DNA of 64,000 bases from Geosiphon pyriformis uo1. Taxonomy: Eukaryota; Fungi; Glomeromycota. The stretch lies in contig JAAOMT010000591.1 in assembly GCA_016748015.1 (NCBI GenBank), positions 543,050 through 607,049 of the forward strand, given 5' to 3'. Numbering within the stretch: position 1 is the first letter of the stretch; the number at the start of each line of letters is the position of its first letter. Below the pieces are notes generated by a model. That model did no database searches and was not told the DNA's origin. It worked only from the letters and a program-made list of their open reading frames with translations. Position numbers and translations under genes: made by a program. Shown piece by piece: positions 1 through 64,000 of this stretch.

Positions 1-20
1 CCAAACCAAACCAAACCAAA
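1..20. repeat. (CCAAA)4 microsatellite at the window edge, followed by very AT-rich low-complexity DNA to ~760
   Basis: ccaaa x4 at 1-20. The following ~740 bp is almost free of G/C, like the decayed repeat zone at 17300-19290. Confidence 0.6.
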
Positions 21-959
21 TTTTTATTTTATTTTTACAGTTATTAACAGTTTTTAAGACTTTGTTTTTTATTTGTAAACTTAAATTAATAATATATAAT
101 TTTATATATATAATTTAATTTAAACCATAATTATATTTATAAAGTTAAAGCAAATATTAAAGTTTTTTTAAATTTAATAGATTAATTAATATTGTTTTTA
201 TTGTTTTTTGTTATTTTGTGTTTTTTACTACCAATAATTTTGGCAACTTAAACAATATTTTTTAATTAAAAATGTTTATTAATTGGCTGCAAAATTAATT
301 TGATTAGATTTAACATATTTGATTATTATTTTTGTTATAACTTAATTAATTATATTTTACATATTTTAAATTTTTCAAATTTAAATACAATTATTTTAAT
401 TGTAATTTTTAAAATACCTAAATTACAATAACATATTGTATTATATAAGCTTTTAATATTTTTTATTTATTAAAAAAAAATTGAAAATATAGCTGTAAAT
501 ATTAATTTTTTTTTCACAAATTAATTAAAATTTATTTGATTGAATTATTTATGCTAATTATTATAAAAAATTTGAACCATTTAATTTGTATACAAATCTT
601 TTCATATCACACCATCTTATTTATAATAATTAAAATTTATTTAATAAAAATTTTATTACATTTACAATTTTTTGTATTAAAACTATATTTTGTTGCTAAA
701 TTTAAAAATCGTTGTTTCATGAATAATTGAAATTTTACCTTAAAACAAAATATCATATCCATTGCATGCAATATAATTTTCTGTTGCAGCAATTCGGCTC
801 CTTGGGAATGATCTACACGCAATCCATTCAATTTTTTGATTTTACATAATAAGCATGATCTACTTCGTTAATTGTCGTTACCCGGCGCTTTCTCCGGTTA
901 AAATAGTTTCCACGACGAGAGGACTATCAAAAGGGGAACCTTACTTTCGTTTAAGTTTG

Positions 960-3900
960 ATGAGCGGAACAATAAACGGGTTAGGTGTCAACTTAACGGA
1001 GGCCAAGGCAATAGTCTCTGTTAGCAGTGGGGTAGTTGAAAGTGAAAATTCACCTGCTTTCATTCCCAGGGAAGAAGAGTCGCCTCAGGGTAGGTCTATC
1101 GACGAAAAGAAGTTTTCAGGATTTACTTTTACTTATTTCCTTTAAAAAGCCACTCAAAGTTTCTTTCGAAATAAATTAAATCCACTTGGAAGCTGAGCCC
1201 TTGCATTTTAATTGTGCAAAATAAGACGAAAACTAGTTAAATCTGAGCGGTTTTATCGTCTATTTTGTAAGATAAAATATCGCGTTCCTCCCATTGGTTC
1301 CAGGGAGGAATAAAAGCTATATTCTATGTTTTGGTGACTATAAAAACATATATAATCAGCTAATTCATAGCTATCAAATCCCATAGCAATTACCCTTTAT
1401 CAAGCCGCACAACAAGGAAATCTACACGTTATTAAACATCTGATCGAAAGCGGTCAGGCGAAAGCTACTGATCGAGATGCTCAGGATGTTACTGCTTTGC
1501 ATTGGGCTGCAATTAATAATCACGTCTTGGTAGCTAAATATCTGATCGATCATGGTGCCGAAGTGGACGCGCTGGGTGGAGACCTAGTTGCAACACCTTT
1601 GCATTGGGCTTCAAGGTTTGTTGTTCAACTATAGAATTCTTCAGGACTTCAGTTTTTTAATCTAAGATATTACGCTAACATTATAATCTTTGCTATCTGA
1701 AATCAAAATATTCAAGAAATGGCCATCTCCCTATGTTGACTCTTTTAATCAATCACGGCGCCAATCCAAATATCCAAGATTCCCAAGGCTTTAATGGCCT
1801 CCATCTCGCAACACATTCTTCCAACACTCTCCTTGTGTTGTATCTACTATATCAAGATATGGACATTGATGCTCCAGATGCTCTTCAACATACGGCTTTG
1901 ATGTGGGCAGCATATCAGGGTGATGCATCGACTGTAGATTTGTTAATTCGTTTTGGAGCATCTTTGGAGAAACGAGACAGTGCACAGTTCACCCCATTAC
2001 ATTGGGCAATAGTTAAAGGGAATAATATGTGTCTCAGAAAATTGCTTGAAGCTGGAGCAGATATTGATGCAAAAGAGGAACATGGAAAGACTCCTGCCGA
2101 TATGGCTAGAGAAATGAAAGCGGTTAAAATTTGGGAAAGAGCGTTAAGTGAGTCGGGACGAAAAAAAGGCAGCAAAGCGAAACCTTATTTATTTGATCAG
2201 GTATCCTAATTGTGCTAAGTTCATTTTTAATTTTCGAGAATTTTTTTAATATACCTTGTACCCTAATTTACTTATTCTTCAATAATTTATCAGCGTACAA
2301 CGCACACTATTATATACTTCCTGCCCTTTATTATACTTCCAATGACTTTGCAAACCTTGTCTCATTTTCCTTGGTTCATAGGATTACCGTTTGCAATCGC
2401 AGAATTTATGGGATGTCATTTTGCGATATTTCGAATTCTTATTCGGGCCAAGATACAGGATGCGATGATGAGAACACCATATTTCACTAGTATTTTCCAA
2501 GCAAGCGCTTTTTGGGTCGCAATCACATGGATATCGAAATTGGTCATGCGTATCCTTATTAATTGTTTGTAATATCCATTTATATTTATTTATATTGCAG
2601 AATTCTTGACAAAGTAATTGTAACAATACACTCGAAAAAAGCCACTTCATATTTGTATATCGCCAATATCATATTCTTTTCTTCATACATCAGCGCCATG
2701 TATTCTTTCTATAAGGCGGTTTTGGCTGATCCTGGGTTTGTGCCCAAGTTGAGTTCTCAAGAAGAGCAAAAAAAGGTGAATAATTTCCTTCACTACTATC
2801 CAATACGTTTGGGGAAAATTTAAAATTCACAAAAATTTAAAATTCAGTTAGTTATCGATCTATCTAACAAGGGAATGTTGGATCAGAGGCATTTTTGTAT
2901 CACTTGTTTGGTAAATATACAATATTTGAATTTTATATTTCCATAATACATATTATAATTACGAGTTTTTTATACGAAAATAGATAAAAAAACCACTAAG
3001 ATCTAAACATTGTAAAATATGCAATAGATGTGTGGCGCGATTTGATCAGTAGGTTGAAATTTTGATGCTTGAATTTTTTGTCTTTTTCCTGGATTTCAAA
3101 AGTTGATCTCATCCTCACATCCCAAGTCATTGTCCATGGATTTTTAATTGTATTGGCGTGAGGAATCATCGAGCTTTCATGTTCTTTCTACTTATGATGG
3201 TCATAGCAATCTCCAGCTACATGTATTTAACTTATCAGTGTGAGTAATGAAACATTTGTTATATGATTAAACTTTTATTTATTGGGATTGCTATTTCTTA
3301 TTCGCAATAATTGAACGTTAAGAATTTTTATTCACCAGATTTATTAGATGGATCACCTGCGTATGAACCAATCCCCCAGCAACCATGCCTTTTGACAACC
3401 ACACTTTGTGGCTTCTTCCAATATGACTCATGGACATCATCCTTGACGATTTGGGTTGGAATACAACTTTCTTGGAGTCTTGGATTGTTATTTATGCAAA
3501 GCTTACAAATTGCTTCTGCTAAAACTACTAATGAAATGGCAAATTTCCACCGCTACTCATATTTTGGCCAACGCACGGGTTCGAATGTCAGGGAACAAAT
3601 CATGGCAACTTTAGCCGGAGGACCTGGTGCGGCAGATGCAGCCCAAGTTGGTGATCACGGTGAAAATGATGTGACTGGAGGGGGGAGTGAGGAAGGCGGA
3701 TTTGGAGATTATGCACGTGTAGCGGGGGATGATTATGTTGTTGGAGATTCTAATCACAATCATCAACATAATCATGGATTTATGAGGTTATTCGGATCCA
3801 GAACGAGAAGTGGAGGACACCGAAATCATCACGTTAATTCGGGTAATCCCTTTGATTTTGGTTGTTGGAACAACTGTATAGACTTTTGGACTGAGGGTCG

Positions 3901-4030
3901 TAACGGGATGTTACACAATGTAGATTGGTTAGGATTATTTGATGTCCCGCTGGTTGAAAGAAATAAGAATGTTTCAATGCGACGAAGTGGTGGCTATGTG
4001 GCGGTACAAGGAGATGAGGAAAATGTATAA
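960..4030 (+). CDS. AKR1: Ankyrin-repeat DHHC palmitoyltransferase (Akr1-like), multi-exon
   Basis: Putative exon 1 960-1089 (GTAGGT donor) joins in phase to exon 2 at 1387 ([11 protein letters not shown]). Ankyrin repeats [43 protein letters not shown] segments, then [27 protein letters not shown] (DHHC split by an intron), TTNE and NPFD motifs. Stop 4028-4030. Start exon is less certain. Confidence 0.9.
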
Positions 4031-4235
4031 TTTTTGTATTTTTAGAAATTAAAAATATTTTCCGAAATTATCGTTATCAAGATTAGTAGAATCAATCAAT
4101 CAAAATTAAAAATTTAGAATATTTATAAATTGGAAATGAGTGATCATTACTTTAAATCATAGATTGTCTAAATCTCGCTCAGAATTCAAATTGTTTTGAA
4201 GTTTTCATTTTAGTATTGCCGAGTCCTTAAAACAA

Positions 4236-6155
4236 ATGGCTTCAGAAAATTCTGGTTCGGAGTGGTCGCCTTCTTCTTGGCAAACAAAGCCAATTATGCA
4301 GGACGTTATCTACGAGAATCCTGCCCACTTGAAAGAAGTTTTGGCCAAATTATCACACTTACCCCCGCTGGTATCTCCTGCTGAGGTAATTTTAACTTCA
4401 AAATACAAAGTTCTTACAAAATTTTTTAACAAATGATTTTTATGAACACTAGATAAAAAAGCTTCGAGATCAGTTAAAGCAAGTTGCTACACGAAAAGCC
4501 TTCCTATTACAAGGTGGTGATTGCGCTGAACTTTTTGAATACTGTTCTCAAGTAGTTTGAATAATCTATCGCCTTTTATTTGTGGCAATCACATCATCGA
4601 TTTTTTGCTAACCAACTCTGATCACGTGATTAAAAATAAGGAACCCATTGAATCAAAGCTCAAAGTTCTTTTGCAAATGAGTTTGGTGCTAACTTGGGGT
4701 GCTAGAATTCCGGTAGTTAGAATCGCACGAATGGCTGGACAATATGCGAAACCGCGATCAAAACCCACAGAAATTCATGAGGGTAAAGAAATATTTGCAT
4801 TCAGAGGGGATAATGTTAATGGATTCGATCCATCAGATAGAAAACCGGATCCGGAACGGCTTGTGGGGTAAGTATATATTAATAATTACTTTGGCGGCCA
4901 TTTAATTTGTGAATGCTATTTAATAAAATCTGCTACTCTAGAGCCTACTTTCATTCGGCTGCAACAATCAACTACATACGCGCAATATTGAGTTCCGGAT
5001 TCGCCGGTACTTTTAACTTTGCCCATCTTTTTTAATCTCGACAATTCCACTGATGCATCTCAATAAAAGATCTTCACAGACCAAGCGAATGGTCCCTTCG
5101 TCATGTCCGTTCTAATGGGATTCGTCAAGAATATCAAAATATTGTAGACCGTCTAACTGACTCTCTCGACTTTATGAAAACAATCGGAGCTGACTCACCT
5201 ATCTCGCCTTTTTCTTCCCCCTTAAATAGCGTTGATTTGTTCACCTCACATGAAGGGCTTCTTTTGGAATACGAACAAAGTCTAACTAGGCAGTTCAAAG
5301 ATCCAGAAACTGAAGAGTTGAAGTGGTACAACATTGGTACCCACTTTTTATGGATTGGTGATCGAACTCGAAAGCTTGATGGAGCACATGTCGAATATTT
5401 CCGTGGAATTGAAAATCCGATTGGAATTAAAGTTGGTCCGAGTATGCAAACCCACGAACTTAAAGATTTGTTAGATATAGTGAACCCTCAAAAAGAGATT
5501 GGTAAAGTCACTTTGATCACTAGATACGGAGCAACCGAGGTAAGTACCAATTCAGAACATATTTTCAGTCAAAAAACACAGAAGTCTTATAAATACATTA
5601 TAACTTAATCAGGTTGAAAAACATTTACCGGGGCACATTCAGGCTATAAAAAAATCTGGTCATGTTGTTGTCTGGGCTTGTGATCCGATGCACGGAAAGT
5701 ATGTAGATATATTTTTGCTAACTCGGAAATTTTTCAATCTCTATATTATTTCTTTTTTTGTCACCAGTACCAAGCAGTCGATCTCTGGCGTGAAAACGCG
5801 ATATTTTGACGCAATAATTGAGGAACTATCTAAAACAATACGTGTTCACAAAGCGAATGATAGCCAGGTTAATGGTGTCCATTTTGAGCTGACCGGCGAT
5901 AGAGTAACAGGTAAGGAAAGTTTCCAAGGAATCCTTTGTTTTTAAAATATAGCAAAAATGTGTTGACTCTAAAATTCGATTTTTCATACACAAGAATGTA
6001 TTGGAGGGTCGATGCAATTGTCCGACTCCGATCTTGCGTCAAATTATAAAACACATTGCGACCCAAGGTTGAATTATGAGCAGAGTCTGGATGTTGCCTT
6101 CTTAATTGCAAAATATTATGAGAAAGAAAGGGTTGGACATATGCCCAGTCTATGA
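4236..6155 (+). CDS. Class II (AroA-II) DAHP synthase, phospho-2-dehydro-3-deoxyheptonate aldolase, multi-exon
   Basis: WSPSSWQTKP, LPPLV, FLLQGGDCAE, RMAGQYAKPRS, FRGDNVNG, TSHEGLLLEYE, HFLWIGDRTR, NPIGIKVGP, CDPMHG, GVHFELTG, CDPRLNYEQSL. GT-AG introns; stop TGA 6153-6155. Confidence 0.95.
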
Positions 6156-7230
6156 ATACAATTGTGAAATTTTAATTCAAAAATCCTAAAATAAATTACT
6201 TTCATTAGCTGAGCTTAAAACATCCCAAACTTTTTTTTCTGGCAGGCTTATCTTCTGATATCCTGAACAATCCAGAGTGAAATTTCGAATGGACTAGTTT
6301 ATAGCAGTGAAGCTTCAACCAAATGGCCAGTTTCTTGATTGTCATTAGTATGGCCAACCTGAAAGTCGGGTAAAATAAAATAACAACCAAACCTTTTTTG
6401 ATTGAATCTTTTACACTATCTATTAGGTCTTCAATTTCAGGTTCGATTGTAACTGTTCTTATTGAAGGATCTTTAAAATTGCGAATGCCGTATAACTTTG
6501 CAAAGCGTGAAAATCCATCGTAACCTGTCGAAAAATAGGATTGTTGGTGTGCACCACTTTATCAAAAGCAATGAATATGTTTTCTCAGCCCCACATGTTT
6601 TATCCTAATAATAGTGAGCATGAAACTTGTGTATCAACGAATGATATTTACATCAATAGCCTCGCACTGCAATCACCCTTTCGAATTTACAAAGCCGACA
6701 CCAAGCTCCAAATGTAGGCTTGGAAGTTGATTATCTTGGCATTTTTTTGATAGAGAAGGTTGTTGTACACAATGTGTAAGTCAACAGATAAAAATTTTGA
6801 AGACTGAAGAACGTTGAAACAATTTATACATGGTCTTGAAATTCTATGTGCATACTTACATAACATTAAACATGGGGAGAAATTAAAAATGACGCAAAAA
6901 CAAAATTCTTTATTTGATTAATTATAGAATACACGAGAAAAAAATAATTCTAGCAAATCATTCATTTCAATCAAATTAAAAAATTAAAGGATTTTATTTG
7001 GATTGAAGTTCCAATTACTGTAAAAATCTACTAAAAATCAAGCTATGCACAAGATATGATTATTATATGGTACAAATAGGCTGGATAAATTCTCGGCGGA
7101 GAAAAATCCACATGTTATCCAAAATTTTGTAGAGTGATGATCAAAGCAAATAATCCATTATAGAAACTTTTTTCCAAGAAATAATATATGACATCATTAT
7201 TGTCAAATGTTCATTCCTTTTTCAAGTGTT

Positions 7231-10200
7231 TTACATTTTCACCCGCTTTTGTTTTGCTTGATGTGTTGCAGCGTGCACGTCTACCACATCCAAAGGTCGT
7301 TTCATCTGGGAATACATTTTTTTCTCGTTATATGGCTTTCGTCCCGCTTCACCAACCATCCCTGCGTCCGGTTGATTGTACATCATGTTCATCATGGGAC
7401 CTGACATATCGAGGGCGTGTGGATTATGATATTGTTGTTCCATCGACGGGAAGGATGCAGGAATCCCAAGTGCGTTCGGATAGGGAGCCATTCTATTGTA
7501 AGGATATTGCATTGGAGGTGTGAACAACGGCTGGTGGAAGGAATAGTCTGTGTTAGGAGCGTATCCATATGGACGAGGATAATTGCTGTACCTGTTTTTG
7601 TTTCAAAATAATTTTAGATCATGTTAAAATAATTTTTGGAATTAGGTATTCCTGCTACCCAATCAAAGGATTCTCATCAATAGTGAAATTCTTTTTTTTT
7701 TGAATACTTGCCCATGCCCATATGAAGCGTACATGTTTTCGGGAACATCAGGAGCAATGTAATCCATACTCTCATCAAAATATTCATTGCCCAGTCCTCC
7801 AACGCCACTATAAAAGTTTCCCGATAGTGATACGCCATTCATCATCATATTTGGGTTGATAGGTTGACGACGATGAGGGGGTTCCATCATCATATAGTTT
7901 GCATGCGGCGTAGCACCTTCCCAATATTCTTCTTGGTATGCGGAATTGTTGGGTAACATTGTCGGATATTGTTGATCCGCATGTAAACCAGCGTAATCTT
8001 TGCGAATATTATTATTACCTTGATTATAATTACCATCGCTACTTTTATTATTATTTGCATTAATATCAGTGTCTTTGATGTCACTACTACCATTAATATT
8101 ATGTGTGCGTGACTGGAAGCATAATAATTGAAATTGATTAGAAAACACCATGTAATAGAATTTGAGTTTTCATTAATACAAGCGGGTCAAAGGTGCTTAC
8201 TTGTTGATTGGGCGGTTGCTCTCGTTTCTTTGCAACATTTTCACCATCATGGACAACTTTGTTGTCGGTAATCATGTTTTTACCATCATTTGTGTTTGAG
8301 TTACTAATATCATTGACCTTAATATTAATAAAAATTTTATTTTGATCTTTCATTTTCTTCTTAGCTTCTAACCTTGATGATGCTATTGATTGAACTTTAA
8401 AAGAGGGCACGTCACTCTTTTCACCATTATCGCTACTGCTGACGAGACTTGAAGTCAAACTCCCTCGACGATGCCCTTGATGAGTATTCTCGTTATCTTC
8501 GTTATCTTCAATTTTTGGAGGCGTTTGTGGGGTAGAAGTAGCTGAAGGCTCTTGGCTGTTGCTTTTTAATTTGATTGTATAGTCACGTAAATAGAAGTCA
8601 ACTTCTTTTCGCAATGAATGACTGCGTATAAGATTGTCAGGAGTTTGATTTGTTTCGTGACAATTTGGACAGCTAAAGTCATGTTCTAGCAAATAATTTC
8701 GAATGCAATCATCACAATAGCTAACTCTGCAACATGGAATTGTGACGGCTTCACGGAAAAGGTGATGACATAGTCGGCACTCCAATTCGGGCTTATTAAC
8801 GGGAACCTGTTCATAAACGTCCCCATTACCTAAAGTGGAGCGCGTGAAAGCTTTATGCTTTTCCCATGAGGCTCTGGAATTTTTTTCAATCGAATTCAGG
8901 TTATAAATTAACTTGAAAAAACTGAATGATACAATATAATTGAAAAGGAGCACTCACTCATCGGCGATTGCCACCACAAGGCCCCCTTGAGGTGTCACCA
9001 TTAAACCCCCAGGTCCATCTTTCTTAGGCTCATTGACCTCTTTAAGAAAGCTTCGAGGAATTCCAGTTGTGCGTTTAATACGAGGTTGTTTATCATATTC
9101 TTTATCGCCATTCGTCGGGCAATTATTAATATAATGTCCTGATTTTACAGAGGTTTGAAAATATTTGTTATTGGATTTATGAAAATTAGTTTACCATTAA
9201 TGATACTCTCTATATATAAATCGATCTATACCTCTGTTTCCACATCGGAAACAAACGTAATTTGCTGGGGGTATTCGCTGTGGAGTATTTTGTTGATGAT
9301 GTGGATGATTTTGTGGTCTTCTACGATGATTACTGTTATAGATTGGTGTTGCTTCTGCCATTTTTTCTTGTTGTTGAGCCCATTGTTCGCTTGTTTGTTG
9401 GAACATGGCCCTTATTTTGGCCTCTTCTGAATCGTCATCACCATGAGCAGAAGCGATTGACGTGGTCTTTGGCTGTTCAGGCATCGATTTGGGTATCGTT
9501 TGTTCAGGCTGTTATCCAAGGTAAAGGAAATGAAACAAAAATTAAACACACATTTACAAGCCAAATATTTAAGAGATCAAAGCGAATTGAGCTCGTACCT
9601 TTGAAATTGGGCCATTTTTACCGCCAAATGTGACACTCATTTTACCGTGAGCAATTGGTGGACCATTAACGCGATTTCTTGTATTGGGCATGTATCCGTT
9701 GACATATTTCTGTGCGGTACCCTTTCCAGGCTTTGATGCTGGTAAACGACGGACTATCACCGAGGCTGAACGGGGAATGATATAATTGTCATCCGTATAT
9801 TCTAAGCAGATGATGTTACAACCAAAAGGGGAATACGAGAAAACAAGAGATGGTAAATCAGTTATCAACAAACAGTTAGAAAGCGAGCAATTTCTAATGT
9901 ATTCTTTGGTAATTTTCTCTGATGAGTAGGCACTCCCATGAGGGTAGTTAGTATTGACTTGTTGGATATTTTGGGAAATGACCACCAGAAAATTGGATTA
10001 GATTCCCCAGGAAACAGTACAAGAATAATTTATTTTCTCAAGCGTTTCTCTTGGAATTTTTTCAAGGGAATTAAATACAAATGGATGATGATTGGTCCTT
10101 TTGCGAAAGAACTTTCATATTTTGATCGAGCTCAGAACATAGTATTTTGAAGGGAGAAAGAAATTTGTAAAAAGTATATTTTAGAAAATTGGAGGATTAC

Positions 10201-10630
10201 AGCAATTATTACAAGTGAAGTGGGAGATGTATGATAATATATAGGACAGCATGTTGTACAGAGGCAAGGGAGAAGTTGAAGAGCTAAATAGAAACAAATT
10301 TTCGAGCCGAAAAAATATATTTCTTGCGTACAGAGCTAGTCACTGACCCCCAAGCAACATTCCCAAGTCTTACAAGTTAAGATGTATTTAAAATACATGC
10401 TGTGAATTATTTCCTAGTCTAAAGAGATCTTAGAAAGTCTTCCAGTCATTCATACCTTCATCGGTTTGAGGATTATAAAGGGCAAGGTCAAAATCGGTTC
10501 CTTTCCCAAGTTTCTGCCCTACTATTATTTCTTTCTTGAGGTCAAATACAGATATACCTGTCCCATCAAAATTGCACACAGCATGGTCTTTCTGAGACTT
10601 GAATTTATAATAAACCACCCCGCTGGACAT
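7231..10630 (-). CDS. MPE1: Mpe1/RBBP6-like cleavage and polyadenylation factor (DWNN ubiquitin-like + zinc knuckle + RING), multi-exon
   Basis: MSSGVVYYKFKSQKD...ISVFDLKKEI (DWNN), IPRSASVIVRRLP, PPANYVCFRCG/GHYINNCPT knuckle, RIKRTTGIPRSFL, ELECRLCHHLFREAVTIPCCRVSYCDDCI...CPNC RING. The 3' exons are low complexity, so the stop at 7231 is less certain. Confidence 0.88.
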
Positions 10631-11591
10631 TTTGTAAGCACCAAACAACAAAAAAATCTTTATTTTTTTCTTTTGTTCAAACAGACGACAGTGTTGAGTT
10701 GCGATTATTATGTGTACGAGTAGTTATTTTTTCTTGAGTAAAACCTCACACCGATTAAAATACAGATTATGAGAAACTATAGTTGTAGTTTTGGTTGAGT
10801 TGAAAGAGATGTTGGAACAAAAGTAAAGTAGTTAGTTATTTGTGTAAAGGTTGGGCACAATATGGTAATTGATTCAAAAACCACAATGGAAACGGTAGGG
10901 GCCATTAAATACCCCAATGAAACAGGCTCAGAGTCACCATGCGCCTATTGATGTGGCAGTGATGATAAGCCATACCTTTTATTAATAATAGTCTTTGACC
11001 AATGATAAACTGATTAATTGTTGAAGTAATAATAACAAAGCACACGTATATTTGGTTCATTAAATACATATTTAATCTGTAACAATATTAATTATTTTTA
11101 TTAAGACCATCAATGTTTTTAGGTTTTGCCAATTTTCGCCCAGGTCGTTAATTTAGATATTTTACCTCATGTACCGTTGCGAAAGCAATAGAAAAAATTA
11201 AATTAAATTATTTCAAAATTTTTTTTTTTATAATTATAAAATTATTATTTAAAATAAATGCAAATAATTTTTTTTGACACAAAATTAATTAGAAAAAAAT
11301 TAAAAATTAAAACGTTGAAAATTTGTTATTTCTAACCAAAAAATTAAGATAAAAGATTGTTTGTAACTGGAATAAAATCTCTCAATTTCCATAATTAGAA
11401 TTCTGTCCATAATAAAATATACATAAAAAAATAGTGAAATTACTCATTATCAAACCAAATTTTAAAGCATTATTCGAAGGTCAGAAATATTATCCTATTT
11501 AAAAGGTTTAAAAAGAGAAAATGTTTAATAATAACTTTGGAGCTCCTTGTATATCAAGTTTCTTTTACTTGGGACTAGAGATGAAAATCCC

Positions 11592-14040
11592 TCATTCATT
11601 GTTGGATGCGTCAGTCAACGACTCATAGAATTGTTTAACTTTAGGATGTACCATCACTTTATCTTGGTTAAAATTCAAAACCTGAAGTGTGCGAGCTGAT
11701 GTGGCCCGTGATAAGGCTACATACGCTTGACCTTTTTTTCAAAATAAATGGAAAGCTGTTAAACAAAATCTGTGCAAAAATATAGTGGAAGATTGTGTAG
11801 CTAAAGGTATTGTTACCTTTTTCAAACACGCGTCCTAGATCGACTTTGACACGTTCTAAAGTTTGTCCCTGACTTTTATGTATGCTAATTGCCCAAGCAG
11901 GGACCAATGGGATCTGGGTGCAAATGAAATATCAAACATTTTGTTTTATAATTAAATTTATTTCAGTGATTTCTTACCTGTCTTCGAACTGCAAGAACAA
12001 CCTCTCCAGGGCCTTCTAATTTCCATTCAGCTTCTTGAATGATTTCTTCTATTCCATTTGTGAATTTCACGATTGGATATAAATTAGCAGTAGTTTTCAC
12101 ATTTTCATCTTCGCCTTCGTAGTAATTCTTGCACTTCTGCATGTCTGCAAATCCTATTACTACACCACGACTTCCATTGACCAGATCCTTCGAAATGTTT
12201 TTTATCAGCATTACTTGGGCATCTTTCTTTAATTCCAATACTTCATAAGCTAAACAACTCTTCTTCAGAGTTTCCAATTGCCCCTGACGTCCCGGTTCGC
12301 AATCTTGGGCAATATATGTATGGCATTTCGATGGAAGCTGATCTAATCGAGTTTTATTGGCATTAGCTACCGAATCGTTACGTGCAAACCTAGCGGAATA
12401 ATTGTGAGGAAGCAAAATTTAAAATCTCTTTTAACTAGCCTGAAATTGGTAAAGACAAAGATTCAGTGTAGGAGGGGCGGCGGCAGCGGCGAAAATAAAA
12501 CTTACAATTCAGTAGGCTTGATACCATCATCAGGATATTCCGGGGCAGCCTTCAGACGGTCAACTAAATTCCAGGATTTGTCAGACAGTTTACCATACCT
12601 CAACTCGTTCAACATGACGATAAGTGCTAAAAGTGATGAAATAAATCTTGAAAGCTTTAAAGAAAGTAAAAGAATCAAGTAGTAAATTGGATAATTACCC
12701 GAGTCTTTTTGTCGAAAAATTTGTGTAAGTTGAACGGTGTGTTTCACTACTCGCCCCCATGATTTTGCCTCAAAACAGAATTTCGCATTGCCATCTTTTG
12801 AAACAGGGGGAAGCTGAAAAAAATCTCCAGTGATCACCAACTAGGTAAGCATCATAACTAATTAATTATTCTTGTCCATCTTCAGAATCATAAATGTAAC
12901 ATTATTGAAATAAACCTGAATGTTTCCAAAAGGTTTCTCGTTCTTGCGAATATCTCGAGCAATGCCTTCCAATTTGTCGAAAAGATCAGCGTCGAGCATT
13001 GACACTATGAATATATAAAATACAATTAAGTATCTAATAATATCAGTCATTAAATAAAATTTATGAAAATTACAAACCCTCATCAATGATCAGTACTTTA
13101 ACATCCTGCCATCGTTTGCGGACAATCGGGGTCCTCTTTATTTTTCGGAGAAGTTCTGCTTGTTGGCCTACTCCATGCCCAATTCCGGCAAAGGAGTGCA
13201 GGGTTATACCACTAACATTAACTGCCGCAATACCAGTTGTTGCGGTAACTGCCACATTCTCCGAACCATGCATTTGTTTAAGCCCATGAATAATCTTCTG
13301 CAATAAGATACTTTTTCCAGTACCTAGTTGAGAATTGAATTAAGTGGTTGATAGAGAATATATGGCGACAGAATGGTACGGAGATGAAATTTACCGGCAG
13401 ATCCCGTAAAAAAGGTACTTTCCCCGCTGTTTAAGACCAAATTAAGAACCCGCTGTTGCTCCTCTGACAGTTTAATACCATCGATGAGCAAGGGTTTGGG
13501 TTTTTTATTAAGTGCATGAGGATCGTGAAAGGCAAGAGTATCCAAATAGCGTTGCTTAGAACTTGGTTCCCAATCTTCTTCATCTGACCAAATGATATCT
13601 TTAGTGTTATAAAAATCAAAATCGTCCATCTTTTCTTTTTTAATTGGGACCGAAGGGGCTAATTTTTGAGGATTTTTAACCAAGGTATTTCGGGGAAAAG
13701 TTGATTTTAAGTCTGATAGTGGGGAGGACTTTGTTAATGGAATGGGACATGAGTCTTGTATAGAGCTTTGCGGGTTTTCTATGAGAGTTTTTGAGGTTTT
13801 TTTTAGCTCGGGACGAAAGTATGGATCGAGGGAATGATATTTCGTTAGAGAAGTGCTCTTGGGTTTGGCGTCGGCTTTTTTTTGGAGAAAAGTCTCGGCC
13901 TCAATTTTAGTGTTGAAGCCCTGAAAGACGGCACCAGCAAAGCCTCTGACTTGTTTTTGACACTCTTCCCAGGTAGGGTAAACTCCGGGCTCCTGTCCTT
14001 TAGCAACCGCGTAAAATTTTTTTCTTTGATATTTCGGCAT
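11592..14040 (-). CDS. PIF1: Pif1-family 5'-3' DNA helicase with an N-terminal RNase H1-type hybrid-binding (Cauli_VI) domain; possible upstream in-frame ATG at 14193
   Basis: N-terminus [35 protein letters not shown]. Helicase motifs [80 protein letters not shown]. Stop TGA at 11592-11594. Confidence 0.92.
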
Positions 14041-15477
14041 GGTGATAAGTATAGGTTGTAAAAGGGTTGCGCGCAGGCCAGAAAACCAGGTAACACTTGA
14101 TGTCCGTATTTTGACAAGAGGTCTGAGCTTAGATACGAGGAGCCAGTTATTAAAATGAAGCTGGGACACGAGATAAATATACCCAGTCAGCATGTAGCGC
14201 GTATTTCAGAAGGTGATAAAATTACGTCACCTGTTTAATTCTGATGAAGTTAAGTTTTTGAATATTATACTCTTTTTTAATAAGCATATTTTTTTAAATT
14301 TAAAATGAAAAAAAAGCTAAAATAAAGATAAATATTAAAAGAAAACTAAAAAATTTAATCAAATAAAATGATAAAGCATAAAATTTTATTATTTCATAAT
14401 AAATAAATAAAGCAATCATATTAATATTAGCAAACCAAATTTAAAATCAAATAAATTATCCATTTTTAATTAGCTTTACGTGAAAAAAAAAGTGATATAT
14501 TATAAAACAATTCAACCTTAAAAATGTAACAAAATTAGATTTTCATGTTTAGAAAAATTCTTTATTAAACAAACATATCTTTGTTGGGGCCCTATTAAAA
14601 AAGGCTATTAAACATAGAACCCCTCTTTGATGAGAAATGCAAACTAAAGTTTTAAAAACTCGGCATTTTTATTCTTACTATCTTATCCATAAGAAAACCT
14701 TTAAAATGGGAATTAGGTATTTACAATCTAAAAATCATTTATATTATTCATCATCCCTTTATTTTCCTCAAAGTGGTTCCTGCAAATTATGTTATGAGAG
14801 CTTTCTTCACATTATTTTTCTATTATGAATTCCCAACTTGCTTGGTTTATCTGAGATCAAAATCTTTTAACAAACATATTTACACTAATGAATACATTTC
14901 TTTATCGTTTTCTATTACTCCTATAATAATGGTTATCTTTTCTTCAAATTCAAATTCAAATTCAACTTCCAATCTTATTAGATTTTTATTTTATTTTTTA
15001 TGATAAAAATGTGGATTTATTAAAAGACAGAATTTATTTATTCATTAAAAAATTTTGTCAAAAATATACATTATTAATTACTTTTCCTTCTTTGTCCAAC
15101 TCATGTGGTTTGAAAATTAACAATAATTATTCTCTTTGCCATTAGTTAGATATTTATGATAAAAGGAAAAAAAAATTCAAAAGTTTTTGAGAATTCGACA
15201 CACATCAAAAGGGTCAATTTATAGATTTTCTACGTTACTGTTCAACGTATCACATAATAAATAAATTGCAATACAAAACTCCCCGCAAACAATTCCTCAA
15301 AGTCCGGGTTATTCATTGTATGTAAGTTTTAATCAAATGTAATAGTATAATCAAATAAATTTGTATAAAATGAACTTCAACCTGTGTCTTTGAACAAATT
15401 GGAGGGTTTTCGCTTTCCCCTACCAACACGTTCTTTTGTACAATAGTCTACTTGCAGCTTTCATTTCTAACAGAAAT

Positions 15478-16975
15478 ATGTCTTCATTAGCTCAACAAGC
15501 GGCCGCTTTTAAACAACAAGTCAAATCGCAGCCTGTTTATGCGCGCCCAAGGATTGCAACGCCATCGTCGTCATCTCCGACGAACCTGGCCGGTGGACAG
15601 AATGTACCAAGAATAAAAGTTGAGGAAGTTGGGGCTGGTAGTGCGGGGACTGTGTCAATCTCAAAAAAATCAAAGAAACCTGGTAAAGGGTTCTTGGTTT
15701 GATTCGGAATCCCTTGTTGGTGTCAAAAAATTCAACAACTTTACTTAAATAAAGATTCTTGCATTTTAACTGGCTCCTTTATAAAATGTGATTTATAATT
15801 CTCTGCGGTCAAAATAAAGTGTATCCTCAGCCGCCAGAAACTGGTGTCGGGAAACATACGTTAAGCCAGCTTCATAATGTTATCAACTTTTTGAAGGCAA
15901 GCAAAATTCTGGCTCGGTCTCCTTGTGCAACTCTTTACCTTGATGGTATTATTCATATGATTCTTTAAAATTGTGATAAAACAGGAGCGTGTAGATACAC
16001 CGCAAACAGCGGAAGATCTTAAAAGAGAACAAGTTGTCGATGTGAATGCCAATCGTGATTTATACAAACTCATGATCAACAACGAAAAAATTCAGTATGA
16101 TCCCGTCAATCGTAGTTTTCAGTACAAGGTAGGTTCACAACGAAATCTCGATATTTAAACGTAAAAGTCAAATGAAATAATCTTCCTTTTGAAAATTTTT
16201 AAAGCCTGAATTCCTAATAAGGGGAAACGAGGATTTGCTAGATTTATTGAAAGCCAGAAGGGAAGAAAAGCCTTGTGGAATGCACTTTAAAGATTTGGCC
16301 GATTCCTATGTGGACGTGACGAGCTCAATTAAGGTTATATTTTCCCATGAACGGGGTCGATGCAGACATATAAAATTCCTTCTAAATCTTGCTCTCTAAA
16401 TAAAATAAAAAGGAGCTTGAAGAACAAGGACAAATCTTAGTCATTAGAATGATGAAGGATCATTCACCTCGTCTCATGTTCTGGAATGATCCAGCAGAAA
16501 ATACACCAATGGATAAAGGTATTTTGTGTTAGAATTCTCGTTATCTTGCAAGGGTTTTCATTGTTAACAAAACCCAATATTTTAGATTTTGTCGAAATGT
16601 TTCACAAAGTAAAGATCCCTGACGAGGTTGATCTATCAAGAGCCCTTAAAGATGGTTTGTGTTAACATTGGACTTTTTGCGTATCAAAATCATCTCATTG
16701 AGTAAATACTTATGTTTTTCATTTACCCTCTTTAGCCGGTTTGCAAACTATGGCGGTCCTTGAGAATAAATCACGAATAGAGGTGAGAAAGAAATTGTTT
16801 TCAATCTGAACGAGCATTCAACAAAAAGATGCCTATCTAATCATCAATTATTTTACCAAACTAGAGTAAGCAAAAGCAGCGCAAACGAAAACAGGTTAAC
16901 AGGAGGGTGAAGCTTACGAACACTCACTTGGATCATCTTGACCTCACCAAAGATTATACTCCTAACAAATCGTGA
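15478..16975 (+). CDS. TFA2: Transcription initiation factor TFIIE beta subunit, multi-exon
   Basis: MSSLAQQAAAFKQQ; SQLHNVINFLK; NEKIQYDP...FQYKPEFLIR; LADSY; ELEEQGQILVIR...PRLMFWND; FVEMFHKVKIPD; basic C-terminus KLTNTHL. Stop TGA 16973-16975. Confidence 0.88.
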
Positions 16976-17438
16976 ATCGCTACCTCTCTTGAAATCTTCG
17001 CAATGGTTTTTCCGCCAATCACATTCCCGTTTCAAGAATTTCATTTTTTTCTGAAACTAATGTCTAGTTTTATTGTCTGATGACAAATATAGCTCGAACA
17101 GAATATCTTTGAAAATCACAATTTTTGATCTAAAATTCTTATACCTAAGTAAGAAACAAAATGTCAAACATGTAGATTTTTTTCAAGAATTTTTATTGAC
17201 CTTACACTTGATGGCAAATGTCTTAAAAATAGGAAATCATTACTTCAAAATTTGACTCGTTTTAAGACATTAATTGTCGCGTTTGATTTTGCTTTTTTTT
17301 TTCTATGAAAAAAATTCAAACCAAATTGGTAGTTAATATAAAAAAAGTGATTAAAAATTAAAGTAATTAAAAAATAAAATTTATACAATATAAAAATTTT
17401 AATTGTATAATGGCCATGTAATTTAATTATTTATATAC

Positions 17439-17469
17439 TTTTTTTTTTTTAACGAGCGAGGCCTAAACA
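17439..17469 (-). mobile_element. 31-bp retroposed stub (5'-truncated non-LTR/SINE 3' end with polyA) flanked by a 10-bp TSD
   Basis: ATTTATATAC at 17429-17438 and 17470-17479 flank T12 + AACGAGCGAGGCCTAAACA. Confidence 0.65.
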
Positions 17470-17963
17470 ATTTATATACAATAATTAATTTTATAATTTA
17501 ACAATACATATATAAAATTAGAAATTATAATAATAAAATATTTTTTTGTTTTCAATATTATTAAATTTAAAATTATTTTTAACTTATAATTTTTGTTTTT
17601 AGATTCTATTGTTGTTATTTTTAATTTTATATTCTTAATTATGTTATTATTTTTAATTTTAATATTATTTAATTATTTTATGATTTATATATAATATTTT
17701 TACTATTATAATAATAATATAATTTAATTATTATTTAAATATATATAATATATACACAAATTATATATGTATATATATTTTTTTTAAGTTTTAAAAATAT
17801 GTTCTTAGCTTTTTTTAAATTAATTTGTTTGGTTATTTATTACTTATCAATTTTATTAAAAACAATTAACTTTAAAAAATGATTAATTTAAAATATAAAA
17901 TAAAATTTTTTTTTATTAAATTTTTAATTATGTAAAAAGCAAAAAAATATTAAAATATATATT

Positions 17964-19293
17964 TTAAACTTTTTCTCTTTTCTATTTTTATGATTACAAT
18001 TAAAACAAGGAATAAAAAAGTTTTAACCATTATTTTTTTTATAGTAACTAATAAAGTTTTAACAAAAAAAAGTTTCTTTATTATTAAAACAACTAAGCAA
18101 AATATTTTAACAACATTTTTTTTAAATATTAATAATAAAAAGCTGTCTTTGATAGTTTTTAAAGTTTTTTTTTATTTTTGACTAGTAATTTTTTTTCAGT
18201 TAAAGTTTTTTCAAAAAACATACTTAAATTAACCTTAGTGTTGTTTTTATATTTTTTAAAAATTCCAAAGTTTTTAATAATAAGCTAATTAACAAACTGG
18301 TTTTTTTTGTTCTTATTATTAATATTATTATTACTACTTTATAAATAGTCAAAAAAACCAAAATAGTAACAACTACTTATGTTTACTATTATTACACTAA
18401 ACTTTTTTGTAATTTTAAATAAAATTTCAGATAAAATTTTCTTAATAAAAACCAGCTTTTTTTTTAATATAGACAATAATAATAATAATATATCTTTTAA
18501 AATAATCCAAATTTAACTATTAATTGTGTTGTCAAATATAATGTTTTTGGCAAATTATTATTAGTTCTAAAAATAAACTAATTTATTGAATTATTTAATC
18601 TTAAAAATTAAGCTAATCAAATAGAAATTAAATCAATATCTTTTTTTTTGTTTTTTAATACTGTTTTTAATAATATTTGAAAAAAATTTTCAGTTATTAA
18701 AAATTCTCTAAGTAAATAGTTTTTATTTTGGTATTAGGTTTTATTTTTAAGATTAAATTGGTTTTAGTTAATTTTTTGTTTTATCTGTTGTTTGGTTTTG
18801 TTGGATTCAAGTCAGTTTTTAAAAACAATATTAAGTTATTTTGTATAAATTTTGTTTTTAAAAATTTTTTAATTGTTGTTATCAATATTGTTATTAGTAA
18901 TTTTTTTTAATTATGTTTAAAATTACAAAATTTTTTGTAATAACTTTTGGCTTTTTTTATTTATTTTTGTTGTATTTTATAATATTTCTTTTAATATATC
19001 TTTTAATAATATTAAAAATGCTTTTAGTATTTTTGGTATTGTTAATTCAATTAAATTAAAGCCTATTGGTTTCTAATAATATGTTATTATTACTTTTAAA
19101 AACTTTTTTTCTGTTGCTGTTGCTTTTAATAATTAATTTATACTAATTAAAAATAATTATATTTGAATTATTTTTCTTATTAATCAAAAAAAGTTATTAT
19201 TTTATGTGATATTTTCAAAACCAAATTAGTTAACTTTTTTTTGATTAAATTGTTTTTAAAATCAATAATATAATTTTTTAAATTGGTAATTAT
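17964..19293 (+). pseudogene. Hypermutated relic (5' part) of the ORF1-only non-LTR family, split by Gypsy A1
   Basis: Colinear with the reverse complement of ~58930-57575. Example: ATAGTAACTAATAAAGTTTTAAC vs ATAGTAACTAATAAAGTTTCAAC, and TTTTTAATAATAAGCTAATTAACAAACTGG vs TTTTTAATAACAAACCAGTCAACAAATTGG. Differences are mostly C>T/G>A. Confidence 0.8.
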
Positions 19294-20019
19294 TGTTACA
19301 GTTGAAACTCATAATTTTTATTAGTTATCACATATATTAGCCACTAATGTTATATAATTAGCCACTCTATTTTTAGATAGTAATCATTGACTTAATCAAT
19401 GATCTGACTGTTGACCTGATCATTGACTTAATCAATGACCTGATCATTGACCTGATCATTGACTTGATTATTGACCTAATCGTTGACCTGGTTGTTGACC
19501 ACTTTCATTAGCTATATAAGCAATGAGTCTCTTAGCAGTAGAAAATCATCTTTCAGACAAGAATCAAATAAATAAAAATAACAACTTTCATTTCAATCAC
19601 TCTCTTATTATTAATTTCTCTTTCTCTATCTTCAAGTATCCGAATATCTTAGGATAAAAGATTACTTGTTGGCCTTTTCCTGATGTATATAATTGTAGCA
19701 TTTGAAGATTATTTGAATAAACATGACTGAAAAGCACAAGTTGATACCTGATATTGAATTCTAAGAGCACTGACATGAGGCATAGAATTATACCAGTGGT
19801 AATCAATTGTTGACAGTATGGACTATCTCTCTACCTTTAGATTCCCCAGTTACCTTTGAAAAGAATAGCGACTGAGATATTTTATAAAACTGATCTCACA
19901 CATTGAATTCATACTTATTCAATTCACTTATTAAAGTTGAATCCTCTTTGATTATTTCTATCACCCTACAATCCTGTTCTCTCTTGTTATTCATTAGCTT
20001 GTTACTCCAACCCATAACA
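19294..20019 (+). repeat. 5' LTR of A1 (726 bp) with ten 12-bp units upstream of a TATA-like box
   Basis: TGTTACAG...CCCATAACA; (ATCATTGACCTG)-like array ~19383-19502; GCTATATAAGC ~19510-19520. Confidence 0.95.
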
Positions 20020-20025
20020 TAAAAG

Positions 20026-20044
20026 TGGTGCTCCCTGTGAGGTT
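20026..20044 (+). promoter_or_regulatory. Primer-binding site (probably elongator tRNA-Met)
   Basis: TGGTGCTCCCTGTGAGGTT is the complement of a tRNA 3' end AACCUCACAGGGAGCACCA. The same site occurs at 46665, 44901-44917 (-) and, in family B, at 29613. Confidence 0.75.
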
Positions 20045-20071
20045 GTCAAAATTTACTTATTCCCTCATTGT

Positions 20072-21625
20072 ATGGGTGATTACTCATATCTGCCACAGCA
20101 ATTAGAAGAACACTTTGCAGCACACAACAGAAACAACCTAGATTTCATTGAACTTAATCCTCTGCTCTCTTGCTTGATCTGCTTTCCCATTGAAAAACAA
20201 TCTAGTAGACAATTCCAAGACTTTTGGAACTGGTTCCTGAATAAGCATTCAGCTGAAACCTACACAACTTATACAACCTATTACTTTGATCAAGCTTATT
20301 TTGAAGACAACTTTGAAGAAAGAAACAACAGTATCAATCAGCTCTTATATTCTATAATCTTTGAACAACAGCCCCCTGATTTTGAATATCTGAATCATCA
20401 AATCCACATTTGGATTGCTGCCCATCAATCAACAGTAATTCTCCTTGAAACAGAAAAAGAAAGTTACCAAACAGCCCTTATTTTTGATCCCTTCTTAAGT
20501 AAATCAGAGCACTCCACACAAACAGTAACTTCTAAACCAATGGCCCAAGATCCAATACAAGTAAACATCCTGGCCGCCCTCCAAGGCATACAAACTGCTT
20601 TGGGACAAAGAAACAACACCCCACTACCCCTATTTAGAGGTGATGCCCAAGATCCAATTAAATGGTTGGATGATTTTGAAAAAACAGCCACTGCAAACCA
20701 GTATGATGATAAATACAAGTTCCAAATCATTGGTGGCTACCTCCAAGGCTCCCCTGCTATCTGGTTTTCACAAGAAACCAATGCTGGTGCTCAACAAAGA
20801 ATTGTTAAATGAACCCCAGCAAATATTGGAGAAAACAATACCTCTTTCACTACCCGATTTGAAAATAAATTCAGAACCCCCATCTTAATATCCAAATGGC
20901 ATATGGAATTAGAAAGAAGAACCCAAGGTCCTGGTGAAATTGTGACCAAATATGCCAAAGCAATCAGAAAACTCATCAAGTGTGTAGACTCTGGTAGAAA
21001 CTGGACTGAAGAGCAAAAAATCCACTTCTTTACAAAAGGTTTAAGAAGTGATTTATCATATGCTCTTTGGCCTCTCTTGGCTCTGAAAGACAACTCTATA
21101 ATGAATATAGCTATTAAACTCGCCCAAAGGATTGAAGATAACCAAAGGATGCATCTGGGATCCACACTTCTAATTTTCACTTCTGCTCCTGTCATGGCCT
21201 CTGCTTTTCAAGTGGCTGCTACTTCTTTTGCTACCTAAATCCAAGACCCAAATAAACAATTGATAGATAGACTCACAGCTAACCTTGTCTGGTTATTAGA
21301 ACCGTTGACACAAGCAGTCAGAGATAACCAGCAACCACCAAAACCTAGATATAAACCTCATTTTAACCAGCCCTAGCACCTCCCTATCAAAGACAGCAAA
21401 ATCATGGCCCACCTGTGTGCTATCATTGTGGATTAACTGAACATTATTCAAGAGATTATAACAATCCTCCACTGTCTCCTCCAGCTTTCAAAAACAATGA
21501 CAACCAAAACAACAAACTCAATAACAACAACAATGTCCCCAATCAAAGACCCAATCATGCCAACATCAATTTCTTTGGAGAGGATCCCCTAGTTGAAGTC
21601 ACTGTTTATCAGCCTTTAAACTGAT
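20072..21625 (+). pseudogene. gag: A1 gag (N-terminal extension, capsid, CCHC zinc knuckle), disrupted
   Basis: PLFRGDAQDPIKWLDDFEKTATANQY capsid motif; decayed knuckle CYHCGLTEHYSRDY; premature stops. Confidence 0.88.
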
Positions 21626-24308
21626 AGGCACACTTCCAAAGAATGAGAGTGTAAGCCAACCAAAAGAAAACCCCTTTTACGCTTTTAACTTAACTGATGA
21701 TAACCATGACATGGATGAACTAGCAATCAACACCTCAGAACCAACCAGAAAGAAGAAAAAAGCCAAGGTTGATTTCGTTCTAGATCCCAACAAAGCCTCA
21801 ACTTCTGCTGCTGATAACAATGAGCCACCAAAGACTAAAGTTTTTAAGAATCCTCCAAAATTGGAACCCCCAGAAATTGTACAAAAATCTGGATCCTATT
21901 CCATTGTCAAAGATCTTATGGAAACCCCAGCACATATTACCTTTGGCCAGTTAATAACTCACCCACAGTTCAGAAAGGATCTTTGCAAATTCTTGATTCC
22001 AAAGAAGAAGACACCAAAAACCCACAAGCGTTCTCGCCAAGTTGGACTTGCTGACAACAGCAATGTCATCCCTCTGATTTGTAAAGCTCAAGTGGCTGAA
22101 TACTTCATTGATTTAATTCTGGACAGCAGATCATCTGTTAGTGTCATTGTCAAACACTTCTTAGAAGCAATTGGTAGAAAGATTAATGAATCTTCCACCA
22201 GACCAATGACCAACATACATGGTGACAAAAAGAAAGGACTGGGTATTGCCAAAGCTGTTTCTGTCCGCATCAATGGAATTAGCATTGAAACTGACATGGA
22301 AGTTTCTGAAGCCAAGGAATACACCATCATTGTTGGCAATGAATGGCTCAAGAAAGCAAAAGTCTTGCTTGATTATGAACTTTGTAAATTAACCATCAGA
22401 TGTGATGAAAAACCCATTGTGGTTAAGTGTCACCATTGGACAACTTCTCCAGTACTCAAACAAAACCAAGAAGAAAAACAATCAGATGAATCAGATAATG
22501 AAGAGAGTGATGAAGAAGAAGAACAAAAAGAGCAAGAAAAAACTGCTGAACTTACCTATACCACCTTTATCAGCAATGGCAAACCACTGGACAATGTTAA
22601 AGCAGACAAAGAAGAAATCATTGTAAATGGCAAGCTGATCTGCTGGTCTTATTATGATATTCTTAGAAGAACCTTTGAAAGAAAACCTGGTAAGAAAGCC
22701 AAATACAGTTTTTGGTAGCATGGTCCTTGTGTCTGGTATTGGTACAACAAACCCTTGTATTCTCCAAGTGATGAATGCAAATCATGCCTGATCTATTACA
22801 GAGATTGGAAACCAATCAGTTTGATACCCAGAGAAGAATTGAAAGAAGTACAGAAGTCCTTTGAAAATAAATCACCTGAGATCCAATTACTGGCTATAGA
22901 ACAAAAAAAACCCTCCCCAGAAGAAAGAAAAATAGACATTGAAAATTTGCTGGCTAGAAATAGCCCAGTTATTTCAAAAGAAGGTGATACTTCTGGACAT
23001 ATCCATGTGATACAACACATCATTACCACCAGAGAAACTCGACCTATCCATTTAAAGCCTTATCAATTCAATCAGCACAATGATGAGTTTATCAAGAAAG
23101 AGATAAACCGGATGAAAGAACTTGGATTCATACAAGAAACCAAAAGTAAATGGGCTTTTTCAGTTGTAGTGGTATCCAAAAAAAGAGGAACACTATGCTT
23201 CTATGTCGACTACTGCCAATTAAATGCCATCACTGAAAGAGACATGTACCCACTTCCCAAGATTGATGCAATGTTAGACCAATTCAAAGATGCTGCTTTT
23301 TTTTCAACCATTGACTTAACTGCTGAATTCTGGCAAGTAGAGATAGATCCAAAAAGCAGAAAGAAAACTGCCTTCATTACCAAGTATGATACCTATGAAT
23401 TTACAGTCATGCCTTTTGGTCTTACCAATGCCCCTCCCACTTTTCAACGCTTAATGGATAAAGTATTTGAATCAGTCAAGAAAAACTTTGTTCTAGTCTA
23501 TTTAGACGACATAATAGTATACTCAAAAACCTGGGATAAACACCTGGAACATTTGCAAAAGGTTTTTGACCTCCTCAGAAATGCTGGCCTCAAGATCAAC
23601 CCAATCAAATCTTTTTTTGGAAAACAATCCACCCAGTTTCTTGGTCATCTTATCACAAAAGATGGAATCTTTTCTGACCCAGCCAAAGTTAAAAAAGTCC
23701 AAAACATCAAACAACCAATGAACATTCATGAACTACGCTCTTTTCTTGGTTTGGTCTTTTATTATCACAAATTTGTCAAGAATTTCTCCAAAATTGCCTC
23801 TTCTTTCAATCAGCTATTTAGGAAAAATGTCAATTACCATTGGGGAACACATCAGCAAAAAGCCTTTGAAACTTTAAAGGAAAAACTGGTTACAGAACCC
23901 ATCCTCAAGCAATCTGATCTAGATTGACCCTTTATCTTTCACACTGATGCATCTGGCTTTGAACTTGGTGCTGTTCTCTCCCAAAAAGATGAAGATGACA
24001 AAGAACATGCCATAGCCTATGCCAGTAGAACTCTTTCCTCAACAGAACAGAACTATTTGGTTACTGAACAAGAATGCTTAGCAGTAGTATGGTCTACCAA
24101 TTACTGGAGTAAGTATCTTCTTGGTGTAAAGTTTTTAGTGGTAACAGATCACCAAGCTTTGGTTTGGCTGCACAACAAAAAGAGACTAGAACACAAATAG
24201 ATAATTTGCTGAATACTCCACTTGGATGAATTCGACTATGATATTCAATATCGCAAAGGAGCTAATCATCAAAATGCTGACGCTCTCTCCAGACTTACCA
24301 TCCAGTAA
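21615..24308 (+). pseudogene. pol: A1 pol (aspartic protease, RT, RNase H), ending at a conserved stop; disrupted
   Basis: LILDSRSSVS protease, MPFGLTNAP and VYLDD RT, HTDASG and NADALSRL RNase H; TAA 24306-24308. Confidence 0.9.
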
Positions 24309-24374
24309 CAGAACAACTCTCTCAAACCAAACCAACTTAATTATTAGTAATTCCCCTTTTTGACAAACACGATA

Positions 24375-25742
24375 ATAGACTTGGACAACTACTCTGCCTT
24401 TATGGAATTTTTGGGTAAAGAACAATACCCACCGAAATACACATGACAACAAAGAGAACATTTGTGCAAACAATCAAATTTCTATTTGATTTGTCAGAAC
24501 CAACTTTATAAAAGAAATAGAAAAGATCCTGACCACTCCCAGAGAGTCATCAGATTTGAAGAAAGAGAAATTGTAATCTACAATATGCACACTGATCTAT
24601 TAGCTGGACACTTTGGAAAAACAAAAACATTTCAGAAAACTCTAGCTCATTATTATTGGTCTACCTTGGGAAAAGACATTGCTGAATACATCAAAACCTG
24701 TGATATCTGCCAAAGAAGAAGAAAACCCAATCACAAAGAAGATATCCATCCAATTTTTGTTGGTCAACCCTTTGACAGAATTGGTATAGATGTTGTTAGA
24801 CCTTTAACAATAACTCCTGATGGCAACAGATACATTATCACAGCTACTGACTATCTTACAAAGTGGGTAGAAGCAAGAGCCACTCCAGACCAAACAGCAG
24901 TCTCAATAGCCAATTTCATTTATAAAGATATCATTTGTCGCCATGGCTGCCCCAAAGAACTTTTATCTGACAAAAGAAGAGCTTTTTTCAGTACACTTGT
25001 TAAAAAACTTTGTAGAAAAATGGGAATATGTCACAAACTTTCCTTTCTTTATCATCCCCAAACAAATGGCCTAGTGGAACGTTTTAATAGAACACTATGT
25101 AAAACTCTAGCCAAAACCAGTGAAGAAACAAACTTATGGGACAAAGTACTGCCTTCAGCCTTGTTTGCTTATAGAACTGTGAATCATTACATAACAAGTT
25201 ATGAACTCTTTTATCTACTCTATGGATGAATGGCAATCCTACTAATAGAAACTGACATTGAAACAATATCCTTTGAAGAAATAACAATAGGGAATTACAA
25301 AGACATTTTGCAAAGAAAACTTGGTACTATTCTTGACTCATTAATAGAAACATGGATAATTGCCTTTAAAAAGATAAAACAATTCCAAGAGAAGCTTAAA
25401 AAAAAGAAAACATATAAAACACTTTCCTTAAGTGTTGGTAACTTAGTTTTAGAATACCATTCAGACAAATACAATGTCTATAGTAATAAATTCTCTAGCT
25501 GGTGGAAAAGACCTTTTATAGTCAACAAAGTTTTGAACAATGGTTCTTTGTTCATTAGTTATAATTTGTGTTGTTTAACTGACCTCACTACTTTCTGACT
25601 TTATATCTTACAAGATCAATATGGAACAATCTTTAATAATCACCCTGTTCATGACACACAACTCAAGAAATATCACAAATGACCTGATTGGTTATCTGTT
25701 GTGGTAATACTGACCCAAATGATCAACAAAAATCAGATATAA
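24375..25742 (+). pseudogene. int: A1 stand-alone integrase ORF, disrupted
   Basis: H..GHFG...CDIC zinc domain, IGIDVV, LLSD, NGLVERFN DDE core. Start codon reads ATA here and ATG in copy A3. Confidence 0.88.
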
Positions 25743-25783
25743 ATAAATGCACCATTCCTAAAACAGAGGTATCTTCAATCAAC

Positions 25784-26440
25784 ATGAACAATTATTTCCT
25801 AGATCAAAACATTCAAAATGCTTTCTACACTCTACATGAGTACTGGATCAAAAATTATTCAAATGCTACTCTGATCATTGGAAAACAAACCACCATAACT
25901 GATAACAGTGGAACACATACTGTTATTAGACCAAAGAAAACCACTACCAGAAGAGAAAGAATTGGTAGCAAAATGGATAAGTATTTGCTGAAAAGCATAA
26001 CAGTAGCAATACTTATACCTTCCATGACTATTGGAAAAATGATTAAGGAAATCTTGCCCATAGACAAAAACTTGTCATATGGAAGACAACTAGAACTCTA
26101 TGGTCATCTTTGTGAAATCATAGAAGAAATAAAGCTCATAAAGAAAACAACTTCAGAGATACAAGTGGAAATTTTGGGCATTATATATTTAGATGTCCCA
26201 AGAGTTTTGACCATTGCAAGAAGAGCCAAAACTCTTATACAAAGATTTGGTTTCTTGGATACAAAGCTTATTTCGCCTTAAGTACTATACATTCTATCCA
26301 CAAAAAACTTCAACAAACTAGTTAGTTTTAAGTTAGACAAAACTCTTCAATTAGAATACCCTATAAATAGCTTGATTTCACCAGAGCTCAATCTCTTTGG
26401 AGAGGATGATGTTATGGTTGAAACCCATAATTTTTATTAG
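25784..26440 (+). pseudogene. A1 ORF3 (unknown function, env position), disrupted
   Basis: MNNYFLDQNIQNAF..., homologous to the intact ORF at 52353-53009; runs into the 3' LTR. Confidence 0.75.
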
Positions 26441-27087
26441 TTATTACATGTATTAGCCACTGATGTTATATAATTAGCCACTCTATTTTTAGATAGTGAT
26501 CATTAACCTAATCAATGACCTGACCATTGACCTGATCATTGACCTAGTTGTTAACCTGGTCATTGACCACTTTCATTAGCTATATAAGCAATGAGTCTCT
26601 TAGCAGTAGAAAATCATCTCTCAGACAAGAATCAAATAAATAAAAATAACAACTTTCATCTCAATCACTCTCTTATTGCTAATTTCCCTTTCCCTACCTT
26701 CAAGTATCCAAACATCTTAGGATAAAAGATTACTTGTTGGCCTTTTCCTGACATATATAATTGTAGCATTTGAAGATTATTTGAATAAACGTGACTGAAA
26801 AGCACAAGTTGATACCTGATATTGAATTCTAAGAGCGCTAATATGAGGCATAGAATTATACCAGTGGTGATCAATTGTTGACAGTACGGACTATCTCTCT
26901 ACCTTCAGATTCCCCAGTTACCTTTAAAAAGAATAGCGACTGAGATATTTTATGAGACTGATTTCGCACATTGAATCCATACTCATTCAATTTGCTTATT
27001 GAAGTTGAATTCCCTTTGATCTATTCCATTACTATACAATCTTGTTCTCCCTTGCTATCCATTAGCTTGTTACTCCAACCCATAACA
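26410..27087 (+). repeat. 3' LTR of A1 (678 bp, six 12-bp units)
   Basis: Direct repeat of 19294-20019, 48 bp shorter (four units). Confidence 0.95.
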
Positions 27088-27091
27088 TTAT

Positions 27092-27715
27092 ATTTGTTTT
27101 ATTTTTTACTTTTTTATTTTTTATTATTGTTAATGCTTTATTGTTATAATATTTGGCTCTTATAAATTTTTAGATCTTGCTGTTATAAAAATTGATATTC
27201 TATATAAGTATTATATTTAGTAAAAAAATTTTAAATATTGTTATTATTACAAATATTAAAATTTAAATTATTTATTTGCTAATTACAAAGTGTCTTTACT
27301 TTTTTTTCAGATTATTTGTTAAGTTTTCTGTTGGCTTTAAGTTTTTTGTGTTGTTTTTAATTAATAATTAATCCTATGTTAAGGCTTTTATTCTTTTGGC
27401 TTTTTTTTATATTGCTTTTTTGGCTGTTTTTATTGCTAATTCTATTATTAAGTTTAGATTAGATTTTTTAAAATCTTATATCTTAAGTTTGGTTGTTTTG
27501 ATAAAATTTGTTATTAAGTTTATTAGTTTCTTAATTATTTTAATTACTATTTTTTTAAATAAAAATACAGACAAAAAACTTCAGATAAAAAAAAATTTGT
27601 TTTTTATAAAAAATATTGTTAATAATTTTGCTAGTCTTTTAATTAATGTTATTAAAAACTTTATATATCTTAAATCTGAAGTAAATTTTAGTAATATAGA
27701 CTATAATAAAATATT
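27092..27715 (+). pseudogene. Hypermutated relic (3' part) of the ORF1-only family, continuing 17964-19293
   Basis: Resumes at the A1 TSD and stays roughly colinear with the reverse complement of ~57575-56900 (e.g. AATCCTATGTTAAGGC vs AATCCTATGCCAAAGC). The end is approximate. Confidence 0.65.
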
Positions 27716-27733
27716 AACTGTTATTACTTATAT

Positions 27734-28459
27734 TGTTATGGGTTGGAGTAACAAACTAATGAATAGTAAGAAAGAACAGGATTGTAGAGTGATGGAAATA
27801 ATCAAAGGGAATTTCAACTTTAAAGAGCAAATTAAATGAGTATGAATTCAATGTGCGAGATCAGTCTCATAAAATATCTCAGTCACTATTCTTTTTAAAG
27901 ATAACTGGAGAATTTGAAAATAGAGGAATAGTCTGTACTGTCAACAAATGATCACACTTGGTATAATTCTATGCTTCACATTGGCACTCTTAGAATTCAA
28001 TATCAAGTATCAGATGTGCTTTTTAGTCACATTTTATTCAATAATCTTCAAATACTTCATTTAATTGTTTCAGAAAAAAGCAGATAAATACCAACAAGAG
28101 ATCTTTTATCCAAAAGATGTTCAGATACTTGAAGATAGAGAAAGAGAAATTAGCAATAAGAGAATGTTTGAGATAAAAGTTGTTTTATTATATTTCTTTG
28201 ATTGTTGGGAACATACTTTTCTACAGCTAAAAGACTCATTGCTTATATAGCTATGAAAAGTGGTCAATGATTAGGTTAATAATCAGGTCAATAATCAGAT
28301 CAATAATCAGGTCAACAGTCAGGTTATTGATCAGGTTAATGATCAGGTCAATAATCAGGTCAATGGTCAGGTCATTGATCAGGTCAATGATTACTATCTA
28401 AAAATAGGTTGGCTAATACATATAATAACTAATAAAAACTATGAGTTTCAACCATAATA
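27734..28459 (-). repeat. 3' LTR of A2 (eleven 12-bp units)
   Basis: Inverted copy of the family A LTR; pairs with 44924-45622. Confidence 0.93.
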
Positions 28460-28684
28460 TCATTCTTTCCAAAGAGATTGAGCTCCAGCAAAATCAAACT
28501 ATTTATGGGATATTCTAATTGAAGGGTTTTATCTAACTCAAAACTAACTAGTTTTTTAAAGTCTTTTGTGAATAAAATGTATAGTACTTGAGGTAAAATG
28601 AGCTTTGTATCCAAGAGACCAAATCTTTGTATAAGAGTTTTGGCTCTTCTGACAATGGTCAAAACTCTTGGGACATCCAACCAT

Positions 28685-29610
28685 TGTTACTCCTAGAATA
28701 TAAAAAATATAGTATTATTAGTCAGTAGATATTAGCCAATCAGATGTAGATGTAATAAATGTGAAATTCCAAGATTTCTCTCAGAGGAATTGCAGAATTC
28801 CAGAAATTTCAGGATTCTCTAACAAGGAATCGCAGGATTCCAGAATTCTAGGATTCCTCTCATTAGGAATTACAGGATTCCAGGAATTCCAGGATTCCTG
28901 TCGCAAGGAATTGAGGAATTGAAAAATCTCAAATATGTATATATAGCAGTAGTGTTAGAAACAGAAAAGACAGAATCAACACTAGGAATTCTTAGCTGAG
29001 TTACTACAATTCTCAAATAAATAATTATTCACTATATCAAATTCATTCTTCACTATCAACACTTCATGTTAATAGTAACTGATGCTTAACCATACTGGAA
29101 CAATAGCTCTTGATCACGGCTATTGACAGGATACTAACCTGCAAATCGCCTTGGCTTATTTTTTATTTTTCTTTTATCTTTCTCTATTTTCTTTGTTGTC
29201 TACTAACTTGATTAAAGAATTTACTCTTGGAGGACTTACAGAGGAATAAAACTTACTTAAAAAATACTTACTCTTGGAGAACTTATGGAGGAATAAACTT
29301 GCTTAAACAATACTTACTCTTGGAAGACTTACAGAGGAACTGATGTCAGGAAACAGCACTGGTATATACTTATGGAGGATATTATACCAGAAGAATTATC
29401 AACTATCCAGCTGAGCAAGCAATCAACAAAACTATGGTTTCAGAAAACTACTAATAAACTGTTACCATTGAATCTCTGTTCATTATAGAAAGAACTCGAT
29501 TGAAAAACCTTCAGATAAAATACCTTTAGATTATCATTATTACCAATTACTTTGCACACCAAGTTACAGGTTTGTTATTCACTTAACACCCCAAAGACTC
29601 ACCTGTAACA
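28685..29610 (+). repeat. 5' LTR of family B with GGAATT(G/C)CAGGATTCC-type repeats and a triple ~40-45 bp repeat
   Basis: TGTTACTCC...CTGTAACA; repeats ~28764-28919; TATATATAG ~28938; (TTACTCTTGGAGGACTTACAGAGGAA)-like x3 at ~29221-29340. Confidence 0.93.
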
Positions 29611-30660
29611 TTTGGTGCTTCCTGTGAGATATAATTCTACAGAGAACTAGTACCAACAAAAACAAACCAAAAGTGGCAGAATCAGAAAATATAGGAGCAA
29701 ACCATTTAGGATTTGCAAAATCTTTGTTTCAATAATACAGCCAACAATTAAGATTAAACAGTAATTATTACCCAGCCAAATCAGCCTTCAACTTCTATGT
29801 CAATGACAAAATTACTGAATGCTTAGGAAAAACAGTTAACATTGAAGCAGCAAGAAAAAACTTTTACACAAAATTATTTCAACACACCAACTTACCAAGA
29901 AACTATAGTTTTATACCAATAATCAGAAAAATCAACCAAACTATTGAAAGGTACACTCAACAACAATTTCCTATCACCTACACAGATAAAAGCAAAGGAA
30001 GGTTACAAACACCAGCAGTAACACCTAAAGAGATACAACTACTAACTTAGAAGAAACAAAGAATTGAATTCTCACCATATTTATCATATCATTGCACACC
30101 CAGAAGCACTATCAATATTTCATCTGCAGATGCATTTACACTAAACACGACATCAACATTTGGACAATTCTCATTCCAAAGTAAACAAAAAAAAGCAGAG
30201 TTATTGGGACCATACGGTGAATATTTCGAGGAATTTAAATCGCAATTACCAATGCCATCAGAAATTTGATCACTGCCATCTCCACCAGATTTTGGAATCT
30301 CTGATCTGTGGGAGGTAATGGAATTAGAAAAAAAGTAAAGAAGAAGAAACTGAGGATCAAGAATTCACTTACCAGAACCTGATCACTGAAAACCTGGAAT
30401 TTGAAACCCCAAATCTTCAGAACCAGCAAAATTTAAATTCAGTAAATTTGAAAGTTAAAACTCTGAATATTCAGACACCGCCAATTCAGAATAATCAAAA
30501 CCCCGATCTAATTAATCAACCAAACTTACCTCTGGTAATCGTTATTGATCAACCACCAATTGATCTAATAGCTGAACCCATACAGCAGTTACTTCAACTA
30601 CCACCTTAACAAAATCAACAACTGCTTTAACAGCCACCACAACCACCCAACTTAGATCTA

Positions 30661-33600
30661 ATGGCCTATACACCAATTGTGAAACTGGATAATTTCACCA
30701 GCAAAGAAGATGATGCTCAAGTATGGCTGAATGATGTGAAAAAAGCCATCGCAGCCAACAGATGAAATAACACCTGAGCAATACAAGCCATTCTCTATTT
30801 TCTCAAAGATACCGCTGATTCATGGTATCAGAGCTTGATCAATAAACCACAAGACTTTAATGCTTTCAAAGTGGAATTCTTAAGATATTTCAGCAACAAT
30901 AACAGTATTAACCGCCTAGTCAATACATTTACCACCATGAAGCAAAGAAAAACTGATGCAGTCACACGCACCAGAGATTTTGAATCAGCTGAGTTCGAAG
31001 CCAATCACGCCCAAGCTGTTAATTTAGTAATGAACAAATCATCTGAATTGGACTCCAAATTGAAACAATTCAGTGATTTAATTAATCAGAAATTAAAAGG
31101 ATACTTAGCTGACAATTGTGCAATTTATCAACCACCTCAATAATGCAGCAATTCAGGAAACTACAATCATTCCCAAAATCAAGTGTGTCTCTCAACATCG
31201 GCCAATTAGCAGTGGCAGCCAGAGATGCGTGTTTGCCACAACTGTGATAAACAAGGGCACATCAGAGCAAACTGCAATGCTTATAACCACCAGCAATTGG
31301 GAAATCAATATAGAAACCCTGATCGCCAATTTTAAACTCTGAGATATCAACAAAATCAGGAACAATATCAAAACACTTATCTGCCAATAACACAGCAGCC
31401 AATTTACCAAGCATCAATATATCAGACTCCAGTTTATCAACTACAGCCACCAGCAATATATCAACCACAACCACCCATAATATATTAGCTGTAGCCACAA
31501 GTAATCTATCAACCCCAATTAATTTAGACACCACCCCAAAATTCAGTTAATATGACATCAGGCCACCCCAGACCTAGAAACACACAAAACTGGAAATTGG
31601 CGATAGTTGTCCACCAACTGATCTCCAGTTTTTCTAACTCACCATCAGGATTACATTCTTGGAATTCGGGTATTAGTGCCACCTAAAACCTGAATTCCCA
31701 GAACTATTTAAGTCTTCTGGTTACTCCAGAAGATGCCACCACCAACAATTCGGAATCCAACCAACAACAAGCACTTACCAACAACATTCTACCAGCAACT
31801 GTCACCAATAACAAATTGCTTGTGGCCATCTTTTTTTTCGACTTGAAAGAAATGATCAAAATTCCGTTATTTAGTGGAACAGCTCTGGAAGAGAAGCTAA
31901 TCACCACCATGTATATAGATGCCAAAATCAATGGTCACATCATCAAACTGATCTTGAATATTGGATCAGCTGGCAGCATCATAACAAGGCAATTCATGAA
32001 TCAATTAAGTCACTGAGTTGACCAAGCTGTCAGTGCAAGGATCATCACAGCTAATGAAGCGATTAAAACTCCAATAGGCAAAATAGACAACCTACCTATT
32101 GAAATTAATGGCATCATGGTACCCATCAAAGTCCTTGTGATGGAAGCCACTCAGTACCAAGCTTTTGTTAGAAATGATTGACTATCCAAAACAAATGCCA
32201 TACTCAATTGGACAATGCAAGAGCTCCAACTGAGCCAAAATGGTCAACATACTCAAGCACCAACAGTATGTGGCCACTTTAAACCAACCAACTCGCAACC
32301 ACTGATCGAACTTGAAAAGGAAACAAAAAAACCAACATGGGAAGCATATCAGGTTTCGTGGGCTGACATCGACCACAATGAACTGCTACCCATACTCGTC
32401 TGAAACAAAGATGACCATGGAAAAAGAAAGCAGAAAGAAGAACATACCTGGGAAACCACTATTGGCACTTGGATTGATGACAACCAAAATGAGTTGCCAC
32501 CTACACTAAGTTGGGAAGAAAAAAAAAAGAGAAAGAAAAGAGAAGACAACCTACCAAAAGAAATTGAATCAACAAAAGACACCACTAGTGGCTGGACAAG
32601 TTTGAACTCTGTCCATGAGCCACTGCCACAACCACCACACATACTGCTCAAATACAAAAATTGTGGAAAGAAACTCTCTTCCATGAGAGCTTGGGTCACA
32701 CCAGACAAAAATCACTGAACGCAAACCCACTATTATTGTAAGCCTTGCCACCGCAAATGGTATGGCTATCCAAAAAGACAGGACAAGTGAGACAACAAAC
32801 CATATCTTGCTTGCAGCAAACAGTTGCTTGACAAAGGAATGTAGAACAACATTCCTGGTCAAGGAAAAATATGCAACACTTCATGTCAGTACACAATTCT
32901 CATCAATGACTGGGTGAGTCATGGTATGTCAATAACTGCCACTTGGCACTAAGCAATCTCTCGCCTGAACAGATACCCACATGATGAAGACAAGATCTGG
33001 CGGATGGCAAATGCCAAAGTAGAAGGTGCCACACCCAATAAAATCTTGGAAATCAAGAACAATCCTCCAAAACCAGTTAACATTATCCTAGTCCCCAACC
33101 CAGACACTTTTTTTAACATTGAGACCAACTCAGAAGACTTCCACAAACATTATCAAAATTTAGCACCAACCAGAAAGGAACAGAAAGAGTGGTTAGCACA
33201 GCTAAATACTTGATTATGTGACCACTGTTTGATTCCATGTGACTTTTAATATTGTAATGAGTGTGATCTCATTTACAATCTACTGATCTGCATGATTTAC
33301 ATGATCCCAGAGGAAGAGAAACCAATCAGCAGCTGCACATTGGAATCAGAATTACCGTTTGATCCCAATTTAAACTCCGACAATGACAACAACAAAAACA
33401 CCAATTCCAGCTCCATTCAAATTGGCAATAACAACGACAATGATTCCAACTCAGATTCAAACTCTGATCCAAAATATGAACAATACATTGCACTGCCAGA
33501 CCTCTCCAAAGAACAGGAGTTGAAATGGTATAGTGACAATAATAAAAATATCATGCCAGAACGTGCACACAATAATGATGCTGGATTTGATCTGAGGTAT

Positions 33601-35778
33601 CCAGGAAAAAATGCCATCAAATTGGAACCACATTCATGCACCTACATTGATTTGAAAATAGCACTGGAAATTTCAGCAACAACAATAGTCCAATTAGCAT
33701 TTAGGAGTAGTTTAGCGAAAAGAGGAATTAATATAAGAGAAGGAATAATTGATGCAGGATATGTAGAAAATATTATCACTATGCTACAAAATGATTCAGA
33801 AGAGGCCTATATAATAGAGCCCAATGAAAAGATAGCACAGGCAATATTCCTGCCTCTGGTTAGAGTAGCTCAGTTAGTATTAGTGAGAAAGAGGAAGAAA
33901 TTAAGAATAACAGTGAGAGAAATACAGGGATTTGGATTAACAGGTAGAGTAGATGTACCAGTCAATATGGCAGAAGAAGAAATTGTTGACCAAGGGGAAA
34001 TTATCTCAACAGGTCAAACAATTTCTATTCCACCATATGGCCAGTACATGATAGGGATAAAGCGGGAGGTAAAAAATCAGATTCAGATTTTTAAAGCAGA
34101 ACCAACTCTCTGTAAATCAGGAGAGATTGGACTTATCAATTTCCATATACCAGCCAAAGATTACAGCCACATCAAAATACCCATCTACAATAACACAGGA
34201 AATGTCATAGTAATATCAGCTGGAACCACTATTGGATACTTAAGCACTAAAATAGAGGATCAATCACCAAGCACCATTCCAGACTTTTCACAGCTTTGTG
34301 AATATGTTGATATCACATCACAAACAATATATGGACGAAGTGAATGTTATTTGCTCCAACCAGAACAATTGGAACAAATGAACATAGGAAACTTAGATCC
34401 ACTCCAATGTATGCAACTTAAGATGTTGCTCAACAATTTCAATGACATCTTTGCTAGCAAAAACGAATTTGGCCAAACTGACATCATCCAGCATCAGATC
34501 AAGACTGGAGATGCAATGCCAATTAAATAAAGAGCATACAGAGTACCACCAGCTAGCCACGAGATTATCCATCAAGAGATAAACCAAATGCTTGATAATA
34601 AGCTAATTCAGTCATCAATGAGCCCATGGTCATTACCAATGGTACTCGTCCAGAAAAAGAATGGGAAAATCCACTTTTGTGTGGATTATAGAAAACTCAA
34701 TAGAATAACTCATGAAGATAGCTACCTCACTTCATGGATCCAAAAACTATTTGATGCTTTCGGTGGAAACAAATGGTTTTCAACATTAGACCTGGACAGT
34801 AGTTACTGGCAAGTAGCCATGAATTCAGCCAACAAAGAAAAGACAGCATTCACCACCAGAGAAGAGAATTTTGAATTTGAAGTAATGCTATTTGGCTTAA
34901 CCAACGCACCAGCCACTTTCCAATAGCTAATGGAAATTGTTTATACTGGCTTATTGTGGAAATTAGTAGTTGTATACTTGGACAACACCAATGTATTCTT
35001 AAAAACATTTAATGATCATCTTCATTATCTTCAACAAGTATTCGAAAGACTAAGAAGAGCAGGACTAAAGTTAAATACAACAAAGTGTTTTTTCAGCAAA
35101 ACAGAACTAAAATTTTTGGGACACATAGTCAGTAAAGACAGCATCAAAACAGATTCAAAAAAAATAGAAATAGTAAAGAACTTTCCAGTGCCAACCAATA
35201 TGACAGAACTGAAATTATTCTTGGAATTTGCCAGCTACTATCGACATTTTATCAAGAACTTTTCCAAGATAGCACAGCCATTCAATCAACTGTAAACCAA
35301 GAATACAAAATATGAATGAACAGAAAGTCAACAAAAAGCTTTTGATATTCTGAAAAGAAAATTCATTCAAGCTCCAGTACTGATCTATCCAGATTACAGC
35401 AAACTATTTATTATCACCACCGATGCATCTGGCCAAGCATTGGGAGCAGTACTATCTCAGAGAGGACCAGACGGCAGAGAACATCCAGTAACATATGCCA
35501 GCAGAGGTTTAACACCAGCCAAAAAGAACTATAGAACACCAGAACAAGAACACTTAACAATATACTGGGCAGTCATGAAATAGAAAGAATACTTGAGCCA
35601 GAAGTTTGAAATATACACAGATCACAAAGAATTAATATCACTTCAAAAACAAGAATTTGGAGATGGAAGACAGTCAAGATGAAAAATGGCACTCACACCA
35701 TATAATTATACTATACATTATAAAAAGGGAAAAGACAATGGAAATGCTGATGGTTTGTTGTGAATGAAACAAATCTAA
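30661..35778 (+). pseudogene. Family B gag-pol in a single frame: capsid, CCHC, protease, Cys-rich region, dUTPase, RT, RNase H
   Basis: All ORF fragments from 30835 to 34930 are in one frame. LDNFTSKEDDAQVWLNDV capsid; CHNCDKQGHIRANC; LILNIGSAGS protease; MLFGLTNAPATFQ and YLDN RT; TTDASG and GNADGL RNase H; TAA 35776-35778. The coding frame probably extends upstream to ~29343-29640. Confidence 0.88.
33550..33945 (+). pseudogene. dut: dUTPase domain within family B pol
   Basis: All five trimeric dUTPase motifs are recognisable: DAGFDL, RSSLA, GIIDAGY, EKIAQAI, R..QGFG.TG. Confidence 0.92.
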
Positions 35779-35840
35779 GAACATTTCAACCCAAAAATAT
35801 AACAAAACCAGAACAATACCAATGAAAAATATAACAAAAA

Positions 35841-37201
35841 ATGAATATACAAAAATATTAACAACTGCAACATTATATAAACACTCAACAGTTCAAGGAG
35901 AATTTATTTCAAATGGAACAAAAAAGTATCAAACAACAATCAAAATATTTTATCACTCACTAAAATATACTTTACCAGAAAAATAGAAGAGATCTAGATC
36001 AACCAACCAGAGTAATTACAGAGCCAGAAAAAGAGACAATATTATTTAACATGCACTCAAATCCAACAGCAGGACACTTTCACAAAGAAGCAACTATAGA
36101 AAAAACCAAAAAAAAATACTATTGGCCATCAATGTATCCAGACATCATCCAATATGTTCAAAATTATGATGCTTGTCAGTAAAGAGGAGGTACAAAACTC
36201 AGTGAACCATTAAGACCAATCAAAGTGGGATTGATTTAGTCAGACCATTAACAATCACCAGCGGAAAAAACAGGTACATAGCAGTAGCCATGGACTATCT
36301 CACTAAATGGCCAGAGGTGAAAGCAATTCAAAGAGTGGATGCAAAATCCGTTGCTAAATTTGTTCATCAAGATTTAATTTGTCAACACGGATGTCCAAAG
36401 GAATTATTATCAGACCAAGAAACTCATTTTGTGAACAGAACATTAACAGAATTGAGCCAAAGATTTGGAATTAAGAGACCACTATTATCACCATACCATC
36501 CACAAACCAATAAATTAGTCAAAAGATTCAACAGAACATTGTGTGAAGCAATAGCTAAGCTCAGCCAAGAAAACCAGAACGATTGGGATTTGTTGATACC
36601 ATCAGTACTATTTGCTTATCGGACAATGAAGCAAGATACTATACAAGCAACATTATTTGAATTAGTATATAGTAGAACAACAACACTACCAGTAGAAATA
36701 GAAGTCAGTATATACCCAACCAAATCAATAACAGAAGAGAATTTCAAAAACACATTGTTGAAAAGAACATATGACTTAATAAAAACATTAGAAAACAAAT
36801 GACGAAGAGCAGTTGATAACATACAAAAGTCACAAGAGAAACAAAAAGAAAGATATGATAACCAACTACTAGATAAACCAGTTAAATTCAAGATTGAAGA
36901 CAAAGTACTACTACATCATACCAAAACGTAAAAACAATAGAGTAGAAAATTTGACCCCAAATGGGACAGACTATTTCACATGGAAGAAATTCTAGGAAAT
37001 AGAGCTTACAAATTAAGATTGAATAACAAAATCTTAATCAAAGCAGCATATGGAGATCGACTGAAATCATACCACCATATAGCATCATCATCTACCAGTA
37101 ATATTCCACAATTAGAAGTACAGAGAATACTAGTCCAACCAAATGAGATTTCACGAGATCTAAAACCAATCATTATCATTAACAACAACATGTCTAATTG
37201 A
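35841..37201 (+). pseudogene. int: Family B stand-alone integrase ORF, disrupted
   Basis: Own ATG at 35841 in a different frame from pol. MHSNPTAGHFH zinc domain, MDYLTKWPE, LLSDQ, YHPQTN.LV.RFN core, C-terminal SH3-like region. Confidence 0.85.
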
Positions 37202-37884
37202 TTGACAAAAAAATATATAAGAACATAGTTGACATGACAGAAAAGATCAGAAAAATGGAAATTACGGACAATATCCATTCACCTGCTCAACAAATTTTTC
37301 AATTAATTCAACACCAGGAAATAGAAATTACAATCAATCAACAAATTATTTGTTACAAAAATATGGCAAAGATATCACAAAACAAAGCACAGAAAAGACT
37401 TGAAAATGTTGTTGACAAGATCATGACCAAGATAAAATTGGCCATAAAAGAACAACAAATAGTCGGATTACACCAAGAACTTACCAGAGAAACTTGGACT
37501 TAGTGAATGCAACAATTTCTGAAAAACTATTGTTATTTTCACTTGGAACAACATGTAAATATCCAGAATTTGTACACCGACAAAACAAAATGGTTATTTG
37601 ACACAACAATACTGAAACAACTAAAACAATTTATGGGAAAAAACAATCTAACCACACAAGCTTGAGCCATTTACCAGCTATATATGAGATTTCAAGACTG
37701 ACCAGAAATCTTACTCAATACAGCAATGGATACAGTTACAAGTAATCAATTGGGAAAAATGACCAACATCCAATTTGAAGAACTATAAACTAAAATAACA
37801 CAAATAATACTCAAAAAAGAAGTTCAAAAAATAATTCAAGAAGGGGAATTAAAGGAATTAGATTTTGATGGAGCTCAATATTAA
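37198..37884 (+). pseudogene. Family B ORF3 (unknown function, env position), disrupted
   Basis: About 228-codon frame between IN and the PPT, broken only by stops explicable as C>T/G>A. The C-terminal motif resembles family A ORF3. Confidence 0.65.
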
Positions 37885-37897
37885 AAAAAGGAAATAA

Positions 37898-38823
37898 TGT
37901 TACTCCTAGAATATAGGAAATATAGTATTATTAGTCAGTAGATATTAGCCAATCAGATGTAGACATAGTAAATGTAGAATTCCAAGATTCCTCTTAGAGG
38001 AATTGCAGGATTCCAAGAATTTCAGGATTCTCCAATAAAAAATTGCAGGATTCCAGAATTCCAGGATTTCTCTCATCAGGAATTGCAGGATTCCAGAAAT
38101 TCCAGAATTCCTGTCGCAAGGAATTAAGGAATTGAAAAATCTCAAATATGTATATATAGCAGTAGTGTTAGAAGCAGAAAAGACAAAATCAACACTAGGA
38201 ATTCTTAGCTGAATTACCACAATCTTCAAATAAATAATTATTCACTATATCAAATTCATTCTTCACTATCAACACTTTATGTTGATAGTAACTGATGCTT
38301 AACCATACTGGAACAATAGCTCTTGATTATGGCTATTGATGAGATACTAACTTGCAAATCACCTTGGCTTATTTCTTATTTTTCTTTTATCTTTCTCTAT
38401 TTTCTTTGTTGTCTACTAACTTGATTAAAGGATTTACTCTTAAAGGACTTACAGAGGAATAAAACTTACTTAAAAAATATTTACTCTTGGAGAACTTATA
38501 GAGGAATAAACTTGCTTAAATAATACTTACTCTTGGAAAACTTACAGAGGAACTGATGTCAGGAAACAGTACTGGTATACACTTATGGAGGATATCATAC
38601 CAAGAGAATCATCAATCATCCAGCTGAGCAAGCAATCGACAAAATTACGGTTTCAGGAAACTACTGATAAACTGTTACCATTGAATCTCTGTCCATTATA
38701 CAAAGAACTCAATTGGAAAACCTTCAGATAAAATATCTTCAGATTATCATTGTCACCAATCACTTTGCACACCAAGTTACAGGTTTGTTATTCACTCAAC
38801 ACCCCAAAGACTTATCTGTAACA
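37898..38823 (+). repeat. 3' LTR of family B
   Basis: Direct repeat of 28685-29610, same length. Confidence 0.93.
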
Positions 38824-39269
38824 CCGTATAATGCCCAAAATTTCCACTTGTATCTCTGAAGTTGTTTTCTTCATAAGCTTCATGTCTTCTATGATTTCAC
38901 CAAGATGACCATAGAGTTCTAGTTGTTTTCCATATGACAAGTTTTTGTCTATGGGCAAAATTTCTTTAATCATTTTTCCAATTGTGATGGAAGGTATAAG
39001 TATTGCTGCTGTTATGCTTTCCAACAGATACTTATCCATTTTGCTACCAATTCTTTCTCTTCTGGTAGTTGTTTTCTTTGGTCTGATAACAGTATGTGTT
39101 CCATTGTTGTTAGTTATTGTAATTTGTTTTCCAATGGTTAGAGTAGCATTTGGATAGTTTTTAATCCAATACTTATGAAGAATATAAAAAGCGTTTTGAA
39201 TGTTTTGATTCAGAAAATAATTGTTCATGTCGATTGAAGATACCTCTGTTTTGGAAATGGTGCATTTAT

Positions 39270-40571
39270 TTATACTTGGTTTTTGCTAATCATTTGGGTC
39301 AGTATTATCACAACTGGTAACCAATCAAGTCATTTGTAATATTTCTTGAATTGCAGGCCATGAACAGGACGATCATTAAAGATTGTTCTGGATTGATCTT
39401 GAAGAATATAAGAACTATTGTTCAAAACTTTGTTGACTATAAAGGGACCTTTCTACCGGCTAGAGAATTTATCACCATAGACATTGTCTCTGTCTGAGCA
39501 GTATTCCAAAACTAAGTTACCAACACTTAAAGAAAGTGTTTTATAAGTTTTTTTTTTTTTAAGCTTTTCTTGGAACTGTTTTATCTTTTTAAAGACAATT
39601 ATTCGTGCTTCTACAAGTGAGTCAAGAATGGTACCAAGTCTCCTTTGCAAAATGTCTTTGTAATTCCCTATTGTGATCTCTTTAAAGAGTATTGTCTCAA
39701 TATCAGTTTTTATTGGTAGTGTTGTCATTTATCCATAGAGCAGATAAAAAAGTTCATAACTTGTTATGTCATGATTCACAGTTCTATAAGCAAACAAAGC
39801 TGAAGGCATTACTTTGTTTCATAAGTTTGTTTCTTCACTTGTTTTGGCTAAAATTTCAATTGAAATGTTTCACTAGGCTATTTGTTTGGGGGTGATAAAG
39901 GAAGAAAGTTTGTGATGTATTCCCATTTTTCCACAAAGTTCTTCAACCAGTGTACTGAGAAAGGCTTTTTTTTTATCAGATAATAGTTCTTTGGGGCAGC
40001 CATGGCGACAAATGATATTTTCATAAATGAAATTGGCTATTGAGACTGCTGTTTGATCTGGAATGGCTCTTGCTTCTATCCACTTTGTAAGATAGTTGGT
40101 AGCTGTGATGATGTATCTGTTGCCATTAGGAGTTACTGTTAAAGTTCCAACAACATTTATACCAATTCTGTCAAATGGTTGACTAACAGAGATTGGATGG
40201 ATATCTTCTTTGCAATTGGGTTTTTCTCTTCTTTGGCAGGTATTACAGATTTTAATGTATTCAGCAATGTCTTTTCCCAAAGTAGGCCAATAATAGCAAG
40301 CTAAGATTTTCTGAATTGTTTTTGTTTTTCCAAAGTGTCCAGCTAATAGATCAGTGTGCATATTGTAGATCACAATTTCTCTTTCTTCAAATCTTATGAC
40401 TCTCTGGAGGCGGTCAGGATCTTTTCTATTTTATTTATATAATTGATTCTGGCAGATCAAATAAAAATTTGATTGTTTGTGCAAATGTTCTCTTTGCTGT
40501 TGATTGTATTCCAGTGGGTATTGTTCTTTACCCAAAAATTCCATTAAGGCAGAGTAGCTGTCCAAGTCTAT
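39270..40571 (-). pseudogene. int: A2 stand-alone integrase ORF, disrupted
   Basis: MHTDLLAGHFG...CNTC, YLTKWIEA; separated from the pol stop by a non-coding spacer. Confidence 0.87.
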
Positions 40572-40636
40572 TATTGTGTTTGGTTGTGAAAGAATTACTA
40601 ATAATTAGATTGGTTTGGTTTGAGGTAGTTGTATTG

Positions 40637-43330
40637 TCACTGGATGGTAAGTCTAGAAAGAGCATCAGCATTTTAATGATATGCTCTTTTGTGATGTTGA
40701 ATATTATAGTCAAATTTATCTAAGTGGAGTATCCAGTAAGTTATTTTTTTATGTTCTAGCTTCTTTTTGTTGCATAACCAAACCAAAGCTTGGTGATCTG
40801 TTACTACCAGGAATTTGGCACCAAGAAAATATTTGTTCCAATAACTAGTAGCCCATACTACTGCCAAGCATTCTTGTTCAGTCACCAAGTAGTTCTGCTC
40901 TGCTGGTGAGAAAGTTCTACTGGCATATGCTATGGCATGTTCTTTGCCATCTTCATCTTTCTGGGATAGAACAGCTTCAAGTCAATAGCCAGATGCATCA
41001 GTGTGGAGGATGAAAGGTTGATCTAGATCAGGTTGCTTTAGAATTGGTTCAGTGACTAGTTTTTCTTTTAGAGTTTCAAAAGCTTTTTGTTGGTGTGTGC
41101 CCCAATGGTAGTTGATGTTTTTCCTGAATAGCTGATTAAGTAGAGCAGCTATTTTGGAGAAATCCTTGACAAATTTGTGATAATAGGAAGCCAAACCAAG
41201 GAAAGAGCATAGTTCATGAACATTCATTGATTGTCTAATGTTCTGGACTTTTTCAATCTTAGCTGGGTCAGGAAAAATTCCATCTTTTGTGATAAGATGA
41301 CCAAGGAATTGGGTGGATTGTCTTCCAAAGAAAAAGTTGATCAGGTTGATTTTAAGACCTGCATTTCTGAGAAGATCAAAAACCTTTTGCAAATGTACAA
41401 AGTGTTCATCCTAGGTTTTTGAGTATACCATTATATCATCCAGATAGACCAAAACAAAGTTTTTTTTCACTAATTCAAATACTTTATCTATTAAGTGTTA
41501 AAAGATGAAAAGAGCATTGGTGAGACCAAAAGGCATGACTGTGAATTCATAGATGCCATACTTGGTGATAAAGGCAGTTTTCTTCCAGCTTTCTGGATCC
41601 ATCTCTACTTGCCAGAATTTAGCAGTTAGATCAATGGTTGAAAAGAAAGCAGCATCTTTGAATTGGTCCAGCATTGCATCAATCTTGGAAAGTGGGTACA
41701 TGTCTCTTTTAGTGATGGTATTTAATTGGTGGTAGTCAACACAGAAGCATAGAGTTCCACCTTTCTTGGATACCACTACAACTGGAAAAGCCCATTCACT
41801 TTTGGTTTCTTGTATGAATCCAAGTTCTTTCATCCAGTTTATCTCTTTCTTGATGAACTCATTATTGTGCCGATTGGATTGATATGGCTTCAAATGGATG
41901 GGGCGAGTTTCTCTGGTGGTGATAGTGTGTTGTATCACATAAGTTCATCTAGGGGTATCACCTTCTTTTGAGATAACTGGGCTATTTTTAGCCAACAGAT
42001 TTTTAATGTCTATCTTTTTTTCTTCTGGGGAGAGTTTTTTTTGTTCTATAACTAATAATTGGATTTCAGGTAGTTCATTCTCAAAGGACTTTTGTACTTC
42101 TTTTAATTCTTTTTTTGGTATCAAACTGATTGGTTTCCAATCTTTGTAATAGATTAGGCAGGATTTGTATTTGTCACTTGGAGAATACAAGGGTTGATTG
42201 CACCAGCACTGGGCACAAGGACCATGTCACCAATAATAGTACTTGGCTTTCTTGCTAGGCTTCTGGTCAAAAGTTCTTCTTAGGATATCATAGTAGGGCC
42301 AGCAGATCAGCTTGCCATTTACAATGATTCCTTTTCTGTCAGTTTTGATATTGTCCAGTAGTTTACCATTGCTGGTGAAGGTGGTATAGGCAAGTTCAGC
42401 AGTTTTTTTTTGTTTCTCTTGTTCTTCTTCATTATTACTTTCTTCATCATCTGATTCCTCTGATTGTTTTTCTTCCTGATTCTGTTTTGGTGTTGGAGGG
42501 GTTGTCCAGTAGCGACACTTAACCACAATGGGCTTCTCACCACATCTGATGGTTAGCTCACAAAGTTCATAGTCAAGTAATGCTTTGGCTTTCTTGAGCC
42601 ATTCATTTCCAACAATAATAGTGTATTTCTTGGCTTCAGAAACTTCCATGTCAGTTTCAATGCTGATGCCATTGATACAGACAGAAACAGCTTTGGCTAT
42701 GCCCAGATCTTTCTTCTTGTTACCATGTACATTGGTTATTGGTCAGGTGGAAGGTTCATCAATTTTTCTCCCAATTACTTCCAAAAAGTGTTTGGCAATG
42801 ACGCTAACAGATGATCTACTGTCCAGGATCAAGTCAATGAAATAGCCAGCCACTTGGGCTTTGCAAATTAATGGAGTGACATTGTTGTTGTCAGCAAGTC
42901 TAGCTTGGCAAGGACATTTATTGGTTTTTGGTGTTTTCTTCTTGGGAATTAGAGATTTGTGGAGATCTTTTCTGAATTGTGGGTTGGTCATTAGTTGGCC
43001 AAAGGTAATGTGTGTAGGAGTTTCCATGAGATCTTTGACAACAGAATAAGGACCAGATTTTTGTACTATTTCTGGGAATTCCAACTTTGGAGGATTCTTA
43101 AAGACTTTAGCCTTTGGTGGCTCATTATTATTAACAATTGATGTGGATGGTTTATTTGGATCTAAAACAAAATCAACCTTGGCTTTCTTCATCTTCTTTT
43201 TTGATTCTGAGGTGTTGATTGCTAGTTCATCCATGTCATGGTCATCATCAGTTAAGTTAAAAGCATAAAAGGGGTTTTCTTCTGGTTGGCTTGCACTCTC
43301 ATTCTTTGGAGGTGCACCTACCAATTTAAA
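40637..43330 (-). pseudogene. pol: A2 pol (PR-RT-RH), disrupted
   Basis: LILDSRSSVS, MPFGLTNA, VYLDD, HTDASG, NADALSRL; stop TGA. Confidence 0.9.
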
Positions 43331-44871
43331 GGCTGGTAAACTGTGGCTTCAACTAGGGGATTCTCTCCAAAGAAATTGATGTTGGCATGATTGGGTCTTT
43401 GATTGGGGGCATTGTTGTTATTGATTTTGTTGTTCTGGTTGTCATTGTTTCTAGGAACTGGAGGAGGCAAAGGAGGATTGTTGCAATCTCTGGAGAAATG
43501 TCCAGTTAATCCACATCTATAACACACAGGAGAGCCACAATTTTGCTGTCTTTGGTAAGGGGGTTGCTGGGGCTAATTAAAACAGTTTTCAAATCTGGGT
43601 CTTTGTGGTTGCTGGTTATCTCTGACTGCTTGGGCTAATGGTTTTAATAGCTGAGGAAGATTTGCTGTAAGTCTATCTATTAATTGTTTATTTGGATCTT
43701 GTGTTTGGGCAGCAAAAGAAGTAGCAGCCATTTGAGGAGTAGGAGCCATAACAGGAGCAGGAGCAAAAACTGGAAGTGTGGATCCCAAATGCATTCTTTG
43801 ATTGTTTTCAATTCTTTGGGCGAGTTCAATGGCCATATTCATGGTGGGATTATCTTTTAAAGCCAAGAGAGGCCAAAGAGCATACGATAAATCAGTTCTC
43901 AATTCTTTTGTAAAGGAGTGGATCTTTTGCTCTTCAGTCCAGTTTCTATCAGAGTTTACATGCTTAATGAGTTTTCTGATTGCTTTGGCATATTCAGTCA
44001 CAACTTCACCAGGATCTTGGGTTCTTCTTTCTAATTCCATATGCCATTTGGATATTAAGATAGGGGTTCTGAATTTGTTTTCAAACCAGGTAGTGAAAGA
44101 GGTGTTGTTTTCTCCAATATTTGCTGGGGTCTATCTAACAATTCTTTGTTGAGCACCAGCATTGGTTTTTTGTGAAAACCAGGTAGCAGGGGAGCCTTGG
44201 AGGTAGCCACCAACAATTTGGAACTTGTATTCATCATTATACTGGTTTGCAGTGGCTGCTTTTTCAAAATTGTTTAACCATTCAATTGGATCTTGGACAT
44301 CACCTCTAAATAGAGGTAGTGGGGTGTTGTTTCTTCGCCCCAAAGCAGTTTGTATGCTTTGGAGGGCAGCCAGAATGTTTGCCTGCATGGGATCTTGGGC
44401 CATTGGTTCAGGGGTTACTGTTTGAGTGGAATGTTCTGATTCACTTAAAAAGAGATCAAAAATAGGAGCAGTTTGGTAACTTTCTTCTTCTGTTTCAAGG
44501 AGAGTTATAGTTGATTGGTGAGCAGCAACCCAAATGTGTATTTGGTGATTCAGATATTCGAAATTAGGGGGCTGTTGTGTGAAAGTTGTGGAGTATAAAA
44601 GCTGATTGATGCTATTATTTCTTTCTTCAAAGTTGTCTTCAAAATAAGCTTGGTCAAAGTAATAAGTTATATATGCTGTATAGGTTTTAGCTGAGTGCTC
44701 ATTTAGGAACCAGTTCCAAAAGTCTTGGAATTGTCTACTAGATTGTTCTTCAAGGGGAAAGCAGATCAAGCAGGAGAGCAAGGGATTGAGTTCAATAAAG
44801 TCTAGATCATTTCTGTGGTGTGCTGCAAAGTGTTCTTCTGATTGCTATGGCAGATATGAATAATCACCCAT
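43318..44871 (-). pseudogene. gag: A2 gag, disrupted
   Basis: PLFRGDVQDPIEWL; intact knuckle CYRCGLTGHFSRDC. Confidence 0.88.
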
Positions 44872-44923
44872 ACAATGAGAAAATAAGTAAATTTTGACAA
44901 CCTCACAGGGAGTACCACTTTTA

Positions 44924-45622
44924 TGTTCTGGGTTGGAGTAACAAGCTAATAGATAGCAAGAGAAAACAGGATTGTAGGGTGATGGAAATAATCAAAGGGA
45001 ATTTCAACTTTAAAGAGTGAATTAAATGAGTATGGATTCAATGTGCAAGATCAGTCTCATAAAATATCTCAGTCACTATTCTTTTCAAAGGTAACTGGGA
45101 AATCTAAAGGTAGAGGGATAGTCCGTACTATCAACAAATGATCACACTTGGTATAATTCTATGCCTCATGTCAGTGCTTTTAGAATTCAATATCAAGTAT
45201 CAGATGTGCTCTTCAGTCACATTTTATTCAATAATCTTCAAATACTTCATTTAATTGTTTCAGAAAAAGGCAGATAAACACCAACAAGAGATCTTTTATC
45301 CAAAAGATGTTCAGATACTTGAAGATAGGGAAAGAGAAATTAGTGATAAGAGAATATTTGAGATGAAAGTTGTTTTATTATATTTCTTTGATTGTTGGGA
45401 ACATACTTTTCTACAGCTAAGAGACTCATTGCTTATATAGCTATGAAAAGTAGTCAATGACCAGGTCAACGACCAGGTCAATGATTAAGTCAATGATCAG
45501 ATCAACAGTCAGGTCATTGATCAGATCAATGATTACTATCTAAAAATAGGTTGGCTAATTATATGACATCAGTGGCTAATACATGTGATAACTAATAAAA
45601 ACTATGATTTTCAACCATAACA
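44924..45622 (-). repeat. 5' LTR of A2 (seven 12-bp units)
   Basis: Adjacent to the PBS; pairs with 27734-28459. Confidence 0.93.
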
Positions 45623-45626
45623 ATAT

Positions 45627-45697
45627 CAAAATTCCTATCTACAATACAACAGGAGATGTTCTTGAGATACCAAAAGAAACTACTATAGAATATTTAA
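45627..45697 (+). pseudogene. Short fragment of a family-B-like pol, the target of the A2 insertion
   Basis: IKIPIYNTTGDVLEIPKETTIEYL matches IKIPIYNNTGNVIVISAGTTIGYL at ~34171-34242. Confidence 0.7.
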
Positions 45698-45921
45698 TTT
45701 TTTTTTGTTAATGTGTAACCATGCTGGTCTTTTATTAGTTTAGCCACACTTAAAAAGCATGATCTTTTCATAAAGCCAACTCACCGAATAATCTAAATTA
45801 CAAGATGTGGCTAACCACTAAGTAATTATGTCTAACTACATGCTAGTATAACCAAAAAATCTATGGGGTATCACACTATTACACAAAGTACTCCTACCAC
45901 AAAAAACATTAGTCAGTATAC

Positions 45922-46658
45922 TGTTACAGTTGAAACCCATAATTTTTATTAGTTATTACATGTATTAGCCATTGATGTCATATAATTAACCATTCTATTT
46001 TCAGATAGTGATCATTGATCTGATTAATGACCTGACTATTGACCTAATTATTGACCTGATCATTGACCTGATCAATGACTTGATTGTTGACCTGATCATT
46101 GACCTGATTATTGACCTAGTTGTTGACCTGGTGGTTGACCACTTTCATTAACTATATAAGCAATGAGTTTCTTAGCAGTAGAAAATCATCTCTCAGACAA
46201 GAATCAAATAAATAAAAATAACAATTTCATCTCAATCACTCTCTTATTGCTAATTTCCCTTTCTCTACCTTCAAGTATCCGAACATCTTAGGATAAAAGA
46301 TTACTTGTTGGCCTTTTCCTGACATATATAATTGTAGCATTTGAAGATTATTTGAATAAACGTGACTGAAAAGCACAAGTTGATACCTGATATTGAATTC
46401 TAAGAGCGCTGATGTGAGGCATAAAATTATACCAGTGGTGATTAATTGTTGACAGTATGGACTATCCCTCTATCTTCAGATTCCCCAGTTACCTTTGAAA
46501 AGAATAGTGACTGAGATATTTTATGAAACTGATCTCACACATTGAATCCATACTCATTTAATTTGCTCATTGAAGTTGAATCCTCTTTGATTATTTCTAT
46601 CACCCTACAATCCTGTTCTCCCTTGCTATCCGTTAGCTTGTTACTCCAACCCATAACA
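45922..46658 (+). repeat. 5' LTR of A3 (737 bp, eleven 12-bp units)
   Basis: TGTTACAG...CCCATAACA. Confidence 0.95.
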
Positions 46659-46710
46659 TAAAAGTGGTGCTCCCTGTGAGATTGTCAAAATTCACTTATT
46701 CTCTCATTGT

Positions 46711-48263
46711 ATGGGTGATTACTCATATCTGTCACAGCAATTAGAATACTTTGCAGCACACAACAGAAATGACCTAGATTTTATTGAACTTAATCCTCTG
46801 CTCTTCTGCTTGATCTACTTTTCCATTGAAGAACAATCTAGCAGACAATTCCAAGACTTTTGGAACTGGTTCCTAAATGAGCATTCAGCTGAAACCTACA
46901 CAACTTATACAACCTATTACTTTGATCAAGCTTATTTTGAAGACAACTTTGAAGAAAGAAACAACAGTATCAATCAGCTCTTATATTCTACAACCTTTGA
47001 ACAACAGCCCCCTGATTTTGAATATCTGAATCATCAAATCCACATTTGGATTGCTGCCCATCAATCAACAGTAACTCCCCTTAAAACAGAAAATAAAAAC
47101 TACCAAACAGCCTCTATTTTTGATCCCTTCTTAAGTAAATTAGAGCACTCCACACAAACAGTAACTCCTGAACCAATGGCCCAAGATCCAATGCAAGTAA
47201 ACATCCTGGCCGCCCTCCAAGGCATACAAACTGCTTTGGGGTGAAGAAACAACACCCCACTACCCCTATTCAGAGGTGATGCCCAAGATCCAATTGAATG
47301 GTTGGATGATTTTGAAAGAGCAGCCACTGCAAACCAGTATGATGATAAATACAAGTTCCAAATCATTGGTGGCTACCTCCAAGGCTCCCCTGCTACCTGG
47401 TTTTCACAAAAAACCAATGCTGGTGCTCAACAAAGAATTGTTAAATGGACCCCAGCAAATATTGGAGAAAACAATACCTCTTTCACTACCCGATTTGAAA
47501 ATAAATTCAGAACCCCCATCTTAATATCCAAATGGCATATGGAATTAGAAAGAAGAACCTAAGGTCCTGGTGAAATTGTGACCGAATATGCCAAAGCAAT
47601 CAGAAAACTCATTAAGCATGTAGACTCTGGTAGAAACTGGACTGAAGAGCAAAAAATCCACTCCTTCACAAAAGGATTAAGAACTGATTTATCATATGCT
47701 CTTTGGTCTCTCTTGGCTCTGAAAGACAACCCTACAATGGATATGGCTATTGAACTCGCCCAAAGGATTGAAGATAACCAAAAGATGCATTTGGGATCCA
47801 CGCTTCCAATTTTCACTCCTGCTCCTGTCATGGCCCCTGCTCCTCAAGTGGCTGCTACTTCTTTTGCTGCCCAAACCCAAGACCCAAATAAACAATTGAT
47901 AGATAGACTCACAGCTAACCTTGCCCAGTTATTAGAACCATTGACACAAGCAGTCAGAGATAACCAGCAACCACCAAGACCTAGATATGAGCCTCGTTTT
48001 AACTAGCCCCAGCACCTCCCTATCAAAGACAGCAAAATCATGGCCCACCTGTGTGCTATCATTGTGGATTAACTGGACATTATTCAAGAGATTGTAACAA
48101 TCCTCCACTGCCTCCTCCAGCTCTCAAAAACAATGACAACCAAAACAACAGACCCAACAACAACAACAATGTCCCCAATCAAAGACCCAATCATGCCAAC
48201 ATCAATTTCTTTGGAGAGGATTCCTTAGTTGAAGCCACTGTTTATCAGTCTTTAAACTGGTAG
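46711..48263 (+). pseudogene. gag: A3 gag, disrupted
   Basis: Capsid motif; CYHCGLTGHYSRDC; ends ...LNW*. Confidence 0.9.
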
Positions 48264-48300
48264 GTGCACCTCCAAAGGGTGAGAGTGCAAGCCAACCAGA
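48251..48300 (+). promoter_or_regulatory. Candidate -1 programmed ribosomal frameshift site (T TTA AAC plus downstream hairpin)
   Basis: X XXY YYZ heptamer in gag phase two codons before the gag stop. pol is in the -1 frame. Conserved at 21615 and 43324-43330 (-). Confidence 0.8.
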
Positions 48301-50944
48301 AGAAAACCCCTTTTACACTTTTAACTTAACTGATGATAACCATGACATGGATGAACTAGCAATCAACACCTCAGAACCAACCAGAAAGAAGAAGAAAGCC
48401 AAGGTTGATTTCATTCTAGACCCCAACAAAGCCTCAACTTCTGCTGCTGATAACAATGAGCCACCAAAGGCTAAAGTTTTTAAGAATCCTCCAAAGTTGA
48501 AACCCCCAGAAATTGTACAAAAATCTGGACCCTATTCCATTGTCAAAGATCTCATGGAAACCCCAGCACATATTACCTTTGGCCAGTTAATGACTCACCC
48601 ACAGTTCAGAAAGGATCTTCGCAAATCCTTGATTCCAAAGAAGAAGACACCAAAAACCCACAAGCGCTCTCACCAAGTTGGATTTGCTGACAACAGCAAT
48701 GTCACCCCTCTGATTTGTAAAGCCCAAGTGGCTGAATACTTCATTGATTTAATTCTGGACAGTGGATCATCTGTTAGTGTCATTGCCAAACACTTCTTGG
48801 AAGCAATTGGTAGAAAGATTGATGAACCTTCCACCAGACCAATGACCAACGTACATGGTGACAAAAAGAAAGGACTGGGTATTGCCAAAGCTGTTCCTGT
48901 TTGCATCAATGGAATCAGCATTGAAACTGACATGGAAGTTTCTGAAGCCAAGGAATACACCATCATTGTTGGCAATGAATGGCTCAAGAAAGCAAAAGCT
49001 TTGCTTGATTATGAACTTTGTGAATTAACCATCAGATGTGGTGAGAAACCCATTGTGGTTAAGTGTTGCCATTGGACAACTCCTCCAGTACCCAAACAAA
49101 ACCAAAAAGAAGAACAATCAGATGAATCAGATGATGAAGAGAGTGATGAAGAAGAAGAACAAGAAGAGCAAGAAAAAACTGCTGAACTCACCTATACCAC
49201 CTTCACCAGCAATGGCAAACCACTGGACAATGTTAAAGCAGACAAAGAAAGAATCATTGTAAATGGCAAGCTAATCTGCTGGCCTTATTATGATATTCTT
49301 AGAAGAACCTTTGAAAGAAAACCTGGCAAGAAAGCCAAATACAGTTTTTGGTGGCATGGTCTTTGTGCCCAGTGTTGGTGCAACAAACCCTTGTATTCTC
49401 CAAGCGATGAATGCAAATCATGCCTGATCTATTACAGAGATTTGGAACCAATCAGTTTGATACCCAGAGAAGAATTGAAAGAAGTACAGAAGTCCTTTGA
49501 GAATGAACCACCTGAGATTCAATTACTGGTTGTAGAACAAAAAGAACTCTCCCCAGAAGAAAAAAAAATAGACATTGAAAATTTGCTGGCTAGAAATAGC
49601 CCAGTTATTTCCAAAGAAGGTGATACCCCTGGACGTACCCATGTGATACAACACACCATCATCACCAGAAAAACTCGACCCATCCATTTGAAGCCTTATC
49701 AATCCAATCGGCACAATGATGAGTTTATCAAGAAAGAGATAAACCGGATGAAAGAACTTGGATTCATACAAGAAACCAAAAGTGAATGGGCTTTCCCAGT
49801 TGTAGTGGTATCCAAGAAAGGTAGAACACTATGCTTCTGTGTCAACTACTGCCAGCTAAATGCCATCATTAAAAGAGACATGTACCCACTTCCCAAGATT
49901 GATGCAATGTTAGACCAATTCAAAGATGCTGCTTTCTTCTCAACTATTGACTTAACTGCTGGATTCTGGCAAGTAGAGATGGATCCAGAAAGCAGAAAGA
50001 AAACTGCCTTCATTACCAAGTATAGCACCTATGAATTCACAGTCATGCCTTTTGGTCTCACCAACACCCCTCCTACCTTTCAATGCTTAATGGATAAAGT
50101 ATTTGAATCAGTCAAGGAAAACTTTGTTTTAGTCTATTTGGACAACATAATGGTATACTCAAAAACCTGGGATGAACACCTGGAACATTTGCAAAAGGTT
50201 TTTGACCTTCTCAGAAATGCTGGCCTCAAGATCAACCCAATCAAATCTTTCTTTGGAAGACAATCTACCCAGTTCCTTGGTCATCTTATCACAAAAGATG
50301 GAATCTTTCCTGACCCAGCCAAAGTTGAAAAAGTCCAAAACATCAAACAACCAATAAACATTCATGAACTATGCTCTTTTCTTGGTTTGGCCTCTTATTA
50401 TCGCAAATTTGTCAAGGATTTCTCCAAAATTGCCTTTCCTCTCAATCAGCTACTCAGAAAAAATGTCAATTACCATTGGGGAACACATCAGCAAAAAGCC
50501 TTTGAAACTTTAAAGGAAAAACTGGTTACAGAATCCATCCTCAAGCAATCTGATCTAGATCGACTCTTTATCCTCCACACTGATGCATCTGGCTTTGGAC
50601 TTGGTGCTGTTCTCTTCCAGAAAGATGAAGATGGCAAAGAACATGCCATAGTCTATGCCAGTAGAACTCTTTCCCTAACAGAACAGAACTATTCAGTTAC
50701 TGAACAAGAATGCTTAGCAGTAGTATGGTCCACCAGTTACTGGAGTAAGTATCTTCTTGGTGTGAAGTTTTTGGTGGTAACAGATTACCAAGCTTTGGTT
50801 TGGCTGCGCAACAAAAAAAGGCTAGAACACAAATGGATAACTTGCTGAATACTCCACTTGGATGAATTTGACTATGATATTCAACATCACAAAGGAGCTA
50901 ATCATCAAAATGCTGACACTTTCTCCAGACTTACTATCCAGTAA
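48251..50944 (+). pseudogene. pol: A3 pol (protease, RT, RNase H); 833-aa open stretch, YLDD mutated to YLDN, one late premature stop
   Basis: LILDSGSSVS, TIDLTAGFWQV, MPFGLTN, HTDASGFGLGAVL, EQECLAVVW; terminal TAA 50942-50944. Confidence 0.93.
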
Positions 50945-51010
50945 CAGAACAACCCTCTTAAACCAAACCAACTTAATTATTAGTAATTCCCTTTTTTGAC
51001 AAACATGATA

Positions 51011-52311
51011 ATGGACTTAGACAACTACTCTGCCTTAATGAAATTTTTGGGTAAAGGACAATACCCACCAAAATACACATGACAACAAAGAAAACATTTG
51101 CACAAACAATCAAATTTCTATTTGATTTGCCAGAACCAACTTTATAAAAGAAATAGAAAAGATCCTGACCGCCCCCAGAGAATCATCAGATTTGAAGAAA
51201 GAGAAATTGTGATCTACAATATGCACACTGATCCATTAGCTGGACACTTTGGAAAAACAAAAACAATTCAGAAAACTCTAGCTCACTATTATTGGCCTAC
51301 CTTGGGAAAAGATATTGCTGAATACATCAAAACCTGTGATATCTGCCAAAGAAGAGGAAAAAAGATATCCATCCAATCTCTGTTGGTCAACCCTTTGACA
51401 GAATTGATATAGATGTTGTTGGACCTTTAACAATAACTCCTAATGGCAACAGATACATTATCACAGCTACCAACTATCTTACAAAGTGGGTAGAAGCAAG
51501 AGCCACTTCAGACCAAACAGCAGCCTCAATAGCCAATTTCATTTATGAAGATATCATTTGTCACTATGGCTGCCCCAAAGAACTTTTATTTGACAGAGAA
51601 AGAGCTTTTCTCAATACACTTGTTGAAGAACTTTGTAAAAAAATGGGAATACATCACAAACTTTCCTCTCCTTATCACCCCCAAACAAATGGTCTAGTGG
51701 AACATTTCAATAGAACACTATGTGAAACCTTAGCCAAAACCAGTGAAGAAACAAACTTATGGGACAAAGTACTGCCTTCAGCCTTGTTTGCTTATAGAAC
51801 TGTGAATTATGACATAACAAGTTATGAACCCTTTTATCTACTCTATGGACAAATGGCAACCCTACCAATAGAAACTGACATTAAGACAATACCCTTTGAA
51901 GAAATAACAATAGGGAATTACAAAGACATTTTGCAAAGAAGACTTGGTACCATTCTTGACTCATTAGTAGAAGCACGGATAATTGCCTTTGAAAAGATAA
52001 AACAATTCCAAGAGAAGCTTAAGAAAAAGAAAACATATAAAACACTTTCCTTAAGTGTTGGTGACTTAGTTTTAGAATACCACTCAGACAGAGACAATGT
52101 CTATAGTGATAAATTCTCTAGCCAGTGGAAAAGACCCTTTATAGTCAACAAAGTTTTGAACAATGGTTCTTATATCTTACAAAATCAATATGGAACAATC
52201 TTCAATGATCACTCTGTTCATGGCACATGACTCAAAAAATATCACAAATGACCTAATTGGTTACCTGTTGTGGTAATACCGACCCAAATGATCAACAAAA
52301 ATCAGATATAA
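51011..52311 (+). pseudogene. int: A3 stand-alone integrase ORF, disrupted
   Basis: ATG GAC TTA GAC at 51011 after in-frame TAA...TAG TAA; HHCC domain, DDE core, SH3-like C-terminus; no chromodomain. Confidence 0.9.
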
Positions 52312-52352
52312 ATAAATGCACCATTCCCAAAACAGAGGTATCTTCAATTGAC

Positions 52353-53009
52353 ATGAACAATTATTTCCTAGATCAAAACATACAAAATGCTTTCTACACT
52401 TTCCATGAGTACTGGATCAAAAATTATCCAAATGCTACTCTAACCATTGGAAAACAAACCACCATAACTGATAACAGTGGAACACATACTGTTATTAGAC
52501 CAAAAAAAACCACTACCAGAAGAGAAAGAATTGGTAGCAAAATGGATAAGTATTTGCTGGAAAGCATAACAGTAGCAATACTTACACCTTCCATAACTAT
52601 TGGAAAAATGATTAAAGAAATCTTGCCTATTGACAAAAACTTGTCATATAGAAGACAACTAGAATTCTATGGTCATCTTGGTGAAATCATAGAAGAAATG
52701 AAGCTCATAAAGAAAACAACTTCAGAGATACAAGTGGAAATTTTGGGCATTATACATTTAGATGTCCCAAGAGTTTTGACCATTACAAGAAGAGCCAAAA
52801 CTCTTATACAAAGATTTGGTTTCTTGGATACAAAGCTTATTTCGCCTCAAGTACTATACACTCTATCCACAAAAGACTTCAACAAACTAGTTAGTTTTGA
52901 GTTAGACAAAACCCTTCAATTAGAATACCCTATAAATAGCTTGATTTTGCCAGAGCTTAATCTCTTTGGAGAGGATGATGTTATGATTGAAACCCATAAT
53001 TTTTATTAG
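52353..53009 (+). CDS. A3 ORF3, intact 218-aa protein of unknown function overlapping the PPT and the start of the 3' LTR
   Basis: MNNYFLDQ...GEDDVMIETHNFY*; colinear in all three family A copies. Confidence 0.75.
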   Translation: MNNYFLDQNIQNAFYTFHEYWIKNYPNATLTIGKQTTITDNSGTHTVIRPKKTTTRRERIGSKMDKYLLESITVAILTPSITIGKMIKEILPIDKNLSYRRQLEFYGHLGEIIEEMKLIKKTTSEIQVEILGIIHLDVPRVLTITRRAKTLIQRFGFLDTKLISPQVLYTLSTKDFNKLVSFELDKTLQLEYPINSLILPELNLFGEDDVMIETHNFY

Positions 53010-53703
53010 TTATCACATGTATAAGCCACTGATGTCATATAATTAGCCACTCTATTTTCAGATAGTGATCATTGATCTGATCAATGACCTGACCATTGAC
53101 CTGATTATTGACCTGATCAATGACTTGATTGTTGACCTGATCATTGACCTGATCATTGACCTAGTTGTTGACCTGGTTGTTGACCACTTTCATTAGCTAT
53201 ATAAGCAATGAGTTTCTTAGCAGTAGAAAATCATCTCTCAGACAAGAATCAAATAAATAAAAATAACAATTTCATCTCAATCACTCTCTTATTGCTAATT
53301 TCCCTTTCACTACCTTCAAGTATCCGAACATCTTAGGATAAAAGATTACTTGTTGGTCTTTTCCTGATGTATATAATTGTAGTATTTGAAGATTATTTGA
53401 ATAAATGTGACTGAAAAGCACAAGTTGATACCTGATATTGAATTCTAAGAGTGCCGACATGAGGCATAGAATTATACCAGTGGTGATCAATTGTTGACAG
53501 TACGGACTATCCCTCTACCTTCAGATTCCCCAGTTACCTTTGAAAAGAATAGCAACTGAGATATTTTATGAGACTGATCTTGCACATTGAATCCATACTC
53601 ATTCAATTTGCTCATTGAAGTTGAATCCTCTTTGATTATTTCCATCACCCTACAATTCTGTTCTTCCTTGTTATTCATTAGCTTGTTACTCCAACCCATA
53701 ACA
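52979..53703 (+). repeat. 3' LTR of A3 (725 bp, ten 12-bp units)
   Basis: Direct repeat of 45922-46658. Confidence 0.95.
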
Positions 53704-55251
53704 ATACTATTACACTGTATGGAAACATCACCTATTTTGACTATGGGTTTGCCATTATCTTTACCACTATTCCTTGAAGTACTATGTATACTTGAACCAA
53801 CAGTTGGATTTCTCTTGACCCTATTATCAATACCCATTGTTTTTTCCATTCAGTTTGCAATTTGCAACGTTCTCTCCACAATCTATTTCTTGCTTAAGTA
53901 ACTGCCTATTTACACACCTTAATTAATACATTATTGCTAGTCCTTAGGTCGATGTCAGAAAAAGCATTGATCCTTCCAAATTGCTTATTGATTAGTCCTT
54001 TACATAGCAGATCTATGTTAGACATTGACATGATGTATTCATTAGACAGTACAATCTTCTCATCAGTATTATGGGCTTTACGTCTCCCTTTCACAGCCTC
54101 TGAAAGGCACTGTATCTGCTTATTTTTTATATCATCAATCGGTGTCTTGCCCTCTTGGGTATTCAAAGAGCATTCCCAAAAGTGCTGGTTGGTTTTCACT
54201 TCCCTGTGACATGTCTTGCAAAGATTATTCAGGTATACATGGGGACATCTGTTGTATAGCATCTCTGCTGTTGGCAGCATGTTGTGAAATGATTTCATAA
54301 TAAATGTGCGCATTGCTGAAGAACCAGCTGAGGTGAAGCCAGATGACATCTTTCCATCCCAGTTCCAAATCTTGGTTGTACATATCTAGTCTATATCTTG
54401 GTCTAAAGATCCTATTGTCTCTTGGACTTTGTTGTTGCCTATCCAGTCTAAAGCTGATTGAAGCCTAATCTGTTTGTTCAGAAAATGCCTGATGTTTAGA
54501 TCCAATTCAACTTCTCCACAAACAGGAATGTATGCAGTCTCCTTAGCATTGTAGGCCCACCTCACTGTATCAAGAGTAGTAGATCCTTTGGCTAGTTTGT
54601 CAGCCTTCTCATTTTCTAATATACCAGCATGTGCAGCCACTTTGTTCATGTTGAGATCAATCCTCTTTTCCCTTATTATTGCTCTGATTGCATTCCATGT
54701 GCACTAGTTTGAAGTTTTGAGCTGATTTTTAATAGACAGGGGAGAATCTTTGGACAACCATCTTTGAGCCGTTGCCATTACTGCTTAACTATCCATGTTT
54801 ATTGTTAGTTTGCATCTGTAAGGTACTGTTTCCAAAGCTAGCAATACAGCCTTTGCCTCTGCTTTTGTCGATGATAATGTTCCATCAATTGCTATACCAA
54901 ATTTGGTCTCTATCCTATGTGTTATAAAAGCAGCTGCTCTTCTTGCTTCCTCAGAACCAGCTCTTACCAGTGAGCCATCTGTTGATATTTCTATTTCTTT
55001 TCTGAGTCTTAACTTCTCTCATACACACTTCTATTGTGGTAGTAAAGTGTCAGGGATATGGATATAAATAGTGTCTCTTTGCATTGTTTCTAAATCATCT
55101 GGTATTTGGTTAGTCAGTATGTGCAAAAACTTTTTTTCTCTCTTTGACTGCTACCACACAATTTACTACATCTCAAATTTGGAAAAGTAAGTTTTTGCAA
55201 AGAAAACTTTAATTATAATAAACTATTATTACTATCACAACAGACTTAAAA

Positions 55252-58200
55252 GTGACTGATAACAACATCAACAGTGAAGTGACAACAGTCACACAAAGAA
55301 GTACAAGTGTAGAGACTATTGTTAGTGAATACCAAGTGGAAGGGAAAATAACTTCCACTGTTGAAGGAGAAGACATCAATGCTAATCCACAAAGTTCATT
55401 GACTGTGGAAACTGCCAGACTTATTACACCTTCATTTAGATTTGAAACTACTAATAGACCATTTGGAAGTGTGAACACAAGTAGTGGAGACAATACACTC
55501 TTTAGAATAGCCAAAACATCGAAAAGAACAGCTCCACATAGGAGAGCAGCAGATTTTTCTCCGATAACAGCTAACAAATTGGAGGAAAAGGCCAACAAAA
55601 AATACAGACACATCGGAGAATTAAGTATAAAAGGGCTAAGTGAGAAATTCACCCAAATATCTGAAGAAAACTTACCCGAAACCACATCTGTTCAAACTGA
55701 TACCTTTGTCTTGCAGCCAATGTTCAACAAAGGAGGAAATAGCAACAAATTTCAAATGGAAGCTTGGACTGGTGAAAAGAAAGCCTCAAAGTCCCTGAGA
55801 AAAATGGATGGAACATCCAAAGTGCCTAAAGAAGACAGAAACAGAGCTGCACAAATAGAAGCAGCTCTGAGAAAGTGCAATCCTGATATTTTGGACAGGA
55901 TCAACAAAGGAAAGTCTGCATTAGAGAATGAAAAACAAACAGACAATCCATTTGATGCAAACAGAGATAAGCCTAATGCAGAGGATGTCGCAGAAGACAT
56001 AGAAGAATCTGAATCAAGCCTATCAAGCAGAATGGCTAGTCCAAGTCCAGGATAATACAGTAGTAAATCGCTTGGAAAAAAACCCATGTCTGTGGAAGCA
56101 AACCAGGAGGAAGGATGGCGAACAGTGGTCCATGGAACCAAGAGACATGTACTTTTTGTACAAGCGTTGGATATACCTGAGAAAATCATGGGAAAGAAAG
56201 TGGGGTGGATCTATGATCTCTTGGGAAATGTCAGTTACCTCTTGAAAGCTGTAATGGCTAGAAACCAAGAAATCAGAGTGGATTTTTCCCAAATGGCTGG
56301 AAGAGACCAAGCCAGAGAAATTCTGGCAAATAATGAAATTGAATCATTTTTGATGGCTACTGATGGCGTCAACATCCAAATAGCTGGTCAGAAAAAAGTC
56401 CTAGTAAGAGATATCCCCTTGGGCATCTCTGACAGAGAGGTGAGGGCTGCTATGAAAGAATTTGGTGAGGTCAAAAAAATCTTTTTTTTTTTTTTTTTGT
56501 TAATGTGTAGCCATGCCAGTTGTTTATTAGTTATTCCACAGTAATGTGGTGGTTTCATAAAGCCAGCTCACCCAATAATACATATTACAAGATGCGGCTA
56601 ATCACAAACAGAAAGCCCTAACTACACACTAGTACTACCTTTGCTACCTAATGTATTAAACATATCTAATTCATACATCTTACTCATAATGCATACAAGT
56701 TCATGACTACTCTTAACAAGACTGCTCATCCACTTAGCAGTCTGATCTGGATCAGACTTGATATTAGAGGATTGAACCTCCCATAACTCCATCATTGCAT
56801 CAAATGTATCATCATAGACCGAAAAATCTTTAGCATCACCATCATCATCATCATTATCATCATCATCATCCATGTCTTCATCATCAGATATGTTATAGTG
56901 TACCTTCTCACTCCTCAACTTAAGGGCCCCCACTTCCTTTTGCAGCACAGAAGCCACAGCACGAACAGCCTTAATTTGGTTTCCCAATCCAATTACAGTT
57001 TCCTTCATTGCCTCTGCCATAACTGGTGGAGTAGACAATAATGTAGTAACCAATGCAACCAAAGAACCCACAGGCTCCACTATAGATTTGATCAACAAAG
57101 ACAGTTCACTAAGTTGGGTTTCCAGAGAAGCCAATCTAGCATTAACAGCAACATCTGAACCAGAGGAGGCAACTGGCAACCGGCAACAGCAGCACCACAA
57201 CTTTGGGGGAGGTACTGAAAGCCAGACCCATATCAGCAGCCACAGCAACAGGAAGAACCACAGAAGTGGTGGCTTTGGCATAGGATTTAGCTCCAACGAG
57301 AGATGACTTGAAAATGATGGGACCACCAGCAGAATTAGAAAAGAGTTTGGGAGGGAGAAGTGGCAACACCTTGCAGTCCACAGCCAAATGATCTAAACTT
57401 TGACATCTATAGCAGTGATGACATCCAGGAGTTTCCCACCAGATGCGGCAGCCACATAAGATACCAGTTTTTGAAACAGCAGCATTTAAAGATTCCAAGG
57501 AATCAAAGGTCACCACAGCAAAGTGTTGATGTTGATAGGAATCAGGGGAGTGGGGAATGAAACACGTATGGCCACCAACTTGGGAGACCAGATCACTTAT
57601 CTCAAATGCAGTGCAGCCAAATGGAAGATTAACCAGCTTAGCTTTGAAAGCATCTCTTGAGGAGATAATCTCCTTTTGGTTGGCAATGGAAAGAATCCTA
57701 ACACTATCTTTTCTGACCAACACAGACCAGTTAGAGAGAGCAGCAGCAGCAGAAGAAATGTCCTTAAAGTTGACCACAGCATATTGCCATAAGCCAGCAG
57801 GCTTCAACTTAACAGAAGTGACAACACCAAAAATGCCAAGAGCAGATTTGATGTCATCAGAAGAGATACCCAAAGGTATATCATGCAGTGCAACTGACAA
57901 GGAAGGGGAAGAAACAGAGGCCACACCAGAAGACTGTGCAATCTTAAGAGTGGTCAAAAACACTTCATCACTGATGGCCACTTTGGTGGCACCATTTAGA
58001 CACTTTTGAGATGCAAATTCCACACAGAACAACTTAACAGCATCTCGTGAAACTGACTTAAGCCCAATACAACCAGGCAGTAACTGAAACAAGGAACCAA
58101 GCAGGGCCATTTTGATCTTAAACGTAGCACCAGGTACAAGATTGGAGGCCACCCAACCAGAGAATCTTTGACGTCCACTCACATTCACCTAAGCACCAGC

Positions 58201-59956
58201 ATCAGATGCACCAGAAACTGGGGGGGGAACAGTTGATTCCATTTCCATCTGATCAGCCCAATCTTTGAGATCATCTGGATTGATGGACTGTTTTGCTATT
58301 GGAATTGGCAATGATCTGCCAGAGAGTACCACATCAGGCAACACAGCCAGTGGTTGATCTTGGCCCATTTTGGGAGATGTACTGCTGCTGTTGCCATCCA
58401 TATCAGGAATAGGGCTGGCTGCTGCTGTGAAGATCTTACTGAAGATCTCATCTGGAACCACAAAGGGGTTCGGTGTGACCATAGCAGTTGTGACTGCCTG
58501 CTGCTGTTTTTTGGGATTTTTCGCTTTTGTGGCCATTTGTGAAGCAGTAGTAGTAGAAGTAGTAATGGGAGTGGTAAGAGCAGGAAAGACCAATTTGTTG
58601 ACTGGTTTGTTATTAAAAATCTTTGGGCTCTTTGAAGTGGTAGAGACAACACTGGGACTAACTCGAGTGTGTCTTTTTGAAGGAACTTTGACTGGAGAAG
58701 AACTTCCAGCCAAAGGAGAAGAAAATGAACCAGAAGCCGCTAAAGGCAGCTTATTACTATTATTTTTTAAAGGAAATGTAGCCAGAACGTTTTGTCTAGC
58801 TGTTTCAATAACAGAGAGATTCTCTCATGTTGAAACTTTATTAGTTACTATAGGAAAAGTAACGTTTGCAACTTTTTTACTCTTAGCTCTATTTGTGGTC
58901 ATGAAATTTAGGAGAGAAAGAGTTTTTTAGGTCAAAAAAATCCAAATCAGAGTGGCTGGCAAATGGCAATCAGCAGTGGTTGAGTATAGCAACCAAGAAG
59001 AAGCAACAAGAGCTGTAGATCAATGGTCGACCATGGTCAGAACCCAAAAGATTATTGAGCAGAGAAAAACTTGGGAAGCTAAATTAGTGGGCCTACCACA
59101 GAACTATACTGCTCATTATTTGAGCACCACTTTGGATCAAATCAGTGTCCAATCCTGCTTCATTCCAAGAACTAGTAAAAATTACACAAGGATGAGCTGT
59201 GCTTATGTTGGATTTGACAGTGAAGCTAGCCGCAACAATGCCACAAAAAAACCCTTGGTAATTGGTGACACACTGGTCCACTGGGTGCCTACTGATGCTA
59301 AAGAGTGCCACTTCTGTTACCAGGTAGGACATTTGGTCTCAAAATGTCCAACTCTGCATAAGAAGAAAGAAAGAGGTACCAAGAAAGTTACCAACAATAT
59401 CAGGTTGGCAAAACTGTATGTTAAGAGGAATGTTCCAGAGGAAAACATCAAAACCTTTGGTGGAAGATCATATGTTGATATGGCTGCACTCAGACTGCCC
59501 CATAACTGGAACAACAACAATCCAAACAATACTCAGAAACCTAGTCCACAAGTGAACAATAGGGAAGAACAATCAAAAAAAGGAGGGAACCAACCATGGA
59601 AGAGTGAAATTGATGAACTAAGACAGCAGGTTAATGAAATGGTGAAACTGCTGAATGCAGTTGCTGCCAAACTTGGAGTGACATTAGAAAAAAGTGAAAA
59701 TGTAATAGTTATTCAACAGCCAAATGACACCTCAGAAGAAAAAGAAGTGGTAGAAATGGGGTTACCAAGCCAAAGTACTATATTGAAATCTACTCCAGCA
59801 GAAAAAAAAGAGGCATACAACCCAGAATTGGAAATCAAAAAAATCAAAAAAACTTTGGAACTCATTCTGGAGTTACTGAAGCAAGTGAAAAAACAGAGTA
59901 GCTGGAGCAGTTCTACTGCTGAAGAATCTAAATCTATGGAAACAGATGATGTGTAG
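55252..59956 (+). pseudogene. LINE ORF1 (two RRM-like domains, CCHC knuckle, coiled coil), split by an insertion at 56482-58928
   Basis: VLVRDIPLGISDREVRAAMKEFGEVKKI/QIRVAGKWQSAVVEY rejoins across the TSD; AKLVGLP...SCFIP; CHFCYQVGHLVSKC. Confidence 0.85.
56482..58928 (-). mobile_element. ORF1-only non-autonomous non-LTR retrotransposon (HAL1-like architecture)
   Basis: 14-bp TSD AGGTCAAAAAAATC at 56468-56481 and 58929-58942; polyA tail. Single ORF from ATG 58902 to stop 56622 (premature stops, one frameshift ~57180) with RRM-like domains and CYRCQSLDHLAVDC. No EN/RT. 3' UTR homologous to the LINE tail at 45698-45840. Confidence 0.9.
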
Positions 59957-62900
59957 CACACCTAATTCCAACATAGAACAGAACTACTCCAATAACAACA
60001 CTTGGAAAATTGGTACTGTTAATGTTAGGAGACTTAATAATCCTGGTAAAGCTGAAGAGGTGCTACAGTGGATTATTGAGGAACAATTTGATTTTGTGAT
60101 TGTTACAGAAACTAAAATGACTCCAACAAAAGAAAAGGGTGTATTTTTTGGTTCTGATGAATATCATGCCTTTTGGAAATCAAGTACAGAGAAACAAATG
60201 GGAACTGGTGTTGGAATACTGGTCAAAAAATGTTGGATACACCATGTAAAAACAATCAAGAGGTTTCATGGGAGATTGTTGCATTTGGGGTTGAAATTTA
60301 GAGGAAGAATCAATGTGCACATAGTAGGACTGTACACGCCTGCTTCCAAATCACCTACTGAGAGAGCAGTAGCTAAAGAAATTAGGAAACTTTTGGGAGA
60401 CATTGTACAAAACAAAGAGATTATCATAGTAGCAGGTGATTTGAATGAAGATCTGTCATCCAAGTCACTTGAGGAAACATATGCTACAAATAAGGCCAAA
60501 GCTTGTCCAACTGCTGCAACATTACAACATATGAATTTAGTGGATACACATGGGACATATGCAACAAACAATCCAGAAAAGACATGGGCATCAAATGGTG
60601 TACAAAGAAGATTGGACTATGTGTTTACTGATGCAGTTACAGCCTCACTGGTCACAAACATTGGGGTAATTGATGTTAACAAATCCTTTAGCACTGATCA
60701 CAAAGCTGTGGTGACAATCATCTGATCTGACAGAATTTGGCAGGCACTAAAAATCTAGATCTGAAAGAAAGAAGGGTAGCACAACTATGATTGATGTTAA
60801 AAAGGCATCTGGAGTCCAATGGAAAATCTATGCTAGAGAAACTGATCGACTAACAGATGAAGCACAAAGAAAATCAATAGATAACAACAACAATGATCTA
60901 AACCAGATGTGGCTTACAATCAAGGAAACTGTGTTACAAGCTGCTGAGTGCTTACCAAAAAGGAAAGTGGGAGCCCGATCTGTACACACAAAGAAAGAAT
61001 GCATAGATCACAAGCTTGTTAAGATTGTTGCTGATATAATCAAACTAATAAGAGTAAACAATGCAGATATGCACGATAACAATGTTATGCAGTTGTTGGC
61101 CAAATGGAAACAGTTGAAACCTGAGGCAGTTAATGCATATCTGATAACTCTCCCAAAGGATAAGCTAATTGTGGAACTCAATATTAAGAAAGAATACAGA
61201 TCAATGCTGCGAGCTAGGATCAGGCTACAACAGCAGAGACAGATAGTGGATAATATCATTAGTAGACAACAAAACTTTGATCTAAACAAAGGAGCTATGA
61301 TCAAAAGCATCATGAACAGAAAAAGACAAAGAATTGTACTAGACCATGTAATTGAAAAAGGCGAATTTCATGATGATCCTGATGAAATTAAAAAGCTAGT
61401 AAACAAAAAAGCCCAAGGATGGACCAGAACAAGAAGCATTGAGCCTGACCTATAAAAAAGTTGAGAACACAGATTTGAACTGATCGAAAGCATTCTAGAC
61501 CATGCCTTTGATGGTGTAATGAATGAATTAACAAATGAGGAATTTAAACACATATTGAGCAACACACCCCATAACAAAGCTCCTGGCCCATCAGGCATTC
61601 AAGCTGAACTCTGGAGGAAGGCTGGGCCTAATACCAAGTCTAAACTGAAAATGTTGCTCAATGCTTGCATTAAAGCAGCAAACATGCCTAAGGAGTGGAG
61701 AGTAGCACAAGTTATACTGATTCCAAAACCAAAAGAATGGGGTGGCAATATTGACATTACCAGGCCGATCACACTCATTGAAAGCACCAGAAAAATCTTA
61801 ACAAAGATTCTAACTGTGAGAATATCAAAAGCATGTGAACTCCACAATGTCCTAAAAGGTTACAATATCTCAGTATTAAAGAATACCTCCACAGCAGTGC
61901 CTATTCATGTGATTAATGCTGTAGCTGAACATGCAAGAGAATTTGATAAGGAGGCTTGGTTTACATTTCAAGACATGAAAAAGGCATATGATTCAGTGGG
62001 ATGGAAACCCATGGAAGCTGCACTAAAGAGAATTAAGATGAACAATAGGTTTACTGAGCTGTTTGGCTTGATGCACAACAATAGAAGTAACAAGATAATA
62101 ACTGAATTTGGGTTAAGTGATGAATATCAAGTACAGGATGGACTGGATCAGGGGGAAACAAGCTCACCCATTATGTGGAGAATTTTCTATGACCCCTTAC
62201 TGTGTGAAGTAAAACAAGCCAATTATAGTCAGGGATACAAACTGACAGCAGCATGGAAAAAGTGGGATAATCAAGCGGATACACAATCTCTGTTGGTGTC
62301 AGTGAATCACCTTGCCTTCATCAATGACACAGTGTGGATAGCTAACTCAAGACAAGAAATCCAAAGTATTTTGGACACAGCCAGCTTCTTTTTTAGAATG
62401 GTAGATATTGAGATCAACTTAGGAAAGACTGAGACAATGGTGATCAGACCCTCCAAAAGGAGATCTTTGATGGTGGAGCCACTAAAATTTGGTCCAGACC
62501 AACAAATTTTGAAATTGTTGGATCCATCTACGTGTACCTGATATTTGAGAGTGTGGATCAGAGCAGATGGTAAAAATGAGACTGTTCTAAAAATGATAGG
62601 ATCTGACATTGAAGCAGTGTGTGCAGTCATCAGGAAAAAACACGTAACTGAGAAACAGGCCATCTAAATTTTTAACAGTATACTCAGTCCAGCTATTGAA
62701 TTCAGATCTCAGTTGACTCATATTCCTAATAGCTGGGCTAGAAAATGGACTTCAAAGATTTTGGCCACTGTGAAGAAAAAAGCAAAACTCTCAGTAGACT
62801 TTCCAGCCAGTGCCATGCATCACTCATCCTTGTATAACCTGTTCAAAATTGATGATATACAAGTAAAAAGCAAGATCACAGATTTGTTAATTAGATTGAA

Positions 62901-64000
62901 CAGTGCTAATATTGCTAGAACGGCTACAAAAATCAGACTAGTGAACTTGCAGACACAGAGATGGTCAGCTCATAGTATACTTGAATATCCCACCAATGAA
63001 CAATCCAAGCCAGGGGTTAATCTTATAGCAAACATTATACAGATGATGGAAAAAAGAGACATCTCATTCAAGAGCAATGGTAACACACATGGGATACCTG
63101 AATCTTCAAGACCACAGACGTATTTAATTGAGTCTATCTTACCTTCAAATGAAACCTACATTAAAGTTAGAAGCTTACTGAGAAAGGAAAACTTGTTGTA
63201 CTTGCATCAGATACAGAACAATGATGAGTCATTGATGACATAGAGGGACTTCACAAGGAAGTACAGACAAAGCGATAGTGGTAGAATTCCCAGATGGTTT
63301 AAGATTTTAGAATCTACAATCATTATGGATGAGTACAGAAACATTGATGTAGCACAATATGAAACATTGGGTATGCACATACTGACTAACCAAATACCAG
63401 ATAATTTAGAAACAATGCAAAGAGACACTATTTATATCCATATCCCTGATACTTTACTATCACAATAGAAGTGTGTATGAGAGAAGTTAAAACTCAGGAA
63501 AGAGATAGAAATATCAACAGATGGCTCACTGGTAAAAGCTGGTTCTGAGGAAGCAAGAGGAGCAGCTGCTTTCATAACACATGAGATAGAGGCTGAATTT
63601 GGTATAGCAATTGATAGAACATTGTCATCAACAAAAGCAGAGGCGAAGGCTGTATTGCTAGCTTTGGAAGCAGTGCCTTACAGATGTAAACTAACAATAA
63701 ACATGGATAGTCAAGTGGTAATGGCAACAGCTCAAAGATGGTTGTCCAAAGATTCTCTTCTGTCTATCAGATATCAGCTCAAAACCTCAAACTGGCACAC
63801 ATGGAATGCAATCAGAGTGATAATAAGGGAAAAAAGGATTGACCTCAGCATGAACAAAGTAGCTGTACATGCTGGTACATTAGAAAATGAGAAGGCTAAC
63901 AAACTAGCCAAAGGATCTACTGCTTTTGATACAATGAGGTGGGCCTACAATGCTAAGGAGGCTGCATACGTTCCCATTTGTGAAGCAGTGGAATTGGATC
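59946..64000 (+). pseudogene. LINE ORF2: apurinic-type endonuclease, reverse transcriptase, RNase H; disrupted and truncated by the window end
   Basis: IGTVNVR, VTETK, AGDLN, RLDY, STDH (APE); KAPGPSG, RPITL, DMKKAYDSV, GLDQGE, AFIND (decayed F.DD) (RT); ISTDGS, KAEAKA (RNase H). Confidence 0.93.

Follow-up and report, generated by a model that had tools for sequence, protein, structure and literature searches.

Ty3/Gypsy-like elements of Geosiphon pyriformis belong to a lineage that encodes integrase in a reading frame of its own

Described systems and the elements in the window

In textbook LTR elements and retroviruses, integrase (IN) is delivered in the Gag-Pol polyprotein, which fixes both its amount and its packaging. 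Foamy viruses make the whole of Pol from a spliced mRNA, cleave IN from Pol and package it without a Gag tether; the elements described here resemble them in an enzyme apparently made apart from Gag, and differ in that only IN is separate. In the ICTV profile of the Metaviridae, integrase is part of a single pol gene (PMC7879559). PosPlaTy3-5 carries a dUTPase between PR and RT and consists of one or two ORFs, with no separate IN described in the excerpts covered of PMC2864245. Reinitiation has been proposed for LINE-1, whose two ORFs lie 63 nt apart, and in influenza B ribosomes reach an AUG 63 nt downstream (excerpts of PMC5972666). The initial annotation of the present locus had proposed surveying the literature for elements split between RNase H (RH) and IN. 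A search with most subscription journals and Repbase entries outside its scope returned no such description, including in the excerpts covered of PMC2864245 (whose element-structure supplements, outside that scope, could bear on novelty), PMC2582038, PMC13468544, PMC12440569, PMC11952901 and two bioRxiv preprints.

The window examined in the present study is a stretch of 64,000 nucleotides from G. pyriformis, a genome comprising 41.2% LTR sequences according to excerpts of PMC11952901. It contains three copies of one family (A1, A2 and A3) and an element of a second family (B), with the following features:

19294..27088, + strand: element A1; LTR identity about 91%, TSD TTAT, IN 24375-25742, ORF3 25784-26440
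27734..45622, - strand: element A2; LTR identity about 89%, TSD ATAT, ORF3 interrupted by element B
28685..38823, + strand: element B, nested in A2; LTR identity 92%, own ORF3 extending into the 3' LTR
45922..53703, + strand: element A3; LTR identity about 93-94% (45922-46658, 52979-53703), TSD ATAC (4 bp)
46711..48263, + strand: A3 gag; CCHC knuckle and Retrotrans_gag domain, lacks 1 nt near 48013, as does A1
48233..50944, + strand: A3 pol (PR-RT-RH; Pfam on the A1 copy)
52353..53009, + strand: A3 ORF3, 218 aa; starts 41 nt past the IN stop, its end lying within the 3' LTR

These elements resemble Ty3/Gypsy (Metaviridae; yeast Ty3) in their LTRs, 4-bp TSDs, gag (PF03732, E 1.4e-6) with a CCHC knuckle visible in translation, and PR-RT-RH-IN domain order based on Pfam and tblastn positions. 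A PBS-like TGG site (in A3 from 46665, 6 nt past the 5' LTR) and a purine tract ahead of the 3' LTR are candidates for the PBS and PPT. The best match of an IN profile among PDB sequences was Ty3 (7q5b, E 1.5e-51), Foldseek returned PFV IN first and then Ty3, and Pfam PF17921 and PF00665 matched the IN of A1. The closest named relatives of the decayed family A elements are from G. pyriformis. Entry into A3 pol is probably by a -1 frameshift at the slippery heptamer TTTAAAC (48251-48257), and the AFKLVGAP sequence of this site is shared by a relative, L004. Element B has a dUTPase domain between PR and RT, the same place as in the PosPlaTy3-5 excerpts, whereas family A has none.

The elements differ from the Metaviridae profile in having a separate ORF for IN and, behind it, an ORF3 that is apparently not an Env. 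Since pol stops after RH in every copy and in 41/41 relatives (best 80 of 481 candidates), they are best regarded as a variant of Ty3/Gypsy and not as canonical members. The four-ORF layout of gag, pol, int and ORF3 put forward in the initial annotation is borne out, as A3 and A2 retain an open ORF3, whose distant homologues start at the same Met. ORF3 gave no Pfam match above the cut-off, its predicted structure is mostly helical at low confidence (pLDDT 46), and neither Pfam nor this low-confidence model revealed a resemblance to Env. A profile search among the related loci (best 80 of 481) matched ORF3 in L001 only.

The pol-integrase junction of family A

The junctions in the window are arranged as follows:

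50942..50944, + strand: A3 pol stop TAA, immediately behind RNase H; any variant below 4% in run X1 contigs
50945..51010, + strand: A3 RH-IN spacer, 66 nt; G-poor, unstructured (folding z +1.3)
50958-50988, + strand: A3 spacer core, 31 nt; contains in-frame TAG TAA 50981-50986
51011..52311, + strand: A3 integrase ORF with its own ATG 51011-51013; decayed (stops, 13-nt deletion at 51361)
24306..24377, + strand: A1 junction; TAA 24306-24308, TAG TAA 24345-24350, IN start position 24375 reads ATA
40569..40639, - strand: A2 junction; TGA 40639-40637, TAG TAA 40600-40595, IN start position 40571 reads ATA, gap 65 nt
35776..35843, + strand: family B junction; pol stop TAA 35776-35778, IN ATG 35841, gap 62 nt, different frame

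Family A pol ends in SRLTIQ-stop directly after RNase H in 3/3 window copies, as the initial annotation had noted, and its positions for A1, A3 and A2 hold. Relative to the A3 frame, pol contains 10 premature-stop sites, each of which is sense in at least one of the three copies; the RH-terminal site is the only pol stop site common to all three. An in-frame TAG TAA lies 13 codons past this stop, and the stop-to-start gaps of A1, A3 and A2 are 66, 66 and 65 nt. The distance from TAGTAA to the IN start codon position, on which the case for a non-coding gap had been built, is indeed 24 nt in A1 and A3 and 23 nt in A2. This 1-nt difference alone is no proof, however, because 1-nt indels also occur inside coding regions of the same decayed copies (48013, 51665). 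Of the window copies, only A3 still encodes the Met proposed for the IN N-terminus, by an ATG, where a second in-frame ATG at 51005 precedes that at 51011; A1 and A2 read ATA.

Variation at the junction was assessed in X1, a single DNA run possibly from the window's own sample and so not an independent organism, using 501 contigs over 50915-51045 with shares depth-weighted over overlapping contigs. Other letters at 50942-50944 and 50956-50986 were all below 4%, and the TAG at -27 from the IN start was invariant at that level. By depth, the IN start codon was ~75% ATG and ~25% ATA. Nine loose ends in X1 read 23 nt from TAGTAA to the start, another nine are of the A2 type, and three contigs have a 1-nt deletion at 50994. 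Runs X2 and X3 had almost no coverage of the element.

The invariant TAG bears on a possible subgenomic IN mRNA, which could arise by splicing to 50981-50983, shortly after a branch-point-like CTAAT/TTAAT, or by transcription from a promoter within RH or the spacer; a route of this kind would also have to serve ORF3. We rate this a minor but real possibility. The 31-nt core, invariant like the TAG at the 4% level in X1 while the flanks vary, would fit such a signal, with 28/31 positions identical in the three copies versus 19/35 in the flanks (p=0.002, boundaries chosen after the fact). Against this, its conservation (90%) is close to the coding background (82%), 14% of 31-nt windows equal it, and the pyrimidine run of family A falls after the TAG. 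A sigma-70 promoter scan gave chance-level results and is not meaningful for a fungus.

The split across the lineage

The separation of IN from pol is conserved across the lineage and independent of frame, and the N-terminal Met of IN is fixed. Relatives, a survey of which the initial annotation had also suggested, were taken as the best 80 of 481 confirmed candidates, 39 of the 80 lacking a usable RH match upstream of IN; wherever RH and IN were both present the two were split (41/41 loci). Clustering these 41 loci at 80% identity gave 37 groups (best 80 of 481), with IN in frame 0, +1 or +2 relative to pol in 11, 15 and 11 of them, respectively. IN overlaps the pol stop in 14/37 groups (-1 to -14 nt) and follows it after 1-100 nt in 16/37, and a stop lies within 100 nt of the IN AUG in 34/37 when the closest preceding ORF that reaches 25 codons is counted (all among the best 80 of 481). 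Overlap junctions include TAATG in L033 and L034 and ATGA in L041 and L059, and a short intervening ORF finishes on the IN AUG in L032 and L057. The gap is 63 nt in L003, and 727 nt in L048, where it contains 12 AUGs but every ORF is shorter than 25 codons. The first zinc-finger His lies 68-72 residues past the Met in 94 of 120 stand-alone IN homologues; all begin MD, MN or ME. A search of IMG/VR for IN gave three weak matches only.

Alternatively, a fused RH-IN could still be made by readthrough or frameshifting, or the gap could be decay inherited from a dead master copy. Every window copy is decayed (LTR pairs 89-94% identical), and the gag frameshift near 48013 shared by A1 and A3 means that common lesions can spread. 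One close relative is genuinely fused: in a FastTree tree of IN only, with fused proteins as outgroups, the ORF P0127 (12 members) is sister to the split L059. Three other fused proteins lie near the base of this tree, on which the split lineage is not cleanly monophyletic. What speaks against fusion or decay are the three in-frame stops of family A, spacers differing by 1 nt between subfamilies, the use of all three frames, the fixed start Met of IN, and 14 loci (best 80 of 481) with uninterrupted ORFs to either side of the split (pol 480 codons or more, IN 390 or more). The three closest 'fused' database proteins (P0123-P0125) lack the end of RH, the start of IN or both, a pattern expected of gene models in which called introns span the junction. 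This explanation is largely refuted, and we consider it very improbable. At the level of sequence, the comparison confirms the split as a lineage-wide design and not decay. The earlier view of a real gap is thus upheld by the 41/41 split loci (best 80 of 481), their three frames and the stop fixed in X1 contigs.

Possible routes to a free integrase

Since IN lies in its own frame about 65 nt past the pol stop, ribosomes that stop and restart are its likely source, and its entry into the particle would require a non-textbook route. Based on the sequence comparisons, we give roughly even chances to translation of IN from genomic RNA by termination after RNase H and reinitiation about 65 nt downstream. 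A -1 frameshift at TTTAAAC would yield Gag-PR-RT-RH, after which the post-termination 40S subunit would stay on the RNA and reach the IN AUG across a short A/C-rich spacer that lacks structure; in other branches the same restart would pass through overlapping stop and start codons (-1 to -14 nt). Free IN, with no Gag tether, might then reach the particle by binding its own template RNA. HIV-1 IN binds RNA and capsid, according to excerpts of PMC13102720.

In spacing, as distinct from function, these elements resemble LINE-1 as excerpted, both having two long non-overlapping retroelement ORFs ~63 nt apart (65-66 nt in family A, 62 in B and 63 in L003); LINE-1 differs in being non-LTR, with an RT/endonuclease as its second ORF and no capsid to enter. 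The TAATG and ATGA overlaps of the sister branches L033, L034, L041 and L059 recall calicivirus and influenza B TURBS, hypovirus and SART1, as far as the excerpts on these go. In contrast to TURBS, family A has a gap of 65-66 nt and no stop/start overlap, and motif 1 (TGGGA) is not enriched, occurring within 100 nt upstream of the stop in 1/30 loci versus 3.3 expected (best 80 of 481). The 3' end of RH has no clear excess of synonymous conservation. An A at -3 is found at 25/41 IN AUGs (best 80 of 481) versus 116/374 internal pol ATGs (p=2e-4; purine test p=0.08), which equally fits ordinary cap-dependent scanning of a subgenomic RNA. Upstream AUGs were few in short spacers (4 against about 11 expected; best 80 of 481), but this shortage was discarded as not specific, GTA (1), AGT (6) and TAG (6) being scarce too.

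Reinitiation behind a -1 frameshift would give little IN, which counts against it, as would the TAGs at -27 in family A and -28 in L003. Scanning cannot explain the 727-nt gap of L048 with its 12 AUGs. Both the L003 TAG and the L048 gap favour a subgenomic RNA, as does a minor internal promoter at the Tca2 gag-pol junction; Tca2 pol nonetheless followed the LTR promoter (both from excerpts of PMC2194720). The branch point and splice acceptor suggested in the initial annotation do not suit a general mechanism: among the best 80 of 481, there is no YAG in 11/17 related spacers of 24-97 nt and no AG at all in 4/17, and the AUG kept on the pol stop in 14/37 groups would be left unexplained. Where L003 has its TAG, L004 reads AAAG, and both lack a CTRAY branch motif at this place. 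What stands of the acceptor is the TAG at -27 invariant within family A. Reinitiation, which had been listed as an alternative, fits the comparative data better.

A further signal is found in one sister subclade of the IN tree, to which it is confined: R1, a strongly covarying RNA hairpin of ~45 nt just upstream of the IN AUG. Both sides change in 8/10 pairs and 95.7% of cells pair, which 0/500 shuffles reach; R1 ends 0-15 nt ahead of the AUG in 19/20 measured loci and 32 nt ahead in L058. The R1 model gave no match in the window (best E about 1), where family A and family B spacers showed no folding, and R1 was not found in other branches of the lineage. Rfam searches of 10 loci (0 matches at E<=1) and pattern searches of viral contigs and prokaryotic genomes (0 in each) were negative, and the 21 strong matches of the model in 81 sources comprise 19 training sequences and two near-duplicates, with no independent new member.

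The covariation of R1, its position by the AUG and its one-subclade confinement could point to internal ribosome entry near the IN AUG, independent of pol translation, through R1 in the sister subclade and the unstructured A/C-rich core in family A; this would uncouple the IN level from frameshift efficiency. We nevertheless consider internal entry unlikely, as R1 is absent from the window and other branches, may just as well serve in protein binding, packaging or repression, and at ~45 nt is small for an IRES, while the family A spacer has no structure. Under reinitiation, R1 would be a candidate IN-binding site or ribosome tether. A joint reading, which we hold to be rather unlikely in its entirety, envisages a large, old fungal Ty3/Gypsy lineage with a bicistronic pol, whose free IN would be made from genomic RNA and loaded by binding that RNA in cis, with R1 as the binding or tether site coupling IN translation to packaging and the family A 31-nt core as its unstructured counterpart.

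Annotation pipelines appear to mis-model split elements with introns bridging the stop (P0123-P0125), and could score intact split copies as dead. The natural series of junctions, comprising overlaps, short gaps, hairpin-bearing gaps and a long gap, offers a test of reinitiation after a long ORF in fungi and of the way in which free integrase locates its cDNA. That a successful lineage departs from Gag-Pol delivery of integrase implies that another delivery route exists.

Transposable elements of the window

The window is AT-rich and transposon-dense. Self-comparison revealed three copies (A1, A2 and A3) of one LTR element, family A, alongside a second, nested element (B).

19294-27088, + strand: element A1
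45922-53703, + strand: element A3
45622 down to 27734, - strand: element A2, its last ORF interrupted by element B
28685-38823, + strand: element B, nested in ORF3 of A2
24306 (A1), 50942 (A3) and 40639-40637 (A2, - strand): end of pol, SRLTIQ followed by a stop

All four have TG...CA-type termini and are flanked by target-site duplications of 4 bp, with a single mismatch in the case of B; since their LTR pairs are only 89-94% identical, all are old. Named database relatives are Glomeromycotina, specifically Rhizophagus for integrase (IN), and three Geosiphon pyriformis proteins are 84-89% identical to the ORF3 product of A3. Near 48013 in A3, and at the corresponding site of A1, gag has lost 1 nt upstream of the zinc knuckle; A2 lacks this deletion, and the other two copies may derive from a defective element that was mobilised in trans. 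An in-frame, aromatic- and acidic-rich extension of ~155 aa (46711-47180) precedes the usual Gag start region. Elsewhere, many long ORFs on either strand lie between the arms of a 627-bp inverted repeat (54499-55125 versus 63374-64000, 91.5% identical), and 54499-64000 is possibly a large terminal-inverted-repeat element.

Separation of integrase from pol

Pfam places protease (PR), reverse transcriptase (RT) and RNase H (RH) in family A pol, while PF17921 and PF00665 lie in a separate IN frame beginning 66 (A1, A3) or 65 nt (A2) past the pol stop. The initial annotation held that pol stops after RH in all three copies, that an in-frame TAG TAA follows, and that the gap before IN is not random decay, and each of these points was borne out. 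At the IN start, ATG is kept in A3 alone; both other copies read ATA, reflecting the kind of G-to-A change that is typical of this DNA. Read in the A3 frame, pol has 11 sites with a stop; ten of them are sense in at least one copy, and the RH-terminal site is a stop in all three. Among 501 junction contigs from DNA run X1, which may be the same sample as the window, depth-weighted letter shares revealed no alternative letter at ≥4% at the stop or across 50956-50986; the IN start is ~75% ATG and spacers 1 nt shorter recur. Family B is likewise split, IN lying 62 nt past the pol stop and in another frame; it also has a dUTPase between PR and RT and its own unrelated ORF3 extending into the 3' LTR.

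A search with A1 IN returned 1117 proteins of similar length. The first zinc-finger His lies 68-72 residues after an initial MD/MN/ME in 94 of the best 120, where only the fixed offset is informative because gene callers always start at Met. From 481 confirmed metagenome loci we took the best 80 by IN alignment, regardless of ORF structure; both RH and IN were present in 41, and all 41 are split. These form 37 groups at 80% identity, comprising 14 overlaps (-1 to -14 nt), 16 gaps of 1-100 nt and seven longer gaps, with IN in frames 0/+1/+2 relative to pol in 11/15/11. Fourteen loci combine 480 or more stop-free codons of pol with an IN ORF of 390 codons or more; L008, for example, encodes a Gag-Pol of 1621 codons, a 72-nt gap and an IN of 424 aa. 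The loci nearest family A (L001, L003, L004 and L030, then L037 and L056) are gap-type (27-63 nt) where the junction is present. In some relatives two long ORFs follow IN (L034:7458-9179, L056:2945-5367). Readthrough, frameshift fusion or decay is very improbable, since three stops lie in frame, the frame of IN varies freely and some relatives are intact, and we regard the split itself as practically certain.

The top three longer proteins retrieved (P0123, P0124 and P0125) are annotated Cetraspora and Rhizophagus 'fused' proteins, each without the end of RH, the start of IN or both, and are probably gene models with called introns bridging the stop; in P0125 Gag is joined almost directly to IN. 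P0127 is a genuine fused relative (41% identity, 12 members) and pairs with the split locus L059 in the IN tree (FastTree, 129 rows, 364 columns, loci covering <230 query residues excluded, 43 of 120 long proteins offered as fused rows). Three further fused proteins fall near its poorly resolved base. By these comparisons the split is ancient and widespread, in a lineage that the tree does not resolve as cleanly monophyletic.

Translation of integrase and the R1 hairpin

In 34 of 37 groups a stop codon, from pol or from a short ORF in between, lies no more than 100 nt from the IN AUG, and in 15 of these the two overlap; in L032:573-736 and L057:870-1400 the stop of such an inserted ORF overlaps the AUG. 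On sequence comparison, stop-to-AUG proximity is what the lineage keeps. Termination-reinitiation, offered initially as an alternative, fits this proximity, the preference for A at -3 of the IN AUG (p=2e-4) and the spacers of A and B, which are unstructured on folding. Ribosomes would restart directly at the IN AUG in overlap branches and traverse a short spacer in gap branches. A review (PMC5972666) relates the proposal of termination-reinitiation for the 63-nt LINE-1 spacer and shows influenza B ribosomes getting to an AUG 63 nt away. Against it count the lack of enrichment, in related loci, for a TURBS reinitiation motif upstream of the stop (1 of 30 against 3.3 expected), the lack of a clear synonymous-site signal, an upstream-AUG shortage in spacers that is not specific, and the 727-nt gap with 12 AUGs in L048. 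In family A, moreover, IN synthesis would lie downstream of a putative -1 frameshift at TTTAAAC, a further point against; the frameshift-site peptide recurs in L004. We consider reinitiation the leading explanation, about as likely as not. Expression from a subgenomic RNA is doubtful: the splice acceptor suggested at the TAG is possible in family A but not general, as YAG is absent from 11 of 17 short spacers and AG from four. Internal ribosome entry seems unlikely.

A sister subclade carries a motif of ~45 nt, R1, directly 5' of the IN AUG in 21 loci (including L008:5186-5244 and L010:580-632), ending 0-15 nt before it in 19 of 20 measured. Its 4-bp outer stem is separated by a purine-rich internal loop from a 6-bp inner stem, which is capped by the loop CANNGYGA. 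Eight of ten pairs change on both sides and 95.7% of cells pair, unmatched by any of 500 shuffles or any slid register, although deriving the structure from the sequences tested favours the pairing score. In the IN tree R1 is restricted to a single branch; it had no Rfam match (10 loci scanned, six motif-bearing) and was absent from viral contigs, prokaryotic genomes and the window in pattern and model searches. Pol runs on 235-313 aa past RH in four R1-bearing loci (L008, L026, L050 and L058), and 585 aa in L048. R1 shows selection on the spacer for an RNA-level function in at least one branch; candidate roles are ribosome tether, IN or Gag binding, and initiation repressor. The family A spacer lacks an R1-type hairpin; its 31-nt core, which holds the TAG TAA, is conserved at coding-sequence level, its flanks are not, and the core may be the counterpart of R1.

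Integrase, ORF3 and relation to Ty3/Gypsy elements

For the intact relative P0003, IN was modelled with good confidence (pLDDT 86.5); the model matches PFV and Ty3 integrases, with a predicted N-terminal helical segment preceding the zinc finger. Lacking a tether to Gag, IN would have to bind RNA or capsid, or join the cDNA later; cis-capture into the particle is plausible because HIV-1 IN binds RNA and capsid (PMC13102720). The proposed four-ORF design gained support: in A1, A2 and A3 alike, ORF3 starts 41 nt downstream of the stop of IN; it is interrupted by one stop in A1, is open in the other two copies, and has homologues 28-35% identical with the same start Met. ORF3 is, judged from this conservation, a real fourth ORF; Pfam and a structure model found no function for it.

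No description of an RH/IN split was found in the literature searched, whose coverage excluded subscription journals and Repbase. Family A works like Ty3/Gypsy elements but departs from the ICTV profile of Metaviridae, in which pol includes integrase (PMC7879559). What the present analysis contributes is a gap-type junction, a test of the splicing hypothesis and, from a sister subclade, R1.
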